NCBI GenBank assembly: GCA_030650095.1
Contig: JAUSEE010000002.1
Location: 6,711 to 70,710 of the forward strand
Reading direction: 5' to 3'
Source: Candidatus Buchananbacteria bacterium
GTDB taxonomy: Bacteria; Patescibacteriota; Patescibacteriia; 2-01-FULL-39-33
Length of the DNA: 64,000 nt
In this document: positions 1 through 64,000 of the stretch, piece by piece
Layout of the letters: each line of letters begins with the position of its first letter
Numbering within the stretch: position 1 is the stretch's first letter
The notes under the pieces: generated by a model
The model's input: only the letters and a program-made list of their open reading frames with translations
What the model was told of the DNA's origin: nothing
Databases searched by the model: none
Position numbers and translations under genes: made by a program

Positions 1-39
1 AATAAAATTGATGCCGCTCGGGTAATAACTGGGCGGTTT

Positions 40-75
40 TTTTATAATGTTGCTGCCCAATAGGCAGGCAATGGA
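40..75 (-). repeat. Partial copy of R2 repeat family (window edge)
   Basis: 'ttataatgttgctgccc' matches the terminal segment of R2 copies at 43067, 45968 and 48234; preceded by a GC hairpin plus T-run. Confidence 0.3.
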
Positions 76-91
76 TCCCTCGACTGCGCTC

Positions 92-196
92 GGGATGACA
101 ATGAAGAAGAACGTCATTGCGAGGCACGAAGCAATCCCATAGTTGTAGAGTACGAGGTTGCTTCCCCCGCATCAAGTGCGGGGTCGCAATGACAGG
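92..196 (+). repeat. Family-1 nested-palindrome element, copy 1
   Basis: gtcattgcgag...gaagcaatcc...gtacgag gttgcttc...ccccgcatcaagtgcgggg tcgcaatgac: outer 10-bp inverted repeat enclosing two inner hairpins. Confidence 0.7.
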
Positions 197-218
197 AATA
201 AAGAGTTTAGTTGGGATG

Positions 219-1052
219 TTAAACGGCGGCGTCTTTGAGCGAGGCTTTTTTGAGATCTTCGTAAATGCCGCCTTTAATGTTGATTCGGCCAAAAGCCAAA
301 AAGAATAAGCTCAAGGAAGCGTAAAAGAAAAAGTGACTCAAATACATCACCTGGTGAAGCGGAAAATTAAGATTGGACTCTAGAAACTCGTAAAAAATAT
401 ATGGCACAGTCGAGAGCATGATCATAATAATGGAAGCATGCAATAATCTGGTGAAGCCAGTTGAGATGGACACATGTTTGCCAATTCGGTTTATTTTCAT
501 CATGGCTATCAAACCTAGTAAAAAGATTATGGCTGTGTAGACATAAGGTGTTGGATTATCCAATTCCAGCGACATCAATTCTCTTTTGGTTGTTAAGACG
601 AAAATTAAGACAATCAAAGCGGCAATTAAGCCGATCAGAACATTAATCTGAATCAACGATCGTCTATCGTGAACTCTAAGGAAGGCATCAGCGCCGATTA
701 TTATCAGCATCAGGCTTATTAGATAGAAATTGGCGGTATTGATAAGGACAGAATCAGAATAATAGACAAAAGCACCCATGCTCATACTGAAATATTCAAC
801 AATATGCGAAAGGGCAAAAACAAACAGAGCGGCCAAACTGGCCATGAAGAATTTTTCTAGGATGGGATCAAAAGAATAATAGCGGACAAAAATCCTTATT
901 ATAGACAAGGCGATAAACAAAATAGCGATCATATGTATAATTCCGTACATAAAAAACAATTGACCGGTAAGCTCGGCTATGAGGATAACCGCTAAATTGA
1001 TGGCTATGAGTACCAAGGGACTAAAAATTTTTTCAATTTTTTCTTTGTTCAT
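219..1052 (-). CDS. Polytopic integral membrane protein, function unknown
   Basis: 277-aa ORF with ~8 hydrophobic helices; no recognisable catalytic motif. Confidence 0.45.
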   Translation of the reverse strand: MNKEKIEKIFSPLVLIAINLAVILIAELTGQLFFMYGIIHMIAILFIALSIIRIFVRYYSFDPILEKFFMASLAALFVFALSHIVEYFSMSMGAFVYYSDSVLINTANFYLISLMLIIIGADAFLRVHDRRSLIQINVLIGLIAALIVLIFVLTTKRELMSLELDNPTPYVYTAIIFLLGLIAMMKINRIGKHVSISTGFTRLLHASIIMIMLSTVPYIFYEFLESNLNFPLHQVMYLSHFFFYASLSLFFLAFGRINIKGGIYEDLKKASLKDAAV

Positions 1053-1146
1053 ATGATTTATTATTTAATGATTTATTAATTATACCATATTGTTTGGGCA
1101 TTTAAATGGGCTATCAACCAGGGATATTCTGCTGGTTTTTATTTTC

Positions 1147-1229
1147 GTCATTGCGAACGTAGTGAAGCAATCCCATGGCTATAGAATACGAGATTGCTTC
1201 CCCCGCATCAAATGCGGGGTCGCAATGAC
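1147..1229 (+). repeat. Family-1 nested-palindrome element, copy 2
   Basis: gtcattgcga acgtagt gaagcaatc ccatggctatagaatacgag attgcttc ccccgcatcaaatgcgggg tcgcaatgac; same architecture as copy 1. Confidence 0.75.
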
Positions 1230-1300
1230 AAGAATATAACACTTGACAGACATGTTAGAATAATATAACATTAAGATAGTTAGAAATAATTAACAAAAAC

Positions 1301-1687
1301 ATGACCCAAAAACAATACAAAATCTGCAGCTTGGCTATCGTTATAGCTCTAAGCTTTTCCGTCAGCCTTTCTGTCACTTTAAACAATTATTATCTGCCGG
1401 CAATTTTTATTTTGAGCGCAGTGGCGGGCATGTATTACTGTCGCAAACAGCTTAAAACCAATAATGTTTTGGCTGATGAGCGTGATTATCAAATATCCGG
1501 CCAAGCTGCTCGCTATAGCATTTACATCTACAGCTGGCTGGGCGCTATTGGCACATTGGCTTTGATGGCCATATCCGAGAAAGATGGCGTGTTGTATGTT
1601 TTAAGCCAATATTTGGCTTTCAGCGTTTGTTTTCTACTTTTAGTGAATGCTTTTTTGTTTAATTATTTAAGCAAACGAGGCAAGTAA
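1301..1687 (+). CDS. Small membrane protein (DUF2178-like partner of XRE regulator)
   Basis: 128 aa, 3-4 TM helices; its stop abuts the start of the downstream HTH gene (TAATATG), a conserved membrane-protein/XRE pairing. Confidence 0.45.
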
Positions 1688-1688
1688 T

Positions 1689-1877
1689 ATGAGAAACAAT
1701 ATAAAAGAATTTAGGCAGAAACTGAATCTAACCCAAGAGGAACTGGCTCGGCTAGCGGGGGTGCGTCGGGAAACCATTGTTTTTTTGGAACAGGATAAAT
1801 ATAATCCGTCTTTAAAATTAGCCTACAATGTCGCCAAAGCTTTGAAAACCAGCATAGAAGAAGTTTTTATTTTTTAA
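1689..1877 (+). CDS. XRE-family helix-turn-helix transcriptional regulator
   Basis: 62 aa; [41 protein letters not shown] is a classic Cro/C1 HTH. Confidence 0.7.
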
Positions 1878-2001
1878 ATATTTCAAAAAACTGTTACAAC
1901 TTGACATTTTTCTTTAAAAAGTGTAAAACATAGGGGCAGTATGAATGCTTTTCGAGTTTGATCTTTATAATATTTTACAAAAAACCACAAGGAGAGATGG
2001 A

Positions 2002-2529
2002 ATGAAGCTTTATGTTAATATTCTATTGGTTTTGGTAATAGCCATAGTTATTGTTAAGTTAATGGTTACACCTCAAACACTTTTTGTCGAAGAAGAAATC
2101 ACCCCGGCATTTGTTCAACAAATGGAGGATGGCTTTAAAAGAACCTATCCGAAGGCCATGGAAGTCGCTTGGGGGACATTGGAAGCTGATGGGCAAAAAA
2201 TTAACTGGTACTCTTATTGGATATCGGGCTACGACCAATTGCAGTTTTTTCTTGATAGTAAGCTCAGTTCAGAAACATGTGCCAAGTTGGAAAAGACAAT
2301 CCAGCGTATCCAACCTCCCTATGAGGAAGATCCTCGCGTCATGCAGTATCGCAGGAAGTCGGTTAACGGCGAGCTGTGGGTGGAATTAGAATCTCCGGCC
2401 ACTTACTTTTATTTTCGTTTCAGCAATCTTGATTTGTTTGATGCTCAGGCAAAACTGGCTTGGGTATTTTTAGAACTATCCAGAGACGGGGTTGTGGATG
2501 ATTACAGCATAGAGAAGCGGTATCTGTAA
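2002..2529 (+). CDS. Hypothetical membrane-anchored protein
   Basis: Start chosen at ATG 2002 (MKLYVNILLV..., preceded by AGGAG); single N-terminal TM, no known motif. Confidence 0.4.
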   Translation: MKLYVNILLVLVIAIVIVKLMVTPQTLFVEEEITPAFVQQMEDGFKRTYPKAMEVAWGTLEADGQKINWYSYWISGYDQLQFFLDSKLSSETCAKLEKTIQRIQPPYEEDPRVMQYRRKSVNGELWVELESPATYFYFRFSNLDLFDAQAKLAWVFLELSRDGVVDDYSIEKRYL

Positions 2530-2574
2530 ATGCCAGAGGTAATCTAAAACAGCCCGAAAAGGAAAGCCAAGATC

Positions 2575-3630
2575 ATGAAACAAAAGCCAGGCTTTACGCT
2601 AGTGGAACTGCTTGTAGTGATTGCCATCATCGGCATTTTGGCGGCGGTTCTCTTGCCGGCTCTGGCGCGAGCGCGTGAGGCGGCCAGGCGTGCCAGTTGC
2701 GCCAGCAATCTTAAGGAGTGGGGACAGATTTTTAAAATGTTTGCCAGCGAAGCGCCAAAAGGAGAACTGCCCAGTATTGGCGGAATTCTTTTTACAGCCT
2801 CGCCCAATGCTTTCCAACTCTACCCTGATTATTGGACGGATGAGAAAATTTTGGCTTGTCCATCGGATAGTTTTTCCTCTCGATTTTTTCATACGCCCGA
2901 TCCTTTGGGCGACATTAACCAAGTGAGGCAATATTGTCCGCCGGGTCCGGCTTTGCCATCAATTATGAGCGTGCCCATTTCCTACTGGTATAGCGGTTTT
3001 GTCATACCAAGCGTTTGGGATTTTATGGGTTATGGTTTGATTATCAGGGATTATATCAGCCGTTTGTCGCCAAGTTTGTTTACAACTTCCAGCGGAACGA
3101 TTGATTTTGTTTATTGTGATCCGGCTATGAGAACTAATTTTGGCAGTATGTGGATCTGGGCCTCAATCGGCATGGATTATGATTTATCCAAATCATCGGT
3201 AGAAGAAAAGGCGAATGGCTATTCGCGCGTGGACTGGGAAGAAGTGGATTACTGGTTGAGCCAAGGGGGCAAGTCCATTAATTCGTGGACATTACCTCGT
3301 TTGCGTGAAGGCATCGAGCGCTTCCTCATTACCGATATCAATAATCCGGCTGCCAGCTCACTGGCACAAAGTTCTATTGATGTTATGTGGGACATTTGGG
3401 GCGATACAGCCGGTTACAAAGAATTGGCGCCCACCGGTCAAAACTTAGGCGGATCTTTCAATCACGTTCCCAGTGGCAGTAATGTTCTTTATTTGGATAG
3501 CCATGTCGAGTACAAGAAATTCAAATCCGGCTACCCTCTGAGCGCCGGGAATATAAACCAAAACGGCACGCTACTGGAGCAAGCCAATTATCTTATGGGA
3601 TTTTACATCGCTACCAGCGCAGCTTGGTGA
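2575..3630 (+). CDS. Prepilin-type N-terminal cleavage/methylation domain protein of DUF1559 (H-X9-DG) type
   Basis: N-term [30 protein letters not shown] (class III signal, G-F-T-L-x-E) followed by [21 protein letters not shown]; C-terminal [11 protein letters not shown] region; GC-rich 5' third. Confidence 0.6.
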
Positions 3631-3685
3631 TCATTTAACTTTAAGTAATGATTAATCGCAAAAATAAATAATTTTTATCCACACC

Positions 3686-3716
3686 AGACAGAGTATAACT
3701 CTGTCTTTTTCAATTT
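3686..3716 (+). terminator. Rho-independent terminator after the DUF1559 gene
   Basis: agacagag tataa ctctgtct followed by ttttcaattttt. Confidence 0.55.
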
Positions 3717-3759
3717 TTGCCCGTATTTTGGGGCGATATTTTTTTATTTCCTACTTATT

Positions 3760-3789
3760 TTGCTGACACTTTTATTTTATGATATTATG
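3760..3789 (+). promoter_or_regulatory. Candidate sigma70 promoter of nrdJ
   Basis: TTGCTG - 17 nt - TATTAT about 35 nt upstream of the nrdJ start. Confidence 0.3.
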
Positions 3790-3821
3790 ATAGAACTTTA
3801 ATAAATAACTTTATAAATATT

Positions 3822-6185
3822 ATGGGGGATAATTCAAATAACTGGCTCGGTTCCGAGGCCAGTGTTTTAGAATCTAATAAAGTTGCCAAAATAAGGAAAA
3901 GAGACGGCCGAATTGTTGATTTTAATAAGGATAAGATAAAACAGGCCATTATTAAGGCCTTTACCGCCTCCAATAATTATGATTATGAACTGGTAGACAG
4001 GCTGGTTGTGAGTGTGGTTAACATTTTAAACAACCGCTACGGGCTAGAAAACATACCTTCTATCGAAGATATCCAGAATATCGTAGAAATCATCCTGATT
4101 CATAACGATCTGCCGGCGGTAGCCAAAAATTACATTATTTACCGTGAAGAAAGATCCAAATCGCGTGAAAGGCAAAAGGCTATTTTAGACGGTTTAACCA
4201 CCAGCTTGCCTTATTCTGATAACGCCCTGAAGGTTATGGCCAAAAGGTATTTAAAAAGGGATCAGGATGACAAAGTTATTGAAACTCCCGAGCAAATGAT
4301 GGAACGGGTATCCCTGGCTTTGGCGGAAGTGGAGAAGAAATACGGCAAAAATGACGAGCAAGTGGCGCGAGTGAAAGACAGTTTTTATGAGGTTTTAAGC
4401 AAATTTGAGTTTACCCCGGCCGGACGAACCCTAAACAACGCCGGCACCGATTTACCGGTGGTGGCCAATTGCATTGTCTTAAATATCCAAGATTCCATGG
4501 ACAGTATTTTTGATACCCTCAAAGACGCCGCTCTTTTACAGCAGTCCGGCTCCGGCTTGGGCTTTCCTTTCCACACCCTAAGGCCGGCCGGTTCTCGGGC
4601 CAAAAAATCACGCGGGGTGGCTTCCGGGCCGGTTTCTTTTCTGAAAGTCTATGATCGGGCCTTTGGCGTGATAAAACAGCAGAATCGCCACGGCGCCAAT
4701 ATGGCAGTGATGAATGTGGAGCATCCGGATATTTTGGAGTTTATCCATTGCAAAGCCCGGGAAGGCGAGATTAAGAATTTTAATATTTCTGTGGGCTTAA
4801 CCGATAGGTTTATGGAAGCGGTGGAAAAAAACGATCCCAACACTTGGGTGCCGCGCTTCAACGGCCAGGATCATTCCTTGCACAGAGTGGTACGCGATGA
4901 GCAGGACACTATTTTGGACATCGTGGAAGAAAAAATGACCGCTCGCGAGATTTTTCAAGAAATCATTTCGGCCGCTTGGTCCAACGGCGAGCCGGGCTGT
5001 GTTTTCTTGGACACGGTGAACAAGGTTAACCCTTTGCCGGGCTTGGGCCGGATAGAAGCCTGCAACCCCTGCGGTGAGCAATTCTTGCACGATGGCGATG
5101 TCTGTAATTTGGGTTCTATTAATTTGGAAAAATTTGCTAGTAGCGGCGAAGTGTTGTGGGACAGATTGAAAGAAGTTACCAAAATAGCCGTGCGCATGCT
5201 GGACAATGTCACCGATATCACTAAGTACCAATCAGAAAAAGTAAATCAGGTTTCCAAAGACAATCGGCGTATCGGCTTGGGCATCATGGGCTTTGCCGAC
5301 ATGCTTTATAAACTGGGCATTGGCTACAACACGCCCGAAGGCTTTGCTATGGGCGAAAAAATAATGAAAACCATCCAGGATTCCTCTCACCAGATGTCTC
5401 AAGAATTAGCCGACGAAAAAGGACTCTTTAAAAATTATAATCATTCCGTTTACCCAGGCAGGAATGTCAGAATGAGAAATGCCGCCCTCACCAATATCGC
5501 CCCGACCGGCACGATTTCCATGACCATGGATGTCTCGGGCGGAGTGGAGCCTTATTTTGCCTTGGCCTATTATTACAAACATGTTTTGGGAGGCGATGTG
5601 GAGCTTATTTATTTCAACAAGCATTTGGAAAAAACCTTAAAGGAACAAGGCTGTTGGTCGGAAACAGTTAAACAGCAAATAATCCAAAACGGCACCCTGC
5701 AGAATGTGGCCGGCATTCCGGAAAATATCAAAAAAATATTCGTTACTTCCATGGATATTTCCGCCTCCGATCATATTAAAATGCAATCGGCGTTCCAAAA
5801 ATATTGCGACAACGCTATTTCTAAAACTGTTAACTTCCCTTATTCGGCCAGCAAAAATGACGTGATGGAAGGCTACCTGATGGCTTGGAGAATGGGTTGC
5901 AAGGGCTGTACTGTTTATCGCGACGGCTCCAGGGACAAGCAAATACTCAATATCGCCAAAGACAAAGAAACCAGCGAACCCTTAAACCCCAACGCCGGTT
6001 TAACCGATGAAATGCCCATGGTTAATACCGGCAATGTGGTTACTTCCGGCTTTAGTCCTCTTAAGCCTAATGATAAAAATGGAGTCATAGCCGGCGGAAT
6101 TTGTCCGGAATGCGGGGGATCGCTTATGATTTTAGAAGGTTGTTATACTTGCTCCAGTTGCGGAGTTAGCGCCTGCTCTATTTAA
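3822..6185 (+). CDS. nrdJ: Adenosylcobalamin-dependent (class II) ribonucleotide reductase with N-terminal ATP-cone and C-terminal Zn-ribbon
   Basis: ATP-cone VAKIRKRDGRIVDFNKDKIKQAI; RNR core with active-site Cys in CNLGSINL and a second conserved Cys in EACNPCGEQ; C-terminal CPECGG...CYTCSSCG. Confidence 0.9.
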   Translation: MGDNSNNWLGSEASVLESNKVAKIRKRDGRIVDFNKDKIKQAIIKAFTASNNYDYELVDRLVVSVVNILNNRYGLENIPSIEDIQNIVEIILIHNDLPAVAKNYIIYREERSKSRERQKAILDGLTTSLPYSDNALKVMAKRYLKRDQDDKVIETPEQMMERVSLALAEVEKKYGKNDEQVARVKDSFYEVLSKFEFTPAGRTLNNAGTDLPVVANCIVLNIQDSMDSIFDTLKDAALLQQSGSGLGFPFHTLRPAGSRAKKSRGVASGPVSFLKVYDRAFGVIKQQNRHGANMAVMNVEHPDILEFIHCKAREGEIKNFNISVGLTDRFMEAVEKNDPNTWVPRFNGQDHSLHRVVRDEQDTILDIVEEKMTAREIFQEIISAAWSNGEPGCVFLDTVNKVNPLPGLGRIEACNPCGEQFLHDGDVCNLGSINLEKFASSGEVLWDRLKEVTKIAVRMLDNVTDITKYQSEKVNQVSKDNRRIGLGIMGFADMLYKLGIGYNTPEGFAMGEKIMKTIQDSSHQMSQELADEKGLFKNYNHSVYPGRNVRMRNAALTNIAPTGTISMTMDVSGGVEPYFALAYYYKHVLGGDVELIYFNKHLEKTLKEQGCWSETVKQQIIQNGTLQNVAGIPENIKKIFVTSMDISASDHIKMQSAFQKYCDNAISKTVNFPYSASKNDVMEGYLMAWRMGCKGCTVYRDGSRDKQILNIAKDKETSEPLNPNAGLTDEMPMVNTGNVVTSGFSPLKPNDKNGVIAGGICPECGGSLMILEGCYTCSSCGVSACSI

Positions 6186-6196
6186 GTGTCACTTTG

Positions 6197-6268
6197 ATCC
6201 GCCCTGGGCGGAGAAGCAATCTCGTGTTTGATATTTGTCATTCCGACCGCAGTGGAGGAATCCCTTGG
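6197..6268 (+). repeat. Family-1 element, degenerate copy 3
   Basis: gatccgccctgggcgga gaagcaatc ... tgtcattccgaccgcagtggaggaatccc; shares 'tccgccctgggcggagaagcaatc' with the copy at 10220. Confidence 0.45.
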
Positions 6269-6299
6269 TAAAATAAAATAAATCCAGTCTATTAAAATA

Positions 6300-6480
6300 A
6301 AACACCCTTTTCTTTTTCTAGGAAAAAGAAAAGCGGTGCCAAAAGAAAAAGTCGCGAGCTGGTTAAAAATTAAGGCAAAATTTCAGCTCGCTCACTAAAG
6401 CCAATAATCCAAATAGCAACATAATATTGGCTTTTTAACGCTCGCTAAACTGAAATTTTGACACTAAATTTTTAAAGGCT
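6300..6480 (+). repeat. Conserved ~170-nt module A (structured-RNA candidate) downstream of family-1 copy 3
   Basis: Perfect 12-bp hairpin cttttctttttc-tag-gaaaaagaaaag (6307-6333) then a block homologous to 35596-35760 (agctcgct..aaagcYaataatcMaaatagcaacaKaatattRgctTtttaacRctcgct...). Confidence 0.55.
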
Positions 6481-6510
6481 CGCATTATTTTATATTAGAT
6501 TATTAATACT

Positions 6511-7026
6511 ATGATCCAAGTTTATTATGGCGATGGTAAAGGCAAAACCACGGCGGCCCTGGGATTATCCATAAGAGCTTTAGGTAGCGGCCAGAAAGTA
6601 GCCATTATCTTTTTTGACAAAGGGGGCCAGAATTATAACGAAAGGAAGATATTGGATAATCTGGGCATCGCTTATTTTTCCTATGGCCGAGACAGGCGTC
6701 TGTCTAATAACCGGTTTGATTTTTCACTTAAAGACGAAGATTTGGCGATGGCGCAAAAATCCATGGCCCAGCTTCTTAAAATACACCATGATTACGACTT
6801 GATTGTTTTAGACGAAGTTTTAAACGCCATCAGGCTGAAGATGATGCCGCTTCAAGAATTGTTGGATTATTTGGACAATAAATTGCCGCCCAATTTAGAA
6901 CTGGTTTTAACCGGCCGCGGCTTGTGGCCGGAAATAAGTGAAAGGGCCGATTTGATTTCTGAAATGAAAATGATCAAGCATTATTTTCAAAAAAAATTGC
7001 CGGCCCGAGAGGGGATAGAATACTAA
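6511..7026 (+). CDS. cobO: Cob(I)alamin adenosyltransferase, CobA/CobO/BtuR family
   Basis: P-loop VYYGDGKGKTTAALGLSIRALG diagnostic of CobA_CobO_BtuR; 171 aa. Confidence 0.8.
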   Translation: MIQVYYGDGKGKTTAALGLSIRALGSGQKVAIIFFDKGGQNYNERKILDNLGIAYFSYGRDRRLSNNRFDFSLKDEDLAMAQKSMAQLLKIHHDYDLIVLDEVLNAIRLKMMPLQELLDYLDNKLPPNLELVLTGRGLWPEISERADLISEMKMIKHYFQKKLPAREGIEY

Positions 7027-7123
7027 TCAGCTAAAAACAGTCTGCCAGAAGCGGATTGTTTTTTATTATTGTGTGTTTTCTGGACAGGAGTATAATAACA
7101 GTAATAGTTTTCCTTAGTGTTAT

Positions 7124-9043
7124 ATGGCTGGAAAAGTATCTAAAAACAGGCACTTATCAAACAATCCTAACAAGGCCGAAGTTTTTAAGTTGATTGAAAA
7201 AGAAAGGGATCATGTTTTTAATTTGATCAGTGACATTATTATTGTCGCCGATGCCAAAACTGGCATGTTAGTGGACGCTAATTTGGCCGCTCAAAAATTT
7301 TTGGGCAAAACTCTAAGCCAAATAAGGAAAATGCACCAGTCTCAGCTTCATAATAGAGCAGACCGGGCTAAATATCGTGAATCATTCAGGCAAATTGTTA
7401 AAACAGGAGGTGTCCAGGAAGATGTTTATATCTTAAATAAAAACCGAGAGCCAGTTCCTACTGATGTCAGCGCCGGTTTCATTAAAACTGGCGGGCGTGA
7501 TTATATCCAAGGAGTTTTTAGGGATGTCAGCCGCCGGAAGAAAATAGAAGAAGAATTAATCGGGCAAAAGATTAAATTTGAAACCATCTTTGATCTGTCG
7601 CCCAATTTTATTATTTATAAAAGCCAGGATGACAAATTTTTGGAAGTCAATAAAGCCTTTGTTGATTTTATCGGCCTGCCCAAAGAAAAGATTATCGGCC
7701 AATCAACCTTTGATATGATTCTAGACCAAGAGGTGGCCCAAAAAACCAGACAAGACGATTTGGAAGTTATGAAAACGGGCCGGCCAAAATTTGGCGTGAT
7801 TAGGAAATTTACCAGCCCGTTTAGCCAAAAGAGCATCTGGGGCATGTATTCTAAAGAAGCGTTTTTAGATGCCGATGGCAAGGTAATAGGCATTTTATCG
7901 GTTACCGCTGATATTACCAAGATGGTAGAATCAGAAAAAGAAATTGAACTGCAAAAAGATTTGGCTTTTGAAAGATCAGAAAAGTTGCAGGCCATTTTAG
8001 AGAATATCGGTGACTTCGTTTTTGTGATTGATCACAATTATAAAATTACCATGGTTAATAAATCAGCCTGCCAACTAGTTGGTTGTTCCTATAATCAAGC
8101 TATAGGCAAATACTATGGCGATTTTTTTAAATTTGTCTATGAGAAAAATCAGCAAGTTAATGACCAGTTTATAAAAAATGCTTTAGAAAAAGGGGTAGTG
8201 GCATCAGTGGCCAACCACACCGTTTTAATTACCAAAGACAATAAAGCCATGCCGGTTGATTTTGTGGCTTCGCCTATTAAAGATGAAAATGGCCAAATAA
8301 CCGGCGCCGTGGTTGTTTTTAGGGATATAACCAGGGAAAGAAACATAGATAGAATGAAAACAGAATTCGTTTCCATTGCTTCCCACCAGCTTAGAACGCC
8401 CTTAACCGGCATCAAATGGTTTTTGGAATTGCTATTGGATCAAAAAATAGGCGCTTTAAATGAAAAACAACTGGATTTTCTAAACCAAGTGGCGCAAAGC
8501 AACGAAAGAATGATATCGCTCGTGAGTGATCTTTTAAGCGTGTCCAGGATTGAAACAGGAGGAAAAAAGTTTGAAATCGTCAAAAGAAATATCAATATTA
8601 TCCCGGTGATCAAGAGCATTATTATGGATAATATTGTTTTAACCAAAGAGAAAAATATAAAAATAACTGGTTGTATTTATAAATTGTCCAAAATAATGAT
8701 TTTTGCCGATCCCGAACATATCAGGCAAGCCTTTCAAAACTTAATCACCAATGCCATAAAATATTCCAATAATAATGGCGTCATTGAAATTAATTGCCAA
8801 TATAAGAATAAAGAAATAATATTTTTTATCAAAGATAAAGGCGTGGGCATACCGCCAGATCAGCAAAAAAGGGTTTTTGAAAAATTTTTCCGGGCGGACA
8901 ATATTATTACTAAAGAAACCAGCGGCACCGGTTTGGGCCTTTATATCGCTAAAGCCATAATTGACGGCCATGGCGGCCGGATTTGGTTTAAGTCTAAAGA
9001 AGGCAAGGGCACGACCTTTTATTTCTCTATTCCCAAGAAATGA
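7124..9043 (+). CDS. Cytoplasmic multi-PAS sensor histidine kinase
   Basis: PAS-like repeats, H-box SHQLRTPLTGIKWFLELL, C-terminal HATPase_c (GTGLGLYIAKAII). Confidence 0.85.
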   Translation: MAGKVSKNRHLSNNPNKAEVFKLIEKERDHVFNLISDIIIVADAKTGMLVDANLAAQKFLGKTLSQIRKMHQSQLHNRADRAKYRESFRQIVKTGGVQEDVYILNKNREPVPTDVSAGFIKTGGRDYIQGVFRDVSRRKKIEEELIGQKIKFETIFDLSPNFIIYKSQDDKFLEVNKAFVDFIGLPKEKIIGQSTFDMILDQEVAQKTRQDDLEVMKTGRPKFGVIRKFTSPFSQKSIWGMYSKEAFLDADGKVIGILSVTADITKMVESEKEIELQKDLAFERSEKLQAILENIGDFVFVIDHNYKITMVNKSACQLVGCSYNQAIGKYYGDFFKFVYEKNQQVNDQFIKNALEKGVVASVANHTVLITKDNKAMPVDFVASPIKDENGQITGAVVVFRDITRERNIDRMKTEFVSIASHQLRTPLTGIKWFLELLLDQKIGALNEKQLDFLNQVAQSNERMISLVSDLLSVSRIETGGKKFEIVKRNINIIPVIKSIIMDNIVLTKEKNIKITGCIYKLSKIMIFADPEHIRQAFQNLITNAIKYSNNNGVIEINCQYKNKEIIFFIKDKGVGIPPDQQKRVFEKFFRADNIITKETSGTGLGLYIAKAIIDGHGGRIWFKSKEGKGTTFYFSIPKK

Positions 9044-9072
9044 TATTTAGAATAGTTGTAGATAATAAAAAT

Positions 9073-9216
9073 GTCATTGCGAGCCTGCCTGTCGGTAGAC
9101 AGGCTTGCGAAGCAATCCCACGGCTGTAGGATACGAGATTGCTTCTCCGCCTTCGCGAGGACTCGCTTGAGCTTCCTCGCAATGACAAGAATAAAGAGCT
9201 CATTCACAATGACATT
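9073..9216 (+). repeat. Family-1 nested-palindrome element, copy 4 (extended)
   Basis: gtcattgcgag + extra hairpin cctgcctgtcggtagacaggc + gaagcaatcc..gatacgag attgcttc ... ctcgcaatgac, then a second ...caatgaca. Confidence 0.75.
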
Positions 9217-9224
9217 TAGAAAAT

Positions 9225-9524
9225 ATGACTAAATATTATTATATTTATATTCTAACCAATAAACATAATAGAGTATTATATATAGGTGTAACCAATAATT
9301 TAATCAAAAGAGTTTGGGAGCATAAAAATAAAATAAATAACAATTCATCTTTTACTAGAAGATATAATATTGATAAATTAGTCTATTATGAATAGAGTGA
9401 ATCAGTCCATAATGCTATTGCTAGAGAAAAACAGTTAAAAGGAGGATCTAGAAAACAAAAGGTAGATTTGATAAATACTTTAAATCCGGAGTGGAAAGAT
9501 CTTTATATAGAAATGACAAAATAG
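9225..9524 (+). pseudogene. Small GIY-YIG nuclease family gene with an in-frame TAG (nonsense-disrupted)
   Basis: Frame translation MTKYYYIYILTNKHNRVLYIGVTNNLIKRVWEHKNKINNNSSFTRRYNIDKLVYYE*SESVHNAIAREKQLKGGSRKQKVDLINTLNPEWKDLYIEMTK; GIY...YIG...R...E...N layout of the short COG2827-type proteins; TAG at 9393-9395. Confidence 0.7.
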
Positions 9525-9544
9525 TGCCATTATTAGGCCTTACT

Positions 9545-9643
9545 GTCATTGCGAGCCTGCCTGTCGGCAGACAGGCTTGTGAAGCAATCCTATGGTTGTA
9601 GGATACGAGATTGCTTCGGTCGCTGTGGCTCCCTCGCAATGAC
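9545..9643 (+). repeat. Family-1 nested-palindrome element, copy 5
   Basis: gtcattgcgag cctgcctgtcggcagacaggcttgt gaagcaatcc tatggttgtaggatacgag attgcttc ggtcgctgtggctcc ctcgcaatgac. Confidence 0.75.
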
Positions 9644-9672
9644 AAGTAGAATCACTATAAATAGCAAAAGTC

Positions 9673-9718
9673 GTCATTGCGAGCCTGCCTGTCGGCAGAC
9701 AGGCTTGTGAAGCAATCC
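9673..9718 (+). repeat. Family-1 element, 5' half only (copy 6)
   Basis: Identical to the first 46 nt of copy 5, truncated 27 nt before the receiver gene start. Confidence 0.65.
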
Positions 9719-9744
9719 ATATTTATTAATTAAAATATAACATC

Positions 9745-10113
9745 ATGAAGAAAAAGATATTAATAGTGGAAGATGACAATTTTTTACAAAAAGCCCTGGG
9801 GCATGCCTTGTTAGAGAATGATTTCGATATTATTTCGGCTGTAAGCGGCGAGCAAGCAGTTCCCTTGGCTAAAAACGCTAAACCGGATTTGATTCTACTG
9901 GATATAATTTTGCCCAAAAAAGACGGTTTCGTGATAATGGAGGAATTAAAAAATGATTCGGCCATAGCTTCCATACCGGTAATATTTATCACTAATCTGG
10001 GGCAGAAGGAGGATGTTAAAAAAGGCTTGGATTTGGGAGCAAAAGGTTATATTATCAAAGCTCATTTTAAGATAGCTGATATTATTGATAAGATAAATGA
10101 AGTTTTAAAATAA
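9745..10113 (+). CDS. Single-domain response regulator (receiver only, CheY-like)
   Basis: ILIVEDD...LILLDIILPKKDGF...KGYIIK; no output domain. Confidence 0.85.
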   Translation: MKKKILIVEDDNFLQKALGHALLENDFDIISAVSGEQAVPLAKNAKPDLILLDIILPKKDGFVIMEELKNDSAIASIPVIFITNLGQKEDVKKGLDLGAKGYIIKAHFKIADIIDKINEVLK

Positions 10114-10130
10114 TAATCACATAATCATAA

Positions 10131-10250
10131 AATACGAGATTGCTTCGTTGCACTTTGTTTCGCTCGCAATGACAAGGATATAGAACTCCCTCGCAATGAC
10201 AGGAAAGAACGTCATTGCGATCCGCCCTGGGCGGAGAAGCAATCCCATGG
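10131..10250 (+). repeat. Family-1 element fragments (3' half + 5' half, rearranged; copy 7)
   Basis: aatacgag attgcttc ... ctcgcaatgac ... ctcgcaatgac ... gtcattgcga tccgccctgggcgga gaagcaatccc. Confidence 0.6.
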
Positions 10251-10286
10251 TTATAAAGCACTTACTATTAATGCAATTATAAGTAT

Positions 10287-10661
10287 ATGAAAAAAATTTT
10301 AGTCATAGAAGACGACAATATACTGCAAAGCGCTATCTCTACTGCTCTAAAAGATGCCGGTTTTAGCACGGTTCAATCTTTTGACGGCGTAGACGGATTA
10401 AAAAAAGCCAAGAAAAACAATATCAATTTAATTTTATTGGATTTACTTATGCCCAAAAAAGACGGCTGGGAAGTTTTAAAAATGCTTAAAAAAGATAATA
10501 AAACCAAGAATATTCCGGTTTTTGTCTTAACAGTTTATGAGGGCGAGAACAGCATTTCTAAGTGTTTGTCTTTGGGCGCCAAAGGTTATTTTATCAAATC
10601 AAAATATTCGCTGGATGAAATAATAAAAAATATAAAAAATGAAATTGGCAAGGCTAAATAA
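10287..10661 (+). CDS. Single-domain response regulator (receiver only)
   Basis: ILVIEDDN...LILLDLLMPKKDGW...KGYFIK. Confidence 0.85.
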   Translation: MKKILVIEDDNILQSAISTALKDAGFSTVQSFDGVDGLKKAKKNNINLILLDLLMPKKDGWEVLKMLKKDNKTKNIPVFVLTVYEGENSISKCLSLGAKGYFIKSKYSLDEIIKNIKNEIGKAK

Positions 10662-10671
10662 ATAATCAGAT

Positions 10672-10706
10672 AATAAGACGGCTTAGACTAGCCGTCTTAT
10701 TTAATA
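10672..10706 (+). terminator. Rho-independent terminator
   Basis: taagacggct taga ctagccgtctta followed by tttaatatt. Confidence 0.55.
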
Positions 10707-10808
10707 TTAGCTGTTTGGTTTATTTTTTAAATAAGTGTTATAATAATAAAAGAACATAACAAAAATTGCATAATAAAAATTAGAAATTAATTAAATATTT
10801 GTTTTAAT

Positions 10809-11465
10809 TTGATAATTTTTATGTTTAGAAAATATTTCATTATTTTAACCGTTTATTTAATCGGTTTGGCTTCTTTGGCGATCATAGTGGCTTGGATTTT
10901 TGATATTACTGTGGTTTTATCTATTTTGCCTGGCTTTATCACTATAAAATTCAGTACCGCCTTAGCTTTCTTTTTAAGCTCGCTTATCTTGTATTTTGCT
11001 TATTATTCCCCTCAAGGCAGGTTTGCCAATCTGAATTTAATTATTGTTTCATTTTCCATCTTAATTATTTGGATTATGATGATAACAATTTTAGTTTCTA
11101 TTATTTTTGGTTTCAAAAGCGGTATAGAAAATTTGTTTATTATTGATACAACCATAGCTACTAACCCCTATGTACCCGGGAGACCATCACTAGGCACTAT
11201 AGTCGCTTTTTTACTCATTACCATTTTAGGCCTTAATATTTTTTACGAAGGAAAGTGGAAAAATCAGCTATTTTTATTTCTTGGATCTTTAGTGTTTCTA
11301 ATCGGAGCAGTGTCTAAGATCGGCCTAATATTGGCCGTGCCTGTTTTGTATTATGACGTTCCTTCTATTAGCAATGCTATTTCCATACCGGCCAGCATTC
11401 TTTTTATGTTTATCGGGCTGGCCTTTTCTCTGCTTTATAAAATAAATCCCAAACGCCAAGCATGA
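10809..11465 (+). CDS. Polytopic membrane protein translationally coupled to the downstream histidine kinase
   Basis: 218 aa, ~6 TM helices; its stop overlaps the HK start (ATGA at 11462-11465). Confidence 0.5.
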   Translation: MIIFMFRKYFIILTVYLIGLASLAIIVAWIFDITVVLSILPGFITIKFSTALAFFLSSLILYFAYYSPQGRFANLNLIIVSFSILIIWIMMITILVSIIFGFKSGIENLFIIDTTIATNPYVPGRPSLGTIVAFLLITILGLNIFYEGKWKNQLFLFLGSLVFLIGAVSKIGLILAVPVLYYDVPSISNAISIPASILFMFIGLAFSLLYKINPKRQA

Positions 11466-13684
11466 AATTATTCACTCAATTAGTTACATTATTCATAGGC
11501 TTAACCCTTATTCCTTTAATATTTGTCGGCTTGCTTACTTATGCCAATACCAAAGGCGTTATTACTGATCAGATAATGGCTCAGTTGGTTTCTATTGCTG
11601 ATATTAAGAAAAATCAGATGAACCAGGTTATTGATGCTTATCTGGCAGATGTGGAAGAGTTAGCTTTACGAAATTATTTGCGCCTTAATTTAGAGGAGTA
11701 TAATCAAAATCCCACCATCGAACTGGCCTCGTCTATTGAAGCTAATATTTTCGATAGCTTGATATCTTCCCCTGAAATTGTTTCTATTGCCATTAAAGAT
11801 TCAAAAGGAAAAACAGTAGCTTCTGTGGGGGATGATTATGTGGAGCCGTTAGTAAACACAAAACAGTCGCCGGCTATAGAGAATATTTTTATGAATAGCC
11901 AAGGCATTCCTCGCGTTTTGCTTAGAAGTCCTATTATTGTAAATAATTCTACTATCGGATCCGTTGAGGTAGTAAGCAAAATTGATCCCTTTCGTATAAT
12001 AGCCGGTGATTATTCGGGCTTAGGCCAGTCGGGCGAGGTTTTAATAGCCAAGAAAAACGAAGCTGGTGATGCTCTTTTTTTAACGCCCATACGCTTTGAT
12101 CAAGGTGCCGCTCTAAAGCGGATTGTTAAAAAAGACAGAACCGATGTACCCTCTACCCATGCTGTTTCCGGCGAAGAAGCCTTTTTTCTGTCTGGCATGG
12201 TTGATTATCGCGGGGTTCCTGTTTTGGCGGTTACCAGGTTTATTGACAGACAAGGTTGGGGTATTGTGGTTAAAATAGATCGTGATGAAGTTTTTCAGCC
12301 ACTTACCAGCATATTGTTAACCTTTATTGTCATTATCACTACCACCCTTTTAGCGGTTGTTTTAGTAGCGGTTTTTGTGGCGCGCGCCATAACCAAGCCA
12401 ATCAGTCAATTATCCCAGGCGGCTGGAAAATTATCCCAAGGCAATTTTACCGCGGCTATAGAAATCATAAGTTATTATCCCAGCAATGAAATAGGCGTAA
12501 TGGCTAAGGCTTTTACTAAAATGGCATCCCAACTCAAAGAATTATACAGAAATTTAGAGGCCAAAGTGAAAGAGAGGACGCATGATTTAGAAAAATTCGA
12601 ATTGGCTGTGGATAGCGCCTATGATCAAATAGTTATTACTAATCCCGATGGCTTGATCTTGCATGCCAACAAATCCATAGAAAGGATTACCGGTTTTAAA
12701 TTAAAAGAGGTTTTAGGCCGGAAAGTCGGATCAAGGGAATTGTGGGGTGGACAAATGGGACCGGATTTTTATAAAAAATTATGGAAAACAATCAAAATAG
12801 ATAAAAAAACTTTTTCCGGAGAATTAATAAACCATCGCAAGAACGGTGATAATTATAATGTGCTGGTTAGGATTTCGCCGGTTTTGGATGATAAAAACCG
12901 GGTTGTTTATTTTGTGGGCATTGAAAGGGATATTACCAAGGAAAAAGAAGTGGATAAAATGAAAACCGAATTTGTCTCGGTGGCTTCGCATCAGCTTAGA
13001 ACGCCACTCACTGCCATTAGGTGGTATGTCGAGGAAGTTTACAACGGTGAACTGGGCAAGTTAAATAAAAATCAAAAAGATTATCTTAAACAGATACTGG
13101 AATCAAATGAGAGGATGATCAGGCTGGTTAATGATCTCTTGAATGTTTCCAGATTGGAAAGCGGTCGGGTAACTGTTGAACCTGTTTTAACTGATTTAGT
13201 TGAATTGATTGGCACCGTAGTTAACGAATGCGGTATATTAGCTAAGGCTAAAAATTGCCAATTGAATTTTATCAAACCAAAAAGCAAGATATCCAAAATA
13301 AAAATAGACCCAGTTTTAATCGCGCAAGTTATAAATAATTTGGTTTCCAATTCCCTTAAATATTCCAAGTCCAGCGGTGAAAAATGTTCAGTGGTAATTG
13401 ATTTGTCTAAAAAAGACCCAAATGTTATCATTAGCGTAAAAGATAACGGCATTGGCATACCTTCTGGTCTTCAGAATCGTGTTTTTGATAAGTTTTTTAG
13501 GGCCGACAATGCCATTAAATCAGAAACCGAGGGCACCGGCCTGGGTCTTTACATTTCCAAGATGGTGGTGGAAGCATCGGGTGGAAAAATCTGGTTTGAA
13601 TCCAGCGAAGATGGAACAACTTTCACTTTTACCTTGCCGCTCTCTGGCAGTCCGGCGCGCAAAGGTGAAAAAGGCTTATCTTAA
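11462..13684 (+). CDS. Membrane sensor histidine kinase (extracytoplasmic sensor domain, HAMP, PAS, HisKA, HATPase_c)
   Basis: N-terminal TM + ~280-aa periplasmic-like domain + second TM; SHQLRTPLTAIRWYVEEV H-box; GTGLGLYISKMVV G2 box. Confidence 0.85.
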   Translation: MKLFTQLVTLFIGLTLIPLIFVGLLTYANTKGVITDQIMAQLVSIADIKKNQMNQVIDAYLADVEELALRNYLRLNLEEYNQNPTIELASSIEANIFDSLISSPEIVSIAIKDSKGKTVASVGDDYVEPLVNTKQSPAIENIFMNSQGIPRVLLRSPIIVNNSTIGSVEVVSKIDPFRIIAGDYSGLGQSGEVLIAKKNEAGDALFLTPIRFDQGAALKRIVKKDRTDVPSTHAVSGEEAFFLSGMVDYRGVPVLAVTRFIDRQGWGIVVKIDRDEVFQPLTSILLTFIVIITTTLLAVVLVAVFVARAITKPISQLSQAAGKLSQGNFTAAIEIISYYPSNEIGVMAKAFTKMASQLKELYRNLEAKVKERTHDLEKFELAVDSAYDQIVITNPDGLILHANKSIERITGFKLKEVLGRKVGSRELWGGQMGPDFYKKLWKTIKIDKKTFSGELINHRKNGDNYNVLVRISPVLDDKNRVVYFVGIERDITKEKEVDKMKTEFVSVASHQLRTPLTAIRWYVEEVYNGELGKLNKNQKDYLKQILESNERMIRLVNDLLNVSRLESGRVTVEPVLTDLVELIGTVVNECGILAKAKNCQLNFIKPKSKISKIKIDPVLIAQVINNLVSNSLKYSKSSGEKCSVVIDLSKKDPNVIISVKDNGIGIPSGLQNRVFDKFFRADNAIKSETEGTGLGLYISKMVVEASGGKIWFESSEDGTTFTFTLPLSGSPARKGEKGLS

Positions 13685-13711
13685 AATAAAATACAAAATA
13701 ATAACAAGTTT

Positions 13712-14092
13712 ATGGCCAAGAAAAAATCATACAAAATCCTGGTAGTGGAAGATGAACCGGCTCTCCAGCAAACATTGGGGGATAAAATCAAACGCGAGGG
13801 TTGGGAGTATATCCCATCTTTAAACGGCGAAGAGGGCTTAAGGACGATTAAGAAATCACAGCCTGATTTGATTATTTTGGATTTGCTTATGCCCAAAATG
13901 AGCGGATTGGAGATGTTAAAAGAAGTGCGAAAAATTTATGATAAGCAGGATTTGCCGGTGATAATTTTGACTAATTACAGCGAAGGCCAGAATGTCAGCG
14001 AAGCCATAGCTTTGGGAGCTGATATTTTCCTAGTTAAAGCCAATTATTCCCTGGAAGAAATTATTGAAAAGATAAGAGAGGTTTTGGATTAA
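13712..14092 (+). CDS. Single-domain response regulator (receiver only)
   Basis: ILVVEDEPAL...LIILDLLMPKMSGLE. Confidence 0.85.
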   Translation: MAKKKSYKILVVEDEPALQQTLGDKIKREGWEYIPSLNGEEGLRTIKKSQPDLIILDLLMPKMSGLEMLKEVRKIYDKQDLPVIILTNYSEGQNVSEAIALGADIFLVKANYSLEEIIEKIREVLD

Positions 14093-14113
14093 ATAATAAT
14101 ATCTACATCAGAA

Positions 14114-14506
14114 GTGATGATAGCAGAGAACAAAATAAAACCGGATTGTAAGATTTTATTAGCCGAAGGCGACAGATTCTTATCGAAAGTTATCAGCAAT
14201 AAGCTGCTGCGGCGCGGTTTCTGCCTGTCTTTGGCTAATGACGGCTTGGAAGCTATGGCTAAAATAAAGACCGAACAGTTTGATTTGGTTTTACTGGATT
14301 TAACTTTAAGCAAGAAAAACGGCTTGGAAGTTTTGGCCGAATTAAAGAAAGATAAGAAATTAAAAATAAAAATCGTGGTTTTGTTAAGCTTAAGCAAAAC
14401 CAGCGACATAGAAAAAATAAAAAAATTAGGCATTACCGATTATATTATTAAAAGTGATTTGTCTATAAATACGCTGGCGGATAAAGTGGGAGAATTGATC
14501 AAATAA
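14114..14506 (+). CDS. Single-domain response regulator (receiver only, divergent)
   Basis: KILLAEGD...LVLLDLTLSKKNGLE...DYIIKS. Confidence 0.8.
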   Translation: MMIAENKIKPDCKILLAEGDRFLSKVISNKLLRRGFCLSLANDGLEAMAKIKTEQFDLVLLDLTLSKKNGLEVLAELKKDKKLKIKIVVLLSLSKTSDIEKIKKLGITDYIIKSDLSINTLADKVGELIK

Positions 14507-14603
14507 CAAAAAAGAAGGGGGGATAGCGCTGGTAGCTATTTTTATGTTATAATTAAAAAGCATATTTGTATGCTTAATTTTAGAAAGTAAATAAAAATAG
14601 ATT

Positions 14604-14999
14604 ATGCTGGGCCTAAAAAAACAAACAGCTAACAAGAAAGTCTTGCTGGTAGAGGATGATTCCCTTCTGGCTAACATATTAATGGATTCACTGGTTCGCG
14701 AAAAGTTTGACGCCGTTAACATAAAAGACGGCTTAGGGGTAATGGAGGCGGCTCAAAAGTTTAAGCCCGATATTGTTTTATTGGATTTGATTTTGCCGGG
14801 CCTGGACGGCTTTGAAGTCCTGAGGCAACTGAAAGCTGACAGCAAATTGAAAAGCGTGCCGGTTTTTATAATCTCTAATTTAGACAGCATTTCTGAGGTT
14901 AAATCGGCCAAAGCTTTGGGGGCGGAAGATTATTTTATCAAAGCCAATACCGATATAGAAAAAATCATAAAAGTAGTCAAAAAACGAATTAATAAGTAA
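14604..14999 (+). CDS. Single-domain response regulator (receiver only)
   Basis: VLLVEDDS...IVLLDLILPGLDGFE...DYFIKA. Confidence 0.85.
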   Translation: MLGLKKQTANKKVLLVEDDSLLANILMDSLVREKFDAVNIKDGLGVMEAAQKFKPDIVLLDLILPGLDGFEVLRQLKADSKLKSVPVFIISNLDSISEVKSAKALGAEDYFIKANTDIEKIIKVVKKRINK

Positions 15000-15058
15000 T
15001 ACCTATGCCACTAAGCGCGGATAAGGAGGAAAAAAAGCCCAGCGTAAAAGGAAACAAG

Positions 15059-15415
15059 ATGATTCTGATAGTGGAAGACGATCAGGTTCTTTTGAGGGTG
15101 ATGTATCTGTTTTTAAAGAGAAGATCCGGTTTTGCCATAGCTACCGCCAGCGATGGCGATACGGCCTTGAAAATGGCCCAAAGGCTTAAACCGAATGTTA
15201 TTTTATTAGATCTGATTCTGCCAAAAATGGATGGTTTTTCGGTCTTAAAATCACTTAAATCCGATCCGATGATGAAAGACATACCAGTGATAGTTTTATC
15301 CAATTTGGGGGATACCGGCGACATTGATAAAGCCAAAGATCTGGGCGCGGCTGATTATTTTGTCAAAGCCAATACCGATTTAGCCGTTATTTTGGAAAAA
15401 ATAAAAAATTATTAA
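15059..15415 (+). CDS. Single-domain response regulator (receiver only)
   Basis: Start moved to ATG 15059 (MILIVEDDQ, AAGGA 8 nt upstream); VILLDLILPKMDGFS...DYFVKA. Confidence 0.8.
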   Translation: MILIVEDDQVLLRVMYLFLKRRSGFAIATASDGDTALKMAQRLKPNVILLDLILPKMDGFSVLKSLKSDPMMKDIPVIVLSNLGDTGDIDKAKDLGAADYFVKANTDLAVILEKIKNY

Positions 15416-15424
15416 TTTAACCAT

Positions 15425-16249
15425 ATGCTCCAAACTCGTTGGTTGAATCTGGTGCTTCTGCTGACCAACAGGATTTATGAGCAAAAACAACAAGTTATCA
15501 GGAGGTCTGGCCTAAGTGCCATACTTAATGTTTTCAATTTGGTTTTACTAGAGCTTTTCTTGGGTCTAATTTCCTTCCCGCTTTATCTGGGCATGAGAGC
15601 CGGAAAAGTCTCTACTTTTTTGGAGGATAAAAGCGGTTATGAAAAAATAACTTTTGATTATAACTTACGCCGCGTCCTGACTTTAACCAGCGCGAGCGTT
15701 ATTTTTTTTATTTGGCTGGTTAAGCTTTCGGTGATTGTCTTGGCGCCCACTTTTTTCGGGCCGATACAGCTTTATTCGGTTTCTGATTTGAGGCCGGTGG
15801 ACCTCTTGGAAAAAGAAATAATCGTGGCCGAAACTCGTATTCAGACAGCCCGGGTTTTGGATCAAATGACTGTGCCCGAGCTTAAAAAAGTGGATAAATT
15901 AAGAGGCGGCAATTATCGTTTTTACGGCACCGGCCAGCCCCAAACCAAGGTAGTTTTACTGGTGGCTGATACTCAAACGCTTATTTTAATCGGCGATACT
16001 GACGATAAAGGCAATTGGCAGGTGGATTTAATTAGAAGTGAATTCAAATTAAGCGCAGGCAACCATTCCGTTTTGGTTTTTAATTTTGATGAAGCTAAAG
16101 AGGTTCGTAGCCAAGTATCATACAAGCAATATTTTAAATCAAAAGATACTCTAATTGATCAATTGGTAAAGAACACTGATATTTTTATCAATTCATCAAT
16201 AATAATCGTTATAATCTTGGGCATTCTCTTAACTGTCTTAACTCTTTAA
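15425..16249 (+). CDS. Membrane protein whose N-terminal ~60 aa are paralogous to the N-terminus of the downstream giant protein
   Basis: MLQTRWLNLVLLLTNRIYEQKQQV...LELFLGLISFPLYLGM versus MSERWLNLFLKLSGFIFNTKQKV...FELGFAIISLPMYLIV in the 16254 ORF; C-terminal TM. Confidence 0.5.
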   Translation: MLQTRWLNLVLLLTNRIYEQKQQVIRRSGLSAILNVFNLVLLELFLGLISFPLYLGMRAGKVSTFLEDKSGYEKITFDYNLRRVLTLTSASVIFFIWLVKLSVIVLAPTFFGPIQLYSVSDLRPVDLLEKEIIVAETRIQTARVLDQMTVPELKKVDKLRGGNYRFYGTGQPQTKVVLLVADTQTLILIGDTDDKGNWQVDLIRSEFKLSAGNHSVLVFNFDEAKEVRSQVSYKQYFKSKDTLIDQLVKNTDIFINSSIIIVIILGILLTVLTL

Positions 16250-16253
16250 ACAT

Positions 16254-19200
16254 ATGTCTGAAAGATGGCTCAATTTATTTTTAAAGCTCTCCGGTTTCAT
16301 CTTTAATACCAAACAGAAAGTGGTGAAGGCTGATAATTGGGTGATGGTTATTCCTCATGTTTTGGTTATTATAGTTTTTGAGCTGGGTTTTGCCATTATT
16401 TCTTTGCCCATGTATCTGATTGTTTCTCCTAAGGCAGTCCAGGAAAGAGGCTTTATTTTTCCCATGGGGGAAGGGGAAAAAAGCGACAAAAAAGATGTGA
16501 TTCGCGTTTATACTGCCAGAAGGAGAATCAGCCTAACTACCGGGGCTGGCGCCGGCACATTTTTTGTTTTAAAAATTTTGCTTATTGTTTTTACTTCGCT
16601 TTATCTTTTGGGCGCTCAAAAACTGTTGGCTGCTACCCAGGATTGGACTTTTGACACGGCCGGCGATTACACCTATGACAGCGCCAAAATAGAGGTGACT
16701 GGCGGCGTAGGACGGTTAAAAAATATCGGCAGCGCTACTTCCGGCTCTACCACCAATTCTGCTTTTACCAGTGACGCTACCGATTGGACTTATGCCGATT
16801 GGCTTAATAACGCTGGCGCTAGCGGGGCTTATTCTTCCACTGGCGGCAATACCGGAGGCAATGTGCAAATTACTTTAAGTTCGGCAAAAAATAAAACCAC
16901 TGCCGGTTTGTATAGGCAGTCATTTACGACAACTGTTGATTCTCCGGATACAGCCACTTTGAATTTGGATTGGTCATCAATCAGCTATTCGGTGCCGGCC
17001 CCCTTTGATACTTACCAGCTTTACGCTTTTATTGATACGGCCAGTGGCGATCCGACATTGGGACAGCAGGTCTGGAGCAGCGGTGAAATTACCGGCACGA
17101 CCGCTTGGGCGAGCAGCGCCACCATTGATATTACCAGTAAGGTTCCAACTGCTGACACTTATTACTTAAAAATCGTCGCTTATCATGATACGCCCGGCAC
17201 TACTGGCACATACACTACTGTAGCCGGTTTTGATAATGTGGTTGTTAATTGGTCTAAAACCACCGTGCTTTATGCTTCTGATAGGCCAACTATTAATCCA
17301 ACCACTTCCTTGAGTAATGAATTTGTAACTACTTGGGATTCCTTTACTGAAACAGCCACCAAAAACGGCGGTGAAATCTATTATCAATTATCCAATGATG
17401 ACGGCGCAACTTGGCAATATTGGAACGGCAGCGCCTGGGCGACAGCCGGAGCCAGCAATTACAACACCGGCTCGGTTATAAATACCAATATAAGCACTTT
17501 CGGCGTTACCAACCATAAAATAAGGTGGAAAGCATATTTAGAAAGCAACGGCAGCCAACAGGTCATACTTGATAATGTCAATATCGGTTATACCGAAAAC
17601 GATCCGACTCATGTCCAAAACTTATCCCCAGCGCAAAACACCACTTCCGGCTTAATGCATGTTAATTATGAATTAAAGGATGATCAAAGCGATCCGGCTT
17701 CGCTGGTGGTTTACGAATATTCTTTAACCGGCGCCTTTAGTGGTGAACAAACAACTATGACTGCTTCCACTACTGATGCCAGCCATAATGGCGTGTCCGG
17801 ACTCTCCAGTTCGCCGACCGGTGTGGCTCATACCTTTGTCTGGGACGCTCAAACTCAAATCGGCGCTATTTATGATGCATCTGTTTATGTTCGGTTGCGG
17901 GGTAGTGACGGCATCAATGTCGGTGATCATACCACTTCTACCGCTTTCGCCGTGGATTATGTGGTGCCGGTAGTTACAAATGTCAGCGCTTCTCAAGTGT
18001 CTGGTTCTACTAATGTCACTATAACTTATGATTTAGCCGATGATACTTCGGATAATTTGTTGGTGGAATTAGGTATTTCCAATGATGGCGGTAGCACCTG
18101 GGTAGTGCCGACAGTTACTGCTTCCGGACATGTCGGTTCCGGAGTGACAGCCGGCACCGGCAAATCCATTACTTGGAATGCCGGCACTGATTATGATGAG
18201 CACCAGCAGAGCACTATGCAAGTTAGAGTGAGAGCTAAAGATAAATATCAAAACCAAGGTTCTTATGCTTCTTCGGCTAATTTCACTTTAGACACTTTAA
18301 ACCCGGTTACCAATGCCACCTCTAATTTACAGGCCCAGCCTAATGCCGGAGATACCACGGTTTCCATTAGCGGTTCCTTTACCGAAGCTAATCCTAATAC
18401 TAATGATTTTTATGCGGCTCTAAATGGCGGAGCTTACTCTTCGGCTACAGCCGGCGCATCTGATACGGTAACGCCCGGCACTCAATCAACAGCGGTGGGC
18501 GTCACTTTGGACGGCAATGATTATATCTCCGGCGTCAAAATCACCCACACTGATGATTTCGGCCAAGCGACTGATAACGAAAACACTTCTCCTAATACGG
18601 CTTACAAATACGTTAAGCCTTACACTCCGCAAGCTCCGACCTTGGATAATCCGGTAACCACCAGATTGGACTTAACTATTAATCCGCATGCTTCAGAAAC
18701 TAGTGGTTTAGATTATTTAATTCAAGAAACCACCAGCGGCAATTATGTCCAGGCTGACGGCACTTTGGGCGCCAGCGAGGTTTGGCAGGTAATGGGCACC
18801 GGCAGCGGACAGTGGGGCAATAACACCAGCGTTAGCGGCAAAGTAAGAATTACTGGTTTAAGCTCACCGGTGGCTAATTATATTTTTAAAGTCAAATCAA
18901 GAAATAATAGTGATACTGCTCATGCCGCATCTTCTGAATCAGCTTTCTCCTCTACCGCTCAAATTACCAATACCGCGCCTTCCATCGCCTTGGGCAGCGT
19001 GGCGCAAACCACCGATGGCACGCGTTATGTGCCTGTAAATTATACCGGCACAGACGGCCAAGGTGATTTAAATGATATAACCGTTTATGAATATTCCACT
19101 GATAATTCCGCTTGGAACACGATGACGGAAAAGAGCGGTGTCGGTTCTGAGGGCTTGGCTGATTTGGTTTTCTTATCCGGCGGCAGCGCTCATAATTTTG

Positions 19201-22200
19201 TCTGGGATTCCGGCACGGATTTGCCCAGTGTGGAAGATGACACGGTTTATGTGAGGTTAAGATCAACCGATACTTTAACTAACAGCGCTCTGTCGGCTTC
19301 CTCGGCTTTTGTTATTGATAATGTCAATCCGGTAGTTTCCAGCGTAACAGCTTCGCAAGATGCCAGCGCCAGGACTGTGACCATCGGCTATACTTTAACC
19401 GATCATAATAATTCCACAGTGGAATTGGATATTTCCGAAGACGGCGGTAGTACTTGGACTGTTACCGACAGTAGTGTAACCGGCGATGTGGGAGCTGGCA
19501 TAACTCCGGGAGCCGGTAAGTCAATCACTTGGAATGCCGGCACTGATTTTGACGATCAGTATCAAACCGATTTACAAGTTAGGATTAGGGCTACCGATAC
19601 CAAAGGCAATGTTAGCGACTGGGCCCAATCGGCTAATTTTACTCTAGACACCAAAGATCCGGTAGTCTCCAGTGTAACGGCCTCACAAGATAGCGGAGCC
19701 AAAACATTTGTTTTCCATTATGATGTTTCCGAAGATTTGGGCAATGTGACTGTAGTTTTGGCCATTTCCAGTAACAGCGGCAGTACTTATGTTGTGCCAA
19801 TTACTTCGGCTAGCGGAGATACGGGAGCTGGCATAACTTCCGGCACGGGCAAAACTATAACTTGGGATGCCGGCGCTGATTACGACGGTTTTGAAGAAAC
19901 CGACATGAAGATTAAAATAACCGCTACTGATCAATTTACCAATAGCAGCAATAACACCTCGGCTGATTTTTCACTTGATAGTTTAGCCCCCAGAGTTACC
20001 AGCGTTAGCGCCACGCAAAACAGCGGCGCCACCACAGTGGCTATAACCTATACTTTAGCCGATCAAAATAATTCAAATATTGAAATAGATATTTCCGAAG
20101 ATGGCGGCAGCACCTGGGCGGTAACCGACACCAGCGTAACCGGCGATGTGGGAGCCGGTGTGGGAGCCGGCAGTAAGACCATCACTTGGAATGCCGGCGC
20201 TGATTTTGACGAACAACAACAAAGCGATATTAGGGTGCGGGTGAGGGGAACAGATATTTATGCCAATGCCAGCGCCAATATGAGCTCATCTAATTTTTCT
20301 TTGGATACTAAAAACCCGGCAGTTAACGTGGCGGTTGATCTTTTGGCCCAGCCTAATGCCGGCGACAGCACGGTTTTAATCGGCGGTTCGTTTACTGAGG
20401 CCAATCCTAATACCAATAATTTTTATGTGGCTATAAATGGCACATTTTACGGCTCAGCCACAGCCGGCACTTCTAATACTGCCAGCCCCTCAAATCAGGC
20501 TACAGACGTGGGGACAACTTTAGACGGCAGTGATTATATCTCTCAAGTAAAAATCACTCATACCGATGATTTTGGCCAAACAGTTGATAATGAAGACACT
20601 AGTCCTAATTCAGCCTATGTTTATGTCAAACCATATACTCCTCAAGTTCCGACAGTTAATAATCCCACTGTTGGCACAGTTGATGTTTTAATCAACCCCC
20701 ATGCTTCAGAAGTATCCGGTTTGCAATACGCTATTTATGAAACATCCCAAGGCAAATATGTCCAAGCTGATGGCACTTTGGGCGCCTCGGCTGTTTGGCA
20801 GATAATGGGTACGGCTAGTGGCCAGTGGGGCAATAACACCAGTGTCAGCGGCAAAGTCAGGGTAAACGGCTTAACCGTTGATTCTTATCTTTACGCTTTC
20901 CAGGTAAAATCCAGAAATTCTTCCGATGATCTTCATGCTACTGCCAGTGAAAGCGCTTTCTCGTCTTCCGCTTCCTCTGTCAATCAATCGCCGTCAATCA
21001 GCATTACCTCTGTTTCTCAAACAACCGACGGCACCAAATATGTCACTATCAATTACACCGGCACTGATTTAGAGGGTGAAGCCAGCAGTTTAATTTCCTA
21101 CCAATATTCAACCAATAATAGCACTTGGTTTACCATGACCGAAAAAGCCGGTGTTGGCTCTGATGGCACCAGCGCTTTAACTTTCTCTTCTTCCGGCACC
21201 ACTCATGATTTTATGTGGGACGTGGGAGCTGATTTGGATAACACCGAAGACACCACGGTCTATGTGAGGTTAAGGGCCAATGATGGCACTTCCAGCGGCA
21301 ATATTGAAACTTCCAGCGCTTTTACTGTTGATACCAAAAATCCGGTTATATCTTCGGCTACCGGCACGCAGGTTGCCAGCTCTAATAATGTCACCTTAGG
21401 CTACACTTTAACTGATTTGTCCAGCGCTAATATAGAAATTGATATTTCCGAAGATGGCGGATCAAATTGGACAGTTACCGATACCAGCGTGACCGGCGAT
21501 ATCGGCTCGGGTATAACACCGGGCTCGGGCAAAGCGATTACCTGGAATGCCGGCGCTGATTTTGACGGCCAGGAACAAAGCGATATTAGATTCCGAGCCA
21601 GAGGCACGGATACTTATGGCAATCAAGGTTCTTATGCTTCCTCGGCTAATTTTTCCTTAGATACCAAAGATCCGGCAGTTTCTAATGTGAGCGCGTCTCA
21701 AAACTCCGGCGCTTCTACTATTGCTATAACTTACGATTTATCAGATGCTAATAATTCAACTGTAGAAATTGATATATCTTCAGATGGCGGCAGCACTTGG
21801 ACGGTAGGCGACAGTAGCGTGACCGGTGATGTGGGAGCAGGCGTAACTCCGGGAGCCGGCCAAACAATCACCTGGGATGCCGGCACTGATTTCTCCAGTC
21901 AAGATCAGACCGATATCAGGGTGAGAGTAAGAGCCACTGATATTTACAGCAATGCCAGCTCCAATGTGGAATCAGCTAATTTTTCTCTGGATACTTTGGG
22001 ACCTAGTATTTCCAGCGTGACGGCCAGCCAAACCAGCGGAGGCGATAATGTGGTTATAAATTATAATTTAACTGATAACAGCGCCGTTAATGTGGCCATA
22101 GATATTTCCGAAGACGGCGGATCAACCTGGACAGTAACCGATACCAGCGTGACCGGCGATGTGGGAGCAGGCGTTTCCCAAGGTTCCGGCAAAGCTATCA

Positions 22201-25200
22201 CTTGGAATGCCGGCGCTGATTTTGACAACCAAGATCAATCTGATCTAAGAGTCAGGGTTAGGGGAACTGATGCTTATACTAATTCCAGCGGTAATATAGA
22301 ATCGGCTAATTTCTCTTTGGATACCAAAGATCCGGCTACTAACTCTACAGCTAATTTAATCTCTCAACCAAACGCCGGTGATACTACTGTTTCTGTCGGC
22401 GGTTCATTTACAGAAACTAGTCCTAATACCAATGATTTCTATATGGCTCTAAATGGCGGAGCTTATGGCGCCTCAACTGCCGGCACTTCCAATAGCGCCT
22501 CGCCAACCAATCAAGCTACGGCTGCTGGCGCTACCCTAGACGGCAATGATTATGTTTCCAAAGTTAAAATTACCCATACTGATGATTTCGGCCATATTTT
22601 TGACAATGAAAATACCAGCCCGAATACATCTTACAAATATGTTAAGCCTTACACCCCACCGACACCGACAGTTAATAATCCTCAAAATACTTCAGCTGAT
22701 GTGACAATTGATAAAAATGCCTCGGAAACCAGCGGTTTGGAATATGCTATTTATGAAAATTCCACCGGACAATATGTCCAGGCTAATGGCACTTTAGGCG
22801 CTTCCGCTGTCTGGAGGCAAATTGGTACTGGTGCGGGAGAGTGGGGCGTATCTTCCGGCGTGAGCGGCAAAATAACAGTTAGCGGACTAACTTCACCGGT
22901 GGCCCAATATAATTTCCAGGTCAAATCCAGAAATACTTCTGACACATTAAACGCTTCTTCCAGCGAAAGCAGTTTGTCGGCCAGCGCCAGCATCACCAAC
23001 ACCTCGCCGGTTGTAGCTATCTCCAGTGTTGCCCAACAAACGGGCGGAGTTAATTATGTGAGCATAGATTATACCGGCACCGATGCTCAAAACGATACCA
23101 ACGATTTAAATATTTTTGAATATTCAACCGATAATTCCACTTGGTCTTCTATGACAGAAAAAGCCGGCGTCGGCTCGGACGGCACCAGTGATTTAATCTT
23201 TACTTCAGCCGGAGCCAGCTTTAATTTTGCCTGGGATTCGGCCGCTGATTTGCCCAACACGGAAGATTCAACTGTTTATATTAGACTACGTTCCACCGAC
23301 AGTTTAGCCAACAGCAATTTGGCCGCGTCCTCGGCTTTTGATATTGATAATTTAGGGCCGATAATTTCCAATGTTTCCGTTAGTCAGACGCCCAGCACCG
23401 GCAATATAGTTATAAACTATGACTTAAATGATAATACTACGGCCAATAATGCCATCACCATAGACATTTCCGAAGATGGCGGCAGCACTTGGACGGTAAC
23501 CGATACCAGCGTAACCGGTAGTGTGGGAGCCAGTATTTCTGCCGGTAGTGGAAAATCTATCACTTGGAATGCCGGCGCTGATTTTGACAATGAAGAGCAA
23601 AGCGATATGAAGGTTAGAATAAGAGGCACTGATTCTTACGGCAATGTGGGCAGTTATCAGCCGTCGTCAGACTTTTCTTTAGATACTAACAATCCGGTTG
23701 TTTCGGCAGTTAGCGCTTCACAAGGCGTTGGCAGTTCTGATGTGACGATAAATTATACTTTAACTGATGGTACGAGCGCCGGTCATTTGGTAGAAATAGG
23801 CTTATCCAGTGATGGCGGAGTCAATTGGAATGTCGCCACTTCCAGCGTTAGCGGCCATGTCGGCTCGGGCCAAACAACCGGTTCTAAATCGTTCACTTGG
23901 GAGGCGGGCACCGATTTTAGCAGTGAAGAGCAATCAGATATGAGGGTTAGGATTAGATCAACGGATTATTATGGCAATGTCAGCAGTTATGCCAGTTCGG
24001 CTAATTTCTCTTTAGATACAGCTAGTCCGACTATTTCCAATTTAGCCGCCAGCCAAACGGCCGGTGGCAGTAATGTCGCTATTGATTATGATTTGGCTGA
24101 TACCAGCGCCTCTAATTTAACTCTGGAAATTGATATCTCCGATAATGGCGGCAGCACCTGGACAGTTACCGACACCAGCTCCACCGGTAATATCGGCGCC
24201 AGCCAAACAACCGGCTTAAATAAAGCTATCACTTGGGCAGCCGGCACTGATTTAACCAATCAGGAGCAAAACGATATCAGAGTGCGACTGCGAGCCACAG
24301 ATACCTATGGCAATATCAGCAGCTACTTTGAATCATCTGATTTTGCGGTTGATACGGCCGGCCCGATAGGTCTTAGCGCTTTGTCTAAATTCTCTTCTAC
24401 TGATACCACCATTACTTTAAACTGGTCGTCAGCTGTAACTGATGCCAACTTTGACCATTATGAAATCTGGCATGGCTCAAACGCCAGTGATGTTGATGGC
24501 AGATCGGGCACGGCTGCTAATTGGGATCAAACAGATGATGCCAATTTAACTAATATTAATACGATTTCTACGGTTGTTACCGGTCTTAATGTAACTGGTA
24601 ATTATTATATGAAGATTTGGGCTGTTGATGATTATGGCAATGAAGTAACTATAGCTGCCATTAATGTCTTTGAAGCTCCGGCAACTCCAGAAGCTACAGT
24701 CACGCCAACCGGCGGAGGAGCCCCGGCAGAAATATTAACTCCGGATTTAGTGCCTCCGGCTTCACCTATTTTAAGCTCGGTTAATAGTCCGACCAATTCT
24801 ACTAATATTAGTATATCCGGCTTGGCTGAACCTCGATCCGTTGTGGACTTATACGATAATAATCAATTAATCGGACGCTTAATTTCGTTAACCAGTGGCA
24901 ATGGGCAATTTGAACAGAATTTCGCCTTTACTGAGGGCTCGCACGTCTTGACCGCCCGAGCTACTGATGCCGCCGGCAATGCCAGCGCCTTATCGGATCA
25001 ATTGATTTTAATAATTGATCAAACTCCGCCGGCTGCTCCGATTGTCTTGGTGCCTGATAATAATTCGGAAGTGAGTGACGCCACGCCTCAAATTATCGGC
25101 GTCAGTGAACCGCTAGCTGCTATTACCGTTTTAATTGATAATACCACCTCGCTTACTACCTTGGCCGATAATAACGGCGCTTGGAATTTGATTTTGCCCT

Positions 25201-25826
25201 CTGCTTCCGCCTTAACTGATGGCAGCCATAGCTTTGCTATCACTGCTACCGATTCTGCTGGCAATCTGGGTCCATCAACCGCGCTAGCGGTTACTAAAAT
25301 ATTTTCTCCTGTGACTGTTGAGGAAATTACGCCTCCTGTTGCCCCCTCAATACCGCTACCTTCTGGAGCCGGCATTACCGAAATAATTGAATCAACAGAA
25401 CTTCCAGGTATTCAAGTGCCGGAAGTTGTCCAGACAGCTGCCGTGGCCACCGAAAATAATATCCTCGCTTTTAGCGGAAAATCATTGCCTAACAAAGATG
25501 TAGTTGTTTATATCCATAGCGCTCAAGCTTTGATTTATCAAACCAGAACAGACAAAAATGGCAATTGGACCATAAATCATTCCCAAGATATTATAGAATT
25601 AACTCCCGGCCAGCATTCAATTTTTGCGGTAACCGTTGATCCAGTGGCTAAGGTTAAAAGTTTCCCCAGTGAAGTTAAATTATTTGAAGTCAAAAGAAAC
25701 TTTTTTGCCCTGCTCTTCAATTTGCTTAATATCCAAACCACCGCTTTAGTTTTGGGCATCACCCTAGTGGTTATCTTCTGGCTCTACCGCATAAGAAAGA
25801 AAAACTTAGCCTTAGCTGAGGCTTAA
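16254..25826 (+). CDS. Giant (3190 aa) repeat-rich cell-surface protein with ~17 Asp-box (S-x-D-G-G-S-T-W) Ig/FN3-like domains, N- and C-terminal membrane anchors
   Basis: Recurring ~100-aa unit ...DISEDGGSTWTVTDTSVTGDVGAG.T.G.GK.ITWNAGADFD...D.RVRVRGTD.YGN....SANFSLDTK.P; C-terminal TM LVLGITLVVIFWLYRIRKKN; Thr/Ser/Gly-rich. Confidence 0.8.
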   Translation: MSERWLNLFLKLSGFIFNTKQKVVKADNWVMVIPHVLVIIVFELGFAIISLPMYLIVSPKAVQERGFIFPMGEGEKSDKKDVIRVYTARRRISLTTGAGAGTFFVLKILLIVFTSLYLLGAQKLLAATQDWTFDTAGDYTYDSAKIEVTGGVGRLKNIGSATSGSTTNSAFTSDATDWTYADWLNNAGASGAYSSTGGNTGGNVQITLSSAKNKTTAGLYRQSFTTTVDSPDTATLNLDWSSISYSVPAPFDTYQLYAFIDTASGDPTLGQQVWSSGEITGTTAWASSATIDITSKVPTADTYYLKIVAYHDTPGTTGTYTTVAGFDNVVVNWSKTTVLYASDRPTINPTTSLSNEFVTTWDSFTETATKNGGEIYYQLSNDDGATWQYWNGSAWATAGASNYNTGSVINTNISTFGVTNHKIRWKAYLESNGSQQVILDNVNIGYTENDPTHVQNLSPAQNTTSGLMHVNYELKDDQSDPASLVVYEYSLTGAFSGEQTTMTASTTDASHNGVSGLSSSPTGVAHTFVWDAQTQIGAIYDASVYVRLRGSDGINVGDHTTSTAFAVDYVVPVVTNVSASQVSGSTNVTITYDLADDTSDNLLVELGISNDGGSTWVVPTVTASGHVGSGVTAGTGKSITWNAGTDYDEHQQSTMQVRVRAKDKYQNQGSYASSANFTLDTLNPVTNATSNLQAQPNAGDTTVSISGSFTEANPNTNDFYAALNGGAYSSATAGASDTVTPGTQSTAVGVTLDGNDYISGVKITHTDDFGQATDNENTSPNTAYKYVKPYTPQAPTLDNPVTTRLDLTINPHASETSGLDYLIQETTSGNYVQADGTLGASEVWQVMGTGSGQWGNNTSVSGKVRITGLSSPVANYIFKVKSRNNSDTAHAASSESAFSSTAQITNTAPSIALGSVAQTTDGTRYVPVNYTGTDGQGDLNDITVYEYSTDNSAWNTMTEKSGVGSEGLADLVFLSGGSAHNFVWDSGTDLPSVEDDTVYVRLRSTDTLTNSALSASSAFVIDNVNPVVSSVTASQDASARTVTIGYTLTDHNNSTVELDISEDGGSTWTVTDSSVTGDVGAGITPGAGKSITWNAGTDFDDQYQTDLQVRIRATDTKGNVSDWAQSANFTLDTKDPVVSSVTASQDSGAKTFVFHYDVSEDLGNVTVVLAISSNSGSTYVVPITSASGDTGAGITSGTGKTITWDAGADYDGFEETDMKIKITATDQFTNSSNNTSADFSLDSLAPRVTSVSATQNSGATTVAITYTLADQNNSNIEIDISEDGGSTWAVTDTSVTGDVGAGVGAGSKTITWNAGADFDEQQQSDIRVRVRGTDIYANASANMSSSNFSLDTKNPAVNVAVDLLAQPNAGDSTVLIGGSFTEANPNTNNFYVAINGTFYGSATAGTSNTASPSNQATDVGTTLDGSDYISQVKITHTDDFGQTVDNEDTSPNSAYVYVKPYTPQVPTVNNPTVGTVDVLINPHASEVSGLQYAIYETSQGKYVQADGTLGASAVWQIMGTASGQWGNNTSVSGKVRVNGLTVDSYLYAFQVKSRNSSDDLHATASESAFSSSASSVNQSPSISITSVSQTTDGTKYVTINYTGTDLEGEASSLISYQYSTNNSTWFTMTEKAGVGSDGTSALTFSSSGTTHDFMWDVGADLDNTEDTTVYVRLRANDGTSSGNIETSSAFTVDTKNPVISSATGTQVASSNNVTLGYTLTDLSSANIEIDISEDGGSNWTVTDTSVTGDIGSGITPGSGKAITWNAGADFDGQEQSDIRFRARGTDTYGNQGSYASSANFSLDTKDPAVSNVSASQNSGASTIAITYDLSDANNSTVEIDISSDGGSTWTVGDSSVTGDVGAGVTPGAGQTITWDAGTDFSSQDQTDIRVRVRATDIYSNASSNVESANFSLDTLGPSISSVTASQTSGGDNVVINYNLTDNSAVNVAIDISEDGGSTWTVTDTSVTGDVGAGVSQGSGKAITWNAGADFDNQDQSDLRVRVRGTDAYTNSSGNIESANFSLDTKDPATNSTANLISQPNAGDTTVSVGGSFTETSPNTNDFYMALNGGAYGASTAGTSNSASPTNQATAAGATLDGNDYVSKVKITHTDDFGHIFDNENTSPNTSYKYVKPYTPPTPTVNNPQNTSADVTIDKNASETSGLEYAIYENSTGQYVQANGTLGASAVWRQIGTGAGEWGVSSGVSGKITVSGLTSPVAQYNFQVKSRNTSDTLNASSSESSLSASASITNTSPVVAISSVAQQTGGVNYVSIDYTGTDAQNDTNDLNIFEYSTDNSTWSSMTEKAGVGSDGTSDLIFTSAGASFNFAWDSAADLPNTEDSTVYIRLRSTDSLANSNLAASSAFDIDNLGPIISNVSVSQTPSTGNIVINYDLNDNTTANNAITIDISEDGGSTWTVTDTSVTGSVGASISAGSGKSITWNAGADFDNEEQSDMKVRIRGTDSYGNVGSYQPSSDFSLDTNNPVVSAVSASQGVGSSDVTINYTLTDGTSAGHLVEIGLSSDGGVNWNVATSSVSGHVGSGQTTGSKSFTWEAGTDFSSEEQSDMRVRIRSTDYYGNVSSYASSANFSLDTASPTISNLAASQTAGGSNVAIDYDLADTSASNLTLEIDISDNGGSTWTVTDTSSTGNIGASQTTGLNKAITWAAGTDLTNQEQNDIRVRLRATDTYGNISSYFESSDFAVDTAGPIGLSALSKFSSTDTTITLNWSSAVTDANFDHYEIWHGSNASDVDGRSGTAANWDQTDDANLTNINTISTVVTGLNVTGNYYMKIWAVDDYGNEVTIAAINVFEAPATPEATVTPTGGGAPAEILTPDLVPPASPILSSVNSPTNSTNISISGLAEPRSVVDLYDNNQLIGRLISLTSGNGQFEQNFAFTEGSHVLTARATDAAGNASALSDQLILIIDQTPPAAPIVLVPDNNSEVSDATPQIIGVSEPLAAITVLIDNTTSLTTLADNNGAWNLILPSASALTDGSHSFAITATDSAGNLGPSTALAVTKIFSPVTVEEITPPVAPSIPLPSGAGITEIIESTELPGIQVPEVVQTAAVATENNILAFSGKSLPNKDVVVYIHSAQALIYQTRTDKNGNWTINHSQDIIELTPGQHSIFAVTVDPVAKVKSFPSEVKLFEVKRNFFALLFNLLNIQTTALVLGITLVVIFWLYRIRKKNLALAEA
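18293..24350 (+). repeat. Three tandem ~2.0-kb (~670-aa) super-repeats inside the giant gene
   Basis: Units begin near 18293, 20305 and 22321, each starting LDT(L/K)(N/D)P..N.....L.(A/S)QPNAGD(T/S)TV...SFTE(A/T)(N/S)PNTN(D/N)FY. Confidence 0.7.
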
Positions 25827-25942
25827 AATTTAATTCGAAATTAAACTAAACCCATCTTGGCATAAAAAGATGGGTTGAGTTGTAAAATTGCGCCTTTTTT
25901 GTTAAAATATGTCATATATTCATAATCACAATTTAATAAAAT

Positions 25943-26692
25943 ATGAGTTTACTTTTATGGATTTTGGCTAGCACTGTAGCAGTTAGTTTAATATCACTAC
26001 TGGGAGTTTTAGTCCTGGTTTTCAAAGACGACATTTTAAAAAAAATAGTTTTGTGGCTGGTGGCTTTTTCGGCCGGCTCTCTTATTGGTGGAGCTTTTTT
26101 ACACATGATTCCGGAAGCCATAGATAAGTTTAAGGGCAACTCCATTATTTTCGTTTGGGTCATAATCGGCTTTTCCATTTTTTTCTTTTTAGAACAATTT
26201 ATTCATTGGCATCATTGCCATAATTTGCAGTGCCAACATCAAGAATACACCAAGCCCACGGCTTACTTGATACTTGTAGCTGATGGTTTGCATAATTTTA
26301 TAGACGGTTTGGCTATTGCCGGCGCTTTTATCGTTGATGTAAGATTGGGCCTTATAACGTCTATAGTTGTCGCCACGCATGAAATTCCCCAGGAATTGGG
26401 CGATTTTGGCGTTCTCATACACAGCGGTTGGAAAAAAAGCCGAGCTTTGTTGTTTAATCTTATTTCCGGATTGACCGCCGTACTAGGCGGTTTGGTCGCC
26501 TTTTTTCTGGCTCAGACTATTAATGTTGATTTTTTATTGCCCCTGGCTGCTGGCGGCTTTATTTACATCGCTTCCTCTGACCTGATACCGGAAGTAAAGC
26601 ATAATGAAAAAATCAGCACCAGTATAATCCATCTGGCTGCCTTTGTTTTAGGTATACTGTTAATTGCCGTTGTCGGTTTACTAGAAAAATAA
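25943..26692 (+). CDS. zupT: ZIP-family divalent metal (Zn/Fe) transporter
   Basis: HNFIDGLAIAGAF and HEIPQELGDFGVL motifs, 8 TM. Confidence 0.75.
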   Translation: MSLLLWILASTVAVSLISLLGVLVLVFKDDILKKIVLWLVAFSAGSLIGGAFLHMIPEAIDKFKGNSIIFVWVIIGFSIFFFLEQFIHWHHCHNLQCQHQEYTKPTAYLILVADGLHNFIDGLAIAGAFIVDVRLGLITSIVVATHEIPQELGDFGVLIHSGWKKSRALLFNLISGLTAVLGGLVAFFLAQTINVDFLLPLAAGGFIYIASSDLIPEVKHNEKISTSIIHLAAFVLGILLIAVVGLLEK

Positions 26693-26697
26693 ACAAC

Positions 26698-26964
26698 ATG
26701 AAAATATTAAAAATCGGCGCCGATTGGTGTCCCGAATGCATTATCATGAGGCTGCGTTTCACTGAAATTGAAAAAGATATGCCGGATTTACAAACTGAAT
26801 TCATTGATATAGACAAAAATCCAGAAATAAAAAAAGCCAGGAACATAGAAGATATTCCCACTTTTATTTTTTTGGATAAAAACGGACAGGAAATCTTAAG
26901 ATTACAAAAATTAATTGAAAAAGAAGATCTGATTAAAATAATAAAAGAAAATTATGATAAATAA
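26698..26964 (+). CDS. Small thioredoxin-fold protein (WCPEC active site)
   Basis: 88 aa, ADWCPECIIM CxxC motif, IPTFIF cis-Pro region. Confidence 0.6.
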   Translation: MKILKIGADWCPECIIMRLRFTEIEKDMPDLQTEFIDIDKNPEIKKARNIEDIPTFIFLDKNGQEILRLQKLIEKEDLIKIIKENYDK

Positions 26965-28183
26965 AATATTGGCTAAGATAGTTATTTTAAGCTTTTTAGG
27001 CTTGTCTTTTTTGGCAGCGTCTTTTCCGGCGAAGGCGGCGGAAAAAATAGAAATTAATTTTTTTCATAGCAAAACCTGCCCCGTTTGCATCCAAGAGGGC
27101 CAGTTTTTGAACCAGTTGTCAGTAGATTTTCCTGATGTGATTATTAACCGTTACGACGTGGCCGAAACAGCCACCATCTCTAAAATAGAAGATTTTTATA
27201 AAAATTATAATGTGCCCCAAGAGAATTGGGGATTAGTACCAGCCACCTTTATCGGCCAGCAGGCTTATTTGGGGTTTAGCGAAAAAACCGGCATTATCAT
27301 GAGGGAGCAGATAAGCAAATTAGCCAAAGGTGAAAATGGCGGTTCGGGCACCGAACTTTCCAATACTACCTTTGAACAACAAATAACTGATCAATTAGAT
27401 GTCCTAAAGCAAAGAAAGATTAAGATTCCGTTTTTAGGCGAATTGCAAATAGCCGGATTGTCTCCTTTTAATCTTAGTTTAATGGTTGGGGTATTAGACG
27501 GATTCAACGCTTGCGCCATGGTGGCGCTGGGAATACTTATGGCCATTTTAATTTCTACCGGCAATAGGAAAAGAGTGATACTGATAGGTGGCACGTTTAT
27601 TTTGGTGTCCGGTTTGGTTTATTATATTTTTATTGCGGCCTGGCTTAATGTTTTCCTTTTCTTGGGTTATATCAAAATAATAACTTACATTATTTCCGCT
27701 TTTATAATTTTATTCTCTTTTTTCCTGTTAAAAGATTATTTCAATAATATTATCTGCAAGATATGCAATGTAAAAAACGATCGGCCGGATGGATTTTTAA
27801 CCAAATTTCAGAAATATTTATTTGCTAAGGCTAACAAGACGGTTTCATCGGATATGCCCCTCGTCCTTATGCTACTGGGGGTAGCGGTCGTGGCTGCGGG
27901 CATAAATATTATTGAATTGTTCTGTTCTTTAGGCTTTCCTTTGGCTTACACCAAAATATTAGCTTCCCATAATTTGCCAACCTATCAATACTATCTGTCC
28001 CTCTTAGTATACATATTCTTTTACATGCTGGATGATCTGCTTATTTTCCTGATCGCCGTTGTTACTTTAAGGGTAACAAAAGTTTCCGAGAAGTATTTAA
28101 AATTCATTAAATTAATCAGCGGAGTTGTTTTATTAATCTTAGGTTTTATCATGTTGTTTAAGCCGGAAATCCTGACTTTTTAA
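26954..28183 (+). CDS. Secreted thioredoxin/DsbA-like domain (CPVC) fused to a polytopic membrane domain; thiol-disulfide relay candidate
   Basis: Signal peptide, FFHSKTCPVCIQEG, VPATFIG cis-Pro; C-terminal ~6 TM with Cys-containing segments (NACAMV, CKICN). Confidence 0.45.
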   Translation: MINKILAKIVILSFLGLSFLAASFPAKAAEKIEINFFHSKTCPVCIQEGQFLNQLSVDFPDVIINRYDVAETATISKIEDFYKNYNVPQENWGLVPATFIGQQAYLGFSEKTGIIMREQISKLAKGENGGSGTELSNTTFEQQITDQLDVLKQRKIKIPFLGELQIAGLSPFNLSLMVGVLDGFNACAMVALGILMAILISTGNRKRVILIGGTFILVSGLVYYIFIAAWLNVFLFLGYIKIITYIISAFIILFSFFLLKDYFNNIICKICNVKNDRPDGFLTKFQKYLFAKANKTVSSDMPLVLMLLGVAVVAAGINIIELFCSLGFPLAYTKILASHNLPTYQYYLSLLVYIFFYMLDDLLIFLIAVVTLRVTKVSEKYLKFIKLISGVVLLILGFIMLFKPEILTF

Positions 28184-28254
28184 TATGATTGCGTTTTTTC
28201 CGTCTTAGGAGTAAAATTATATATATTTAAAAACTGATAAATAACTAATAATTT

Positions 28255-29148
28255 ATGTTTAAATTATTCAAAAGAAACGAGAACGAGGAGGAGAATCAGA
28301 AGTCTAATCTTATTCGCGGATTGGTCTATGGCTTGGGCGGCGCTTTGATTATTGCCATCATTATTTTACTTATTATTTTCGGAGGAAAAATAACCGATAA
28401 GATAGGCGGTAAAAATAATAATACCAATACTAATAACGCAGCTGGTGTTGATGCGCCTAAATTAAGAATCACAGTGGTGACCTCTAAAAATTGCGAAGGA
28501 AAATGCTTTGATATCAATCTTTTCCTGGATGCTCTTAGGCAAAACGGTATTCAAGAAGTGGGATTGGAAACAGTTAATATAGAAGACAGCCAAGGCAAAG
28601 ATTTGGTTGATAAATATAAAATCGAAAAAGTTCCGACAGTCTTGATCTCCGGCGAATTGGATAAAAATGCTCAATTAGCCCAGGCTTGGACAGCTTTAGG
28701 CGAGATAATTGATAATGTCTTCGTTTTCAGAAAATTAATACCTCCTTATATGGAAGTCGCCACCGGCAATGTAAGGGGTAATTTCTCCTTGGTTTATCTA
28801 ACTGATCAATCTTGCACCGGTTGCTATGATGTCAAACTTCATGACACGGCTTTGGGTAATTTGGGCCTAGCCACTAAAGATGGCAAATTAGTTGACGTCA
28901 GTTCAGATGAGGGCAAAGAATTAGTTAAGAAATACTCTATTTTATCTGTGCCGACAATATTAATTAGCGGTGATTTAGCCGAATATGCCGGTTTGCAGCA
29001 AATTTGGCCTCAAGTGGGTGAAATAACCGATGATGGGACTTATATTTTTACCAAAATGGATGAAATGGGCAGTTACATGGATTTGAAAACAGGCAAATTA
29101 GTAGAAGTTGCTCCGCCAGCAGCCCCAGCCACAACGCCAACTCCATAA
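28255..29148 (+). CDS. Membrane-anchored protein with two tandem thioredoxin-fold repeats (CEGKC / CTGC)
   Basis: Internal duplication ...NCEGKCFD...KVPTVLISGEL... and ...SCTGCYD...SVPTILISGDL...; N-terminal TM; Pro/Ala/Thr C-tail. Confidence 0.45.
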   Translation: MFKLFKRNENEEENQKSNLIRGLVYGLGGALIIAIIILLIIFGGKITDKIGGKNNNTNTNNAAGVDAPKLRITVVTSKNCEGKCFDINLFLDALRQNGIQEVGLETVNIEDSQGKDLVDKYKIEKVPTVLISGELDKNAQLAQAWTALGEIIDNVFVFRKLIPPYMEVATGNVRGNFSLVYLTDQSCTGCYDVKLHDTALGNLGLATKDGKLVDVSSDEGKELVKKYSILSVPTILISGDLAEYAGLQQIWPQVGEITDDGTYIFTKMDEMGSYMDLKTGKLVEVAPPAAPATTPTP

Positions 29149-29250
29149 ATCATTCGAATATTTTATTTATCTCTAGTTATAATAAAAGGCGGTTAAACCC
29201 GTCTTTTATGTTTTTTAAACATTGATTTGCCTGGCCAATAATGATATTAT

Positions 29251-29937
29251 ATGGATATTATGAGTAAATTATACATAGTGGCTACGCCCATAGGGAATTT
29301 GGCTGATATCACCTTAAGAGCGATTGAAATCTTGAAAGGTGTTGATTTAATTCTCTGCGAGGATACCAGGGTTTCCAGGACATTGCTTGATCATTACGGC
29401 ATTACTACCAAAGTAATTTCTTATCATCAGCATAGCGGGCCAAGTAAAATTAATTTATTGCTGGAGAAAATAAAATCCGGCATTGACGTGGCTTTAATCA
29501 CCGATGCCGGCACGCCCGGCATTTCCGATCCGGGCAATAAATTAATAGCGGACATAATAAAAAATACCGGCCAGAGTTGCCAGATGATTCCCATACCCGG
29601 GCCATCAGCGGTTATTTCTGCTTTGTCTATTTCCGGAGTTCCTACTGATAGATTTTTGTTTTTAGGCTTTATACCCCACAAAAAGGGACGGGAAACTTTG
29701 TTTAAGAGAATAGAAGCCAGCTTGGAAACCGTGGTTTTTTATGAATCAACCCATAGAATAATTAAAACCCTGGAGAGCCTAAACGGACTACTGGGCCTAG
29801 ACAGGGAAGTGGTGGTTTGCCGGGAGTTAACCAAAAAATTCGAAACTGTTTATCGAGGCAATATAAAAGAAGTTTTAGATACAATAAAACCCGGCGTTAC
29901 CAAAGGCGAGTTTGTAGTGGTGGTAGCCGGAAAATAA
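29251..29937 (+). CDS. rsmI: 16S rRNA (cytidine1402-2'-O)-methyltransferase
   Basis: LYIVATPIGNLADITLRAIEILKGVDLILCEDTRVSRTLLDHYGI (tetrapyrrole-methylase fold, RsmI signature). Confidence 0.8.
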   Translation: MDIMSKLYIVATPIGNLADITLRAIEILKGVDLILCEDTRVSRTLLDHYGITTKVISYHQHSGPSKINLLLEKIKSGIDVALITDAGTPGISDPGNKLIADIIKNTGQSCQMIPIPGPSAVISALSISGVPTDRFLFLGFIPHKKGRETLFKRIEASLETVVFYESTHRIIKTLESLNGLLGLDREVVVCRELTKKFETVYRGNIKEVLDTIKPGVTKGEFVVVVAGK

Positions 29938-29956
29938 ATTAAAATAACCATAAATT

Positions 29957-31459
29957 ATGAAAAAATTTTATATCACTACCCCGATTTATTATGTCAACGA
30001 TAAGCCCCATATCGGCCATGCTTACACCACCATTGCCGCTGATGTTCTGGCCAGGTACCACCGCTTAAAAGGCGATGAAGTATTTTTTTTAACCGGCACC
30101 GATGAACATGGTTCCAAAGTGGCGGAGAGCGCTCAAGCAGCCAACAAATCTCCTCAAGAATTCTGTGATGAAAACAGCGCTAAATTCCAGATGGTTTGGG
30201 ACAGGCTGAATATATCCCATAATAATTTTCTTCGCACCACTTCTTTGCAGCACAAGCAGGGGGTAGAAAAATTTTTGAATAAATTAAAAGAATCAGGCTC
30301 TATTTACGAGAGCGATTATCAGGGTCTTTATTGCACCGGTTGCGAGAGATTTATTACCGAGAAAGAGCTACTTGACGGTTTATGTCCCGATCATAAGAAA
30401 GCGCCGGAAGTTTTGAAAGAAAAAAATTATTTTTTTAAGCTTAAAGATTATTTGCCCCAGATAGCCAAACTGATAAATAGCGGCGAATTGATGATTTTGC
30501 CGGAAAATAAGAAAAATGAAGTTTTGGGTTTGATCAAACAGGGTTTGGATGATTTTTCCATTTCCAGAGAAAGTGTCAAATGGGGCATTAAAATACCTTT
30601 TAATGACAGCCAAATAACTTATGTTTGGGTGGAAGCCCTGCAGAATTATATCACCGGCATCGGCTATGGCGCCGATGAGGAAAATTTTAATAAATTCTGG
30701 CCGGCCGATATCCATTTGATGGCCAAGGATATTATCAAATTCCATGCTCTTTATTGGCCGGCCATGCTCCTGGCGGCCGGTTTGCCTCTGCCCAAGGTTA
30801 TTTTTGCCCATGGATTTTTTACCATTGATGGCGAGAAAATGAGCAAGACTTTGGGCAATGTGATTGATCCGGAAGCTTTAGTGGATGAATTCGGCTCTGA
30901 TGCTGTTAGGTATCTTCTTTTATCCCAATTTCCTTTTGGCGCCGACGGCGATGTTAAGGCGGGTAATTTTGTCATCCAATATAATTCTGATCTGGCCAAT
31001 GGCTTGGGCAACTTAACTTCCAGAGTCTTGTCTATGGCCGAAAAATATTTCGACGGCGTTGTGCCGGAAAAAGATTTTGAATTTTCTGATGAGACAGCCG
31101 GCATTTGGCATCAGTATGAAGATGCTATGAAAATCTTTAAAATAGATGAGGTGATTGAAATAATCAGAAAATTCAATTCTTTCGCCGATGGTTATGTTGA
31201 AAGGCAAAAGCCTTGGCAGTTAGCTAAAGAGGACAAGGAGCAATTAGCCAAAGTTATTTATAATCTGCTGGAATCAATCAGGCATTTGGCTTTAATGGTT
31301 TATCCGATTATGCCCGATGTAGCCGAACAGATTTTTAAATATCTTAACCAGGCTGATTGGAAAAGCCATAATTTTAAGGAACTGATTGATTGGGGCGTAC
31401 TTGAGCCGGCAGCAAAAGTTGAAAAAGCCAAAGCCTTGTTTCCTAGGTTAGAAAAATAA
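29957..31459 (+). CDS. metG: Methionyl-tRNA synthetase (minimal form)
   Basis: HIGH motif PHIGHAYT, KMSKS motif KMSKTLGN, Zn knuckle CTGCERF...CPDH. Confidence 0.9.
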   Translation: MKKFYITTPIYYVNDKPHIGHAYTTIAADVLARYHRLKGDEVFFLTGTDEHGSKVAESAQAANKSPQEFCDENSAKFQMVWDRLNISHNNFLRTTSLQHKQGVEKFLNKLKESGSIYESDYQGLYCTGCERFITEKELLDGLCPDHKKAPEVLKEKNYFFKLKDYLPQIAKLINSGELMILPENKKNEVLGLIKQGLDDFSISRESVKWGIKIPFNDSQITYVWVEALQNYITGIGYGADEENFNKFWPADIHLMAKDIIKFHALYWPAMLLAAGLPLPKVIFAHGFFTIDGEKMSKTLGNVIDPEALVDEFGSDAVRYLLLSQFPFGADGDVKAGNFVIQYNSDLANGLGNLTSRVLSMAEKYFDGVVPEKDFEFSDETAGIWHQYEDAMKIFKIDEVIEIIRKFNSFADGYVERQKPWQLAKEDKEQLAKVIYNLLESIRHLALMVYPIMPDVAEQIFKYLNQADWKSHNFKELIDWGVLEPAAKVEKAKALFPRLEK

Positions 31460-31574
31460 TACTATTTTTTCTTGTTATTTCTCTTTCCCAACGATGCTTG
31501 TTAAAGGCCCAAGTTCACTGCTAATTTTATTATCAACTTTTTAGAGTTACATGATTATTTTATAAAATAAAAAT

Positions 31575-32066
31575 ATGTTTTTTACTTTAGTGGATGTAAT
31601 TTTAATTGTGGCTGTCGCTGGTTTTGTGATGCTGGGGTTTTTTATGGGATTGATATCGGTTATCGGATCGCTCTTTGGGATAGTTTTTGGAACTTGGGCG
31701 GCCAGCAGTTATTTTATGCCGGTGGCCGATTTTATTTCACCTTATATATTGGGGCATGACGGCTTAGCTAAAACCTTGGCTTTTTTAGCCATATTTTTTA
31801 TCGTTAACAGAGCAGTGTCTTTAATCTTTTGGCTGATTAATAAATCTTTCAATCTTGTTTCCATAATTCCATTTTTAAAATCCATAAATCGCTTAGCCGG
31901 AGCAATCCTGGGCTTATTTGAAGGCGTGGTTATAATCGGCCTGGCTGTTTTTATCATGTCCAAGTTCATTACCAATGTTTCTTGGATTTCTCAGTCGCTC
32001 AATAATTCAAAGATAGCGCACTTGTTGGTTTTAATAACTCAATTTTTAAGCAATTTTATTCCTTAG
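31575..32066 (+). CDS. CvpA-family membrane protein
   Basis: 163 aa, 4 TM, N-terminal pattern VDVILIVAVAGFVMLGFFMGLISVIGSLFG. Confidence 0.45.
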   Translation: MFFTLVDVILIVAVAGFVMLGFFMGLISVIGSLFGIVFGTWAASSYFMPVADFISPYILGHDGLAKTLAFLAIFFIVNRAVSLIFWLINKSFNLVSIIPFLKSINRLAGAILGLFEGVVIIGLAVFIMSKFITNVSWISQSLNNSKIAHLLVLITQFLSNFIP

Positions 32067-32067
32067 T

Positions 32068-32931
32068 ATGCTGATTGATTCACATTGCCATGTAAATTTT
32101 AATGCCTATAACAAAGATGACCGCGAGATTATTGATCGGTCTTTGGCTGAAGATATTTGGCTGATTAATATCGGCTCAGAATATGAGACATCAAGAAGAA
32201 GCATTGGGATAGCGGAAAATTATCAGCAAGGGGTTTATGCGGTCGTTGGCCTCCATCCTATTCATGTGACTGGCGATGTCACAGAAAGTGTCATAACTAA
32301 TGGCCAGACGCAAGAAGTGACAACGCGGCGGGAAGAATTTGATTATAATAAGTACAAGGAACTGGCTAAATCATCAAAAAAGGTGGTCGGTTTGGGGGAG
32401 GTGGGGTTGGATTATTTTTATTTTGATAGAAATGAGGCTGATGCCAAGGCTAAAAAGAATTTACAAAAAGAATATTTTAATCAATTTATAAATTTAGCTA
32501 GTGAACTTAATTTGCCGCTGGTAGTGCATTGTCGGGGGCATAAAGACAACCCCTACGAAGTTTATGATGATATTTTAGAAATAATACAAGGCAGTGATAA
32601 AAAAATAAGAGGGGTTATACATTGTTTTGGCGGTAATTCCTCTCAAGCCCAAAAGTTTATTAATCTGGGGTTTTATATTGGCTTTACCGGCATAATAACT
32701 TTTAAGAAAAAAGCCGAAGAACTCCAGCAGATAGCCAAGGAAATTCCTTTGGAAAAAATATTAATTGAAACTGATGCGCCATATCTAGCTCCGGAACCGC
32801 ACCGAGGACAGAGGAATGAGCCGTCCTACGTTAAGTTTGTGGCGCAAAAAATAGCTCAATTAAAAGGTTTAAATTTAGAAGAAGTGGCTAATACTACCAC
32901 AGCCAATGCCAGGAATTTGTTTAATATTTAA
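32068..32931 (+). CDS. tatD: TatD-family metal-dependent DNase/hydrolase
   Basis: MLIDSHCHVNF start and ETDAPYL region typical of TatD. Confidence 0.85.
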   Translation: MLIDSHCHVNFNAYNKDDREIIDRSLAEDIWLINIGSEYETSRRSIGIAENYQQGVYAVVGLHPIHVTGDVTESVITNGQTQEVTTRREEFDYNKYKELAKSSKKVVGLGEVGLDYFYFDRNEADAKAKKNLQKEYFNQFINLASELNLPLVVHCRGHKDNPYEVYDDILEIIQGSDKKIRGVIHCFGGNSSQAQKFINLGFYIGFTGIITFKKKAEELQQIAKEIPLEKILIETDAPYLAPEPHRGQRNEPSYVKFVAQKIAQLKGLNLEEVANTTTANARNLFNI

Positions 32932-32933
32932 AT

Positions 32934-35021
32934 ATGGTAAACCTAGTTATTTTAATCATTAATTTAATCTCCACCGCCTTTGTTTATTTTGGCCTGCAGC
33001 TTGGTTGGTTGATTAGTTTTAATATTATTTTTTTCTTAGCCTGGCTTTTTTCTTTGAATATTTTTTCGGCTTTGATTTTATCAAAAATTTTTTCTTTACC
33101 AAAAATTTATTTAAAAATATTAAGCCTTTTTTTAGATATCGTACTTCTTGGTTTCATAGCCAATATCTCTACCAGTTGGCTGGTCTTTAATAATCTGTCA
33201 TTTCTAATTTCACTGATGGCAACCAGCCTGATTTTATTCCTCTGGTCTTACGGCTTAAGGAATATAAAACCACTGCCTCAAACTTATTTAGGCAAAAACG
33301 AAGGCTTATGGGATTTTAAGAGCTGGCTTCTTATTGTATTTTCAGTTTTGACTAGTGCTGGTTTTATCGTAATATTTTTAGTTCAAACTAGTGCCTATCT
33401 TTCGAGTCCTTGGCAGGTTTTGCCTTTTTGGTATGCCCTTATAATTTTAATTTTGTTACTTTTTGTTTTTTCTTTGGTTTTTTCCAAAAAAAAGGTTTGG
33501 TTGATCTTGACTTCAATTATTATCATCTCCTTCCTAATGCATTCGTATTTATTGGTTTATAGCCAAGGCTTTGGTGGTGATAAATGGAGGCACTTGGGCT
33601 CGGAAAACAGGATACTTTCGGAACTTGCTTATCAACCCACTCTCTTGGCCAATGATATTTGGTACAAGAATATCGGCGGTCTAAATTTGCCCCAAGCTTT
33701 GATAGCCGGTCCCAAAATTTCTTATGGCTTTGAGTGGTCTTTGGCCGTTACTATAGCCAAAATATTTCAAATTGATATTTTCATTTTAGACAAGTATCTT
33801 ATATTAATATTATGGTCTTTATTTTTGCCGCTGATGGCTTTTATTCTAGCTCTTCAGTTAAAAGTTAAAAATAGATACGCCCTTTTGGCTTCGGCTTTGA
33901 CTTTGATTTTTTATATCTTGCAATATTATGGCAGTCAAACACTCCCTATAAGCTTTTCCGCTTTGTATTTTTTATTTTTAATCAGTTGTTTTTTGTCTTA
34001 TGTGAATAATAAGCAAAGCGGTATTTTGTTATTTTTAATATTTTTGACCGCCCTGTCTTATTTTGGCTATTCCTTGGCTTTTATTATTTTGATTTTGTCT
34101 TTGATTTGGTCTCTAGCTGTCAGCTTAAAGCCGCTTAAAAAATACCTTATTTTTTTTGCCTCCAGCCTGTCTATTTTTATAATTGAGCTAGTGTCTGACT
34201 TCTCTAGCTTAAAGAGCCAATTTTCTCTAAGAGAAATTATCGGTGCCGCCTTGGTAAGGGGCAACTTTTTATTTTTTGAAAAAGGGCAATTTTTACCCCT
34301 GGCTTTAAAATATTGGCCGATTTTATCTCTGATTATCAGTTTACTTTTGGGCGGTGTTTTAATAGCTTCAATTTTAAAAATGTTAAAAGAAAAAAAACCG
34401 ACCCACTTGTTTTTGGTGGGTTTGGGTTTTATTTTGATTATAAATTATTTGTGTTCTTGGATTTTTTTAGACGGCCTTCATACTTTAGCCAGGAGAATGA
34501 ACGTCTTTATAGTCTTGGTTTTTATTTTTGTATTAGCTTATGGCTTATCTTGTTTTGTAAGTCATAAGAATAAAGCTGTCTTGGCGGTTTTAATATTAAG
34601 TCTGGTTGGTTTTTTGACTTATTCCTCCGGCCCGATTTTGGAAGCGGCTGTAAGCGGTGACGACACTTTGTCCATGAAATATGTTTGGAGCCAAGTTTAT
34701 GGTGAGCCGAAGAAATATTGCGTTTTAGCCAATAGCTGGCCGCTTCTGGCCTTGGAATCTTATTCTGCCAAAGAAATAATAGCCGGAAATTTTCCGAGTG
34801 ATTTTAATTATAGCCAGCCGGAGCGGGTTAATTTGCTAGCCGATTTCATTAAAAAACCGTCGCTGAGCCTACTGGACGAAGCCATGATTGTTACTGGCAC
34901 AAGTTCATGCTTTATAGTTATTAACTATAATTCGTTAAATGATGTGATGATTTATCAAATTAATAATCTACTGGGACAACCAAAAATATTCGGTCAAAAT
35001 TTAGTTTGGCGATATAAATAA
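32934..35021 (+). CDS. Large polytopic membrane protein (possible glycosyl/oligosaccharyl-transferase-like), function unknown
   Basis: 695 aa with >12 hydrophobic helices; no catalytic motif recognised. Confidence 0.4.
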   Translation: MVNLVILIINLISTAFVYFGLQLGWLISFNIIFFLAWLFSLNIFSALILSKIFSLPKIYLKILSLFLDIVLLGFIANISTSWLVFNNLSFLISLMATSLILFLWSYGLRNIKPLPQTYLGKNEGLWDFKSWLLIVFSVLTSAGFIVIFLVQTSAYLSSPWQVLPFWYALIILILLLFVFSLVFSKKKVWLILTSIIIISFLMHSYLLVYSQGFGGDKWRHLGSENRILSELAYQPTLLANDIWYKNIGGLNLPQALIAGPKISYGFEWSLAVTIAKIFQIDIFILDKYLILILWSLFLPLMAFILALQLKVKNRYALLASALTLIFYILQYYGSQTLPISFSALYFLFLISCFLSYVNNKQSGILLFLIFLTALSYFGYSLAFIILILSLIWSLAVSLKPLKKYLIFFASSLSIFIIELVSDFSSLKSQFSLREIIGAALVRGNFLFFEKGQFLPLALKYWPILSLIISLLLGGVLIASILKMLKEKKPTHLFLVGLGFILIINYLCSWIFLDGLHTLARRMNVFIVLVFIFVLAYGLSCFVSHKNKAVLAVLILSLVGFLTYSSGPILEAAVSGDDTLSMKYVWSQVYGEPKKYCVLANSWPLLALESYSAKEIIAGNFPSDFNYSQPERVNLLADFIKKPSLSLLDEAMIVTGTSSCFIVINYNSLNDVMIYQINNLLGQPKIFGQNLVWRYK

Positions 35022-35034
35022 TAAATATAATAAT

Positions 35035-35442
35035 ATGGATGATTGTATTTTTTGCAAGATTATAAAAGGGGAGATACCAAGTTATAAAGTTTACGAAAAC
35101 GGAGATGTCTTGGCTTTTTTGGATATTACGCCGGTTAATTCCGGCCACACTTTGGTTATTTCTAAAAACCATTATGATAACCTTATTGATTTGCCGGAAG
35201 AGGAGGCTGGTAAGTTGATCAATGTTATCAAAAAAATAACTCCGGCGATAGTAAAGGCTACCGAAGCTGATGGCTTTAATTTGAATCTTAATAATGGTTC
35301 GGCGGCCGGACAGGTTATAAATCATGTGCATTTCCATATCGTGCCCAGGAAAAATAATGATGGTTACAAGCTTTGGCCCGGCCATGTTTACCCAGCCGGT
35401 GAAGCCGAGATTGTTTTAGAAAAAATCAAGAGTAATTTGTAG
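35035..35442 (+). CDS. HIT-family (histidine triad) nucleotide hydrolase
   Basis: HVHFHIVPR histidine triad; ends with a TAG stop. Confidence 0.8.
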   Translation: MDDCIFCKIIKGEIPSYKVYENGDVLAFLDITPVNSGHTLVISKNHYDNLIDLPEEEAGKLINVIKKITPAIVKATEADGFNLNLNNGSAAGQVINHVHFHIVPRKNNDGYKLWPGHVYPAGEAEIVLEKIKSNL

Positions 35443-35468
35443 TTTGTTTTTAAATTATTTTTATTTTT

Positions 35469-35535
35469 GTCATTGCGAGGGACGAAGCAATCCCAGGCGA
35501 TATAAACATAAGATTGCTTCGTACCTCGCAATGAC
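35469..35535 (+). repeat. Family-1 nested-palindrome element, minimal copy 8
   Basis: gtcattgcgag ggac gaagcaatcc caggcgatataaacataag attgcttc gta cctcgcaatgac. Confidence 0.7.
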
Positions 35536-35559
35536 ATTTTAAAATCTTTTGACCACAAA

Positions 35560-35760
35560 ACATTCCTCTTGTTACTTTTGGTCCGCCAAAAGTAACCAAA
35601 AACTCGCGAACGTAAAAAATCATGGCCAATTATTACATAAGCTCGCTAAAGCTAATAATCAAAATAGCAACAGAATATTAGCTTCTTAACACTCGCTTTA
35701 TGTAAAATTGGCACAATATTTTTTAATGTTCGCCTTATTTTATTAAAAATCTATAAATAA
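35560..35760 (+). repeat. Conserved ~170-nt module B (structured-RNA candidate) downstream of family-1 copy 8
   Basis: 10-bp hairpin ttacttttgg-tccg-ccaaaagtaa (35572-35595) then a block homologous to 6340-6480, including hairpin agctaata..tattagct versus agccaata..tattggct in module A. Confidence 0.55.
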
Positions 35761-35793
35761 AATAGCGCGGCAATTTGCCGCGCTTTATTTTTA
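35761..35793. terminator. Bidirectional rho-independent terminator
   Basis: agcgcggcaatttgccgcgct flanked by A-run and T-run; sits between module B (+) and the dCMP deaminase gene (-). Confidence 0.5.
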
Positions 35794-36297
35794 ACCAATT
35801 ATTTCTCCTCGATTGAATTTAACTATAGGTACTAATTCCCCCTCCCAGAATTTAAGATCAACACCAGCCTCGGTAAATAGCTGCTTAGTCCTTCGAGCAT
35901 GATCTTGCCACTCGGGGGGATTTTGGTCGTCCCAGAATTTATCTATAGTCACGGTTTTTATGCCGCTTTGAATGATGGCCAGAGCGCAATTCATGCAAGG
36001 TATGCCACTGGTGTACATAATACAATCATTCAAAGACACTCCTATAAGCGCAGCATTGCAAACAGCATTGAATTCCGCATGGGCAAACCAAAAATATTTT
36101 TCCGGCCTAGCTTGCCGCTCTGCTAAATTATCATTTATCCCGCGAGGGAAACTGTTGTAGCCGGTGGAACGTATTTCTTTCTTTTGACGTCCAACGACTA
36201 CTGCGCCGATGTGAGTGCTTTGATCCTTGCTCTTGGAGGCTATTAAATAGGCCATAGTCATAAACCAACTGTCCCAATCCGGTAATAAAGGTGTCAT
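35791..36297 (-). CDS. dCMP deaminase / ComEB-type cytidine-deoxycytidylate deaminase
   Basis: HAEFNAV...PCMNCA zinc-binding deaminase motifs. Confidence 0.8.
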   Translation of the reverse strand: MTPLLPDWDSWFMTMAYLIASKSKDQSTHIGAVVVGRQKKEIRSTGYNSFPRGINDNLAERQARPEKYFWFAHAEFNAVCNAALIGVSLNDCIMYTSGIPCMNCALAIIQSGIKTVTIDKFWDDQNPPEWQDHARRTKQLFTEAGVDLKFWEGELVPIVKFNRGEIIG

Positions 36298-36366
36298 AAC
36301 TATTAATTCTCCTTTGGTTGGTGTTTAAAAGGTGCTGGATCTCTTGGCTCTTAAATTAACATAATC

Positions 36367-37722
36367 CTATTCAATATTCAATTCCATAACATTTTCTTTA
36401 TCGGATATGATAAAACTGAAATAAATATTATCGCCCCTGTCGTTAATGGACAAGTTATTTATCTGCCGGCCGGAAAACAATTCAATCATATTTCTTAACT
36501 CTCTGTTGTCCAATTCAATTATTTTTATTTTATCATCGCTAGTGAAGATTATATGCCGGCCCTCGGGGTGCCACAGGGCTTCGCCAATTCCGGCTCCGAT
36601 GCGGGTGATTAATTCCGGCTCTTTTTTAGCTGATTCATAAATCCATATCTCCCAGTTGTTGTAAAAAAGCAAAGTGTCCTGATTCAGCCAAGAAATATCC
36701 TCAGCTTCTTTTTTGACGGTTTTATTTTTTAATTCCGGATCAATAATGAATAATTCTTGCGATTCTTGGTTCATTAAAATCAATTTAGAAAAAATATAAT
36801 TGGAAAAAACACAGCCTTGGCACTTTACTCCGTCGATAATTTCTGGATTTTTGCTTTCAACCAATTTTTGCCTGTAGATGATATCCTTATAAAAATAATA
36901 TATGGTGTCATTATTAAGGATAAAATCATCTACAGCCTTATCAAAAACCAATTTCTTGGCCCTGGTAAATAAGTCAATTTTCCAAATGCCCGAATTATTT
37001 AAGCCGTAAAGCAAATTGTCGTTATTCTGGTCCCATTTTATCAACTTATAATCATTGTCGCTTATGATGGTGGGCTTTATATAGTATCTTTCAGCTTCAA
37101 TTATCAGGTATTCGTTGTTTGATTTTATTAATATCTTTTTGCCGTTATTGGACCAGCTTAATATTTTTGGATTGGCATATTGCCCAGCTTGATAGATATC
37201 ATTGAATTCTTTGGTATCAATGTCTAAGGAAATAACTTTTCTGTCTTCGGTTATAAAAACAATTTTTTTATTGTCAGGCGCCGGCAGCCAATCAATTATC
37301 TGGCGGGCGGCTAATTGAATAGGCAAATTATTTTTCCAAAGTATCACATCCTCGGCAAAAGTGGTGGAGTTTTCTGATATTTGCAATTTTTTGGTCCAAT
37401 CATGGTAGCCTTCTTTTGATAACTTTATTTCATAATCAGCTGGTAAGAGTTTTTCTATTCTGGTTGGTGTCTGATCATTTTCAATTATTTTTCCGTTCAA
37501 ATAAATGTCAGCTTTCTTTGGTATGGAACTGACAATCAAGATGCCGGTTTTTTGGACCTTGCCTCTTTTAAAATTGTAACGGTAGCCCTGGGTGTACAAG
37601 ATTATTAGGGGAGTAACAATTAAAAATATTGTAATAAAAAACAAATAAATCAGCCTTCTAAAGCCCAAATTTTTAGTAGTGATTAATTTTATATTTTTGT
37701 ATTGGCTTTCTTTTTCTTTCAT
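36367..37722 (-). CDS. Membrane-anchored PEGA-domain protein with C-terminal beta-propeller-like region
   Basis: N-terminal TM; GILIVSSIPKKADIYLNGKIIENDQTPTRIEKLLPADYEIKLSKEGYHDW matches the PEGA domain; ends with a TAG stop. Confidence 0.5.
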   Translation of the reverse strand: MKEKESQYKNIKLITTKNLGFRRLIYLFFITIFLIVTPLIILYTQGYRYNFKRGKVQKTGILIVSSIPKKADIYLNGKIIENDQTPTRIEKLLPADYEIKLSKEGYHDWTKKLQISENSTTFAEDVILWKNNLPIQLAARQIIDWLPAPDNKKIVFITEDRKVISLDIDTKEFNDIYQAGQYANPKILSWSNNGKKILIKSNNEYLIIEAERYYIKPTIISDNDYKLIKWDQNNDNLLYGLNNSGIWKIDLFTRAKKLVFDKAVDDFILNNDTIYYFYKDIIYRQKLVESKNPEIIDGVKCQGCVFSNYIFSKLILMNQESQELFIIDPELKNKTVKKEAEDISWLNQDTLLFYNNWEIWIYESAKKEPELITRIGAGIGEALWHPEGRHIIFTSDDKIKIIELDNRELRNMIELFSGRQINNLSINDRGDNIYFSFIISDKENVMELNIE

Positions 37723-37723
37723 T

Positions 37724-38977
37724 TTAATCTTTTATTTTTTCAATTTTAGCGCCTATGGCCCTAAGTCGCGGGACTATATTTTCATAGCCGCGTTCTATTT
37801 GATAAATATTGTCTATGGTGGTTTCCCCTTCAGCGCAGAGGCCGGCAATAATTAGAGCCATGCCGGCTCTAAGATCGGGACTTTCTAATTTTTTACCGTT
37901 AAGCTTGGTTTTGCCGCTTACAATTACTCGATGCGGGTCGCACATGATTATATCGGCGCCCATAGCGTTTAATTTATCGGTATAAAAAAGACGGCCGTCA
38001 AAGATGGTTTCATGAATTAAGCTGCGGCCATTGGCTTGAGTCATTAAAACAGTAAAAGGAGCTTGCAAGTCGGTGGGAAATCCAGGGTATTCATGGGTTT
38101 GTATTTCTGTGCCGCGCAGGTAACTGGTTTTAGTAGTTATATAATCCGGTCCAATCTCCAAATCAGCGCCGGCATTTTTTAAGATAGCCAAAACTGTTTC
38201 CAAATGTTCCGGGCGGCAATCGGTCACTTTTATTTTACTGCCAGTTGCCAGACCCATCATTACAAAAGAACAGGCCTCTATCCTATCAGGCATAAGTTCG
38301 TATATTCCAGCTGATAATCCATCAACTCCTTCAATTATAATTTGCGGTGTTCCGGCTCCGGTTATTTTGGCTCCGCATTTATTTAGATACTGGGCTAAAG
38401 CCGGTATTTCCGGTTCCATGGCGGAGTTGATTATGGTAGTAGTGCCTTGCGCCAAACAAGCGGTCATCATCAAGCTCTCGGTGACAGTTACAGAAACTTT
38501 AGGCAAGACTATCTTAGCGCCGGTTAATTTTTTAGCTTTCAGAGTGAAAGATTCTCCATGATCAAATATTTCCGCTCCCAATGCTTTAAATCCGGACAGG
38601 AATAAATCAATAGGCCTTTTGCCGATTATACAGCCGCCAGGGTGGCTCATAGTGACTTCACCAAATCTGGCTAACAGGGGACCGGCTAACACGATGGAAG
38701 ATCTTAGTTTTTTAATCAGTTGCTGGTCGGGAATTGATTTGGTGATGCCACTCGGATCAATTGTCAAAGTTGAATCATGCCACAATAACTTGGCTCCCAA
38801 ACTCTCTAGTATTTCTGTCATTCTTTTAATATCTTCTATTTGCGGAATATTATTGATTTGGCAGGTGTCCTTAGATAAAACAGAGGCCGCCAGTATTTTA
38901 AGAGCGGCATTTTTAGCGCCAGAAACTTTTATTTCTCCGGACAGGGGATGACTGCCGATTATTTTGTATTTTTCCAT
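37724..38977 (-). CDS. murA: UDP-N-acetylglucosamine 1-carboxyvinyltransferase
   Basis: GAKNAALKILAAS N-terminal signature, 417 aa, EPSP-synthase fold. Confidence 0.9.
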   Translation of the reverse strand: MEKYKIIGSHPLSGEIKVSGAKNAALKILAASVLSKDTCQINNIPQIEDIKRMTEILESLGAKLLWHDSTLTIDPSGITKSIPDQQLIKKLRSSIVLAGPLLARFGEVTMSHPGGCIIGKRPIDLFLSGFKALGAEIFDHGESFTLKAKKLTGAKIVLPKVSVTVTESLMMTACLAQGTTTIINSAMEPEIPALAQYLNKCGAKITGAGTPQIIIEGVDGLSAGIYELMPDRIEACSFVMMGLATGSKIKVTDCRPEHLETVLAILKNAGADLEIGPDYITTKTSYLRGTEIQTHEYPGFPTDLQAPFTVLMTQANGRSLIHETIFDGRLFYTDKLNAMGADIIMCDPHRVIVSGKTKLNGKKLESPDLRAGMALIIAGLCAEGETTIDNIYQIERGYENIVPRLRAIGAKIEKIKD

Positions 38978-39152
38978 TACTACTTAGTAATTTTAAGATT
39001 TATTTTAATATATTATTACATATTTATTAATATTTTAATAGTTGACAGGAATATCAAAATATGACGACTTTATGTTTATTACTTAATATCGCCTTTGTTT
39101 TATCAGCTCTTTTTTGATACAATTATTTGATATGAAATAACATTAATATTAC

Positions 39153-40439
39153 ATGATAAATTTTAAAATTCCTCTGGGTAAGATCAATTCAAAAAACGTG
39201 CCATTTTGGCTTTCTTTTATTTTTGTGCTTGTGTCTTTTACCTTAGGCCTCTTGTTGGGCGGCAATATTTCTCTTCAGAAAGGCAAAGAGATAATAAAAG
39301 GACTGGGTCCTAACGCTACCAGCACTTCATCCGGCATTGTTAAAGATAAGGATGGGGATATACCCGATTATCTTAAAAAAGACGTTGACTTTAATTTGTT
39401 TTGGGATGTCTGGAATATTGTTAAACAAGAAGCTTATGATAAAGATTTGCCGGATACCCAGCTCTTTTATGGAGCCCTGTCGGGCATCGTAGCTTCTCTG
39501 GATGATCCGCATTCTGTTTTTTTTACTCCGGATAACACCAACGACTTTAACGAAGAATTGGATGGAAAATTTGAAGGCATTGGCACGGAGATAGGCATGA
39601 GGAATAATATTTTAACGGTTATAGCTCCACTGGATAATTCACCGGCCTTGCGAGCCGGCTTGCGCCCCAAGGATTTGATTTTGGAAATTGATGGCAATAA
39701 AACAGACAATATGAGCCTTAACAAGGCTGTCAGCCTAATACGCGGCCAGAGCGGCAGCGAAGTGGTTTTGACTGTTTATCGCGACGGCTTTAAAGAGCCC
39801 AAAAAAATCTCGGTTATACGGGAAGCGATAAAAGTAAAAAGCCTGGAGTTTGAATTTAAAAATGACAATATCGCTTACATCAAAATCAGGCAATTCAATT
39901 CCGAAACTGTGCCACTCTTTAATGATGCGGTCATGGAAATACTCAAAAGGCCAAATATTGCCGGCATAATTTTAGATATGCGCTATAATCCAGGCGGTTA
40001 TTTGCAATCAGCCATAGATGTCGCCGGCGAATGGGTTGATGGCGACATAGTTGTCAGGGAAAAAGTGAGAGATGGCGAGGAAATAATACACCGATCTAAC
40101 AAATCAGCTAAGTTGGGCAAATTCAAGACAGTAGTTTTGGTTAATGCCGGCAGCGCTTCCGGTTCGGAAATTGTGGCCGGAGCTCTTCAGGATTTGGATA
40201 AGGCGATTATTTTAGGCACCCAGACATTCGGCAAAGGATCTGTCCAAAAGCTAATCAACTTAAAAGACGGTTCGTCCATTAAACTGACTATCGCCAAATG
40301 GTTTACACCCAGCGGCAATTCCATAGAAGGAGATGGCATTACGCCCGATATTAAGGTAGAAATAACCGACGATGATTACAACACCTACAAAGACCCGCAA
40401 CTTGACAAAGCTATCAGTATAATAACCGGCCAAGAGTAA
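39153..40439 (+). CDS. ctpA: Carboxyl-terminal processing protease (S41) with PDZ domain
   Basis: N-terminal TM, PDZ region, catalytic region VLVNAGSASGSEIVAGALQD...GKGSVQ. Confidence 0.85.
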   Translation: MINFKIPLGKINSKNVPFWLSFIFVLVSFTLGLLLGGNISLQKGKEIIKGLGPNATSTSSGIVKDKDGDIPDYLKKDVDFNLFWDVWNIVKQEAYDKDLPDTQLFYGALSGIVASLDDPHSVFFTPDNTNDFNEELDGKFEGIGTEIGMRNNILTVIAPLDNSPALRAGLRPKDLILEIDGNKTDNMSLNKAVSLIRGQSGSEVVLTVYRDGFKEPKKISVIREAIKVKSLEFEFKNDNIAYIKIRQFNSETVPLFNDAVMEILKRPNIAGIILDMRYNPGGYLQSAIDVAGEWVDGDIVVREKVRDGEEIIHRSNKSAKLGKFKTVVLVNAGSASGSEIVAGALQDLDKAIILGTQTFGKGSVQKLINLKDGSSIKLTIAKWFTPSGNSIEGDGITPDIKVEITDDDYNTYKDPQLDKAISIITGQE

Positions 40440-40504
40440 TTGTATTAATTACTTGGCAAGTGTTATAATGGGAGCAAATTTAATTAAATTGCCTTAGTAA
40501 TTTT

Positions 40505-40945
40505 GTGAAAGTCATATTGCTTAAGAGAATTAAGAGAATCGGCGACATTGGAGATATTAAGGAAGTGGCCGACGGCCATGCCCTTAATTTTCTCATTCCT
40601 CAAAAAATGGCCGAACCGGCAACAGCGGAAAATATCAGCAAGCTTAAAAATCATAAAGAAGAAGCCACCAAAAAAGCGGAAGAGGATTTGATTTTAGCCC
40701 AAAAAAATGCCAAAAAACTCCAGGGGACAGTTATGGAAATAAAAGGCAAGCCCAACAGTGAGGGCCGTCTCTACTCCTCGATTTCCGCTTCGACCATAGT
40801 TGACAAGTTAAAAGAGATGGGAATAAGCATTACCAAAAAACAAGTCAATCTACTAGAGCCCATCAAGGAACTGGGCGAGCATTCGGTATTTATAGTTTTG
40901 GATCATGGCCTGGAAGCCGAAATAAATATTATTGTTAGCGAATGA
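40505..40945 (+). CDS. rplI: 50S ribosomal protein L9
   Basis: GTG start; VKVILLKRIKRIGDIGDIKEVADGHALNFLIPQKMA matches the L9 N-domain. Confidence 0.8.
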   Translation: MKVILLKRIKRIGDIGDIKEVADGHALNFLIPQKMAEPATAENISKLKNHKEEATKKAEEDLILAQKNAKKLQGTVMEIKGKPNSEGRLYSSISASTIVDKLKEMGISITKKQVNLLEPIKELGEHSVFIVLDHGLEAEINIIVSE

Positions 40946-41036
40946 TGATTTAGCACTCTAAAATCCGGTTTTTCAAAATAGGGGCTTCGCCCTCTATTTT
41001 TTTGTTTTTAATGGTTAATAATAAATTAAAATAATT

Positions 41037-42677
41037 ATGGCGGATAGAAAATATATTTTTGTCATTGGCGGGGTAATGTCCGGCGTGGGTAAGGGCATTG
41101 CCAGCGCTTCCATCGGGCTGATACTTCAGGCCAGGGGATTGAAAGTGACGGCGGTAAAAATTGATCCTTATATCAATGTCGATGCCGGAACGATGAATCC
41201 AACCGAACACGGCGAAGTTTATGTTACCAGCGATGGCGATGAAACCGATCAGGATATCGGCAATTATGAAAGATTTTTAAATATCGATATTTACCGCGAT
41301 AATTATATGACTACCGGACGGGTTTATCGTTCTGTCATTGAAAGAGAAAGGAACTTAGAATATGGTGGCAAATGCGTGGAAGTGGTGCCTCACATACCGT
41401 TGGAAGTAATAGGGCGGATAAAGGGCGCCGCCGAAAAAGCCGACGCCGATGTAACTATTGTGGAGGTGGGCGGAACAGTGGGCGAGTACCAAAATATTTT
41501 GTTTTTAGAAGCGGCTAGAATGATGAAATTGAATAACACCGACGATGTCATATCTATCCTGGTTTCCTATTTGCCGGTGCCTTCTAAAATCGGTGAAATG
41601 AAAACCAAACCGACTCAAACGGCGGCTAAGATGCTTAATTCAGCCGGCATTCAGCCTGATTTTATTTTATGCCGGGCCGATCAGCCCATTGATGATCCTA
41701 GAAAAGAAAAAATAGCCATGTTTTGCAATGTCCATAAAGAGGAGATAATCTCTGCTCCTGATGCCGATATTGTTTATGATATACCGCTTAATTTTGAAAA
41801 AGAAAACTTATCCGAAAAGATATTAAAAAAACTTCATTTAGAAATTACTCCGCTAGATTTAAGCCCTTGGCAGAGTTTGATAGAAAAAATAAAAAATACT
41901 AGCGGGAGCATTAAAATAGGTATTATCGGCAAATATTTTGAGACCGGTGATTTCATTTTGTCCGATGCTTATATTTCGGTTATTGAAAGCTTAAAGTACG
42001 CCGCTTGGCATAACGGCTTAAAGCCGGAAATACATTGGCTAAATTCCGATATTTATGATGGCCATGGAGAAAAATTAGAAGAATTAAAAAACTATAATTG
42101 TCTGGTGGTGCCGGGGGGCTTCGGCTCGCGCGGAGTTGAAGGGAAAATCGCGGCTATCAAATATGCCCGAGAAAATAAAATACCGTTTTTAGGCTTATGC
42201 TATGGCATGCAACTCGCTTCCCTAGAATTTGCCCGGCATGTTTGCGGACTAAACGAAGCTCATACCACCGAAATAAATCAGGAAACAACCAACCCGATTA
42301 TCCATATCATGCCAGAGCAAGCCGAAAAATTAGCTAAAAAGCAATACGGCAATACGATGAGATTGGGAAACTACCCTTGTGTTTTAAAGCCTGGATCATT
42401 GGCCGCTAAATTGTATGACAAACTGGAAGTCAACGAAAGGCATCGCCATCGTTATGAATTTAATAATGATTATCGGGATATGATGGAAGAAGCCGGGTTT
42501 ATTGTTTCCGGTACTTCGCCGGACAATCAACTGGTGGAGATTATCGAACTCTCTGAGAATATCCATCCGTTTTTTGTCGCCACACAATTCCATCCCGAAT
42601 TCAAATCCAGGCCGCTTGATCCCCATCCTTTATTTTTAGGCTTGATTAAAGCTGGTTTGAATAGGTTAAGAGCTTAA
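41037..42677 (+). CDS. pyrG: CTP synthase
   Basis: KYIFVIGGVMSGVGKGI N-terminus; glutamine amidotransferase triad region GLCYGMQ. Confidence 0.9.
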   Translation: MADRKYIFVIGGVMSGVGKGIASASIGLILQARGLKVTAVKIDPYINVDAGTMNPTEHGEVYVTSDGDETDQDIGNYERFLNIDIYRDNYMTTGRVYRSVIERERNLEYGGKCVEVVPHIPLEVIGRIKGAAEKADADVTIVEVGGTVGEYQNILFLEAARMMKLNNTDDVISILVSYLPVPSKIGEMKTKPTQTAAKMLNSAGIQPDFILCRADQPIDDPRKEKIAMFCNVHKEEIISAPDADIVYDIPLNFEKENLSEKILKKLHLEITPLDLSPWQSLIEKIKNTSGSIKIGIIGKYFETGDFILSDAYISVIESLKYAAWHNGLKPEIHWLNSDIYDGHGEKLEELKNYNCLVVPGGFGSRGVEGKIAAIKYARENKIPFLGLCYGMQLASLEFARHVCGLNEAHTTEINQETTNPIIHIMPEQAEKLAKKQYGNTMRLGNYPCVLKPGSLAAKLYDKLEVNERHRHRYEFNNDYRDMMEEAGFIVSGTSPDNQLVEIIELSENIHPFFVATQFHPEFKSRPLDPHPLFLGLIKAGLNRLRA

Positions 42678-42678
42678 T

Positions 42679-42722
42679 TTTTCTAAAATAAAAAGACTCC
42701 CTATTGGGAGCCTTTTTATTTT
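42679..42722. terminator. Imperfect bidirectional terminator between pyrG and rpmA
   Basis: aaaagactccctattgggagcctttttatttt. Confidence 0.4.
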
Positions 42723-42725
42723 AGA

Positions 42726-42998
42726 TTATTCAACGCTCACCATTTGAACATTTTCCAACTTGCCGTTGAATTTTTTTACTTTTTTTCTGGTGTATTTTAC
42801 TAAACCATGGCCGGTGGCGAAAATAGAATCATCTTTAGCGATCCTGGTGTTTTTGCCAGGCCTATATCTACTGCCTCTTTGTCTTACGACGATAGCTCCT
42901 GTTTTGGCGCTTTCACCGCCGTATAATTTTATTCCCAGTCTTTGGGAGTTGGAATCTCGGCCCAGCCTAGTACTGCCGCCAGCTTTCTTAGTTGACAT
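42726..42998 (-). CDS. rpmA: 50S ribosomal protein L27
   Basis: MSTKKAGGSTRLGRDSNSQRLGIKLYGGE... typical L27. Confidence 0.8.
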   Translation of the reverse strand: MSTKKAGGSTRLGRDSNSQRLGIKLYGGESAKTGAIVVRQRGSRYRPGKNTRIAKDDSIFATGHGLVKYTRKKVKKFNGKLENVQMVSVE

Positions 42999-43035
42999 AT
43001 TTAACCCTTTTATTTGTTATAAAATTAACAATCAT

Positions 43036-43064
43036 CATTTTAACTTATTTTTAAACAAAAGTCA
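43036..43064 (-). promoter_or_regulatory. Candidate sigma70 promoter of rpmA (TTGACT-17-TAAAAT), -35 overlapping the end of the R2 repeat
   Basis: minus strand reads cTTGACTtttgtttaaaaataagtTAAAATgatg about 30 nt upstream of the rpmA start. Confidence 0.45.
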
Positions 43065-43066
43065 AG

Positions 43067-43206
43067 TTTTATAATGTTGCTGCCCGAATACCACTGGCTT
43101 TTAAGCCAGGGGATGAAGGGCAGTGTGAGTAAAAATACGTCGGCGGAGCCGACACCATCCATTTGAAACCGCCCAGATACCCCGCTCTTTAGAGCGGGGT
43201 CGGGTT
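43067..43206 (-). repeat. R2 structured repeat, minus-orientation copy
   Basis: Reverse complement of copies at 45829 and 47995; contains hairpins ccccgctctttagagcgggg and gtcggcggagccgac. Confidence 0.7.
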
Positions 43207-43251
43207 CATCAGTTATATATAAAAATAAGGCCAACTTGTTAAGTTGACCTT

Positions 43252-43929
43252 TTAATTTGGCCATTCTTGCAGGATGCCATCGGCAAACCCCCAATCAATA
43301 GCTTGCTCAGGAGTAAGAAAGACATCACTTTTCTTTTCCATTTCCCTATTAATCAGAGCGCGTATTTTTTCTTGGCTCCAGCCTTTGAATTTTGGACCAC
43401 CTCTGGCTTTTTCGACGTAAATATCAACCATTGTTTTGGCGCCAAGTTTGATGAAATCGATATTACTTTGAACTGTTCTCAGTTCGCCGCCAAGTTCCAA
43501 TGTTCCCAAATGGAACATAAAATAAGAATTGGGCATCATCAGCCTAATATCTCCGGCTTGGAAAATAATGGAAGACATGCTGCGGGCGTGGGTGTAGGAG
43601 ATTATAGTGACTTGATAAGGCATGGATTTTATGGTATCATAGATAGCCATGCCTTCCTCGTAGATTCCACCGCAAGTATGCAGATGGATTGTTACCGGCT
43701 CGGCAGCTGATTGCCTTCTTAAAATGTGAAGATTTTTAATGACTTTATTAGCCATCATAAATTCTACGCCCGGCTCTATGCCCTGGTAGCTATCGGTATT
43801 CATATCAACACCATGTATCCAAATATCACGATTAACTACATCAATCCAGTGGTTATGAACCTTCTCGACGAAATAAGCGGTTGAAATCGGCACACCAATG
43901 CGATTCCTGCCTTGCCCCATTTCTTTCAC
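43252..43929 (-). CDS. ClpP-family (S14) serine peptidase-like protein
   Basis: GGIYEEGMAIYDTIKSMPYQVTIISYTHARSMSSIIFQAGD resembles the ClpP core around the catalytic Ser. Confidence 0.5.
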   Translation of the reverse strand: MKEMGQGRNRIGVPISTAYFVEKVHNHWIDVVNRDIWIHGVDMNTDSYQGIEPGVEFMMANKVIKNLHILRRQSAAEPVTIHLHTCGGIYEEGMAIYDTIKSMPYQVTIISYTHARSMSSIIFQAGDIRLMMPNSYFMFHLGTLELGGELRTVQSNIDFIKLGAKTMVDIYVEKARGGPKFKGWSQEKIRALINREMEKKSDVFLTPEQAIDWGFADGILQEWPN

Positions 43930-44062
43930 CTCCTCGTTGGTTTTTTAATGTGCGTTAGCCTTAGTAGATTAATTTTATTATATTTTAAGGCATTAATCAA
44001 TATCTACCAATATCTCGCCAATTTGTTATAATTTATCTATTAAATAGTAAGATACAAAAACT

Positions 44063-44869
44063 ATGCTTGGAAAAGTAGTCATGATTTTAACTTTAGCGGT
44101 TTTTTTAACCGGCTGCGGCAGACAGTCGACTTTTGTCAATGTTAATTTACCACTGGAAGACATCAAGCCGTCTGTAAATGGCGTAACGTCAACCGGTGCC
44201 GGTGGAAATAATGTTACCAACACTAATACTAATATTAACAAGAATACCAATGTATCCGCTCCTGTGCCAACTAAGGTAGAAATTCCGGCTAAACTAGAAT
44301 TGAAAGTGGCTTTCGCGCCTCAAGCGCCTTTCGGCAATTGGAACGAATTACATGAAGAGGCCTGCGAGGAAGCTTCCATGATAACAGCGGCTAAATATTT
44401 TTTAAGCCAGCCCTTAACTGAAGCAATAATGGAAGAAGAAATAGCTAAATTGGATGCTTGGGAAAAAAGTAACGGCTATAAGATTGATTTGAGCGCTTCT
44501 CAAACGGCTGCTGTGTTGGAAGCCTATTTTAAGGTGCAGGCCGAAGTGAGTGATGATGTCAGCGTGGACCGGATTAAGTATGAATTAAGCCGCGGCAATT
44601 TAATAATAGTGCCGGCTGCCGGCCGGGAATTGGACAATCCTTATTTTAGAAGTCCAGGACCGATTTATCATATGTTGGTTATCAGAGGATACAATAGCAG
44701 TGAATTTATTGTTAATGAAGTCGGCACAAAAAGAGGCGATGGCTTTAAATATAAGTATCAAACTTTGATCAGCGCTGTTCATGATTGGGATCCTGCTTGG
44801 TCTCATTATGAAGTTATAGGTAGCCAAATGAGCGCCCAACCCAAAAGAATGGTCATAGTTAGTAAGTAG
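44063..44869 (+). CDS. Lipoprotein with C39-like (YvpB-type) cysteine peptidase domain
   Basis: Lipobox LTGC; QAPFGNWNELHEEACEEASMITAAKYF resembles the C39_2 catalytic Cys region. Confidence 0.4.
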   Translation: MLGKVVMILTLAVFLTGCGRQSTFVNVNLPLEDIKPSVNGVTSTGAGGNNVTNTNTNINKNTNVSAPVPTKVEIPAKLELKVAFAPQAPFGNWNELHEEACEEASMITAAKYFLSQPLTEAIMEEEIAKLDAWEKSNGYKIDLSASQTAAVLEAYFKVQAEVSDDVSVDRIKYELSRGNLIIVPAAGRELDNPYFRSPGPIYHMLVIRGYNSSEFIVNEVGTKRGDGFKYKYQTLISAVHDWDPAWSHYEVIGSQMSAQPKRMVIVSK

Positions 44870-45003
44870 CAATATTGGACTTTTAACTTTGACAGCTCAA
44901 GCTTATTTTGCTATGGTATAAATACCAACTAATTTAGTAGGAATTAAATGGAATGTCTTTCTGACTATTTCCAAGTTGCCGGTTTTATCAATAATTTAAT
45001 TTT

Positions 45004-45846
45004 ATGATACCAAGCTTAATCATTGCCCTAAGAGAAACTCTGGAAGCCGCCCTTATTATTGGCATCATCATAGGCTATTTAAATAAAACCGGACAACAAA
45101 AATACAAAAAAATTGTTGCTTTGGCTGTTATTTTAGCGGTTATAGCCAGTGTTATTGGAGCTTTTTTGTTTAATACACTAGCGGGCGGGTTTGAAGGCAG
45201 GGCCGAACAGATATTTGAGGGTATCACTATGGCGATTGGAGCTATCATGCTTACCACTATGATCTTATGGATGATCGGCCATAAAAAAACGGGCCAGGGC
45301 TTAAAAGATCATTTGGCCAGTGGAGCAGTGAATCAGCGCGCAGTAGGATTATTTTTTTTAGTTTTTATTTCAATTTTAAGAGAGGGCATAGAATTAGTTC
45401 TTTTTTTGGGTGTAGCCAGTTTCGTCTCTGGTGGCAATAATCTGCTTGGCGCATTGGCCGGCATAATTTTAGCTGTTATTTTCGGCTACACCATATTTGC
45501 CGGCTTGATGCAAATTGACATTAAAAAGTTTTTTAACATAACCAGCATCTTGCTTGTATTATTCGCCGCCGGTCTGGTAGCTCACGGTATCCATGAGTTT
45601 GAAGAAGCTGGAATTATACCGATTGTTATTGAGCATATTTGGGATATAAATCCGGCTGTAAATGCCGATGGCAGTTATCCGGCTCTTCATGAAGACGGCT
45701 GGCTAGGTGGTATTATGAAAGGGTTATTCGGCTATAATGGCAATCCATCACTTTTGGAATTAATCGGTTATGTCTTATACTTATTAATTATTACCCTAGT
45801 CGGTAAAAAAAATAATCCGGTTTCAATAAACCCGACCCCGCTCTAA
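45004..45846 (+). CDS. FTR1/EfeU-family high-affinity iron permease; C-terminus supplied by R2 repeat
   Basis: Two RExxE motifs (RETLEAAL, REGIELVL), 7 TM; last residues NPTPL-stop lie inside the repeat. Confidence 0.65.
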   Translation: MIPSLIIALRETLEAALIIGIIIGYLNKTGQQKYKKIVALAVILAVIASVIGAFLFNTLAGGFEGRAEQIFEGITMAIGAIMLTTMILWMIGHKKTGQGLKDHLASGAVNQRAVGLFFLVFISILREGIELVLFLGVASFVSGGNNLLGALAGIILAVIFGYTIFAGLMQIDIKKFFNITSILLVLFAAGLVAHGIHEFEEAGIIPIVIEHIWDINPAVNADGSYPALHEDGWLGGIMKGLFGYNGNPSLLELIGYVLYLLIITLVGKKNNPVSINPTPL

Positions 45847-45968
45847 AGAGCGGGGTATCCGGGCGGTTTCAAATGGAGGGTGTCGGCTCCGCCGACGTAT
45901 TTTTCCTCACACTGCCCCCCGTCCCCTGGCTTAAAAGCCAGTGGTATTCGGGCAGCAACATTATAAAA
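45829..45968 (+). repeat. R2 structured repeat, plus-orientation copy
   Basis: aacccgaccccgctctaaagagcggggtatccgggcggtttcaaatggagggtgtcggctccgccgac...ggcttaaaagccag...cagcaacattataaaa. Confidence 0.7.
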
Positions 45969-46039
45969 ACACCTTTATGATTTATGGGCTGAAAAATTGC
46001 CGGCTTAATACGGTGAATAAAAAATTATATTAATAATAT

Positions 46040-46573
46040 ATGATCGAACTAACGCAAGTATTATCAGATGAACACCAAAATATTTTGAAAGTTATCGGAG
46101 CGCTTAAAAAAGAGTGCCAAGCCATAGAAAACGGCCGGCCGGTGGACCAGGAATTTTTTGCCACCGCCATTGATTTTATCAGGAACTACGCTGACAAGTT
46201 TCATCATGCCAAAGAAGAGGACATTTTATTTAAGGCCATGTGCCAAGATGATGTGGCTATGCATTGCAACCCGGTAGATCAAATGTTGCATGAGCATGAT
46301 TTGGGGCGCAATTATGTTAAAAATTTAGAAGAAGGCTTGAATCAAAACAATATTAATGATATTTTAATGAACGCCAGAGGCTACGCCTATTTACTGGAGG
46401 ATCATATTTCCAAAGAGGACAATATTTTATATCCCATGGCCGACCAGGTTTTATCATTGGAAAAACAGCAAGCCATAAAGCGTGATTTTGAAACAGCTGA
46501 AAGTGTTAAATTCGGCCCGGAAGTGAAAGAAAAATATTTGAGCCTAGTTAAGATTTTTGAAGAGAGAATATAA
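46040..46573 (+). CDS. Hemerythrin-like (HHE cation-binding) di-iron protein
   Basis: H-x3-E / HHAKEED / HEHD / HISKED spacing typical of hemerythrin-like domains. Confidence 0.6.
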   Translation: MIELTQVLSDEHQNILKVIGALKKECQAIENGRPVDQEFFATAIDFIRNYADKFHHAKEEDILFKAMCQDDVAMHCNPVDQMLHEHDLGRNYVKNLEEGLNQNNINDILMNARGYAYLLEDHISKEDNILYPMADQVLSLEKQQAIKRDFETAESVKFGPEVKEKYLSLVKIFEERI

Positions 46574-46585
46574 AATCAATGAACC

Positions 46586-46810
46586 ATGATACGTAAAATA
46601 AAAAAACAATTAAACAAGATACGTCCCTACATCCAAATGGATGGCGGCGATGTTGAATTTATTTCTTTTGATGATAAATCCGGCGCTTTGACTATCAGAT
46701 TGCAAGGAGCTTGCGTAGGCTGTCCTATGTCGCAAATCACTTTGCAAGAAGGGATAGGCAAGACTATCAAACAAGAAATACCGGAAGTCAGGGAAGTCAT
46801 AGCTATTTAA
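46586..46810 (+). CDS. NifU-like (Nfu C-terminal domain) Fe-S cluster scaffold protein
   Basis: 74 aa, IRPYIQMDGGDVEF...CVGCPMS. Confidence 0.65.
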   Translation: MIRKIKKQLNKIRPYIQMDGGDVEFISFDDKSGALTIRLQGACVGCPMSQITLQEGIGKTIKQEIPEVREVIAI

Positions 46811-46812
46811 AT

Positions 46813-48012
46813 ATGAAACATAATATTTATTTTGACAATGCCGCCACCACTAAAGTCGATCCAGCAGTTTTAAGTGCCATGCTGCCTTATTTTAGCGATG
46901 AGTATGGCAATGCTTCCTCCCTTCATTATGCCGGCTTGAACAACCGGGTAGTTGTGGATCGTTCACAGGCTAAAATAGCCGATTTTTTGGGTTGCGATAA
47001 ATCGGAGGTATATTTCACGTCCGGAGCTACGGAAAGCGATAATATGGCCATTTTAGGCGTTACAGAGGCCATAAACAATGGCTCAAATAAGGCTAAAAGG
47101 CATGTTATTACCACTAAGATAGAACATGATGCTATTTTAGAGCCTTGCCGTGAATTGGAAAAAATGGGCGTTAAAGTAACTTATCTTACTCCCAATCAAG
47201 ACGGCCTTGTTACTGCCGAAAAAGTGAAGGCAGCCATTGAGCCGGAAACTGTTCTGGTTTCCATAATGTATGTTAATAATGAAATAGGGACAATTTTGCC
47301 GATTGGGGAAATCGGCCGGATGATTACCCAGTTAAACAGCCAAAGAGAGAATAAGATATATTTTCATACTGATGCCACTCAAGCCTTGAATTTTTTGGAT
47401 TGCAATGTGGAGGCTCTAAAAGTAGATTTATTATCTCTTTCCGGCCATAAAATTTACGGCCCCAAGGGCATCGGCGCAATTTATATCAGACGAGGCACGC
47501 CCTTCAAGCCTATTACCTTCGGCGGGCATCAGCAGGCTGGCGTTAGGCCGGGAACTTATAACGTGCCAGCCGTAGCGGGTTTAGCCGAGGCGGTAAATTC
47601 TTTAAGCGATAAAAAAACAATTGACCAGCAAAATGATAAAATTAAAGAATTAAGAGATTATATTATTAAGCAAGTGCTCCTAAGAATAACCGGATCAATT
47701 GTTACCGGTACCAAAGAGGAGAGATCTCCCAATAATGCCAGCTTTGTTTTTGAAGGCGTTAAAGGCGAGGATATCGTTTTGAGCTTGTCCGAAAAAGGCC
47801 TAGCTGTTTCTACCGGTTCGGCTTGTTCCTCCGGTTCGCTAGATCCGTCTCATGTGCTCTTGGCTTTGGGCTTAAAACCGGAATTGGCTCATGGCAGCTT
47901 AAGAGTCAGCTTGAGCAAGTATAATACCGAAAATGAAGCCAAGGTATTTGTAGAAGAGCTTGAGGAAACCGTTTCCCAGCTTAGAAAAATAATGAACCCG
48001 ACCCCGCTCTAA
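46813..48012 (+). CDS. iscS: Cysteine desulfurase (IscS/NifS class); C-terminus supplied by R2 repeat
   Basis: Start set at ATG 46813 (MKHNIYFDNAATTKVDPAV); PLP lysine region SLSGHKIYGPKGIGA; SSGSACSS active Cys; ends NPTPL-stop inside the repeat. Confidence 0.85.
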   Translation: MKHNIYFDNAATTKVDPAVLSAMLPYFSDEYGNASSLHYAGLNNRVVVDRSQAKIADFLGCDKSEVYFTSGATESDNMAILGVTEAINNGSNKAKRHVITTKIEHDAILEPCRELEKMGVKVTYLTPNQDGLVTAEKVKAAIEPETVLVSIMYVNNEIGTILPIGEIGRMITQLNSQRENKIYFHTDATQALNFLDCNVEALKVDLLSLSGHKIYGPKGIGAIYIRRGTPFKPITFGGHQQAGVRPGTYNVPAVAGLAEAVNSLSDKKTIDQQNDKIKELRDYIIKQVLLRITGSIVTGTKEERSPNNASFVFEGVKGEDIVLSLSEKGLAVSTGSACSSGSLDPSHVLLALGLKPELAHGSLRVSLSKYNTENEAKVFVEELEETVSQLRKIMNPTPL

Positions 48013-48234
48013 AGAGCGGGGTACCCGTCTGCCTACGCCTACCTTAATTTATTGATTAAGGCATTGGGTTTGCGTAAAAATAATTTGTTTTTAAGAAAAA
48101 ATAAGGACGGCAATGGCGGGCAGGTCAGGGCGGTTGAAAATGGAAGGTGTCGGCTCCGCCGACGTATTTTTCCTCACACTGCCCTTCATCCCCTGGCTTA
48201 AAAGCCAGGGGTATTCGGGCAGCAACATTATAAA
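47995..48234 (+). repeat. R2 structured repeat, plus-orientation copy with ~100-nt internal insertion
   Basis: Same ends as 45829-45968; insertion carries hairpin ccttaat-ttattg-attaagg. Confidence 0.7.
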
Positions 48235-48242
48235 ATACTCAA

Positions 48243-48272
48243 GAAAAAACCGCCGTGAGGGCGGTTTTTTTA
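48243..48272. terminator. Strong bidirectional rho-independent terminator between iscS (+) and the pilus operon (-)
   Basis: aaaaaaccgccgtgagggcggttttttt: 7-bp GC stem flanked by A-run and T-run. Confidence 0.65.
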
Positions 48273-48590
48273 AGGCTTGGGCTGCTCGGGAGGTGGGAGG
48301 GTTAAGTTTTGGAAAGGATCCTTTATTTGCTCGGTATTGATCTGTTCTGTTTGGATTTTAGATTCAACATTGCTTATAATCTGGTTAAACTTATCCCTTT
48401 CCAAGCTTTGGTCGGATATTTCTTTTCTGAGATCGGTAATAAGCTCGGCTTGAATTATAGTTTGATAAACATTGTTGTATAAAAATCTGGTTAAGATAAT
48501 CAGGGTAATAACAATCACAATTATAGTGGCCGGGTAAAGATAGCGGACTATCAGAAAAAAATTGATTTTTTTAATATTTGGGCGTTTCAT
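48270..48590 (-). CDS. Small membrane protein at the end of the pilus operon
   Basis: 106 aa, one TM, overlaps pilO stop; no motif. Confidence 0.3.
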   Translation of the reverse strand: MKRPNIKKINFFLIVRYLYPATIIVIVITLIILTRFLYNNVYQTIIQAELITDLRKEISDQSLERDKFNQIISNVESKIQTEQINTEQIKDPFQNLTLPPPEQPKP

Positions 48591-49132
48591 TTTTTAAAAT
48601 AAGTATTAACAATTAATTGGGCCACTATAGTATTGGAATTATCAGCTTTTTTATTCTTAGTGAAGGAAATTAATTTTAGATTGAAATATTTTTCCTGTTT
48701 TTCTAATTCACTCATAAAGCCCAATATTTGCTTGTAGTCGCCGGTGATGATAGCTTGTATTTCCACTTGATCAATATTAGAGCCTATGTCTTGGCCGGTA
48801 AAATCGGAATTAATGGTTATGACCAGGCCGTATTTATTAGCGATGGTTTCTAGGCTGCTGATTAAATTCAGTTCGTTGCCTTTCGCAAAAAAGACGTTAT
48901 CCAGGGTTTTAGCCGGCTCCTCTATTTCTTCCAGATCTCTTACTATTTTTTTCATATTAAGTCCCATAGCCAGCTTTTTTTCTAATTTTATCCTCTCATT
49001 GGTTATTTCCTGATTAACCCTGGATATTTCTTTTAAGGCCGGATAAATGATGAAAATTGTTATGGCGGCAAAGAATAGGAGTACTATTCCTATATTAATA
49101 TAAAATTTATTCTTGTAATAATTTAGAAACAT
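48587..49132 (-). CDS. pilO: Type IV pilus assembly protein PilO-like
   Basis: N-terminal TM + coiled coil + alpha/beta domain, position after pilN. Confidence 0.5.
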   Translation of the reverse strand: MFLNYYKNKFYINIGIVLLFFAAITIFIIYPALKEISRVNQEITNERIKLEKKLAMGLNMKKIVRDLEEIEEPAKTLDNVFFAKGNELNLISSLETIANKYGLVITINSDFTGQDIGSNIDQVEIQAIITGDYKQILGFMSELEKQEKYFNLKLISFTKNKKADNSNTIVAQLIVNTYFKK

Positions 49133-49134
49133 AG

Positions 49135-49671
49135 TTATTTTATTTTGGCCGGAATCATTTTAGCCGTAATGGTAAAATTATTATTCTCTTTAGACAGTAA
49201 ATCTTTGAGCGGCAGATTAACTGTCTCAAAAATATTTGAATCGGTTAAGCTGTTCTTTAGTTTGGTTAGGTCGTTTCTGGTTTTGGCCACTCCCGTCAAC
49301 TCCAAGGAGGTGTCATCATATTTTATCTTGATGGAGTTATAGGAAATATTATCCGGAGTAAGATTGGTTAGGGTTACTAAAAAATCGGACCATCTTTTAA
49401 AGTCAGTTTGTATTTTACTTACCGTGCTTATTTTGTCATTAAGCATATTTATCCTATTGACAATATCTCTGTTTTCTGAAATAACATAAGCATTTCTTTC
49501 AATTAATTTGGCCAAGCTGTTGTCTAGGATATACTTGGAAATTAAAAGCATGATGGCGATAATCAAAGTAAAAAGCAGAATTAAAATAACCAGCTCTTTG
49601 ATGGCTACGTAAACTCTTTTAATTTTCAACTCCCTTTTTTGATTGGGAGAAAGCAGGTTTATGATTATCAT
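49135..49671 (-). CDS. pilN: Type IV pilus assembly protein PilN-like
   Basis: MIIINLLSPNQKRE start (INLLP motif), TM, follows pilM. Confidence 0.6.
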   Translation of the reverse strand: MIIINLLSPNQKRELKIKRVYVAIKELVILILLFTLIIAIMLLISKYILDNSLAKLIERNAYVISENRDIVNRINMLNDKISTVSKIQTDFKRWSDFLVTLTNLTPDNISYNSIKIKYDDTSLELTGVAKTRNDLTKLKNSLTDSNIFETVNLPLKDLLSKENNNFTITAKMIPAKIK

Positions 49672-50726
49672 AGGAATGTCTCTGGTTTTAATCCCCTTAA
49701 AGCCAACCCCAAAGCCGTGACAAAGGATTGCGATCTTTGGCTGTTAAAAAATGATTTATCAGGATTGGCTATTACTTGCCAGGGGTTGCTTATGATTACT
49801 GGTATTTTTAATTTTTCTTGTAAAACAGAAGCAATGTCGATAAAATTCGAGCCGCCGCCACAGAGCAGTATCCTTTCAATATTCTTGGCCTCGGGAAAAT
49901 TATAATAATAAAAATTTATCGCCTTGGTTATGCGGTCGCTTAATTCATTTATGACATCAGAAAATATTTCCAGCAGGGCTCCGTGGCATTTGGTTTTATC
50001 CAGGCCGCAAACTATCTTGGCTTTTTCCGCCTCATCCCATTTCATTTCCAGAGTGTCAACTATGTGCCGAGTTATGTTATTGCCTGATATCGGCAGGCTG
50101 ACGGTGAATTTTATGGTTTTATCATAAAGAAACAGGCCTGTTCTTTGGGCGCCGATATCTATTATGATCTGCGGTTTTTGATCATTGGCCTCTTCTAAAA
50201 GAAGCCGGGAAATGGGCGCTGATTCTATTTCTAGGACAGTCGGTATCAGATTGGCTTTAGCTAATATATCCACATAAGATTCTATGATATTTTTAGGCGA
50301 AACGCCCACCAGTATCATCAGCCCCTGATCATTCTTTTCTATGATTTGATGATCCATATAAATATCATCAAAGTTAACCGGTATGTCTTGAGGCAGTATC
50401 TCTTTTATTTTTGCCACGATTTCCTCGTCGGGGATGAGCGGCATGTTTAATATTTTAAAGAAAGTTTTTTCCTCGGGCAGGACGCTTATAACTTCATCGC
50501 TTAATTTGCCATGGCCGATTTTGGTTTTTATCATTTTACTGAGCGCATCTAAAAAGACCTTCGGTTGTTTTATTTCCCCGCTGGAAATGCAATCCGGTGG
50601 TAATTTTATTTCATTATATATTTGAACCTTGGCTTTTTTCGAGCTTCTTTCCAGTTGTACCATGCGCAGGTTGCGGTCTGATATGTCCAGGCCGAAAGCT
50701 ACCTCGGTTGTATTAAAAAAAGACAT
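49668..50726 (-). CDS. pilM: Type IV pilus assembly ATPase-fold protein PilM
   Basis: FGLDISDRNLRMVQL actin-like N-terminus; CGGGS region. Confidence 0.8.
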   Translation of the reverse strand: MSFFNTTEVAFGLDISDRNLRMVQLERSSKKAKVQIYNEIKLPPDCISSGEIKQPKVFLDALSKMIKTKIGHGKLSDEVISVLPEEKTFFKILNMPLIPDEEIVAKIKEILPQDIPVNFDDIYMDHQIIEKNDQGLMILVGVSPKNIIESYVDILAKANLIPTVLEIESAPISRLLLEEANDQKPQIIIDIGAQRTGLFLYDKTIKFTVSLPISGNNITRHIVDTLEMKWDEAEKAKIVCGLDKTKCHGALLEIFSDVINELSDRITKAINFYYYNFPEAKNIERILLCGGGSNFIDIASVLQEKLKIPVIISNPWQVIANPDKSFFNSQRSQSFVTALGLALRGLKPETFL

Positions 50727-50797
50727 TTTTTATTTTGTCTGTTTAATTATAACAGATATTACTACAAAATATAATTTATTTTACAAATTTTATAAAC

Positions 50798-52024
50798 TTA
50801 ATATTGTTCCTCCCAGTGATCAATTTGGATAACTGGAGGGTTGGCGTTGTTGGCCGGGTCTATGACTTTTTCAAAGTTTTCCGGAGTATGATTAAGGGTT
50901 ATGGCTCCGCCGCTAGCCGTTACTTTGGCGTCAAAACCGGTCATACCGCCATTGATTACAAAAGTCGTTCCAGAACTTATGATTTCCAAATCATCGCCAG
51001 CATAAATCAAACCGTTAACCGTTACCGATCCGCCGGAAGTAGTGATGTCAATATCTCCTTCCGCCAGCAAACCCCCGCCGTAAGTGGCATCAGCGTTAAC
51101 CGTGAAGGTTTGGCCGGAATTGGTGATTTCAATTTCTTCCTCTGCTACCAAAACGCCGTTGATAGTCATATTTTTGCCTATTACCTCGGCATCGCCGGTA
51201 ACGTAAATAATGCCGTTTAAAACAGTGTTATTGGCCAAATTTTTAAATTGAGTTTTAGTGTAAATAGTGGTAGCTCTGTTTTTCCAAGAATTTGGATCAG
51301 CCGAATTAAAATCAATCGGCAGGGCATCTATGGTGGTAGTGGGCGAACTTTGGTAACTATTGTTTAAAGTTAGTTGTCCGCCGCCAACTGTCAGGATGTT
51401 GTTACTGGCCGAAACAACACCGTCGTTAATTCTTACTTCAGCACCTTGAACCTTAAGAGTTTGATTAGCATGAACCCGTCCGCCATTAGAAATTAAAACC
51501 AAGCCGGAACCGGTAAAAGTGAAATTGCCATTTTGCTGTGAACCGCGTCCGCCGGCAAAAATAGTATATTCCCAGCTTTCTCCGCTGCCTGTGGCTTGGC
51601 TAATATAATATTTAACCACTCTTCGGGAAGTTTTTCCGGCAATTTGATAGGTGGAGGTGGCAATAATCCAGGCTTCGGCTGGCACGGTATTTATGGCCGA
51701 AGCATGATAGGCAGCATTGGTGTCGCCAAAAACATCACTTCTTATAATATCATTGGAGGAGTTAAGAGTGCCGTTTAAAAAAGCTTGGCCGGTAGCTGAA
51801 TCATTTTGAATTTTCCAAATAAGCTCGTTAACACCGGCTTCAGCTAAATAATAAGTTTTGGCTGCTACTGCTTGGCTGGTTGATATTTTTATTTCAGTGA
51901 GAGTGAAATTGACCACATAAATAGATGTTAAAAGCATCAAAGACATCACTAGTATTGATGTGACTAAAATAAAACCTTTCTTATTTTTAAAATCAAGATT
52001 TATTTTTTTAGAGATTTCGTCCAT
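50798..52024 (-). CDS. Large pilin-like protein with parallel beta-helix repeats (pilus-associated adhesin candidate)
   Basis: Hydrophobic pilin-like N-terminus KKGFILVTSILVMSLML; repeated ...TNSGQTFTVNADATYGGG.../...TTSGGSVTVNGLIYAGDD... strands. Confidence 0.4.
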   Translation of the reverse strand: MDEISKKINLDFKNKKGFILVTSILVMSLMLLTSIYVVNFTLTEIKISTSQAVAAKTYYLAEAGVNELIWKIQNDSATGQAFLNGTLNSSNDIIRSDVFGDTNAAYHASAINTVPAEAWIIATSTYQIAGKTSRRVVKYYISQATGSGESWEYTIFAGGRGSQQNGNFTFTGSGLVLISNGGRVHANQTLKVQGAEVRINDGVVSASNNILTVGGGQLTLNNSYQSSPTTTIDALPIDFNSADPNSWKNRATTIYTKTQFKNLANNTVLNGIIYVTGDAEVIGKNMTINGVLVAEEEIEITNSGQTFTVNADATYGGGLLAEGDIDITTSGGSVTVNGLIYAGDDLEIISSGTTFVINGGMTGFDAKVTASGGAITLNHTPENFEKVIDPANNANPPVIQIDHWEEQY

Positions 52025-52646
52025 AAATTGATGTGCTTATATTTATATTTTCCGAACCCTTGATTAAATAAAGATTAATAGTTATCAAGTTATTGCCCCA
52101 AAATTCCAAGTCGCTGGCATATTCGCCAATTATTTTATCTTCGATTATTTCGGCAACGGGCGGGTTGCCGAATTGATCGGTGTCATAGATATAAACATCG
52201 GTTGATTGATCACCGGCAAAATAATATCTGGAATATTCTCTTTTAATGTCTTGGCCGTCTAAGTAATACCTAATGTAGGCGATATTAGAAGTATTATGCC
52301 CGTCTAAAAATTTTATTTCTGCCGGCAGCGAATCAGGATCAGAATTATCGGCCGGTAAAATCGTAATCACGCTTTGGGCTTGACGCAGTTCCCTGATCAT
52401 TCTGTCTAAAATAACTCGGCCATTTTGGGTTATTTCGGCTCGAGTGTCGGTTTTATTATAAGTGGTTTGACTGATGTAGTAGACCATGGACATTATCAGG
52501 AAAAGTATGAGAGATATACTTATAACTATGATTATTTCTACCAAAGAAAAACCGCTGTTTTTTTGTTCTGTCTGTTTAATCATTTTTGGCTTATTAAAGA
52601 TATTATCTGGGTGCTTTTTTCTATATTCAGGGCTGGGCTGTTCCAA
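52008..52646 (-). CDS. Minor pilin / pseudopilin with prepilin N-terminal methylation domain
   Basis: KNSGFSLVEIIIVISISLILF. Confidence 0.55.
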   Translation of the reverse strand: MEQPSPEYRKKHPDNIFNKPKMIKQTEQKNSGFSLVEIIIVISISLILFLIMSMVYYISQTTYNKTDTRAEITQNGRVILDRMIRELRQAQSVITILPADNSDPDSLPAEIKFLDGHNTSNIAYIRYYLDGQDIKREYSRYYFAGDQSTDVYIYDTDQFGNPPVAEIIEDKIIGEYASDLEFWGNNLITINLYLIKGSENINISTSIYGRNL

Positions 52647-53002
52647 TAAATGTTAACTGTTATTTTTTTTAATCCAGTTTCAGTGACTGATGTTTGTAAA
52701 TTGCTGTCAACATATTCCACTAAAACCTCCCTTTGGTAATTGTATAATCGGTTGTTAGGGTCTTCAGACAGGCGATGCTTGGCTTCTAAAGTGCCGACTA
52801 AAACATTGTCATAATTTAAGTAAAACAAATTTTCCACTTCTGCTTGGGCCAGGTTGGCGGCAACTGTGGCTTGTTCCGCGGATTTGTCTATTTTAAAAGC
52901 AATAGGGAATATTTTAGCTACAGAAAAAATACCTATTAAGATAACCAAAATAGTTATCATAGCCTCTATGAGAGTTATGCCTTTATTGTTCAATTTTAAC
53001 AT
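52580..53002 (-). CDS. Minor pilin with prepilin N-terminal methylation domain
   Basis: NNKGITLIEAMITILVILIGIFS. Confidence 0.6.
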   Translation of the reverse strand: MLKLNNKGITLIEAMITILVILIGIFSVAKIFPIAFKIDKSAEQATVAANLAQAEVENLFYLNYDNVLVGTLEAKHRLSEDPNNRLYNYQREVLVEYVDSNLQTSVTETGLKKITVNIYWNSPALNIEKSTQIISLISQK

Positions 53003-53441
53003 AGCCTGATGGTTTTATTGATATTATACTGGTTAAATTCTCGGCATTAACTAGGGTAATTGAGCCGCTTTCCAAAGCCGCGCCGGTTACGTTAAAGGTA
53101 ACGGTATCTGATGTTAAGTCGGCGATTGATTGGATGGAAATTGCCTGATTGATATCTTTATTTTTAACTGTTTGGCCAGTGGCAGTATTAACAATAGCAT
53201 AATTATTCTGGGCTTGATTAAAAACAACTGAATAATTAACTTGTTCGGTAACTGATGATTGCTGGGCATACCTTAGATCAGAGGCTATATCCCTAGTTTC
53301 GGCGTTTAAGCTTAATCTGGGCTTTATACTGTTGTAAACCGGCAAACTAACCAAGGCGATAATGCCCGCAATAACAATCACAGCCAATAGTTCTATCAAA
53401 GTAAAGCCTGATTTTTTTGATCTTGGTTTTATAGCTGTCAT
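52983..53441 (-). CDS. Type IV pilin / pseudopilin
   Basis: SKKSGFTLIELLAVIVIAGIIALVSLP class III signal with Glu+5. Confidence 0.65.
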   Translation of the reverse strand: MTAIKPRSKKSGFTLIELLAVIVIAGIIALVSLPVYNSIKPRLSLNAETRDIASDLRYAQQSSVTEQVNYSVVFNQAQNNYAIVNTATGQTVKNKDINQAISIQSIADLTSDTVTFNVTGAALESGSITLVNAENLTSIISIKPSGYVKIEQ

Positions 53442-54496
53442 CAGATAGTCTGGGTTAGGGTTTGCATAGGCAGCATGATAGCTAAGGCGATGCCAGCCAC
53501 GCCGGCGCCTATTAGTAACATCAAAACCGGCTCGATTATTACCGGCAGATTCTCCATGGTATTATAAACTTCTTCTTCGTAAAAAACGGCTAAATTTTCT
53601 AAAACCTCATCCAATGAGCCAGTTTCTTCGCCTACGGAAACCATTTGTATGATGTTAGGCGGAAAAATATGAGGGTAGTTTTTAAAGACGTCAGCCATTT
53701 TATTGCCCTTTTTAACCTGTTCGGCCGATTCCATTAAAGCTTTTTTGTAGAATGAATTGCCTAAAATTCTGGAAGTGATTTGCAATGTCTCAATTATAGT
53801 GATATCGGTTTTAATGAGCGAACTCAAACTGCGCGAAGCCCGCGCCAGATTTATTTTTTTTATTATGCCTGATACTATCGGTATTTTAAGAAGAACAGCG
53901 TCTAAAGCGTATTTGCCTTTGTTGGTTTTTACGCCTCTCGTGAATATAAATACCAGCAAAATAACAGCCACCACAATCCAGAGGCCATAAGCTTGGGTAA
54001 AATTACTAACACCAATAAGTATGCGGGTTGGCAGTGGCAACTCTACCTCCAATTCGGTGAAGAGATTGGTAATATTGGGCAGGACAAAAATCATCATAAA
54101 GGTGCCTATGCCCAGCATGGCTATGATTATTATGACCGGGTAGGTTAGGGCGTTTCTCACCTTCATCATTAATTGGTGGTCTTTGTTTGTTTGCTGGTGC
54201 AGTTCTTTTATAACACTGTCCAATTGTCCTGATGTTTCACCGGCTCTGATCATGTTGACGAATAATTCGCCGAAATTTTCCTGATAAGGCTCCAGACTTT
54301 CGCTGAAATTCTTGCCTTCTTTTATTTTATTTTGTATATCAAGAAGTATGTTTTTTAGTTTTTTGTTTTTGGTCTGCTGGGCCAAAGTGTTTAAGGCGTC
54401 AGCCAGGGGCACGCCGGCTTTTATCATAACCGAAAGATTCTGCAACAAAAATATCTTGTTGGTTGGTGATATTTTTTTGAATAATTTTATTTTCAT
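53441..54496 (-). CDS. pilC: Type IV pilus platform protein PilC (GspF family)
   Basis: Two GspF repeats, 3 TM, 351 aa. Confidence 0.85.
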   Translation of the reverse strand: MKIKLFKKISPTNKIFLLQNLSVMIKAGVPLADALNTLAQQTKNKKLKNILLDIQNKIKEGKNFSESLEPYQENFGELFVNMIRAGETSGQLDSVIKELHQQTNKDHQLMMKVRNALTYPVIIIIAMLGIGTFMMIFVLPNITNLFTELEVELPLPTRILIGVSNFTQAYGLWIVVAVILLVFIFTRGVKTNKGKYALDAVLLKIPIVSGIIKKINLARASRSLSSLIKTDITIIETLQITSRILGNSFYKKALMESAEQVKKGNKMADVFKNYPHIFPPNIIQMVSVGEETGSLDEVLENLAVFYEEEVYNTMENLPVIIEPVLMLLIGAGVAGIALAIMLPMQTLTQTI

Positions 54497-54639
54497 AAAA
54501 ATTTATTAAGATGGATTTGTCTGCCAGGTCTGTGGTAGACAATATCGATAGGCAGATATAAATCCGCCAGATCCCTCGGTTTCGGCTTCGCCTTCACTCA
54601 GGATGACATTTTTATTGATGCGGATATAAATCCGCTTTG

Positions 54640-56367
54640 TTATTCTTGAGTAACTCTTAAAACTTCTTCCAGACTGGTTAAGCCGTTTTTAGATTTTACA
54701 AAGCCGTCTTGAAGCAGGGTCATCATGCCTTGTTCGACAGCCAATTTTTGCAGCTCATCGCGCGAAGCTTTTTTAAGTATCAGTTCCGACATGGCTTCGC
54801 TGACTTCTAACACTTCGTAAATACCCAAGCGTCCCTTGTAGCCGCTATTATCGCACTGATTGCAGCCTTTGCCGCGGTAAAAAAGCATGGAGCTGATATT
54901 TTGTTTTTTGGTCATGTGGCCATGTTCCATCAAATATTTTTCTAATTTTTCCAAATCAAACTGTTGCTTTAATTGTTCTAAGAGCGCTTTATCCAGAGTG
55001 TAACTTTCAATGCAATTTTTACATATTTTTCTCACCAGTCTCTGGGCGATTATAATGTTAATGGTTGAGGCGATTAGAAAAGTTGGTATTTTCATATCCA
55101 TGAAACGTGGGATGGCTGTAACCGCATCATTGGTATGGAGGGTGGATAAAACCAAATGGCCGGTCATAGCGGCGTTGATGGCTATGTCAGCTGTTTCGGT
55201 ATCACGGATTTCTCCTACCATAATAATATCAGGATCTTGGCGCAAAAAAGCGCGCAGTCCTGTGGCAAAAGTAAAGCCGATTTTGGGTTGGATTTGACTT
55301 TGGTTGATGCCTTTCATTTTATACTCAATCGGATCTTCAATGGTAGAAATATTAACTTCGGGCTTGTTGAGCTCGCCTAAAATAGTGTAAAGCGTAGTGG
55401 TTTTACCACTGCCGGTCGGGCCGGTTACCAGGATCATACCATGGGGTTTTTCTACGTTTTTTCTGACTAATTTAAGCGCTTCCGGATTAAAGCCCAGTTG
55501 TTCCATGGTTAATTGCTGAGACTCATCGGGTAAAAGACGCATAACGACTTTTTCGCCGTCGAAAGTTGGTATGATGGAAACACGAAATGAGACTTTATAT
55601 TCTTTGGTTTTGATTTTAAACCGGCCATCTTGGGGCAGTCTGTGCTCGTCTAATTTTAAATTAGATAATATTTTAAGCCTGGCGACTACGCCGGCGTGAG
55701 TGGATTTTGGCAGAGTCATCACTTTGCGCAGAATACCGTCAACACGATAGCGAACGCCGACTTCTTTTTCAGATGGTTCGATATGGATATCAGAAGCTTT
55801 TTCCAAAATAGCGTATTCTAAAAGAGTGTCTACCACTCTGACAATAGGCAAGTCCTGGGCTAAATGTTTGAGTTCATCCGGTTTGCCTTCTTTGCCTTTT
55901 TCTTCTTCTTCACCTAATTCTTTTATTTCTGCGCTTAGTCCTTTGTGGTATATTTTTAGGATTTCTTTAATGTCATCGGGAGTAGTGAGGTTGAGTTTTA
56001 TATTCAGCTGGGTTTTTTTAGACAAAAAATCAAAAAGCTCTATGTTGGATATGTCTAGAGTGGCGACGTTTAAATCGGTATTGGTTTTGTCAAAAGCCAC
56101 TGTTTGGTGCGATCGGGCGGTGATTTCCGGAATTAAAAACAAGATATCCTTGCGGATAGTCTTGTCTTTCAGATGAATGAATGGCAACTTATAAAATTTA
56201 GCGGCCAATTCATACAATAAAGCCGGCGATATTATTTTTTCTTCAACTATCAAGTCTTCCAAAGTATCGGATGATTTTCTAACCTTGTCGCTGTATTTTT
56301 TTAGTTGTTTTTCATCCAGAATTTTGTTCTGAAGAAGAATTTCTTCCAAATCTTTTTGGTTGATCAT
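54640..56367 (-). CDS. pilB: Type IV pilus assembly ATPase PilB (GspE family)
   Basis: Walker A GPTGSGKTTTLY, Asp box, His box, tetracysteine CKNC...CNQC. Confidence 0.9.
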   Translation of the reverse strand: MINQKDLEEILLQNKILDEKQLKKYSDKVRKSSDTLEDLIVEEKIISPALLYELAAKFYKLPFIHLKDKTIRKDILFLIPEITARSHQTVAFDKTNTDLNVATLDISNIELFDFLSKKTQLNIKLNLTTPDDIKEILKIYHKGLSAEIKELGEEEEKGKEGKPDELKHLAQDLPIVRVVDTLLEYAILEKASDIHIEPSEKEVGVRYRVDGILRKVMTLPKSTHAGVVARLKILSNLKLDEHRLPQDGRFKIKTKEYKVSFRVSIIPTFDGEKVVMRLLPDESQQLTMEQLGFNPEALKLVRKNVEKPHGMILVTGPTGSGKTTTLYTILGELNKPEVNISTIEDPIEYKMKGINQSQIQPKIGFTFATGLRAFLRQDPDIIMVGEIRDTETADIAINAAMTGHLVLSTLHTNDAVTAIPRFMDMKIPTFLIASTINIIIAQRLVRKICKNCIESYTLDKALLEQLKQQFDLEKLEKYLMEHGHMTKKQNISSMLFYRGKGCNQCDNSGYKGRLGIYEVLEVSEAMSELILKKASRDELQKLAVEQGMMTLLQDGFVKSKNGLTSLEEVLRVTQE

Positions 56368-56495
56368 CTTAGCATGGGAATTATTTGCCCAAAGGCAGGC
56401 AATTGATAATTAATTATAACACAAATAAGCTTTTAGCCACAAGAGTTAAGGGCAAAATAAAAACCGCCACAATAAATTGTAGCGGTCCCATTAAA

Positions 56496-57341
56496 TTAAA
56501 AGATGTAGCGAACTCCTTGCTCTGCCCAACCGGCAAAACCAGTTATATCTTGTTCTGGCCAGGTATCAGCATAATGCATTAAATACATTTTGGCTTTAAT
56601 TTTGTCTGGCAAGGTTTTTAAATCATTCAAGGGAGCGTGGACGGCGCCTGGAAAAAATTGCACATCATGGAACATCACTTCTGATCTGTCGCCATAGAGA
56701 TCAATCAGTTCCGGATCAAATTGCGTATCGCCGGAAATAAATACATTATCGTCGATAAATAAGCCAAAGCTGACAAAGGCAGTTTGCCAGTCATGGGATT
56801 GGGCCGGGTAGTGATTGGTGCGGAAAATCTCTAAATGTATGCCCTTAAAATCCAGTTCAAATATTTCCCGTGGCTGGAAGGTTTTCCAGACAGGCCTGGT
56901 GACATCGAAATAATCGCCGAAAACCAGATTTTTACCGCCTTCTTCCTCGTTGTATTCCATGCCTCCTCTAAGAGTGTAGTCCCACAAAATACGCTGGTAT
57001 TCTTCGCCGATAATCATCTTGATTATCGGCTTTTTAAGAAAAGGGATGCCAAGGTAGCGATTTTTTAGGCCCAAACATTCTATGCCGCCGACATGGTCGG
57101 CATGGGAATGGGTGGGCAGAACCACTTCGACGTCTTCGGGCAAATGCTGGGCTGTCTGAAGTAGCGCCGCCGGGCCGGTCATGCCGAAATCAACCATAAT
57201 ATGAGTGTCGCCTTTGATGATTAGAAAATTAGTCTGATGTAAGGTGGTGGCAAAGGCTGCGCCTACGCCGATAAAAAATACTTCCAATTGTCCGTCATTT
57301 CTAAGGCTTAGTGGTTTATCTCCTAAAGTCTTGATTTGCAT
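56496..57341 (-). CDS. MBL-fold metallo-hydrolase
   Basis: HSHADHVGG metal-binding motif. Confidence 0.7.
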   Translation of the reverse strand: MQIKTLGDKPLSLRNDGQLEVFFIGVGAAFATTLHQTNFLIIKGDTHIMVDFGMTGPAALLQTAQHLPEDVEVVLPTHSHADHVGGIECLGLKNRYLGIPFLKKPIIKMIIGEEYQRILWDYTLRGGMEYNEEEGGKNLVFGDYFDVTRPVWKTFQPREIFELDFKGIHLEIFRTNHYPAQSHDWQTAFVSFGLFIDDNVFISGDTQFDPELIDLYGDRSEVMFHDVQFFPGAVHAPLNDLKTLPDKIKAKMYLMHYADTWPEQDITGFAGWAEQGVRYIF

Positions 57342-57427
57342 TTTTCTTCTCCTTGTTGTTAATGTTCAAACTAGGAATTCATACTATTTCCCATTATCAA
57401 ATAAAGCAGCCATGTTTAGTGGTTGCT

Positions 57428-58576
57428 TTATTCAATGTCAGCTTTTGCTAATTTCTGATGAAATATCGATCTAAACGGCTGCTTGTACAAGCCGACTGTT
57501 TGATTGATAATATTATTCCAATCATATTCCTTGTCTATAATTTTCTTAGCCAGTAAAGCGTTGTTTTTTATCTCGCTACCATTGCTTAGGGCGAATTCTA
57601 ACTTCTTGGCTAAATCCGACACGCTTTTATTCTTGAAATTTATAGTTAAATCGCTGGCTACTTCCATATTTTCTTCAATATTGCTGATAATCGTGGGCAG
57701 GCCGTAAGATATGGATTCCAAGAGAGCAATAGATAACCCCTCCGCTTCTGACGGCTGAACAAATAAATAAGCATTTTCAAACAAAGCTTTTAAACTGCCG
57801 CCAGTTTGTTCGCCTACAAAAATTATATTTTTGTTACCGGCTGCCAGTTGGCGCAATTCTTTGACATAATCATAAGTGTTAGAGCCTTCTCCGGCGATAA
57901 CTAATTTCTGGCTGGTTTTTATTTTATTGTAGGCCTTGATTAGAGTATGTATGCCTTTGTGCTTAACCAGCCGGCTAGCGGTAAAAATATAATTATCTTT
58001 GGATAAATTATATTCCTTAAGAATATCAGTATTAGACTTATTTTCACCTAAACTCACACCATTGGGAATATAAGAGGTTGATTTATCAAACCTGTATTCG
58101 CAGTATTTTTTCAGTGTTTTGGAAACGGTGATTGTTTGGTGCGGAAATTTACAGGCAGCTCTTTCACCTAAAGCTAACATTAGCTTGGCAAACCAATTCC
58201 ATTTTTGGTGTTTTCTGTCCAAGCAGTGGAAGGTGGCAACTACTTTTGTTTTTGGCTTTAAGATCCGAGGTATCCAAGATAAAAGAGTTGGGCCGACTCC
58301 ATGGTAATGGATGATATCGTAATTTTGGAATAAAGCATGGATAGTGGAGAGAAAAGTATGGCTGATAGCATCAAGATTTTTGGTATTCAGAGACGGCAAA
58401 TTTATCAGCTTAACGCCTTTATATTTTTTGATATTTTGGTTCAAATAATGAGGTCGGCTGTAAACTGACACGTCAAAACCGGCTTCAGCTAATCTAATGC
58501 TAAGTTCTTCAACGTGTCTTTCGATACCGCCCTGCTTGGCTGGTATGCCTTTTTGTCCAATTAAAGCTATTTTCAT
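57428..58576 (-). CDS. Glycosyltransferase family 4 (GT-B)
   Basis: MKIALIGQKGIPAKQGGIERHVEELS N-terminus; EGLSIALLESISYGLP E-x7-E region. Confidence 0.8.
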   Translation of the reverse strand: MKIALIGQKGIPAKQGGIERHVEELSIRLAEAGFDVSVYSRPHYLNQNIKKYKGVKLINLPSLNTKNLDAISHTFLSTIHALFQNYDIIHYHGVGPTLLSWIPRILKPKTKVVATFHCLDRKHQKWNWFAKLMLALGERAACKFPHQTITVSKTLKKYCEYRFDKSTSYIPNGVSLGENKSNTDILKEYNLSKDNYIFTASRLVKHKGIHTLIKAYNKIKTSQKLVIAGEGSNTYDYVKELRQLAAGNKNIIFVGEQTGGSLKALFENAYLFVQPSEAEGLSIALLESISYGLPTIISNIEENMEVASDLTINFKNKSVSDLAKKLEFALSNGSEIKNNALLAKKIIDKEYDWNNIINQTVGLYKQPFRSIFHQKLAKADIE

Positions 58577-58720
58577 ATTTTCATTTAACAGCTCATCTTA
58601 CCAAAAAATAGGTAATTTGTCAATAGGTCTGGTTTGTGTTTTTTTCTGCCTATTTTAAACAAAAAAAGAGCGGAAGCTTATGCCAGCTGCCGCTCGTGAA
58701 TTTACTAAATAACAATGATA

Positions 58721-60388
58721 TTAAAGGGTGGTGGAGACGTCTACTTGGAAAGCGCCATCTACCAGGGTAACTGTTTGGCCGTTAATCTTAACGGTCATGA
58801 GTTCCAGTGGAATATAACCTCCGCTGGTCGCGTCAGAAACCACTCCAAAACGCAGAATATTGGGACGGAATTTACTCACTGTTCCGGAAGCATTACCACT
58901 GGTAACAGCAAAAGTTTGCCGTTCGATCCAGGGGTTGCCGCCGGTCTGGTGGTACAACTCCAAGCCAATGACACCAGGGTTGCCGCCGGTAGCCGAGAAG
59001 TTCAGCACGCTACCGTTCCAAGTTAGATTGATGTTAATCAATCCACCCGGGTTGCTTTCGCTGGCAAACACAGCCGTCACGGAGACATCGCTGTCCATCG
59101 TGACCATACCCGGGTTGTTAAAAGCATCGGTGCCATTAACGATCCACTTACTGAATGTCCATCCTGTTGCCGCCGTGGCCGAGATAGTCACTTGCGTGCC
59201 AGCAGCATAGCTACCAGCTCCAGTGACAGTACCCTGGCCCTGAACGGTAATAGAGAGAACGTGGTTGGTGGGTTGCTGTATTATATTGGACACATCAACC
59301 TGGTAGGCTGTATTTCCGTCTACATTAACCAGTGGAACATTTATGCCGTTAATTCTAACAGACGCCGATTCAAATGGCACATATCCGCCACTTACCGCGC
59401 TTGAAACAACTCCGAAGCGTAGAATGTTGGGACGGAATTTATTCACCGTTCCGGAAGCGTTACCACTGGTAACAGCAAAAGTCTGCCGTTCGATCCAGGG
59501 GTTGCCGCCGGTCTGGTGGTACAACTCCAAGCCAATAACACCAGGGTTGGCGCCAGTAGCCGAGAAGTTCAGCACACTGCCATCCCAAGTGAGATCAACA
59601 CTAATAGGACCGCCGGGATTTCCATTACTGGTAAACACAGCCGTCACGGAGACATCGCTGTCCATCGTGATCGTGCCGGGATTGTTGTAGGCCAAAGTGC
59701 CGTTGACAATCCAGTGGTCAAAACTCCAACCATTTTCTGGTGTAGCTGTGATAATCACATCCGTACCGGCTGGGTAAGTCCCCGCGCCGGTCGTCGTGCC
59801 CTGTCCTTGGGTGGTAATATTTAGATCGAAAAATTCTCCGCCCTCTCTGGTAAAAGAGGTGGCGAAACCGGTTCCGTTATTGGCTGTGGCGGTAACAATC
59901 AACGATTTTACGCTTCCACTCATGTAGAAGTCAAAGGTATTGAAAGCCACGCCATTTTCTACGCCGCCGCTCAAATGCAAATCATCAATAGAGGCGATAA
60001 TTCCCAAAGCAATCAAATAGCCCCAGAGGTCTTCAGGCTCATAAGTTTTATAAAGCCCATCCTCATCATTCGCCAGGGAAATATTTTTATGACCGTCGGC
60101 GTTGTTATAAACGCTGACGCTGATGGCCTCGCTTAGGCCATCAATGGAAAAAGTAGCCTGGACTTTTGACATAGGTACGCCGTCATAGCGTACGCTGCCG
60201 AAAACCGGGCCTGTGTTAGAGGGAATAATAATGTTGTCATAATTTTCTAATGTGTCAGAAAATAATTCCTGTCCATTCTGATTTTCCAATTGAGCAGTCA
60301 CCACCAGCGTCGCCGGTGGCGGGCAACCCAAAAAGATAATGGAAATAAAACAAAAAACCGCAATTACCGAGATCAACTTTGTCATCAT
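58721..60388 (-). CDS. Secreted protein with two near-identical InlB-B-repeat-like modules
   Basis: Signal peptide; twice ...GQGT(V/T)TGAG(S/T)Y.AGT.V.I.AT...GW(T/S)F..WIVNGT.A(F/Y)NNPG..TMDSDVSVTAVF... Confidence 0.5.
   Translation of the reverse strand: MMTKLISVIAVFCFISIIFLGCPPPATLVVTAQLENQNGQELFSDTLENYDNIIIPSNTGPVFGSVRYDGVPMSKVQATFSIDGLSEAISVSVYNNADGHKNISLANDEDGLYKTYEPEDLWGYLIALGIIASIDDLHLSGGVENGVAFNTFDFYMSGSVKSLIVTATANNGTGFATSFTREGGEFFDLNITTQGQGTTTGAGTYPAGTDVIITATPENGWSFDHWIVNGTLAYNNPGTITMDSDVSVTAVFTSNGNPGGPISVDLTWDGSVLNFSATGANPGVIGLELYHQTGGNPWIERQTFAVTSGNASGTVNKFRPNILRFGVVSSAVSGGYVPFESASVRINGINVPLVNVDGNTAYQVDVSNIIQQPTNHVLSITVQGQGTVTGAGSYAAGTQVTISATAATGWTFSKWIVNGTDAFNNPGMVTMDSDVSVTAVFASESNPGGLININLTWNGSVLNFSATGGNPGVIGLELYHQTGGNPWIERQTFAVTSGNASGTVSKFRPNILRFGVVSDATSGGYIPLELMTVKINGQTVTLVDGAFQVDVSTTL
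58740..59860. repeat. Tandem ~560-bp duplication (about 95% identical) within a GC-rich gene
   Basis: Segment gggacggaatttaYtcacYgttccggaagcRttaccactggtaacagcaaaagtYtgccgttcgatccaggggttgccgccggtctggtggtacaactccaagccaat occurs at ~58861 and ~59421. Confidence 0.7.
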
Positions 60389-60497
60389 TCGTCCTCCATT
60401 GGTGTTCTGATGATCTTAAATTGTAGCGGTAATTTATCTAAATCACCGGCTACTTCTTTGTCAAGGAACAAGCAGGAACAGTCCTACTCAACAAATC

Positions 60498-60526
60498 ATA
60501 TTATCACATATCACAGTAAATGTCAA
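60498..60526 (-). promoter_or_regulatory. Candidate sigma70 promoter (TTGACA-17-TAATAT) for the 58721-60388 gene
   Basis: minus strand reads cTTGACAtttactgtgatatgtgaTAATATg; GGAGG RBS 5 nt before the start at 60388. Confidence 0.45.
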
Positions 60527-60530
60527 GAAC

Positions 60531-60560
60531 AAAAAATACCCCAATTGAGGTATTTTTTTA
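60531..60560. terminator. Rho-independent terminator after the 60577-61332 gene
   Basis: aaaaatacc ccaattga ggtattttttt. Confidence 0.45.
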
Positions 60561-60576
60561 GCTTATTTTAGACAAT

Positions 60577-61332
60577 TTATTTAATAACTACGATCCCGTC
60601 AGAATTGGCTATTTTATCATTTATTAAATTAGTGGTTATACCGGTATTGGTTTTAATTATAATTTTTTGGCTGATTGAGTCTAAAGCGGTAACTTTTATG
60701 CCATTTAATAATTCGGCAACCGATCCGGCTTGATTAGCGCTAGGCGTTAGGGCGACTTCAAAAGCCAGACCAATAGGCTGGTTGGCATCAGTTAAAAGTA
60801 ATCTATCTAAAGCCCAATTAATTTGTCTGGAATTGTTATTAAAATACATATTTTCTCCATGAGTAACGATTGATTTGCCGGTTAAAGAAACATTTTCCGG
60901 CAACTGGGCTGACACTAAAACATTTTTCAAATCATGAGTAAACTCGTCTAAACTGATGAATATCCAGTATTTGGTAATGGCACCGATTTTTGGCGGCAGC
61001 GGCCCCAGGCCTAATTGCTCGCCTTCGGCCGTGTAATATCTGGCCAGTGATTGCAGTTTTATGTCAGTTGATTTTATAATCACCGGCTCGTTTTCTTCAA
61101 CTTGGTTGTCAGTGTTGGTATCAGTATTTATATTTTGGTTGCTGTTTTGATTGTTAGCATTACTGTCAATTCCCAGCACCGCGCCGTAATTGCCGGTTGA
61201 CAAATAAGCGTTAATAATTATTAAAGCCAAGATAAAAACAGACAAAAGGCCATCTATGGTTAAATGCCAATATCTATTTTTATTGTCTTTATGATAATGC
61301 TTGTTCCAGCGTTTTTTAAAAAAGTTTTCCAT
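60577..61332 (-). CDS. Hypothetical secreted/membrane-anchored protein
   Basis: 251 aa, N-terminal TM, Asn/Gln-rich linker; no motif. Confidence 0.35.
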   Translation of the reverse strand: MENFFKKRWNKHYHKDNKNRYWHLTIDGLLSVFILALIIINAYLSTGNYGAVLGIDSNANNQNSNQNINTDTNTDNQVEENEPVIIKSTDIKLQSLARYYTAEGEQLGLGPLPPKIGAITKYWIFISLDEFTHDLKNVLVSAQLPENVSLTGKSIVTHGENMYFNNNSRQINWALDRLLLTDANQPIGLAFEVALTPSANQAGSVAELLNGIKVTALDSISQKIIIKTNTGITTNLINDKIANSDGIVVIK

Positions 61333-61348
61333 ATATTTTAATAATTAT

Positions 61349-63475
61349 TTAATTACTTATTTCATCTAGAGTGGAGCTTAAAGTAAAAACATCGGTTGTG
61401 AGGGTTATTATTTCTTTATTGCCATCACTGTCTATATCGGTTACAGCCACTCTGGTGCCGTCTTTCTTTTTACTGTCATAAGGCAACCAAGCCTTAACTA
61501 GAACGCCGCTAGAATTAAAAATTTTAACTTCCGGTTCTCCGCCCTGGCCTATGCCAGTGATGATTTCTGCCACGCCGTCACCGTTTATGTCTCCGCTTGC
61601 CACATAAGTTCCGCCTCTAAAATTTTTGTTGTAAGCAAAAAATTCACTGATTAATGTCCGGCCTGTTTTGTCAAATACTTTAACATGCGGACCGCCTTTG
61701 TAACCGGCTCCGGCAATTATTTCTATCTCGCCATCGCCATTGATATCGCCGGCGGCTAAGTTAACGCCCAAATCAGACGCTGTTTTTTTATAAGCATACC
61801 AGCTGTTTATCAAAACCCCAGCGCTGTTAAAAACTTTTATTTCGTTGGCGCCGCCATTTTCCGGGCCGGTGATTATTTCCATTTTACCGTCTTTATCCAA
61901 ATCGGCAAAAGCCAAAGACAAACCGCCGTTGTATTTATAGCCGTAAGGCGTAATTTGGGTTTTTGTAAAACCGCTATCGCTTAATATGGTAATAGTTGAT
62001 TTGTCGCTAATTATAGTTTCTTCATGATCATCTCCGTCAATATTCAATTTAGCTATTTTAAGGCCGCCGCGGAATTTTTGGTTATAAGCAAAAAAGCCGG
62101 ATCTGATGCTTTCTCCGTTTTGATTGAATATTCTGGCAAAAGATCCGTTGGTAAAAACAGCCTCTTTCATTTCCTCTATTGGCCTTAAAAGTATAGTGCC
62201 ATCTTCCGGACTTAAAGTTAAGCTGTCGATTTTACCGCCGTTACTAATGTCGTAATTTTGAGTGCTTTTTATTTTTTCATATTCACGGTCAAAATTAATG
62301 GTCTGGTTTTTGTCGGTGGAATTAACTATAGCCAAGCCGTTTTCAAAATCCCTTTTCCAAACGCCTTCTTTTATCCGTCCATTTTTTTGATCCAGCAAGT
62401 TTATCGGTTTTGATTTGGGCTGGCCTAAATTAATATCAAACTCGTCATACCACCAAAAGTCTTCGCGTTTTTCTGTGCCCCAATCAAAGCTATAATAGCC
62501 GTCATAAAGCAAAGTGCTGGTTAAGCCATAACGCATCCGGCTGGAATTGGTGTATTGGCCAGTATTATCAGAATCAGCATTAATTATATTTATCCTGGGC
62601 TGATAACCTTTGGCATTAACGATAAAATATCTTTCCATTGATCCCACCCAGCCGCCTTCCCAGAATTCCGGAAAGCCTTCAAACATGCGTCCATTGGTGT
62701 ATTCGCTGTAGGATCCTTCGCCGTTGCCTAAGATTAGGTATTTATCACCTAGTCTATCCCTGAGGTTTTTGAAAAAAATTCTGTTGCCCACTTGCCACAA
62801 TTGGTTTATTTTATTTTCACTGTCTTTTTGGCCGTCGCCGTCCATGTCCATATCCGGATTTACCCAGGCGGCCGTGTTCCAAATATTATCAAATAAAAGC
62901 CCGTCCCATAAATTGGTAGACAAGACTTTGTTGGTATAAAAATTAATCAAGTAATCATTATAAAAATTTCCCGATCTGTCGCTGACATATTGGTTCATGG
63001 ATAAATTGCCCGGCCAATAGCTTATGTTTTCTCCCTGGTAAGTTTTTAGATACCACTCCGGGCTGATGCCTGAAATTAAATCATGCCATAAGCCGGTTCC
63101 GCCGGGTTCCATTATTTGTAATCTTTCGCGCGGCACTTCATTGGCGGTGGTGTAAGCCAAAATAATAATATCCGGGTTTAATTCCCTGATTTTTAAAATG
63201 GCTTCAGCGCTGTCTACTTGGGCTTTCATATCCAAGGCCAACATGTCCCACTTAGCTAAAAGAGGAACCTCTTCCATGGTAATGGGCGTTTTCCAATATA
63301 AATTTACAGCTTTGGGGTATTGGTTATCGGGCAAATTATAAGCTAGCCCGACAGAGGGGACTAGCAAGATGATTGAGGCGATAGTTAAAATTATTCTTTT
63401 TACCCCGTTAAATTTTATTGGAACGCTAAAACCCGTTTTAATTTGTAGAGATTTATTTTTATTAATTTTATTCAT
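61349..63475 (-). CDS. Secreted protein with N-terminal putative glycoside-hydrolase-like TIM-barrel domain and C-terminal FG-GAP/VCBS-like repeats
   Basis: Repeats DLDKDGKMEIITG, GDINGDGEIEIIAGAG, GDINGDGVAEIITGIG, TDIDSDGNKEIITL (FG-GAP-like Ca-binding loops); N-terminal signal anchor. Confidence 0.5.
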   Translation of the reverse strand: MNKINKNKSLQIKTGFSVPIKFNGVKRIILTIASIILLVPSVGLAYNLPDNQYPKAVNLYWKTPITMEEVPLLAKWDMLALDMKAQVDSAEAILKIRELNPDIIILAYTTANEVPRERLQIMEPGGTGLWHDLISGISPEWYLKTYQGENISYWPGNLSMNQYVSDRSGNFYNDYLINFYTNKVLSTNLWDGLLFDNIWNTAAWVNPDMDMDGDGQKDSENKINQLWQVGNRIFFKNLRDRLGDKYLILGNGEGSYSEYTNGRMFEGFPEFWEGGWVGSMERYFIVNAKGYQPRINIINADSDNTGQYTNSSRMRYGLTSTLLYDGYYSFDWGTEKREDFWWYDEFDINLGQPKSKPINLLDQKNGRIKEGVWKRDFENGLAIVNSTDKNQTINFDREYEKIKSTQNYDISNGGKIDSLTLSPEDGTILLRPIEEMKEAVFTNGSFARIFNQNGESIRSGFFAYNQKFRGGLKIAKLNIDGDDHEETIISDKSTITILSDSGFTKTQITPYGYKYNGGLSLAFADLDKDGKMEIITGPENGGANEIKVFNSAGVLINSWYAYKKTASDLGVNLAAGDINGDGEIEIIAGAGYKGGPHVKVFDKTGRTLISEFFAYNKNFRGGTYVASGDINGDGVAEIITGIGQGGEPEVKIFNSSGVLVKAWLPYDSKKKDGTRVAVTDIDSDGNKEIITLTTDVFTLSSTLDEISN

Positions 63476-63503
63476 AATAATTAATTATTTAACCGGGTGA
63501 ATA

Positions 63504-63992
63504 TTATTTCTGGGCTATGATAATAGTGGGAAACATGACTGCGATTAAAGCCTTGGTTAATTTTCTATTTAGTTTTAGCACACTTTTGAATATTTTAAAA
63601 TCAAACATTTTTTCCAGCAGTAATGATCTTTTCAGCCATAACATTCTGGGCTGGGCGGCTATTTTAAACTTTTCCATTATCCGGGGATTAAACAAATAAC
63701 CCGATACCTTGCTGTAACCGCTTTCTTTCATTTGTCTAACCAGTTCTCTTAAATTAAATTCCTTCAAATGCAGGCCTTGCGCCCGGCTGCCCAGTTTTAA
63801 GAAATGTCCGCTGATATCGTGAGGCCCGGAAAAGCGGTGCGGGGTGATAACCAGCAACCGGCCCTTGTCTGTTAAAATATTTTTCAATTTAAGCAAGGTG
63901 GCTTTCATTTCATCCGGAGCAATATGCTCTATGACATTATCCATAACAATCAAATCATATTTATCTTGGATTTGGTTTAAATCGCCGCTCAT
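63504..63992 (-). CDS. Class I SAM-dependent methyltransferase (C-terminal part; ORF may be truncated at the window edge)
   Basis: YDLIVMDNVIEHIAPDEM post-motif-II region of methyltransferase type 11/12; SAM-binding motif I would lie beyond position 64000. Confidence 0.5.
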   Translation of the reverse strand: MSGDLNQIQDKYDLIVMDNVIEHIAPDEMKATLLKLKNILTDKGRLLVITPHRFSGPHDISGHFLKLGSRAQGLHLKEFNLRELVRQMKESGYSKVSGYLFNPRIMEKFKIAAQPRMLWLKRSLLLEKMFDFKIFKSVLKLNRKLTKALIAVMFPTIIIAQK

Positions 63993-64000
63993 AAATCTAG

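Follow-up and report, generated by a model that had tools for sequence, protein, structure and literature searches.

Stand-alone receivers preceding a giant surface protein gene in a mosaic signalling island of Candidatus Buchananbacteria

Closest described systems

Phosphorylated CheY binds a conserved N-terminal peptide of FliM at the flagellar switch. The 64-kb window analysed here, by which the whole stretch of DNA is meant, comes from Candidatus Buchananbacteria, an ultra-small bacterium of the CPR, and carries at 7124-15415 two kinases (HK1 and HK2), one polytopic membrane protein (MEM) and six receivers (RR1 to RR6). RR5 and RR6 precede the genes for P274 and for a giant surface protein, which have an N-terminal module (N-module) in common. 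As in the CheY-FliM pair, phosphorylation of a receiver-only protein would alter its binding to a short conserved N-terminal segment of a structural target, and the aromatic switch residue, T/S and K were retained in the receivers. The differences from the CheY-FliM system are that the window has no flagellar, CheA, CheW or MCP genes, that its kinases belong to the HisKA sensor type, and that a giant surface protein would be targeted through its membrane module; the receivers also carry Asn at T+1 and a residue other than Pro at K+1.

By sequence, RR1, RR5 and RR6 came closest to DivK/PleD of Caulobacter, which are single-domain or REC-first regulators (PleD REC1 in PDB, E 3.5e-21), and the matches to DivK/PleD-type NCBIfam models were far under the equivalog cut-offs (e.g. 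72.8 bits vs 474). The resemblance lies in diffusible receivers acting by protein-protein contacts with several kinases; the differences are that a GGDEF domain and DivL/CckA/ChpT partners are missing and that the genomic context is another one. By analogy, the locus may also work like LapD-LapG-LapA, in that a cytoplasmic signal would pass through a small membrane protein and determine the fate of a neighbouring giant repeat-rich protein. In contrast to the Lap system, no c-di-GMP enzyme, LapD-like c-di-GMP receptor, LapG-like protease or type I secretion gene was found in the window, the carrier of the signal would be a phosphorylated receiver, and the giant protein has TM anchors at both ends.

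Archaeal REC-only genes lie mostly outside conserved neighbourhoods, and hence their functions could not be inferred from context (Galperin et al. 2018, PMC5847659). The archaeal systems and the present one have in common multiple receiver-only proteins per kinase, few or no DNA-binding regulators and presumed protein-protein signalling; unlike the archaeal genes, RR5 and RR6 have a strictly conserved neighbourhood, and their lineage is bacterial (CPR) with a residue signature of its own. In bacterial pseudo-receivers the DD2 position is non-acidic in approximately 80% of cases (Bourret laboratory perspective, PMC12632262). RR4 likewise has no second acidic pocket residue, and its orthologue in locus L053 is also without T/S, but RR4 retains the phospho-acceptor Asp and the Lys, and instead of a clear new function it shows ongoing loss in a sister genome.

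Domain content and catalytic residues

The preliminary description of this DNA had listed two PAS-type histidine kinases and six stand-alone receivers without output domains, all co-directional, and the Pfam annotation that it called for bore this out. All genes of the island are on the plus strand. The six receivers (122-136 aa) matched Response_reg only, with scores of 58.9-83.2 bits (cut-off 30.2); the match covered approximately residues 2-130, so that REC fills each protein from end to end, and no second Pfam family was above cut-off. Pairwise identity among the six was 28-44%, compared to 67-87% between each receiver and its orthologues in other genomes. The receivers are therefore old paralogues, in agreement with the earlier view that they are divergent and not recent duplicates.

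All residues required of a phosphorylatable REC (E-D, D, T/S and K) were kept in RR1, RR2, RR3, RR5 and RR6. The earlier statement that every receiver has the Asp pocket holds for these five and fails for RR4, a long-branched receiver with Ser at D+4 and an acidic pocket that reads E-G-D (DD2 = Gly); the phospho-acceptor D and the K are present, and the five-residue set is incomplete. The L053 orthologue of RR4 reads E-G-N. Among 84 distinct CPR receivers, DD2 was D in 81, the phospho-acceptor D was present in 83 and K in all 84. The catalytic residues of CPR receivers have unusual neighbours, T+1 being Asn and K+1 a residue other than Pro; T+1 of RR2 is Val.

HK1 was confirmed as a cytoplasmic multi-PAS kinase (three PAS, HisKA and HATPase_c by Pfam, no TM by hydropathy) and HK2 as a membrane HAMP/PAS kinase (two TM, HAMP, PAS, HisKA and HATPase_c). 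HisKA scored 69.2 and 69.0 bits (cut-off 26.9) and HATPase_c 105.7 and 99.8 bits (cut-off 26.4) in HK1 and HK2, respectively. The kinase cores are 47% identical, DHp helix 1 is almost the same in both, and the H-box, with its His present, reads S-H-Q-L-R-T-P. HisKA kinases carry E/D right after the phospho-acceptor His and T/N at H+4 as the kinase/phosphatase motif, and the acidic H+1 residue is normally required for autophosphorylation. Both HK1 and HK2 keep Thr at H+4 and have Gln at H+1, so that their putative kinase activity is not assured. The HQ form was found in 16 of 18 kinases from CPR loci, and HE/HD in 21 of 21 from non-CPR loci. Receivers adjoining related kinases were always stand-alone in the CPR loci sampled, many of which have several receivers per kinase; the related kinases of Bacteroides are accompanied by receiver-containing regulators of approximately 227 aa (OmpR-type by size and position).

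None of the window's ORFs of 110 aa or more encodes Hpt, CheA, CheW, an MCP, GGDEF/EAL, a DNA-binding response regulator or a Spo0B-type phosphotransferase. The earlier claim that Hpt, CheA/CheW and methyl-accepting proteins are missing was thus upheld among these ORFs, and they include no phosphotransferase for a multistep phosphorelay. Named assignments were rejected. Kinase equivalogs (WalK, PhoR, PnpS and others) were all below NCBIfam cut-offs, the best being WalK at 262.6 and 282 bits vs 725; chemotaxis CheY models scored 54-76 bits vs cut-offs of 189-200, with CheA/CheW/MCP missing from the window; and only the receiver half of OmpR/PhoB regulators aligned (approximately 1-120 of the 226 profile positions), where the proteins end.

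Units of the island and the cassette downstream

HK1 (7124-9043, plus strand) is a soluble sensor histidine kinase with orthologues in L002, L003 and L050. RR1 (9745-10113, plus strand; 122 aa), catalytically complete by Pfam and residues, has orthologues adjoining HK1 in the same three loci at 72-79% identity and thus travels with HK1. RR2 (10287-10661, plus strand; 124 aa) is, by Pfam, residues and clade, a receiver-only sister paralogue of RR1. The HK1-RR1 gap was 702 bp in the window vs 5 bp in L050; this gap and the RR1-RR2 gap (174 bp) contain a GIY-YIG fragment and palindromic repeats. The repeat search and Pfam placed repeats GTCATTGCGAG...CTCGCAATGAC at 9053-9745 around a truncated GIY-YIG ORF (9225-9395, plus strand; Pfam E 2.5e-9), and a further copy lies 5' of RR2 at 10115-10260. 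The insert is outside the signalling system.

MEM (10809-11465, plus strand, from hydropathy and gene call) is a polytopic protein of approximately 6 TM without family assignment; its start is probably ATG 10821, giving 214 aa. Searches of Pfam and NCBIfam gave zero matches, and only 4 homologues were found among 5.8 billion proteins. MEM adjoined HK2 on the 5' side every time (L002, L003 and L053), and in the window it shares 4 bp with the start of HK2, an overlap by which the two are translationally coupled. HK2 (11462-13684, plus strand, from Pfam and TM segments) is a membrane sensor histidine kinase in the order TM, extracytoplasmic domain, TM, HAMP, PAS, HisKA and HATPase_c; the extracytoplasmic domain of approximately 250 aa matched Cache-like domains weakly, and the L004 orthologue is 65% identical. 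RR3 (13712-14092, plus strand; 126 aa, catalytic set complete by Pfam and residues) begins 27 bp downstream of HK2, and its orthologues lie directly 3' of HK2 in L004 (67%) and L053 (75%). RR4 (14114-14506, plus strand; start probably ATG 14117), a degenerate REC by Pfam, residues and clade, was found whole in the window and L053 alone, and an internally deleted remnant lies in L004. RR4 is, as its sequence reads, pseudo-receiver-like and apparently decaying.

RR5 (14604-14999, plus strand; 131 aa) and RR6 (15005-15415, plus strand; 136 aa) are receiver-only proteins, assigned by gene order and, for RR5, by its own clade, which is sister to RR6. They are followed by P274 (15425-16249, plus strand), which from its homologues and AF2 model has the N-module followed by a single Ig-like domain and then a TM anchor at the C-terminus, and by the giant envelope protein of 3190 aa (16254-25826, plus strand, from Pfam, motifs and TM segments). 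The genes at 14604-25826 thus form a cassette, which we propose to define as receiver-only gene(s) directly followed by the genes for a protein of approximately 270 aa and a protein of more than 1000 aa, these two proteins having a common N-module at their start. In the window, the gaps were 5 bp (RR5/RR6), 9 bp (RR6/P274) and 4 bp (P274/giant); across loci they were mostly 1-25 bp. In distinct loci found with P274 as bait, an RR6-type gene was directly upstream in 24 of 24, and where there was room, an RR5-type gene lay upstream of RR6 in 22 of 22 and a giant homologue downstream in 18 of 18. The contexts found with RR6 as bait agreed with this order in 5 of 5. The order was seen in all 24 distinct related loci with enough flank and in 2 distant ones, in a sample in which cassette-free relatives are under-represented because the loci were found by P274 or RR6 bait. 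The two distant relatives (P274 identity 24-28%) have a one-receiver form, REC-P27x-giant.

The RR6 family has at least 2701 matches. Of the best 120 of these, 118 were 117-173 aa and two were 213-224 aa; only REC-type Pfam matches were found, except for a second match, PF23198, in one of the two longer proteins, and the organism was CPR wherever the source names one. RR6 identity across candidate phyla was 58-87%. The suggested link between the receivers and the giant surface protein is strongly supported for RR5 and RR6 by conserved gene order, and not for the other receivers. RR5 and RR6 are not simply partners of HK2: they invariably occupy the first two positions of an operon found CPR-wide.

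The N-module consists of an N-terminal helix and two TM helices and is paralogous between P274 and the giant N-terminus. It is rare, with 127 carriers among 1.84 billion representative proteins, and was N-terminal in each of them (residues approximately 2-125); the carriers fall into two size classes. E43, S50, P52, Y79, R82, R83 and K100 did not vary between P274 and the giant protein, the P274 N-terminal helix was at least 90% conserved across 66 sequences, and a positively charged loop, Y..RR..TLT, was conserved. The topology is ambiguous, as the N-terminal helix and the loop have similar charge balances; the simplest topology model would put the helix, which is the most conserved stretch, on the extracellular side. 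Of 105 P274 homologue clusters, 100 were approximately 264-275 aa and five were shorter (204-243 aa, one marked partial); all were without a protein name, and the organism was CPR wherever the source names one. In the AF2 model of P274, which has moderate confidence (pLDDT 74, pTM 0.41), the Ig domain resembles Bap and SiiE, the ectodomain being of adhesin-type Ig fold. The giant protein has repeats of approximately 110 or 220 aa with Asp-box-like SxDGGSTW motifs, Big_13/Big_6/fn3 domains, TM helices anchoring both ends, and an RIRKKN tail after the C-terminal TM. P274 is in effect a 'mini-giant'.

The HK1 and HK2 modules were present or absent independently in relatives, and the earlier reading of the eight-gene island as one unit does not stand. 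L050 has HK1-RR1-RR2-RR5-RR6-P274-giant without HK2, and L053 has MEM-HK2-RR3-RR4-RR5-RR6-P274-giant without HK1. L004 has HK2-RR3-(RR4 remnant)-RR5-RR6 without the HK1 module and without P274 or the giant gene, showing that RR5-RR6 can persist without these two. In L051, L052, L058 and L066, no kinase was found inside approximately 9 kb upstream. Three units, HK1-RR1-RR2, MEM-HK2-RR3-RR4 and RR5-RR6, make up the island as a mosaic, the last being the front of the cassette.

Proposed mechanism and alternative explanations

We consider it moderately probable that, in this mosaic island, phosphorylated RR5 and RR6 act on the shared N-module and that the giant surface protein is so controlled from inside, with RR1 to RR4 as additional branch outputs or phosphate sinks. 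Phosphotransfer from HK1 and/or HK2 would branch one-to-many to several receivers, as the almost identical DHp helix 1 sequences of the two kinases suggest. The receiver output would be a protein-protein contact; such an output, or a sink role, may reasonably be expected of ancient paralogues that lack an output domain, five of the six with a complete catalytic set. The target of RR5 and RR6 would be the N-module of P274 and the giant protein, most likely at the loop Y..RR..TLT, which would have to be cytoplasmic if the Ig-like ectodomains lie on the outside. Signals from the kinases would then act from the cytoplasm to change how the giant surface protein is assembled or anchored, or what conformation it takes.

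It is rather unlikely that all six receivers only tune the phosphoryl flow of HK1 and HK2, like CheY-type sinks, with the adjacency of RR5 and RR6 to the giant gene reflecting shared transcription and no physical or regulatory effect on the giant protein. The lack of output domains, the several receivers per kinase in many CPR loci, the near identity of DHp helix 1 and the retention of RR5-RR6 in L004 would suit such sinks, but a sink should follow its kinase, whereas RR5 and RR6 follow P274 and the giant gene while the upstream kinases are varied or absent inside 9 kb, and the conservation of RR6 across candidate phyla suggests a conserved partner surface. Receiver-only adaptors that work via other proteins are known (CpdR, SdrG and RssB-like), and the tight spacing of receivers at the operon 5' end is a layout typical of autoregulated operons. 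Both are consistent with phosphorylated RR5 and RR6 binding a partner in the cytoplasm (RNA polymerase, a sigma/anti-sigma factor, a protease adaptor or a factor associated with ribosomes) and so setting the level of P274 and the giant protein without contacting either. This we regard as improbable, as no candidate partner gene was conserved in the neighbourhoods examined and the common, highly conserved N-module would be left unexplained.

The synteny evidence applies equally if the signal runs from outside to inside, with P274 and the giant protein as a contact sensor (e.g. for a host cell) signalling via the N-module to RR5 and RR6 and on to pili, division or other machinery. Adhesin-type Ig domains suit contact sensing, and PilB/PilC-like genes lie directly upstream of the cassette in the distant locus L082. 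However, this was the only locus with such an association, and no kinase or phosphotransfer domain was found in the N-module by Pfam, NCBIfam or the AF2 model, so that it would be unable to phosphorylate receivers; the direction from outside to inside is decidedly improbable. The broader view of the preliminary description, in which all eight genes of the island act together as one system for post-translational control of pili or motility, draws on the type IV pilus operon (pilM/N/O, pilC, pilB and pilins) and a pilin-like gene within the 64 kb. The giant gene is directly adjacent to the receivers as that description had it, but the pilus operon is not: it lies at 48.5-56.4 kb on the minus strand, 33 kb from the island, and was not syntenic with the cassette elsewhere. 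Moreover, the island splits into independently inherited modules, and PilG/H-type Chp genes, like CheA/CheW/MCP, are missing from the window, making a single system of this kind very improbable indeed.

As far as gene order can tell, its conservation shows functional coupling between RR5-RR6 and the proteins encoded downstream, short of direct contact. The cassette appears to be undescribed in the searchable literature. By placing RR5 and RR6 with a giant surface protein, it supplies a concrete candidate for what these "orphan" receivers act on.

Gene content and mosaic inheritance of the signalling island

When the ORFs of the window, part of a metagenome-assembled genome of Candidatus Buchananbacteria (CPR/Patescibacteria), were searched against Pfam, two sensor kinases and six receiver-only proteins without output domains were found, as had been proposed in the preliminary description. 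HK1 (7124-9043) contained three PAS domains, HisKA and HATPase_c, and no hydrophobic segment was detected by hydropathy. HK2 (11462-13684) contained two TM helices around a domain of approximately 250 aa with a weak Cache-like match, followed by HAMP, PAS, HisKA and HATPase_c. Judged by domain content, both are HisKA kinases. The receivers, RR1 to RR6, were 122-136 aa long, and Response_reg, matched over the full length, was their sole Pfam domain. The gene for MEM (10809-11465), a protein with about six TM helices and no family assignment, overlapped the HK2 start by 4 bp, and just four homologues of MEM were found among 5.8 billion proteins. No Hpt, CheA, CheW, MCP, GGDEF/EAL or DNA-binding regulator was found among ORFs of at least 110 aa across the whole 64 kb, which bears out at that scope the earlier statement that the first four are absent. 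Neither the kinases nor the receivers matched a named equivalog in NCBIfam.

Pairwise identity among the six receivers was 28-44%, and in a neighbour-joining tree of 84 distinct CPR receivers they fell into separate clades, so that their description as old, specialised paralogues stands. RR1 and RR2 formed sister clades tied to HK1, RR3 had its own clade, RR4 was placed on a long branch, and RR5 and RR6 formed sister clades with one member each per locus. Their sequences mark the receivers as genuine REC domains, with RR4 pseudo-receiver-like. The conserved Asp pocket, previously ascribed to all six, was present in the five that keep the catalytic residues; in RR4 (14114-14506) the second acidic pocket residue was lost (E-G-D). 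The RR4 orthologue in the related locus L053 (5577-5975) read E-G-N and also lacked the T/S, and in L004, a locus of a sister species, RR4 was left only as an internally deleted remnant (11990-12486). RR4 is apparently dispensable.

Loci retrieved with HK2 and MEM as baits showed that the island is a mosaic of separately inherited modules. The order HK1-RR1-RR2-MEM-HK2 was retained on two groundwater contigs, and L053 carried MEM-HK2-RR3-RR4-RR5-RR6 without HK1. L004 had the order RNR-CobO-(two unrelated genes)-HK2-RR3-(RR4 remnant)-RR5-RR6-ZIP, with both the HK1 module and the giant envelope protein missing, and in L050 (Falkowbacteria) RR5-RR6 was joined straight to HK1-RR1-RR2, the HK2 module being absent. 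The ribonucleotide reductase (RNR, 787 aa) and the adjacent corrinoid adenosyltransferase (CobO) formed a pair whose place ahead of the signalling genes was conserved in three genomes (window, 3822-7026; L004, 4150-7207; L050, 201-3085); we read the RNR as B12-dependent class II, putatively so for the window copy.

The HK1-RR1 and RR1-RR2 gaps of the window were occupied by palindromic repeats (9053-9745 and 10115-10260; units GTCATTGCGAGCC...GAAGCAATC and GATTGCTTC...CTCGCAATGAC) and by a truncated GIY-YIG ORF lying between repeats (9225-9395; Pfam E 2.5e-9). Because the HK1-RR1 gap is only 5 bp in L050, where repeats and GIY-YIG are absent, these elements look like mobile insertions. No RNA family was found by Rfam over 6000-17000, the repeats included.

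Strict linkage of RR5 and RR6 to P274 and a giant envelope protein

The genes for RR5, RR6, the 274-aa protein P274 and the 3190-aa giant protein (16254-25826) were separated by 5, 9 and 4 bp, the giant gene thus being contiguous with the receivers. Scanning 6100-16500 for promoters and terminators was uninformative: 56 promoter-like sites compared to 34 expected, of which the RR4-RR5 gap held none, and terminator-like sites at chance level.

With RR6 relatives as baits, the order REC-RR6-(266-274-aa protein)-giant (1109 to 4674 aa) was found in five of five contexts. P274 as bait on metagenome contigs yielded 27 loci, and pooling with the RR6-baited loci gave 24 distinct cases. RR6 lay directly upstream of P274 in all 24, RR5 preceded RR6 in all 22 loci with room for it, and a giant homologue followed P274 in all 18 loci with room, with intergenic gaps mostly of 1-25 bp. 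The kinases upstream of the cassette varied: some loci had an HK1-like or an HK2-like one, others a different type, and others no kinase within approximately 9 kb. Two distant P274 relatives (24-28% identity) were found in the order REC-P27x-giant with one receiver each. RR5 and RR6 are part of a CPR-wide REC-REC-P274-giant operon with a dedicated common membrane module. L004, in which RR6 is followed by a ZIP transporter gene, had at first suggested that the giant gene was inserted and unrelated; this idea did not survive wider sampling, in which L004 was the exception. At L082 (2751-12843), a distant cassette comprising one REC, a P27x of 280 aa and a giant exceeding 2485 aa lay directly downstream of PilB-like (T2SSE) and PilC-like (T2SSF) genes, the sole locus seen with a pilus-type neighbour.

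At least 2701 RR6 homologues were found. Among the best 120, Pfam matches were exclusively REC-type, 118 proteins were 117-173 aa and two were 213-224 aa (one with a second Pfam match), every organism name given by the source was CPR, and identity was 58-87% across Buchanan-, Falkow-, Magasanik- and Uhrbacteria. The P274 relatives formed 105 clusters, 100 of approximately 264-275 aa and five shorter (204-243 aa, one marked partial); all were unnamed proteins, and the organism names given were again all CPR.

The first ~125 residues of P274 and the giant protein were paralogous. This N-module opens with an N-terminal helix (RWLNLxLxL...KQ), which is followed by a long TM helix (E..L..IS.P.Y); a charged loop, whose end reads Y..RR..TLT and in which Y79, R82 and R83 are invariant, then leads to a second TM helix. 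The N-terminal helix was conserved even better than the loop. A profile of the module retrieved only 127 representatives among 1.84 billion proteins, all with the module at the extreme N-terminus and with sizes of either ~265-285 aa or more than 1000 and up to 5686 aa. AlphaFold2 (66-sequence alignment; pLDDT 74, pTM 0.41) predicted that P274 begins with three helices, continues with a linker helix and a beta-sandwich, and ends in a C-terminal TM helix; the predicted sandwich resembles Ig-like domains found in Bap and SiiE, both giant adhesins. The giant protein carried Big_13, Big_6 and fn3 domains, and its C-terminal TM helix precedes an RIRKKN tail. Repeats of ~110 or 220 aa, with no Pfam match, contained eight Asp-box-like motifs of the S-x-D-G-G-S-T-W type (S-[ENSD]-[DN]-G-G-[SA]-T-W) and eight ITW[ND]AG.D motifs. 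Its homologues ranged from 1109 to more than 5600 aa, the first ~700 residues being best conserved. Since P274 shares the N-module and its C-terminal Ig domain and anchor resemble the giant C-terminus, P274 looks like a giant protein from which the middle has been removed.

Lineage residues of the receivers and kinases

In a small sample of stand-alone receivers from CPR loci picked by HK2 similarity (84 distinct proteins), T+1 was Asn in 75, K+1 was Ala, Ser or Thr in 82 and Pro in just one, and K+2 was Asn or Asp in 66. The non-CPR receivers from the same search (Omnitrophota, Bacteroides, Chloroflexi and others) had T-A/G/D and K-P, with three exceptions. In receivers generally, T+1 is Ala or Gly in 74% and gates access to the phosphorylation site, the commonest K+1/K+2 pair is Pro-Phe, and K+1/K+2 shift conformational equilibria (PMC12632262, PMC8510515). 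The kinases, also from a small, similarity-picked sample, differed in a parallel position: the H-box S-H-Q-L-R-T-P, with Gln after His, was found in 16 of 18 from CPR loci, whereas those of non-CPR loci had Glu or Asp after His in 21 of 21 and the pattern S-H-Q-L-R-T-P-L in none. The H-box was read in L002-L011, L024 and L053-L073 besides the window, where S-H-Q-L-R-T-P-L with Trp at H+11 lies at 8350-8390 (HK1) and 12955-12995 (HK2); both kinases thus fail the acidic-residue feature at H+1. The string HQLRTPL was not found in the searchable full-text literature. At all CPR loci sampled with HK2 as bait, every receiver ORF was stand-alone and 121-158 aa long, and a locus often had several; downstream of related kinases from Bacteroides lay receiver-containing regulators of ~227 aa, OmpR-type as judged by size and position. 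The CPR residues, lying beside the catalytic centres, offer a natural test of the ideas on T+1 and K+1/K+2 in kinetics and conformational balance (PMC12632262, PMC8510515).

Proposed mode of action, alternatives and significance

HK1 and HK2 may each phosphorylate more than one receiver; overlapping targets are plausible given 47% identity between the two kinase cores and a DHp helix 1 that hardly differs (TEFVS[IV]ASHQLRTPLT[GA]I[KR]W[FY]). Since the receivers have no output domain, we infer that output would be by protein contacts, and RR5 and RR6 would target the N-module common to P274 and the giant protein. That they act functionally on or with this pair through protein-protein contact is the reading we lean towards, with modest confidence. 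Provided that the Ig-like parts face outwards, the Y79/R82/R83 loop would have to be cytoplasmic, which would make it the likeliest docking site, and the N-terminal helix would lie outside. The AlphaFold2 model gave no verdict on topology, and hydropathy and charge counts fit either orientation, so the contact site is uncertain and direct docking on the loop is possible but rather doubtful. More tentatively still than the functional partnership, we propose a CPR-wide switch, so far undescribed, in which phosphorylatable receiver-only proteins, one or two in number, would dock on the N-module of the 'mini-giant' P274 and of the double-anchored giant protein for transcription-independent inside-out control of the main surface structure, and possibly of host attachment, with two-component chemistry re-tooled in parallel (H+1 Gln; T+1 Asn; K+1 Ala/Ser/Thr).

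The main observation against a dedicated partnership is L004, which has RR5-RR6 but neither P274 nor the giant protein. It is unlikely that all receivers are pure phosphate sinks, distinctly unlikely that operon expression is set indirectly via another partner, and improbable that P274 and the giant protein serve outside-in contact sensing. The earlier suggestion that the whole island controls pili or motility is very improbable: the pilM/N/O-pilin-pilC-pilB operon (48587-56367, minus strand), described as neighbouring, actually lies 33 kb off (48.5-56.4 kb). A pilin-like protein of 351 aa that carries a methylation motif at its N-terminus is encoded 3.5 kb upstream of the island (2575-3630, plus strand), and elsewhere neither this gene nor the operon showed synteny with the cassette. 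Distance and missing synteny were the grounds for rejecting the pilus link. The observation of the preliminary description was correct and its interpretation partly supported. Adjoining the type IV pilus operon, a metallo-beta-lactamase-fold protein (56496-57341, minus strand) matched Pfam Anti-Pycsar Apyc1 at 98.7 bits (cut-off 50).

Likeness of the receivers to PleD REC1, DivK, Spo0F and CheY was generic only. They are not members of the chemotaxis CheY or OmpR-type families, nor part of an Hpt relay visible within the window. Functionally, the closest parallels are the binding of CheY to the N-terminal peptide of FliM, the LapD/LapG/LapA system, in which a giant adhesin is under inside-out control and none of whose components is present here, and the REC-only-dominated signalling of archaea (PMC5847659). 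Stand-alone receivers are common among response regulators, at ~40% of those in archaea, but for most of them no target is known, since the genes lack a conserved neighbourhood; in archaea this has prevented functional inference (PMC5847659). The strict, deep-branching partnership of RR5 and RR6 with a giant protein and its small paralogue turns the question of what they bind into a direct binding experiment.

Two-component signalling via single-domain receivers is known; new here are the CPR-wide REC-REC-P274-giant operon, the common membrane module and the lineage-specific residues. Neither the cassette nor CPR receiver-only arrays were described in the searchable full-text literature, which excludes subscription titles, and a preprint on giant genes does not mention response regulators. 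Because CPR have the lowest kinase frequencies given in PMC10805038 (0.289 per 100 genes), the 8-kb block of two kinases and six receivers probably accounts for much of the capacity for signalling in this organism. Those CPR that have been cultivated live attached to other microbes (PMC12206443), and a regulated giant surface protein, if true, would bear on how CPR engage their hosts.

Follow-up and report, generated by a model that had tools for sequence, protein, structure and literature searches.

The Ssn proteins (Chenal et al., Nat Commun 2025; PMC11893778) form a family of single-domain, site-specific nucleases that act only on single-stranded DNA (ssDNA). In the members that have been characterised, binding to a short hairpin (the NTS/SRM motif) requires the ssDNA form, and the cut falls a few nucleotides to its 5' side, on one strand only. 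Tyr6, Tyr17 and Glu64 of SsnA were the protein positions mutated in that study. In its mutagenesis, the three bases preceding the palindrome were the main determinant of cleavage, and the C directly 3' of it mattered most for binding (PMC11893778). Homologues were accepted in that study at E<1e-10, and the idea that the repeats serve as landing or propagation sites was raised only as a hypothesis.

In the present analysis we examined a 64,000-nt stretch of DNA from a Candidatus Buchananbacteria genome (the window; all coordinates are positions within it), in which a broken gene encoding a GIY-YIG nuclease lies among hairpin repeats. We consider it probable (roughly 0.8) that the sequence at 9225–9524 represents an Ssn-family gene that lost its function recently and that the surrounding repeats are the cognate SRM of this clade. 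On its own the locus carries little weight, since it is an inactive representative of a family that was described in 2025. The Ssn family and its SRM repeats (PMC11893778) provide a better frame for it than the homing endonucleases, to which it had initially been likened.

A disrupted gene of the Ssn family

The original prediction had described a stand-alone GIY-YIG gene broken by one nonsense codon, and the translation of 9225–9527 (+) reproduced exactly the peptide that it quoted. The reading frame (9225–9524, +) comprises 99 codons encoding a single GIY-YIG domain, ends with a normal TAG at 9522–9524, and is interrupted by a premature TAG at codon 57 (9393–9395, +), before the codon for the catalytic Glu68 of the REKQ motif. 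The read-through product matched the Pfam GIY-YIG profile PF01541 with high significance (E=5.8e-15; 55.8 bits, cut-off 22.6; residues 4–79), as did the 56-aa N-terminal piece alone (E=2.5e-09). The only other Pfam match was to the overlapping T5orf172 domain, below its cut-off, and no NCBIfam profile exceeded its cut-off. A PDB sequence search returned only UvrC and SLX1 with marginal scores (E about 0.5–1), which indicates that there is no solved relative of Ssn. The GIY-YIG fold can be regarded as settled by the Pfam match and the full-length homology to SsnA. A tblastn search detected no second ssn copy in the 64-kb window.

As the Ssn reference we used the SsnA orthologue of Neisseria gonorrhoeae, taken from PLSDB (the protein assayed in the published study is that of N. 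meningitidis). Chromosomes of N. gonorrhoeae were found to carry only one ssn homologue (E=2e-15; tblastn, 7.3 Gb). Its product is 94 aa long and contains Tyr6, Tyr17 and Glu64, and the gene is flanked by canonical NTS repeats. The read-through product shares 41% identity with this orthologue over 91 residues, i.e. the full length (BLASTP, E=7e-25, well beyond the published homology threshold), and profile comparison with hhalign gave a probability of 99.7%. With 99 aa and no accessory domain, it has the build of single-domain Ssn proteins (about 94–100 aa). The equivalents of the three SsnA residues are Tyr8, Tyr19 and Glu68, all of which are 100% conserved among 120 homologues. The reading frame is not intact, and the copy is a pseudogene of the Ssn family, not a working member.

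The search for homologues of the ssn product yielded 5188 matches, and the best 120 of these 5188 are mostly 95–100 aa long. Among species-representative genomes at least 594 matches carry the motif REKQ[IL]K[GA]GS, and these span Chloroflexota, Cyanobacteria, Patescibacteria, Bacteroidota and other groups.

The homing endonuclease analogy, in which a free-standing GIY-YIG enzyme would cleave empty alleles as dsDNA and be propagated by their repair, was not supported by this analysis. The catalytic domain is of the appropriate kind, and TIGR01453, the model for group I intron endonucleases, is matched weakly (E=4.6e-4), but the score of 20.3 bits falls short of the cut-off (56.05) and the match is confined to residues 7–41. 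Moreover, the 99-aa product has no fused DNA-binding module, the gene lies in no intron, intein or phage context, and the characterised homologue is inactive on dsDNA (PMC11893778). Relatives were detected at only two loci among 2.9 million viral contigs, a result that also rules out a phage origin of ssn. We thus regard homing as extremely unlikely.

The premature stop codon

Of the positions conserved in at least 95% of the 120 homologues, all 36 are preserved here, before as well as after the TAG. Since the highly conserved residues survive on both sides, the inactivation looks recent, judging from this one sequence, and the earlier suggestion of a recent break is probably correct. The same prediction had placed Glu or Asp at the position of the stop in homologues; this proved wrong, as Val is by far the most common residue there (V 47, T 15, I 14, S 9, E 8, Y 6, A 6 and D 6 of the 120, plus others). 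The closest homologue among the matches listed (P0001, 80% identical) has a TAT (Tyr) codon at this position, and a TAT to TAG change is therefore the simplest path to the observed stop.

It is unlikely that the gene is functional, the TAG being a minority allele, a codon that is read through, or an error made in sequencing or assembly. The metagenomic source of the data, the intactness of all highly conserved residues downstream of the TAG, and the lack of any record of the 56-aa truncated product as a called gene in the assembly collection would all fit such a reading. Against it, the Logan assembly of SRR13727527 contains a contig (L090, corresponding to 6237–9574) that includes the TAG and matches the window with 0 mismatches over 3338 nt; this assembly was made separately, although the window itself may come from the same reads. 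Furthermore, TAG is a rare but used stop in the window: the 34 open reading frames of at least 200 aa end in TAA (27), TGA (5) and TAG (2). Single-nonsense ssn pseudogenes were also found in 4 of 80 genomes carrying homologues (L021, L044, L046, L063), and their in-frame stops all lie at different positions, which argues that there is no conserved recoding site. On the basis of stop-codon usage and these differing positions we reject recoding of TAG, which was already judged improbable in the original prediction.

A product that ends at codon 57 would lack Arg67, the untranslated Glu68 and the remainder of the C-terminal part, and this copy should therefore have no catalytic activity.

Hairpin repeats in the window

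The repeat units have the consensus yGTCATTGCGAG-N-CGAAGCAATCyc, with an interior of 2–60 nt that often holds an inner hairpin, and are mostly arranged in convergent pairs separated by a spacer of about 19 nt. The sequence GTCATTGCGAG occurs, with at most 1 mismatch, in 14 copies in the window (0.46 expected), a number reached in 0 of 100 shuffles, and GAAGCAATC occurs in 13 copies (0.81 expected).

Five units surround the ssn gene within the 701-nt spacer between a histidine kinase and a response regulator, in agreement with the predicted bracketing of the gene by hairpin repeats. Two of them, spanning 9073–9186, lie upstream and three, spanning 9545–9717, downstream. The first unit (9073–9117, +) has the structure GTCATTGCGAG-[inner hairpin GCCTGTC/GACAGGC]-GCGAAGCAATC; as ssDNA, its ATTGC/GCAAT stem is predicted to close the inner hairpin (dG -11.7 kcal/mol, z -2.5). 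Its convergent partner is located at 9137–9186 (-), and the feature previously described as a nested palindrome consists of these two units. The composite (9066–9193) has a predicted folding energy of -30.8 kcal/mol (z -5.1), and an equally good fold was obtained in 0 of 200 shuffles. Directly before the ssn start codon there is a degenerate remnant of a unit 5' arm (9204–9217, -; reverse complement AAATGTCATTGTGA), which forms an inverted repeat with 9069–9082 (93% complementary). On the downstream side, the unit at 9545–9589 (+) is a direct repeat of that at 9073–9117 (93% over 74 nt), so that the gene is flanked by 93% identical direct repeats at 9073–9146 and 9544–9617. This unit is followed by its convergent partner (9609–9643, -) and by a solo unit (9673–9717, +) whose end lies 27 nt before the start codon of the response regulator.

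Other units occur away from the nuclease gene. A cluster between two response regulators (10138–10244, mixed strands) is composed of a unit at 10138–10173 (-), a lone 5' arm at 10190–10200 (-) and a unit at 10211–10244 (+). Convergent pairs are present at 113–136 (+) and 156–193 (-), and at 1147–1172 (+) and 1192–1229 (-). A minimal pair of 24-nt units (35469–35535) begins 27 nt past the TAG at 35440–35442, the stop codon of a HIT gene according to the original prediction. Finally, at 6199–6263 (+), the 3' half of a unit (6199–6221) precedes a variant unit, GTCATTCCGACCGCAGTGGAGGAATCC (6237–6263), whose ATTCC/GGAAT stem is nearer to the Neisseria NTS. The minimal units of 24–26 nt have little predicted stability when folded as ssDNA (-2.2 to -3.3 kcal/mol, z about 0), and the hairpin is thus not thermodynamically compelling for every copy.

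No Rfam match was found either in the whole window at the gathering threshold or in 6150–7130 at E<=1, which suggests that the repeats do not belong to a described RNA family, and a tRNA scan of the window was negative. Literature searches returned only unrelated primer matches for the repeat sequence, and the works citing the Ssn article (PMC11893778) added nothing on the repeats. It is worth mentioning that the repeats interrupt the short-read assembly of CPR genomes: the two Logan contigs terminate within units, L090 ending at 9574 and L089 starting at 9689, inside the unit at 9673–9717.

Association of the repeats with ssn homologues

The supposed link between nuclease and repeats was supported in a sample of 80 species-representative genomes with close homologues, drawn from more than 10 bacterial lineages. 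Units were located within 200 nt of the close homologue in 73 of these genomes, and on both sides of it in 58. Their density was 6.6 per kb near the gene and 0.28 per kb further out (an approximately 24-fold difference). Among the closest relatives, the intact homologues P0001 and P0003 have flanking units like those of the gene in the window.

These units share the GTCATT...AATCY frame with the Neisseria NTS. The published SRM search pattern (HGTCWYN(0-2)YYVSBRHN(0-5)WNVSBRGN(0-2)RNCYNB) gave 9 matches in the gonococcal control locus, but 0 in the window and 0 near the 80 homologues. Since it matches no unit, the assignment of the repeats to SRM is based on the common frame and the association with the gene, not on the published definition. 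Seen in this way, the window repeats represent a variant of the Ssn-related motif. In the NTS consensus, the bases on which Ssn cleavage and binding relied correspond to GTC and to the C of AATC, and the window units retain both.

It could be argued that the units are hairpins of a generic kind (REP-like, terminator or mRNA-stability), that another enzyme spread them, and that the nuclease lies nearby by chance. Every unit in the window is indeed intergenic, several follow shortly after stop codons, convergent pairs fold very stably, and some units occupy sites devoid of the gene (10138–10244 and the corresponding region of the relative L091). The enrichment near the gene in 80 genomes of many lineages, as well as the conservation of the 5' GTC and 3' C important for Ssn activity, make this explanation very unlikely.

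If the repeats are the cognate SRM, an intact version of the protein would recognise the unit as an ssDNA hairpin through the ATTGC/GCAAT stem and the 3' C, and would nick it upstream of GTC, by homology with the enzymes of Neisseria, N. elongata, N. wadsworthii and Wolbachia. The substrate would be ssDNA, e.g. incoming transforming DNA. With the gene broken, the window repeats would be orphaned, unless the genome contains another ssn copy elsewhere.

It seems that a very large Ssn clade pairs with the repeat form described above, which the published pattern misses. Consequently, published counts of the association between Ssn and repeats may be underestimates. For ssDNA tools, this clade and its variant repeat make up a new candidate pair of enzyme and site.

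The kinase-regulator junction and possible mobility of the cassette

Upstream of the gene lies a histidine kinase with PAS, HisKA and HATPase domains (7124–9043, +), whose sequence matches an NCBI protein from a Candidatus Buchananbacteria MAG at 100% identity, and downstream the first response regulator (9745–10113, +). The spacer between the two, which here contains the gene and the units, is only 5 nt long and free of units in a syntenic relative (L092), whereas in a closer one (L091) it measures 205 nt and carries three units but no gene. This variation among syntenic relatives supports the predicted insertion into a tight kinase-regulator junction. Recombination between the 93% identical direct repeats would delete the gene and leave a repeats-only spacer such as that of the closest relative.

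The mobility of Ssn cassettes was left open in the original paper (PMC11893778), and the three states of the junction (no insert, repeats only, repeats plus gene) bear on it and offer material for testing it. It is possible, though doubtful, that SRM-ssn-SRM is an autonomous IS-like element in which the nuclease acts as the transposase (cf. TnpA of IS200/IS605 and the RAYTs), a hypothesis also raised in the discussion of the Ssn paper. Unit pairs would then be non-autonomous derivatives and the window copy a decaying insertion, which is compatible with the Ssn/SRM interpretation preferred here. Several observations point in this direction. At many loci inverted units enclose the gene, with (+) units on its upstream and (-) units on its downstream side (e.g. 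L006); the genomic neighbourhoods differ (upstream of pheS in L006, between kinase and regulator here); and the orthologous junction varies among relatives. The same gene and repeat core occur in more than 10 bacterial lineages, with a mean protein identity between lineage groups (62%) about equal to that within most groups. The single-nonsense pseudogenes in 4 of the 80 genomes are what would be expected of dispensable elements.

Other observations argue against mobility. No Ssn is known to transpose, GIY-YIG nucleases hydrolyse DNA and are not known for strand-transfer chemistry, and the gene is present in a single copy both in the 64 kb analysed and in N. gonorrhoeae. At the junction neither a target-site duplication nor a clean empty site at nucleotide resolution was found, the relatives compared being too diverged. 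For 43 of 67 cases the nearest neighbour belonged to the same lineage group (about 13 by chance), which indicates that descent is partly vertical. Differences in array length between the loci L001–L005 were set aside as a sign of unit mobility, since short-read assemblies of tandem repeats are unreliable and these differences may be artefacts.

More speculative, and slightly more doubtful, is the notion that SRM-ssn-SRM represents a new kind of self-mobilising element, moved by a GIY-YIG ssDNA nuclease of about 95 aa. If this were true, the convergent unit pairs would be MITE-like derivatives, and both the occurrence of the cassette in more than 10 lineages and the presence/absence series at the Buchananbacteria junction would be explained.

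Comparison with known systems

Small GIY-YIG proteins of the YhbQ/UPF0213 type, which we take to be covered by the 'COG2827 type' label of the original prediction, are likewise stand-alone domains of about 100 aa. E. coli YhbQ lacks the KLVYYE and REKQ-K-GSR motifs of the present clade and does not resemble the ssn product over its full length, as only 31 N-terminal residues align (26% identity, E=2e-4). This match, much weaker than that to SsnA, indirectly favours a putative cd10448 assignment of the product. Literature searches for COG2827 returned unrelated work only.

Homing endonucleases of the I-TevI type have the catalytic GIY-YIG motif in common with the protein considered here. They are distinguished by C-terminal DNA-binding modules, cutting of dsDNA, and residence in introns or phage genomes, none of which applies to this ssn.

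The REP/BIME sequences with their RAYT enzymes (IS200/IS605-type Y1) resemble the present system in organisation: both involve short extragenic palindromes that are read as ssDNA hairpins, occur in inverted pairs, flank the gene of the recognising enzyme and are scattered as many gene-less copies in intergenic DNA. In contrast, RAYT is an HUH tyrosine transposase and Ssn a hydrolytic GIY-YIG nuclease, unrelated in fold and chemistry, and mobilisation of SRM by Ssn is a hypothesis only.

The closest parallel is the Ssn/NTS system (SsnA of N. meningitidis; CDD cd10448, GIY-YIG_unchar_3). Ssn proteins are single-domain GIY-YIG nucleases of the cd10448 type, about 95–100 aa in length, and in both systems the protein falls within 94–100 aa. 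Both also show the repeat-ssn-repeat layout with oriented hairpin repeats on the two flanks, a common repeat frame, (C/T)GTCATT-stem...stem-AATC(C/T), and intergenic, clustered repeats. The differences concern (i) the stem and loop, which here are ATTGC-GAG...CGAA-GCAAT with an expandable interior of 2–60 nt, as opposed to ATTCCCGCG-MAV-CGCGGGAAT in Neisseria, (ii) the protein clade, characterised by REKQ[IL]K[GA]GSR here and by REKQLKKWNR in Neisseria, (iii) the arrangement of units in convergent pairs about 19 nt apart, which is usual here, and (iv) the host, which is a Patescibacteria (CPR) bacterium, and the state of the gene, which in this copy is a pseudogene.

Identity of the disrupted nuclease gene

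Translation of positions 9225-9527 (+) gave MTKYYYIYILTNKHNRVLYIGVTNNLIKRVWEHKNKINNNSSFTRRYNIDKLVYYE*SESVHNAIAREKQLKGGSRKQKVDLINTLNPEWKDLYIEMTK*. The peptide agrees with the original prediction, as do its internal in-frame stop (TAG, 9393-9395) and the stop that ends it (9522-9524). The predicted assignment of the read-through product to the GIY-YIG nucleases was upheld by a significant match to the Pfam profile PF01541 (E=5.8e-15), which recognized even the N-terminal 56-aa fragment alone (E=2.5e-09). The gene is preceded by a PAS/HisKA histidine kinase gene (7124-9043, +) and followed by two response regulator genes (9745-10113, + and 10287-10661, +); tblastn detected no other copy anywhere in the 64 kb of the window.

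Proteins of CDD family cd10448 that consist of a single GIY-YIG domain have been defined as the Ssn family (Chenal et al. 2025, PMC11893778). The 94-aa member from N. meningitidis, which requires Tyr6, Tyr17 and Glu64 for cutting, binds the repeat CGTCATTCCCGCGMAVGCGGGAATCYRG (NTS) solely when single-stranded (ssDNA) and makes its cut a few nucleotides upstream, leaving dsDNA, RNA and the complementary strand untouched; in vivo it reduces transformation by NTS-bearing DNA, and Ssn-related motifs (SRM) flank the majority of ssn homologues (PMC11893778).

More than 5000 homologues of the window protein were found, the best 120 of which are mostly 95-100 aa long and 59-80% identical to it, with Patescibacteria, Chloroflexota and Candidatus Acidoferrales among the named hosts. 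A search of PLSDB (tblastn, E=2e-15) also identified one relative in each of two N. gonorrhoeae chromosomes; these 2.17-Mb records, NZ_CP119140.1 (locus L088) and NZ_CP119142.1, are catalogued there as "plasmids" and are evidently chromosomes. The relative, a 94-aa ORF with Tyr6, Tyr17 and Glu64, lies amid canonical NTS copies (nine in 3.3 kb) and represents the SsnA orthologue of the gonococcus. The window protein can be aligned with it from end to end (41% identity, E=7e-25; 99.7% probability in profile comparison), whereas only 31 residues could be aligned with E. coli YhbQ, a small stand-alone GIY-YIG protein of another type (E=2e-4). Since the SsnA match is full-length, that to YhbQ far weaker, and no NCBIfam model or solved structure covers the window protein, the gene is assigned by homology to the Ssn family. 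The alternative, that it encodes a homing endonuclease, is disfavoured.

The premature stop codon

The TAG was not found to occupy a Glu/Asp position, as had been proposed: the site is variable among the 120 homologues (V 47, T 15, I 14, S 9, E 8, Y 6, A 6, D 6, others). In the closest homologue (P0001, 80% identical) it is Tyr, encoded by TAT, so a single transversion explains the stop. On either side of it, the sequence retains each of the 36 positions that at least 95% of the 120 homologues conserve, which points to very recent inactivation. Ending before Arg67 and Glu68, the window copy should be inactive.

We consider it unlikely that the gene is functional, with the TAG erroneous or read through. 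The same TAG is present in Logan contig L090 (run SRR13727527), although this may share reads with the window assembly. TAG is a rare but normal stop here, since it ends 2 of the 34 window ORFs of at least 200 aa (TAA 27, TGA 5). Moreover, 4 of 80 species-representative homologue loci (L021, L044, L046, L063) are interrupted by one in-frame stop, the codon affected differing from locus to locus, which indicates occasional knockouts as a family trait and no conserved recoding site. Such single-nonsense knockouts of this small gene thus recur across lineages.

Repeat units in the window

We found 13 units with the consensus GTCATTGCGA(G)-N(2-45)-GAAGCAATC: 113+ and 193- (the latter at 156-193 on the minus strand), 1147+ and 1229-, 9073+ and 9186-, 9545+ and 9643-, the solo 9673+, 10173- and 10211+, and 35469+ and 35535-, together with an isolated 5' arm (10190-10200). 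Shuffled sequence would be expected to contain 0.46 and 0.81 copies of the two arms; the window contains 14 and 13, and every copy lies between genes. Most units form convergent pairs spaced by about 19 nt, which accounts for the "nested palindromes" described originally. As ssDNA, a single unit would fold into an ATTGC/GCAAT stem, often enclosing a further, variable hairpin (-9 to -12 kcal/mol, z about -2.5); in minimal units (24-26 nt) the fold has only marginal stability, and the whole pair at 9066-9193 reaches -30.8 kcal/mol (z=-5.1). At the pseudogene, a (+,-) pair and an arm remnant (9204-9217) are followed by the gene, a second (+,-) pair and the solo (+) unit, so that direct repeats with 93% identity (about 9072-9146 and 9544-9617) bracket the gene.

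Sequences just outside the (-) units are alike at 194-205, 1230-1236 and 9187-9198, two of these sites having CAATGACA[A/G]GAATAAAGAG. The repeated element may extend about 12 nt past the GTCATT boundary, roughly where an Ssn-type cut would fall. Shortly past the ribonucleotide reductase stop (6199-6263), a 3' half unit (TCCGCCCTGGGCGGAGAAGCAATC) precedes a variant unit, GTCATTCCGACCGCAGTGGAGGAATCC, whose ATTCC/GGAAT stem is nearer to the Neisseria NTS than to the local form; two repeat forms may coexist in this genome.

Logan contigs L090 (window 6237-9574) and L089 (window 9689-14113), both from SRR13727527 and with zero mismatches, begin or end exactly inside SRM units (6237, 9574, 9689), showing that the repeats fragment assemblies of this genome. 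The same fragmentation probably explains why many nuclease homologues lie on contigs shorter than 2 kb.

Linkage of the repeats to the nuclease gene

A scan of one genome per species for REKQ[IL]K[GA]GS or YN[IV]xKLVYY recovered at least 594 relatives, the best 80 of which come from Chloroflexota, Cyanobacteria, Patescibacteria, Bacteroidota/Ignavibacteria, Proteobacteria, Elusimicrobiota, Spirochaetia and others. In 73 of these 80 loci the gene has units within 200 nt, and in 58 it has them on both sides. The closest homologues, intact and from Hainich groundwater metagenomes, are likewise flanked by units. Across the 80 loci, 6.6 units per kb lie near the gene, against 0.28 per kb in the remaining +/-3-kb flanks. 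The repeat variant is thus clearly tied to the clade of the window protein, and this 24-fold enrichment contradicts the view of the units as incidental REP or terminator hairpins. Beyond the searched core, the consensus has T/C before GTC, G after GCGA, C before GAAGC and Y-C after AATC. The nearest upstream unit is (+) in 46 loci and the nearest downstream unit (-) in 36, inverted terminal units being the commonest simple layout.

Four loci (L029, L066, L080, L083; flanks of +/-130 nt), from Cloacimonadota, Rickettsiales, Dehalococcoidales and Caldimicrobium, carry other repeat forms in which the GTC start is kept and the stem changed, for example GTCATTCTGAAGG...CTGAAGAATC and GTCACCCCGAGG...GAGGGGTC. 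This suggests co-variation of enzyme and site inside one protein clade, fitting that described for Ssn (PMC11893778). Some database homologues have N- or C-terminal extensions resembling translated repeats (MSLRGAQRRSNP..., ...KQSHG...).

The kinase-regulator junction

A Candidatus Buchananbacteria MAG encodes a protein with 100% identity to the window kinase. In the syntenic relative L092 (kinase 59% identical; gene order RNR, CobA-type adenosyltransferase, kinase, four regulators), the kinase stop is followed, after a spacer of 5 nt, by the regulator start, and no units occur across its 9.1 kb. The spacer of a second relative, L091 (kinase 69% identical), is 205 nt long, with three units (+,-,-) and no nuclease gene, and that of the window 701 nt, with five units, one remnant and the pseudogene. 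This junction polymorphism supports, at the level of gene order, the predicted insertion into a compact operon; both relatives are too diverged for its ends to be placed exactly or a target duplication to be recognised. Recombination between the direct repeats would be expected to leave a spacer like that of L091.

These three junction states (5 nt; repeats only; repeats plus gene), the inverted terminal units, the varied gene neighbourhoods and the presence of the same cassette in many lineages, at an identity between groups (62%) close to that within them, would also suit a transposon-like element in which the nuclease mobilises the cassette and its repeats. We regard this as rather unlikely: the gene is single-copy where checked (the 64-kb window, the N. 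gonorrhoeae chromosomes), no Ssn is known to transpose, GIY-YIG chemistry is hydrolytic, and descent is partly vertical (nearest neighbour in own group in 43/67 cases versus about 13 expected).

Several other features of this region were observed. Between the adenosyltransferase gene and the kinase, L091 and L092 have small called ORFs (111-284, 57 aa; 3568-3699, 43 aa) and their spacers have in common a stretch rich in cysteine, with CxxC-type motifs; in the window, this spacer (7027-7123) has only 97 nt, with no room for such an ORF. The window spacer between the reductase and cobalamin adenosyltransferase genes (6300-6500) contains a perfect 12-bp hairpin (6307-6333) and a long nested imperfect inverted repeat (arms 6363-6386/6450-6475, inner 6397-6406/6425-6434) unrelated to SRM units. 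Rfam gave no match there even at E<=1, and a cobalamin riboswitch is therefore not recognisable.

Comparison with known Ssn systems

The original observation was confirmed. Its interpretation, a selfish-looking nuclease gene with hairpin repeats that was broken recently and lies inserted in the operon, is partly right, and the known system of Ssn with SRM repeats explains the locus better. By analogy with characterised homologues, the intact enzyme would bind the unit folded in ssDNA and nick the motif strand only, a few nucleotides 5' of GTCATT. Candidate substrates include incoming transforming DNA, replication intermediates or similar, and the enzyme might plausibly limit the recombination of incoming DNA.

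The published degenerate SRM pattern, which finds 9 sites in the gonococcal locus, has no match in the window or near the homologues, so the window units represent a distinct repeat variant. What is added to the known system is a large Ssn clade whose repeat form goes undetected by that pattern. The Neisseria NTS is laid out as C-GTCATT-CCCGCG-MAV-CGCGGG-AATC-Y and the window unit as Y-GTCATT-GCGAG-N-CGAAGC-AATC-Y; the stem interior of the latter is different and expandable, whereas the 5' GTC, the ATT/AAT stem base and the 3' C are common to both. The reported mutagenesis traced cleavage chiefly to the three bases immediately 5' of the palindrome, and the C directly on its 3' side mattered most for binding (PMC11893778). 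Mapped on the NTS consensus, these determinants are GTC and the C of AATC, that is, the recognition frame conserved in the window units.

What the first reader, a model, noticed from the sequence alone, without database searches (positions are those of the whole stretch)
16254..25826. 3190-aa surface protein built from Asp-box-containing ~100-aa domains arranged in three 2-kb super-repeats
About seventeen copies of a ~100-residue unit centre on the Asp-box/BNR-like motif S-E-D-G-G-S-T-W, followed by TVTDTSVTGDVGAG..PG.GK.ITWNAGADFD and a conserved D-x-RVRVRGTD.YGN ... SANFSLDTK.P boundary. At a higher level, ~670-aa blocks starting LDT.NP..N....L.AQPNAGDTTV and containing YKYVKPYTP and FQVKSRN motifs recur three times (DNA ~18293, 20305, 22321). 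The protein has an N-terminal double-TM anchor and a C-terminal TM plus basic tail, and is Thr/Ser/Gly-rich. This is typical of S-layer-like or adhesin giants of ultra-small bacteria. Such tandem architecture is recombinogenic and is a likely phase/size-variable locus and assembly hot spot.
Basis: seen in the sequence. Interest (0 to 1): 0.6.

Follow-up and report, generated by a model that had tools for sequence, protein, structure and literature searches.

The report
Giant two-end-anchored surface fibre protein
This is a real 3190-residue protein of an ultra-small (Patescibacteria) bacterium, probably a surface protein: a roughly 100-nm chain of 26 small beta-sheet domains with membrane segments at both ends, whose length is set by three ancient, stable 6-domain cassettes and which always sits next to a miniature copy of itself and two signalling proteins.

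Summary
ORF 16254-25826 (+) is real. It is identical to MDO8668758.1, annotated "Ig-like domain-containing protein", Candidatus Buchananbacteria.

The repeats are real, but the count is off:
- 10 units carry S-x-D-G-G-S-T-W.
- 4 more units are divergent copies of the same domain.
- The total is 26 beta-sandwich domains.

Three 671-aa cassettes (X-F-C-A-A-A) are confirmed. AlphaFold2 (pLDDT 94) and Foldseek show an FN3/Ig-like rod. Most of the domains match no Pfam family.

The "recombinogenic, phase-variable, assembly hot spot" reading is not supported:
- The cassettes are only 66-68% identical in DNA.
- The longest exact repeat is 34 bp, and there are no simple-sequence repeats.
- 28 independent assemblies share the identical 27-module architecture.
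- Cassettes group by position across genomes.

Length varies only between lineages, with 0, 1, 3, 4 or 6 cassettes.

New findings:
- In every locus with an intact giant, the gene directly follows a 274-aa mini-paralogue that has the same N- and C-terminal membrane modules.
- Two positionally orthologous CheY-like receivers precede the mini-paralogue, and a histidine kinase lies nearby.
- The N-proximal domain is shared with pilin-like proteins.

Most likely this is a length-tuned adhesion or contact fibre coupled to signalling. Function is inferred, not shown. It is a new variant of a known kind and moderately interesting.

The parts
16254..25826 (+). Giant gene, 3190 aa, 333.6 kDa, pI 4.15. 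Module order is N-J-R-C-A-[X-F-C-A-A-A]x3-f-B-b-L.
   Evidence: ORF. Identical to MDO8668758.1. Module HMMs. Mass and pI.
16254..16628 (+). N-anchor module (aa 1-125). It has an N-terminal helix, hydrophobic segment 1 with invariant E43 and S50-x-P52, a positively charged loop ending in invariant R89-R90, and hydrophobic segment 2 with invariant K107.
   Evidence: Hydropathy. Alignment of giants and mini-paralogues. Charge counts. Only 191 representatives in 1.84 billion proteins, all but a few of the 150 listed matching at the protein's N-terminus.
16629..17606 (+). J-R 'head' (aa 126-451). J is about 220 aa with no Pfam match. R is an Asp-box-bearing domain resembling Reelin subrepeat B.
   Evidence: Pfam gives only Reelin_subrepeat-B below threshold. 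The R domain is 53% identical (E 2e-34) to the C-terminal domain of the prepilin-type protein P0368, and the J start motif is also shared.
17607..18293 (+). First C unit (aa 452-572) and first A unit (aa 573-680), lying before the cassettes.
18294..20309 (+). Cassette 1 (aa 681-1352): X, F (FN3-like), C, A, A, A.
   Evidence: AF2 model of aa 681-1132 has pLDDT 94.3. Foldseek hits are FN3/Ig tandem arrays.
20310..22325 (+). Cassette 2 (aa 1353-2024).
22326..24353 (+). Cassette 3 (aa 2025-2700).
24354..24653 (+). f: a single FN3 domain (aa 2701-2800).
   Evidence: Pfam fn3, E 1e-4, 22.9 bits, just below the cut-off of 25.
24726..25319 (+). B and b: two Big_13 / Ca_tandemer bacterial Ig-like domains (aa 2825-3022).
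   Evidence: Pfam Big_13 E 4e-22 and Big_6 E 1e-14. NCBIfam Ca_tandemer 51.3 bits, cut-off 50. The family profile matches the Bap structure 7dm0 at E 4e-17.
25434..25823 (+). L module: the last Ig-like domain (aa 3061-3148), the C-terminal membrane segment and a basic tail (aa 3149-3190).
   Evidence: Weak Big_13 match. Homologous to aa 137-272 of the mini-paralogue, E 8e-10. The tail is net +3.9 across 28 orthologues.
15425..16249 (+). MINI: a 274-aa mini-paralogue (MDO8668757.1). It consists of the N-anchor, one Ig-like domain and the C-terminal membrane helix. It ends 4 nt before the giant's ATG.
   Evidence: BLASTP to the giant's two ends, E 3e-9 and 8e-10. 168 relatives, of which the 120 best listed are almost all 272-275 aa and carry no functional name. 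AF2 pLDDT 74. Directly upstream of the giant in every locus examined that has a giant. Junction sequence.
14604..15415 (+). Two CheY-like single-domain response regulators, RR(-2) at 14604-14999 and RR(-1) at 15005-15415. Both are positionally orthologous across loci.
   Evidence: Pfam Response_reg. Orthology groups of 43-64% and 53-74% identity, with conserved equivalents of CheY D57, T87 and K109. Synteny.
10809..14506 (+). The associated signalling genes. A multi-pass membrane protein lies at 10809-11465. A membrane histidine kinase (HAMP-PAS-HisKA-HATPase) lies at 11462-13684. Two further single-domain receivers lie at 13712-14092 and 14114-14506.
   Evidence: Pfam. The membrane ORF matches the N-terminal membrane part of the kinase that follows the one-cassette giant in L003, and the kinase matches those that follow the one-cassette giants in L003, L007 and L012.
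25849..25876 (.). A 10-bp-stem hairpin 23 nt after the stop codon, a possible operon terminator.
   Evidence: Consensus scan only, not evidence of function.

Best explanation
The gene encodes a conserved Patescibacteria cell-envelope fibre.

Shown:
- It is a 333-kDa, very acidic (pI about 4.1), cysteine-free protein.
- About 3020 residues between its membrane segments form 26 beta-sandwich or jelly-roll domains.
- The order is a J-R head, C-A, three 6-domain cassettes (X, FN3-like F, C, A, A, A), one FN3, two Ca_tandemer Ig domains and a last Ig domain.
- The Asp-boxes are built-in hairpins of the A, C and R domains, not blades of a sialidase-type propeller.

Inferred from charge distribution:
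- The second N-terminal hydrophobic segment acts as an uncleaved signal-anchor, with the positive loop inside and the acidic chain outside.
- The C-terminal helix with its basic tail re-enters the membrane.
- The chain is therefore extracellular and tethered at both ends. Its contour is roughly 100 nm at about 4 nm per domain.

Shown by comparison:
- The cassette is an ancient extension unit. Relatives carry 0, 1, 3, 4 or 6 copies in an otherwise fixed chassis.
- Each cassette position is conserved in its own right.

Most likely mechanism (inferred):
- The protein is a length-tuned adhesion or contact fibre. Its J-R module, which is shared with pilin-like proteins, is the best candidate for a binding part.
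- It works together with the co-encoded mini-paralogue, which has the same membrane modules.
- It is wired to a dedicated histidine kinase and CheY-like receiver set. That set either controls the fibre from inside or reads contact from it.
For: Reality and origin.

Fold:
- The AF2 model of X-F-C-A has pLDDT 94.3 and pTM 0.75 and is all-beta.
- Its best PDB matches are tandem FN3/Ig rods: RPTP sigma, fibronectin, titin, contactins and the extender of a large bacterial adhesion protein, 6xi3.
- The B and b domains match Big_13, Ca_tandemer and the Bap structure 7dm0.
- The mini-paralogue's Ig domain best matches Bap and SiiE domains.

Topology:
- Across 28 giant orthologues the loop before TM2 is net +4.2, the 30 aa after TM2 are net -3.5, and the C-tail is net +3.9. 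Across 110 MINI homologues the corresponding loop and post-TM2 values are +2.3 and -2.4.
- No LPXTG, RTX, PEP or PGF motif is present.

Cassette history.

Operon:
- Gaps of 4-9 nt separate RR(-1), MINI and the giant.
- RR-RR-MINI-giant is found in every one of the roughly 12 distinct loci that have a giant. These include loci labelled Uhr-, Magasanik- and Falkowbacteria; the window itself is Buchananbacteria.
- At least 19 MINI/giant pairs share the same longest-contig length in the protein searches.
- The receivers are positionally orthologous and keep the phospho-acceptor residues.

Binding candidate: the R domain is 53% identical to the C-terminal domain of prepilin-type proteins.

Literature:
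- Giant membrane proteins with FN3 and similar domains have been proposed as host-attachment factors in other CPR bacteria (PMC8080830, PMC13059738).
- Type IV pili mediate host binding in Saccharibacteria (PMC11623550).
- Asp-boxes occur as single hairpins in Ig-like and jelly-roll domains, and they support reelin's rod-like shape (PMC2716378).
Against: - There is no experimental datum on this family, and I found no paper on it.
- Conservation is uniform along the ectodomain, 48-67% per module, with no hypervariable tip. That is unusual for a host-recognition adhesin and fits a structural role better.
- In a two-end-anchored topology the J-R module is next to the membrane rather than distal.
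- Both flanks of the first hydrophobic segment are positively charged, so the N-anchor topology is not resolved.
- The mini-paralogue model is only moderately confident (pLDDT 74, pTM 0.43).
- The link to the two-component genes is by gene order only.
- Extracellular location is inferred, not shown.
Confidence: 0.55

Rival explanations
1. Passive envelope scaffold or spacer (S-layer-like ruler). The fibre is structural. It sets or supports the distance or lattice of an outer layer. The cassettes match a periodic partner, in the way titin's A-band super-repeats match the thick filament. No specific ligand on another cell is involved.
For: - Conservation is uniform, each cassette keeps a position-specific identity, and there is no variable tip.
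- The cassettes come in whole numbers.
- The composition is acidic, Cys-free and Ser/Thr-rich, like many S-layer proteins.
- pTM of 0.75 for four domains suggests defined inter-domain geometry.
- Titin's super-repeats are a precedent for position-specific conservation (PMC10665226).
Against: - No SLH or other known S-layer anchoring domain was found.
- The R domain is shared with pilin-like proteins.
- The constant linkage to CheY-like receivers and a kinase is not expected for a passive wall component.
- One genome appears to lack the giant altogether (L015).
Confidence: 0.25
2. Moving 'leg' or mechanosensor. The giant and the mini-paralogue form a membrane device whose conformation is driven or read through the conserved buried Glu/Lys pair in the N-anchor. 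The device is controlled by the CheY-like receivers, giving surface motility or contact sensing.
For: - E43 is nearly invariant (at least 90% of 28 orthologues) and K107 invariant, both inside the hydrophobic segments of giants and MINIs.
- Two CheY-like receivers without output domains are always adjacent.
- From my own knowledge, not tested here: Mycoplasma mobile uses a roughly 3200-aa membrane-anchored leg protein (Gli349) for gliding.
Against: - There is no ATPase or motor gene in the conserved neighbourhood.
- There is no homology to any known motility protein.
- The idea rests on gene order and two conserved residues.
Confidence: 0.08
3. Contingency locus. The tandem cassettes recombine often, giving phase or size variation within populations and mis-assembly.
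For: - Copy number differs between lineages.
- One MAG (L005) has the gene interrupted by a stop codon.
Against: - DNA identity between cassettes is 66-68%, and the longest exact repeat is 34 bp.
- No SSRs or homopolymers are present, and TRF finds nothing.
- 28 independent assemblies share the identical architecture.
- Cassettes are orthologous by position.
Confidence: 0.03
4. Assembly artefact. The three cassettes are a collapsed or expanded repeat.
For: None found.
Against: - The cassettes differ at about one base in three, so short reads place them uniquely.
- The same three-cassette order, with positional orthology, occurs in many assemblies from different projects: NCBI, JGI, ENA and Logan.
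Confidence: 0.01

Closest known systems
Giant Ca2+-stabilised Ig-repeat adhesins (Bap, BapA, LapA, SiiE, MpIBP)
   Same: - Very large, acidic proteins made of a rod of tandem beta-sandwich domains.
- The B/b domains here pass NCBIfam Ca_tandemer and Pfam Big_13, and they match the Bap structure 7dm0.
- An MpIBP-type extender (6xi3) is among the fold matches.
- In those proteins a repetitive 'extender' sets the reach. From my own knowledge, LapA retention is controlled by inside-out signalling.
   Different: - No RTX repeats, no type I secretion signal and no LPXTG.
- Membrane segments at both ends.
- 22 of the 26 domains belong to other types that Pfam does not cover (X, F, C, A, J).
- The repeats are old and individually conserved rather than near-identical.
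Giant membrane proteins of other CPR bacteria (Vampirococcus lugosii, Absconditicoccaceae)
   Same: They come from ultra-small episymbiotic bacteria, exceed 1500 aa, have predicted transmembrane segments plus FN3 and similar adhesion-type domains, and have been proposed to mediate host recognition (PMC8080830, PMC13059738).
   Different: - They are from a different CPR lineage, and I did not test homology to those proteins.
- In the keyword searches I ran on those two papers, 'response regulator' was absent, and nothing on a mini-paralogue, cassette structure or receiver linkage turned up.
Titin A-band super-repeats
   Same: - Long chains of FN3/Ig domains arranged in multi-domain super-repeats.
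- Domains at equivalent positions resemble each other more than their neighbours do.
- They are interpreted as a ruler or scaffold (PMC10665226).
- A titin FN3 tandem is among the fold matches.
   Different: Titin is eukaryotic and cytoplasmic and has no membrane anchors. The resemblance is in architecture only.
Reelin repeats and the sulfite-oxidase Ig-like domain (Asp-box in beta-sandwich folds)
   Same: - A single Asp-box hairpin inside a beta-sandwich or jelly-roll domain.
- In reelin these hairpins sit at module interfaces and support a rod shape (PMC2716378).
- Sub-threshold Pfam matches of A and R to Mo-co_dimer and Reelin_subrepeat-B.
   Different: The matches are below Pfam cut-offs. 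There is no EGF module and no molybdenum-cofactor domain.
Staphylococcal Ebh/Embp and Mycoplasma mobile Gli349 (from my own knowledge, not tested)
   Same: Giant surface proteins of wall-less or monoderm bacteria that are held by a transmembrane segment rather than by sortase.
   Different: They use different domain types (helical FIVAR/GA repeats in Ebh). No sequence or fold match was seen here.

Membership tests
BNR/Asp-box repeat proteins (sialidase-type beta-propellers, Pfam PF02012) | Sequence motif S-x-D-x-G-x-T-W | tested here: met
   S.D.G..W occurs 9 times against 0.045 in shuffles. There are 10 type-A units, plus the R domain and 4 relaxed copies in C units.
BNR/Asp-box repeat proteins (sialidase-type beta-propellers, Pfam PF02012) | Match to the Pfam BNR model | tested here: not met
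   No PF02012 hit at E up to 1 for the whole protein or for single modules. A few homologues carry a precomputed PF02012 hit.
BNR/Asp-box repeat proteins (sialidase-type beta-propellers, Pfam PF02012) | Repeats form blades of a beta-propeller | tested here: not met
   The motif spacing is about 110 aa. The AF2 model (pLDDT 94) shows separate beta-sandwich domains that match FN3/Ig tandems.
Fibronectin type III domain (PF00041) | Pfam model above the gathering score | tested here: inconclusive
   Domain f scores E 1e-4 and 22.9 bits against a cut-off of 25. The F domains give no hit.
Fibronectin type III domain (PF00041) | FN3-type beta-sandwich fold in tandem array | tested here: met
   Foldseek top hits are FN3 tandems, E 8e-9 to 1e-6 with probability 1.0.
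Big_13 / Ca_tandemer bacterial Ig-like repeat (PF19077, NF033510) | Model match above the curated cut-off | tested here: met
   Big_13 scores 62-79 bits (cut-off 27). Ca_tandemer scores 51.3 bits (cut-off 50). This applies only to aa 2825-3022, with a weak match in the last Ig domain.
RTX-type giant adhesins (LapA/SiiE class) | C-terminal RTX nonapeptide repeats / type I secretion signal | tested here: not met
   No GGxGxD motif is present. The C-terminus is a membrane helix plus a basic tail.
Sortase-anchored Gram-positive adhesins | LPXTG-type sorting motif before the C-terminal hydrophobic segment | tested here: not met
   No LPx[TSA][GAN] motif anywhere.
S-layer proteins | Known S-layer anchoring or lattice domain (e.g. 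SLH) | tested here: not met
   No such Pfam or NCBIfam hit.
S-layer proteins | Forms a regular 2-D lattice on the cell | not testable with these tools
   Needs electron microscopy.
Phase-variable contingency loci | Simple-sequence repeats or long near-identical repeats that allow slippage or recombination | tested here: not met
   There are no SSRs or homopolymers, and TRF finds nothing. The longest exact repeat is 34 bp and cassette DNA identity is 66-68%.
CheY-like single-domain response regulators (neighbours) | Receiver domain with the acidic pocket, the phospho-acceptor Asp, and the conserved Thr/Ser and Lys, and no output domain | tested here: met
   Pfam Response_reg at E 1e-16 to 1e-23. 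The proteins are 126-136 aa. The alignment to E. coli CheY shows equivalents of D12/D13, D57, T87 (Ser here) and K109.

The most novel reading that the evidence does not exclude
The giant, its 274-aa mini-paralogue, two dedicated CheY-like receivers and a histidine kinase form a previously undescribed signalling-coupled surface apparatus of Parcubacteria-group bacteria. It would be a loop or fibre of quantised length that transmits contact or tension across the membrane, or is switched from inside. Transmission would run through an N-anchor module carrying a conserved buried Glu/Lys pair. This would be a bacterial counterpart of integrin-like or LapD/LapA-like inside-out/outside-in signalling, or a new kind of gliding leg.
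Probability: 0.15. Interest if true: 0.8.

Novelty: new variant of a known kind. Interest (0 to 1): 0.45.

Why it matters
How ultra-small Patescibacteria attach to partner cells and sense them is largely unknown. Most of their large surface proteins are unannotated.

This family offers a defined, conserved four-gene module to test:
- two CheY-like receivers;
- a constant-length mini-paralogue;
- a giant fibre;
- a kinase nearby.

The fibre has a clear domain map, and its length changes only by whole 6-domain cassettes. If the fibre length matches a distance seen by cryo-ET, or if the kinase and receiver set proves to be functionally coupled to it, the family would be an entry point into contact sensing in these organisms.

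It is also a clean counter-example to the assumption that large tandem architectures are unstable. Here the repeats are ancient and individually conserved.

Tried and rejected
- Tandem Repeats Finder on 15000-27000 found nothing, because the copies are too diverged.
- Self-BLASTP returned only the trivial self-hit. I replaced it with a windowed BLOSUM offset scan.
- Rfam and tRNA scans of the window found nothing.
- Pfam on isolated X, F and C modules gave no hits. Module A gave only sub-threshold hits.
- A profile of the 14 A/C units against all PDB sequences found nothing significant; the best hit was E 0.65.
- The full-length family profile against PDB matched only Bap, through the Big_13 domains.
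- NCBIfam has no model for the mini-paralogue or for the membrane ORF at 10809-11465.
- The promoter and terminator scan was close to the shuffle background: 59 promoter-like sites against 45±8, and 22 terminator-like sites against 18.6±3.9. Apart from one hairpin after the stop codon it was not informative.
- The window's own pilin-like protein (2575-3630) does not share the J-R module.
- Foldseek of the mini-paralogue model found analogues only for its Ig domain. The KirBac hits (TM-score about 0.18) I judged too weak to use.
- Literature searches found general statements on giant CPR surface proteins but nothing on this family or on its link to receivers.
- Horizontal transfer as the cause of the raised GC content (0.43-0.47 against 0.36-0.40 in the flanks) was considered and set aside. 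The Gly/Ala/Thr/Ser-rich composition explains it, and the gene is syntenic in relatives.
Full report
OBSERVATION

The ORF is exactly as stated. It runs 16254..25826 on the + strand and encodes 3190 aa. A windowed BLOSUM self-comparison shows strong diagonals at offsets of about 110, 220, 452, 671 and 1343 aa.

Motif searches place the strict Asp-box unit (S-x-D-G-G-S-T-W) at ten positions: aa 609, 1061, 1172, 1281, 1732, 1842, 1952, 2406, 2518 and 2629. They place the cassette landmarks three times each, starting at aa 692/1363/2035, which is nt 18327/20340/22356. The pattern S.D.G..W occurs 9 times against 0.045 in shuffles.

There are 10 strict units (type A). Four divergent units (type C, with Y-E-Y-S-T-D-N-S-x-W and VYVRLR) align with A over their full length at 27-29% identity. 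One more Asp-box sits in the N-proximal R domain.

Hydropathy confirms two N-terminal hydrophobic segments (aa 28-59 and 94-122) and a C-terminal one (aa 3150-3180) followed by a basic tail. The protein has no Cys and is 25% Ser+Thr. It weighs 333.6 kDa with pI 4.15, and the ectodomain has 326 acidic against 116 basic residues.

ANATOMY

I built HMMs from the protein's own modules. They give the order N-J-R-C-A-[X-F-C-A-A-A]x3-f-B-b-L, which is 26 globular domains between the membrane segments.

Pfam recognises only the following:
- Big_13/Big_6 in B and b;
- a near-threshold fn3 in f;
- sub-threshold Reelin_subrepeat-B in R;
- sub-threshold Mo-co_dimer and Reelin_subrepeat-B in A.
X, F, C and J have no hit. 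NCBIfam adds Ca_tandemer for B/b.

An AlphaFold2 model of X-F-C-A (aa 681-1132, 30-sequence alignment) is very confident, with pLDDT 94.3 and pTM 0.75, and is all-beta. Foldseek against the PDB returns tandem FN3/Ig rods: RPTP sigma, fibronectin, contactins, titin, and a bacterial large-adhesin extender, 6xi3.

Sequence profiles of the A/C unit find nothing in the PDB. The full-length family profile matches only Bap, through B/b.

So the Asp-boxes here are single hairpins inside beta-sandwich domains. That situation is known from sulfite oxidase, chitobiase and reelin (PMC2716378). They are not propeller blades.

ARE THE CASSETTES UNSTABLE OR ARTEFACTUAL?

No.
- Pairwise cassette identity is 57-63% in protein and 66-68% in DNA. 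The longest exact direct repeat in the gene is 34 bp, and only three runs reach 30 bp.
- Residues that are identical between cassettes use the same codon 53-58% of the time, against 44-45% expected from the gene's own codon usage.
- There are no simple-sequence repeats or long homopolymers.
- The protein search found 71 family members. 28 of them, from independent NCBI, JGI, ENA and Logan assemblies and 52-74% identical to this one, have exactly the same 27-module string.
- A distance tree of the X-F-C parts groups cassette 1 with cassette 1, 2 with 2 and 3 with 3 across genomes. The triplication therefore predates these lineages, and there is no sign of concerted evolution.

Length does vary between lineages, but in whole cassettes:
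- one cassette, about 1760-2100 aa;
- three cassettes, about 3180 aa;
- four cassettes, with extra A units, 3580-4660 aa.
An exhaustive search with the N-anchor profile added two more classes: zero-cassette forms (for example 1147 aa, N-J-R-C-A-f-B-b-L) and a 5686-aa form with six cassettes.

Per-module conservation among the 28 orthologues is uniform at 48-67%. X, F and C are the most conserved, and there is no hypervariable region.

CONTEXT

The gene starts 4 nt after a 274-aa ORF (15425-16249) that has no Pfam or NCBIfam match. This ORF is a miniature of the giant:
- its aa 1-118 match the giant's aa 1-118 (E 3e-9);
- its aa 137-272 match the giant's aa 3042-3174 (E 8e-10).

Its family has 168 members. 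The 120 best listed are almost all 272-275 aa, and none has a functional name. The AF2 model (pLDDT 74, pTM 0.43) shows two long N-terminal helices, a beta-hairpin, a third long helix, a disordered linker, one Ig-like sandwich and a C-terminal helix. The Ig domain resembles Bap and SiiE domains.

Directly upstream lie four single-domain response regulators and a membrane histidine kinase. Further upstream lie another kinase and two more receivers.

I examined 15 fetched loci plus the window, which together represent about 12 distinct places. The order receiver-receiver-MINI-giant is found in every locus that has a giant. One-cassette giants are followed by a kinase and a receiver. The two receivers next to MINI form two positional orthology groups and keep the CheY catalytic residues. 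The window's membrane ORF at 10809-11465 and its kinases match parts of the kinase that follows the one-cassette giants.

One genome (L015) has receiver-receiver-truncated MINI-kinase and no giant.

TOPOLOGY (INFERRED)

Across 28 giants and 110 MINIs:
- the loop before the second hydrophobic segment is net positive (+4.2 and +2.3);
- the stretch after it is net negative (-3.5 and -2.4);
- the giant's C-tail is net +3.9.

This fits a signal-anchor that exports the domain chain and a C-terminal re-entry into the membrane. However, the N-tail is also positive, so the first hydrophobic segment cannot be a simple span.

That first segment carries a conserved Glu (E43; invariant in the 27-sequence anchor alignment, at least 90% in the 28 orthologues) and S-x-P. 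The second segment carries an invariant Lys (K107), and an invariant Arg pair (R89-R90) precedes it. The N-anchor occurs in only 191 representatives out of 1.84 billion proteins, in all but a few of the 150 listed at the protein's N-terminus, with two length modes: MINI-like and giant-like.

A POSSIBLE BINDING PART

The R domain is 53% identical (E 2e-34) to the C-terminal domain of prepilin-type proteins from related bacteria. These proteins also share the start motif of J. The pilin-like gene in this window (2575-3630) does not share it. R-like domains also occur in other large proteins that carry Laminin_G_3-type domains.

INTERPRETATION

Shown: this is a real, conserved, uncharacterised giant protein of Patescibacteria. 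It is built as an FN3/Ig-like rod with an ancient cassette structure, and it is embedded in a conserved gene module.

Inferred: extracellular location, tethering at both ends, and a contour of roughly 100 nm.

The mechanism I consider most likely is a length-tuned adhesion or contact fibre that works with the mini-paralogue and is coupled to the neighbouring two-component proteins. This agrees with proposals for other CPR giants (PMC8080830, PMC13059738) and with the role of pili in host binding (PMC11623550).

The main rival is a passive scaffold or ruler. It is favoured by the uniform, position-specific conservation, which recalls titin's A-band super-repeats (PMC10665226).

The contingency-locus and artefact readings are essentially excluded.

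NOVELTY

Giant membrane-bound FN3/Ig proteins in CPR bacteria are a known kind, and NCBI already labels this one "Ig-like domain-containing protein". I found no published description of the following:
- the membrane segments at both ends;
- the constant-length mini-paralogue;
- the fixed pair of CheY-like receivers;
- the quantised cassette number;
- the pilin-shared head.

I rate it a new variant of a known kind and of moderate interest.

Noticed in passing
window 7124-15415: There is an unusually dense signalling cluster on one strand. It holds two histidine kinases (7124-9043, soluble with 3 PAS domains; 11462-13684, membrane HAMP-PAS) and six single-domain response regulators (9745, 10287, 13712, 14114, 14604, 15005). 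None of the regulators has an output domain.
   Followed up: partly
window 10809-11465: This 218-aa multi-pass membrane ORF (TTG start, no Pfam or NCBIfam hit) overlaps the kinase start by 4 nt. It is 32% identical to the N-terminal membrane part of the 907-aa kinase that follows the one-cassette giant in L003. It looks like a split sensor module.
   Followed up: partly
L015 10001-12117 (OW818634.1): The locus has receiver-receiver, a mini-paralogue truncated at about aa 219-227, and then a kinase ORF, with no giant gene. It may be a natural deletion of the giant.
   Followed up: partly
L005 2685-12231 (JBAZRV010000008.1): The giant homologue is split into two ORFs (1533 and 1556 aa) by a stop codon near 7286, with no run of N. 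It is either a pseudogene or a sequencing error.
   Followed up: partly
P0367, P0368 (prepilin-type proteins, 437-465 aa): These pilin-like proteins of related bacteria carry the giant's R domain (53% identity) and the J start motif at their C-terminal end.
   Followed up: partly
window 2575-3630: This 351-aa protein has a prepilin N-terminal methylation motif (N_methyl, E 7.5e-9). It does not share the J-R module.
   Followed up: yes
P0211 (5686 aa) and P0237 (1147 aa): These are the extremes of the family. One has six X-F-C cassettes and the other has none, in the same N...L chassis.
   Followed up: partly
window 25849-25876: A palindromic 10-bp-stem hairpin (AACCCATCTT...AAGATGGGTT) lies in the 116-nt spacer after the giant's stop codon. 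It may be a terminator.
   Followed up: no
window 26954-28183, 32934-35021, 219-1052: Three sizeable ORFs (409, 695 and 277 aa) have no Pfam match. In addition, a 451-aa protein with a PEGA domain and weak beta-propeller matches lies at 36367-37722 on the minus strand.
   Followed up: no
L003 3-5525 / L004 1-5773: Another very large ORF (1840 aa or longer, cut by the contig end) lies upstream of the leucyl-tRNA synthetase gene near the Magasanikbacteria giant locus. I did not examine it.
   Followed up: no
L011, L013 record titles: Two loci that carry the full RR-RR-MINI-giant module are labelled 'Candidatus Gracilibacteria' and 'uncultured Gammaproteobacteria'. The second label is probably a mis-binned or mislabelled MAG.
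   Followed up: no
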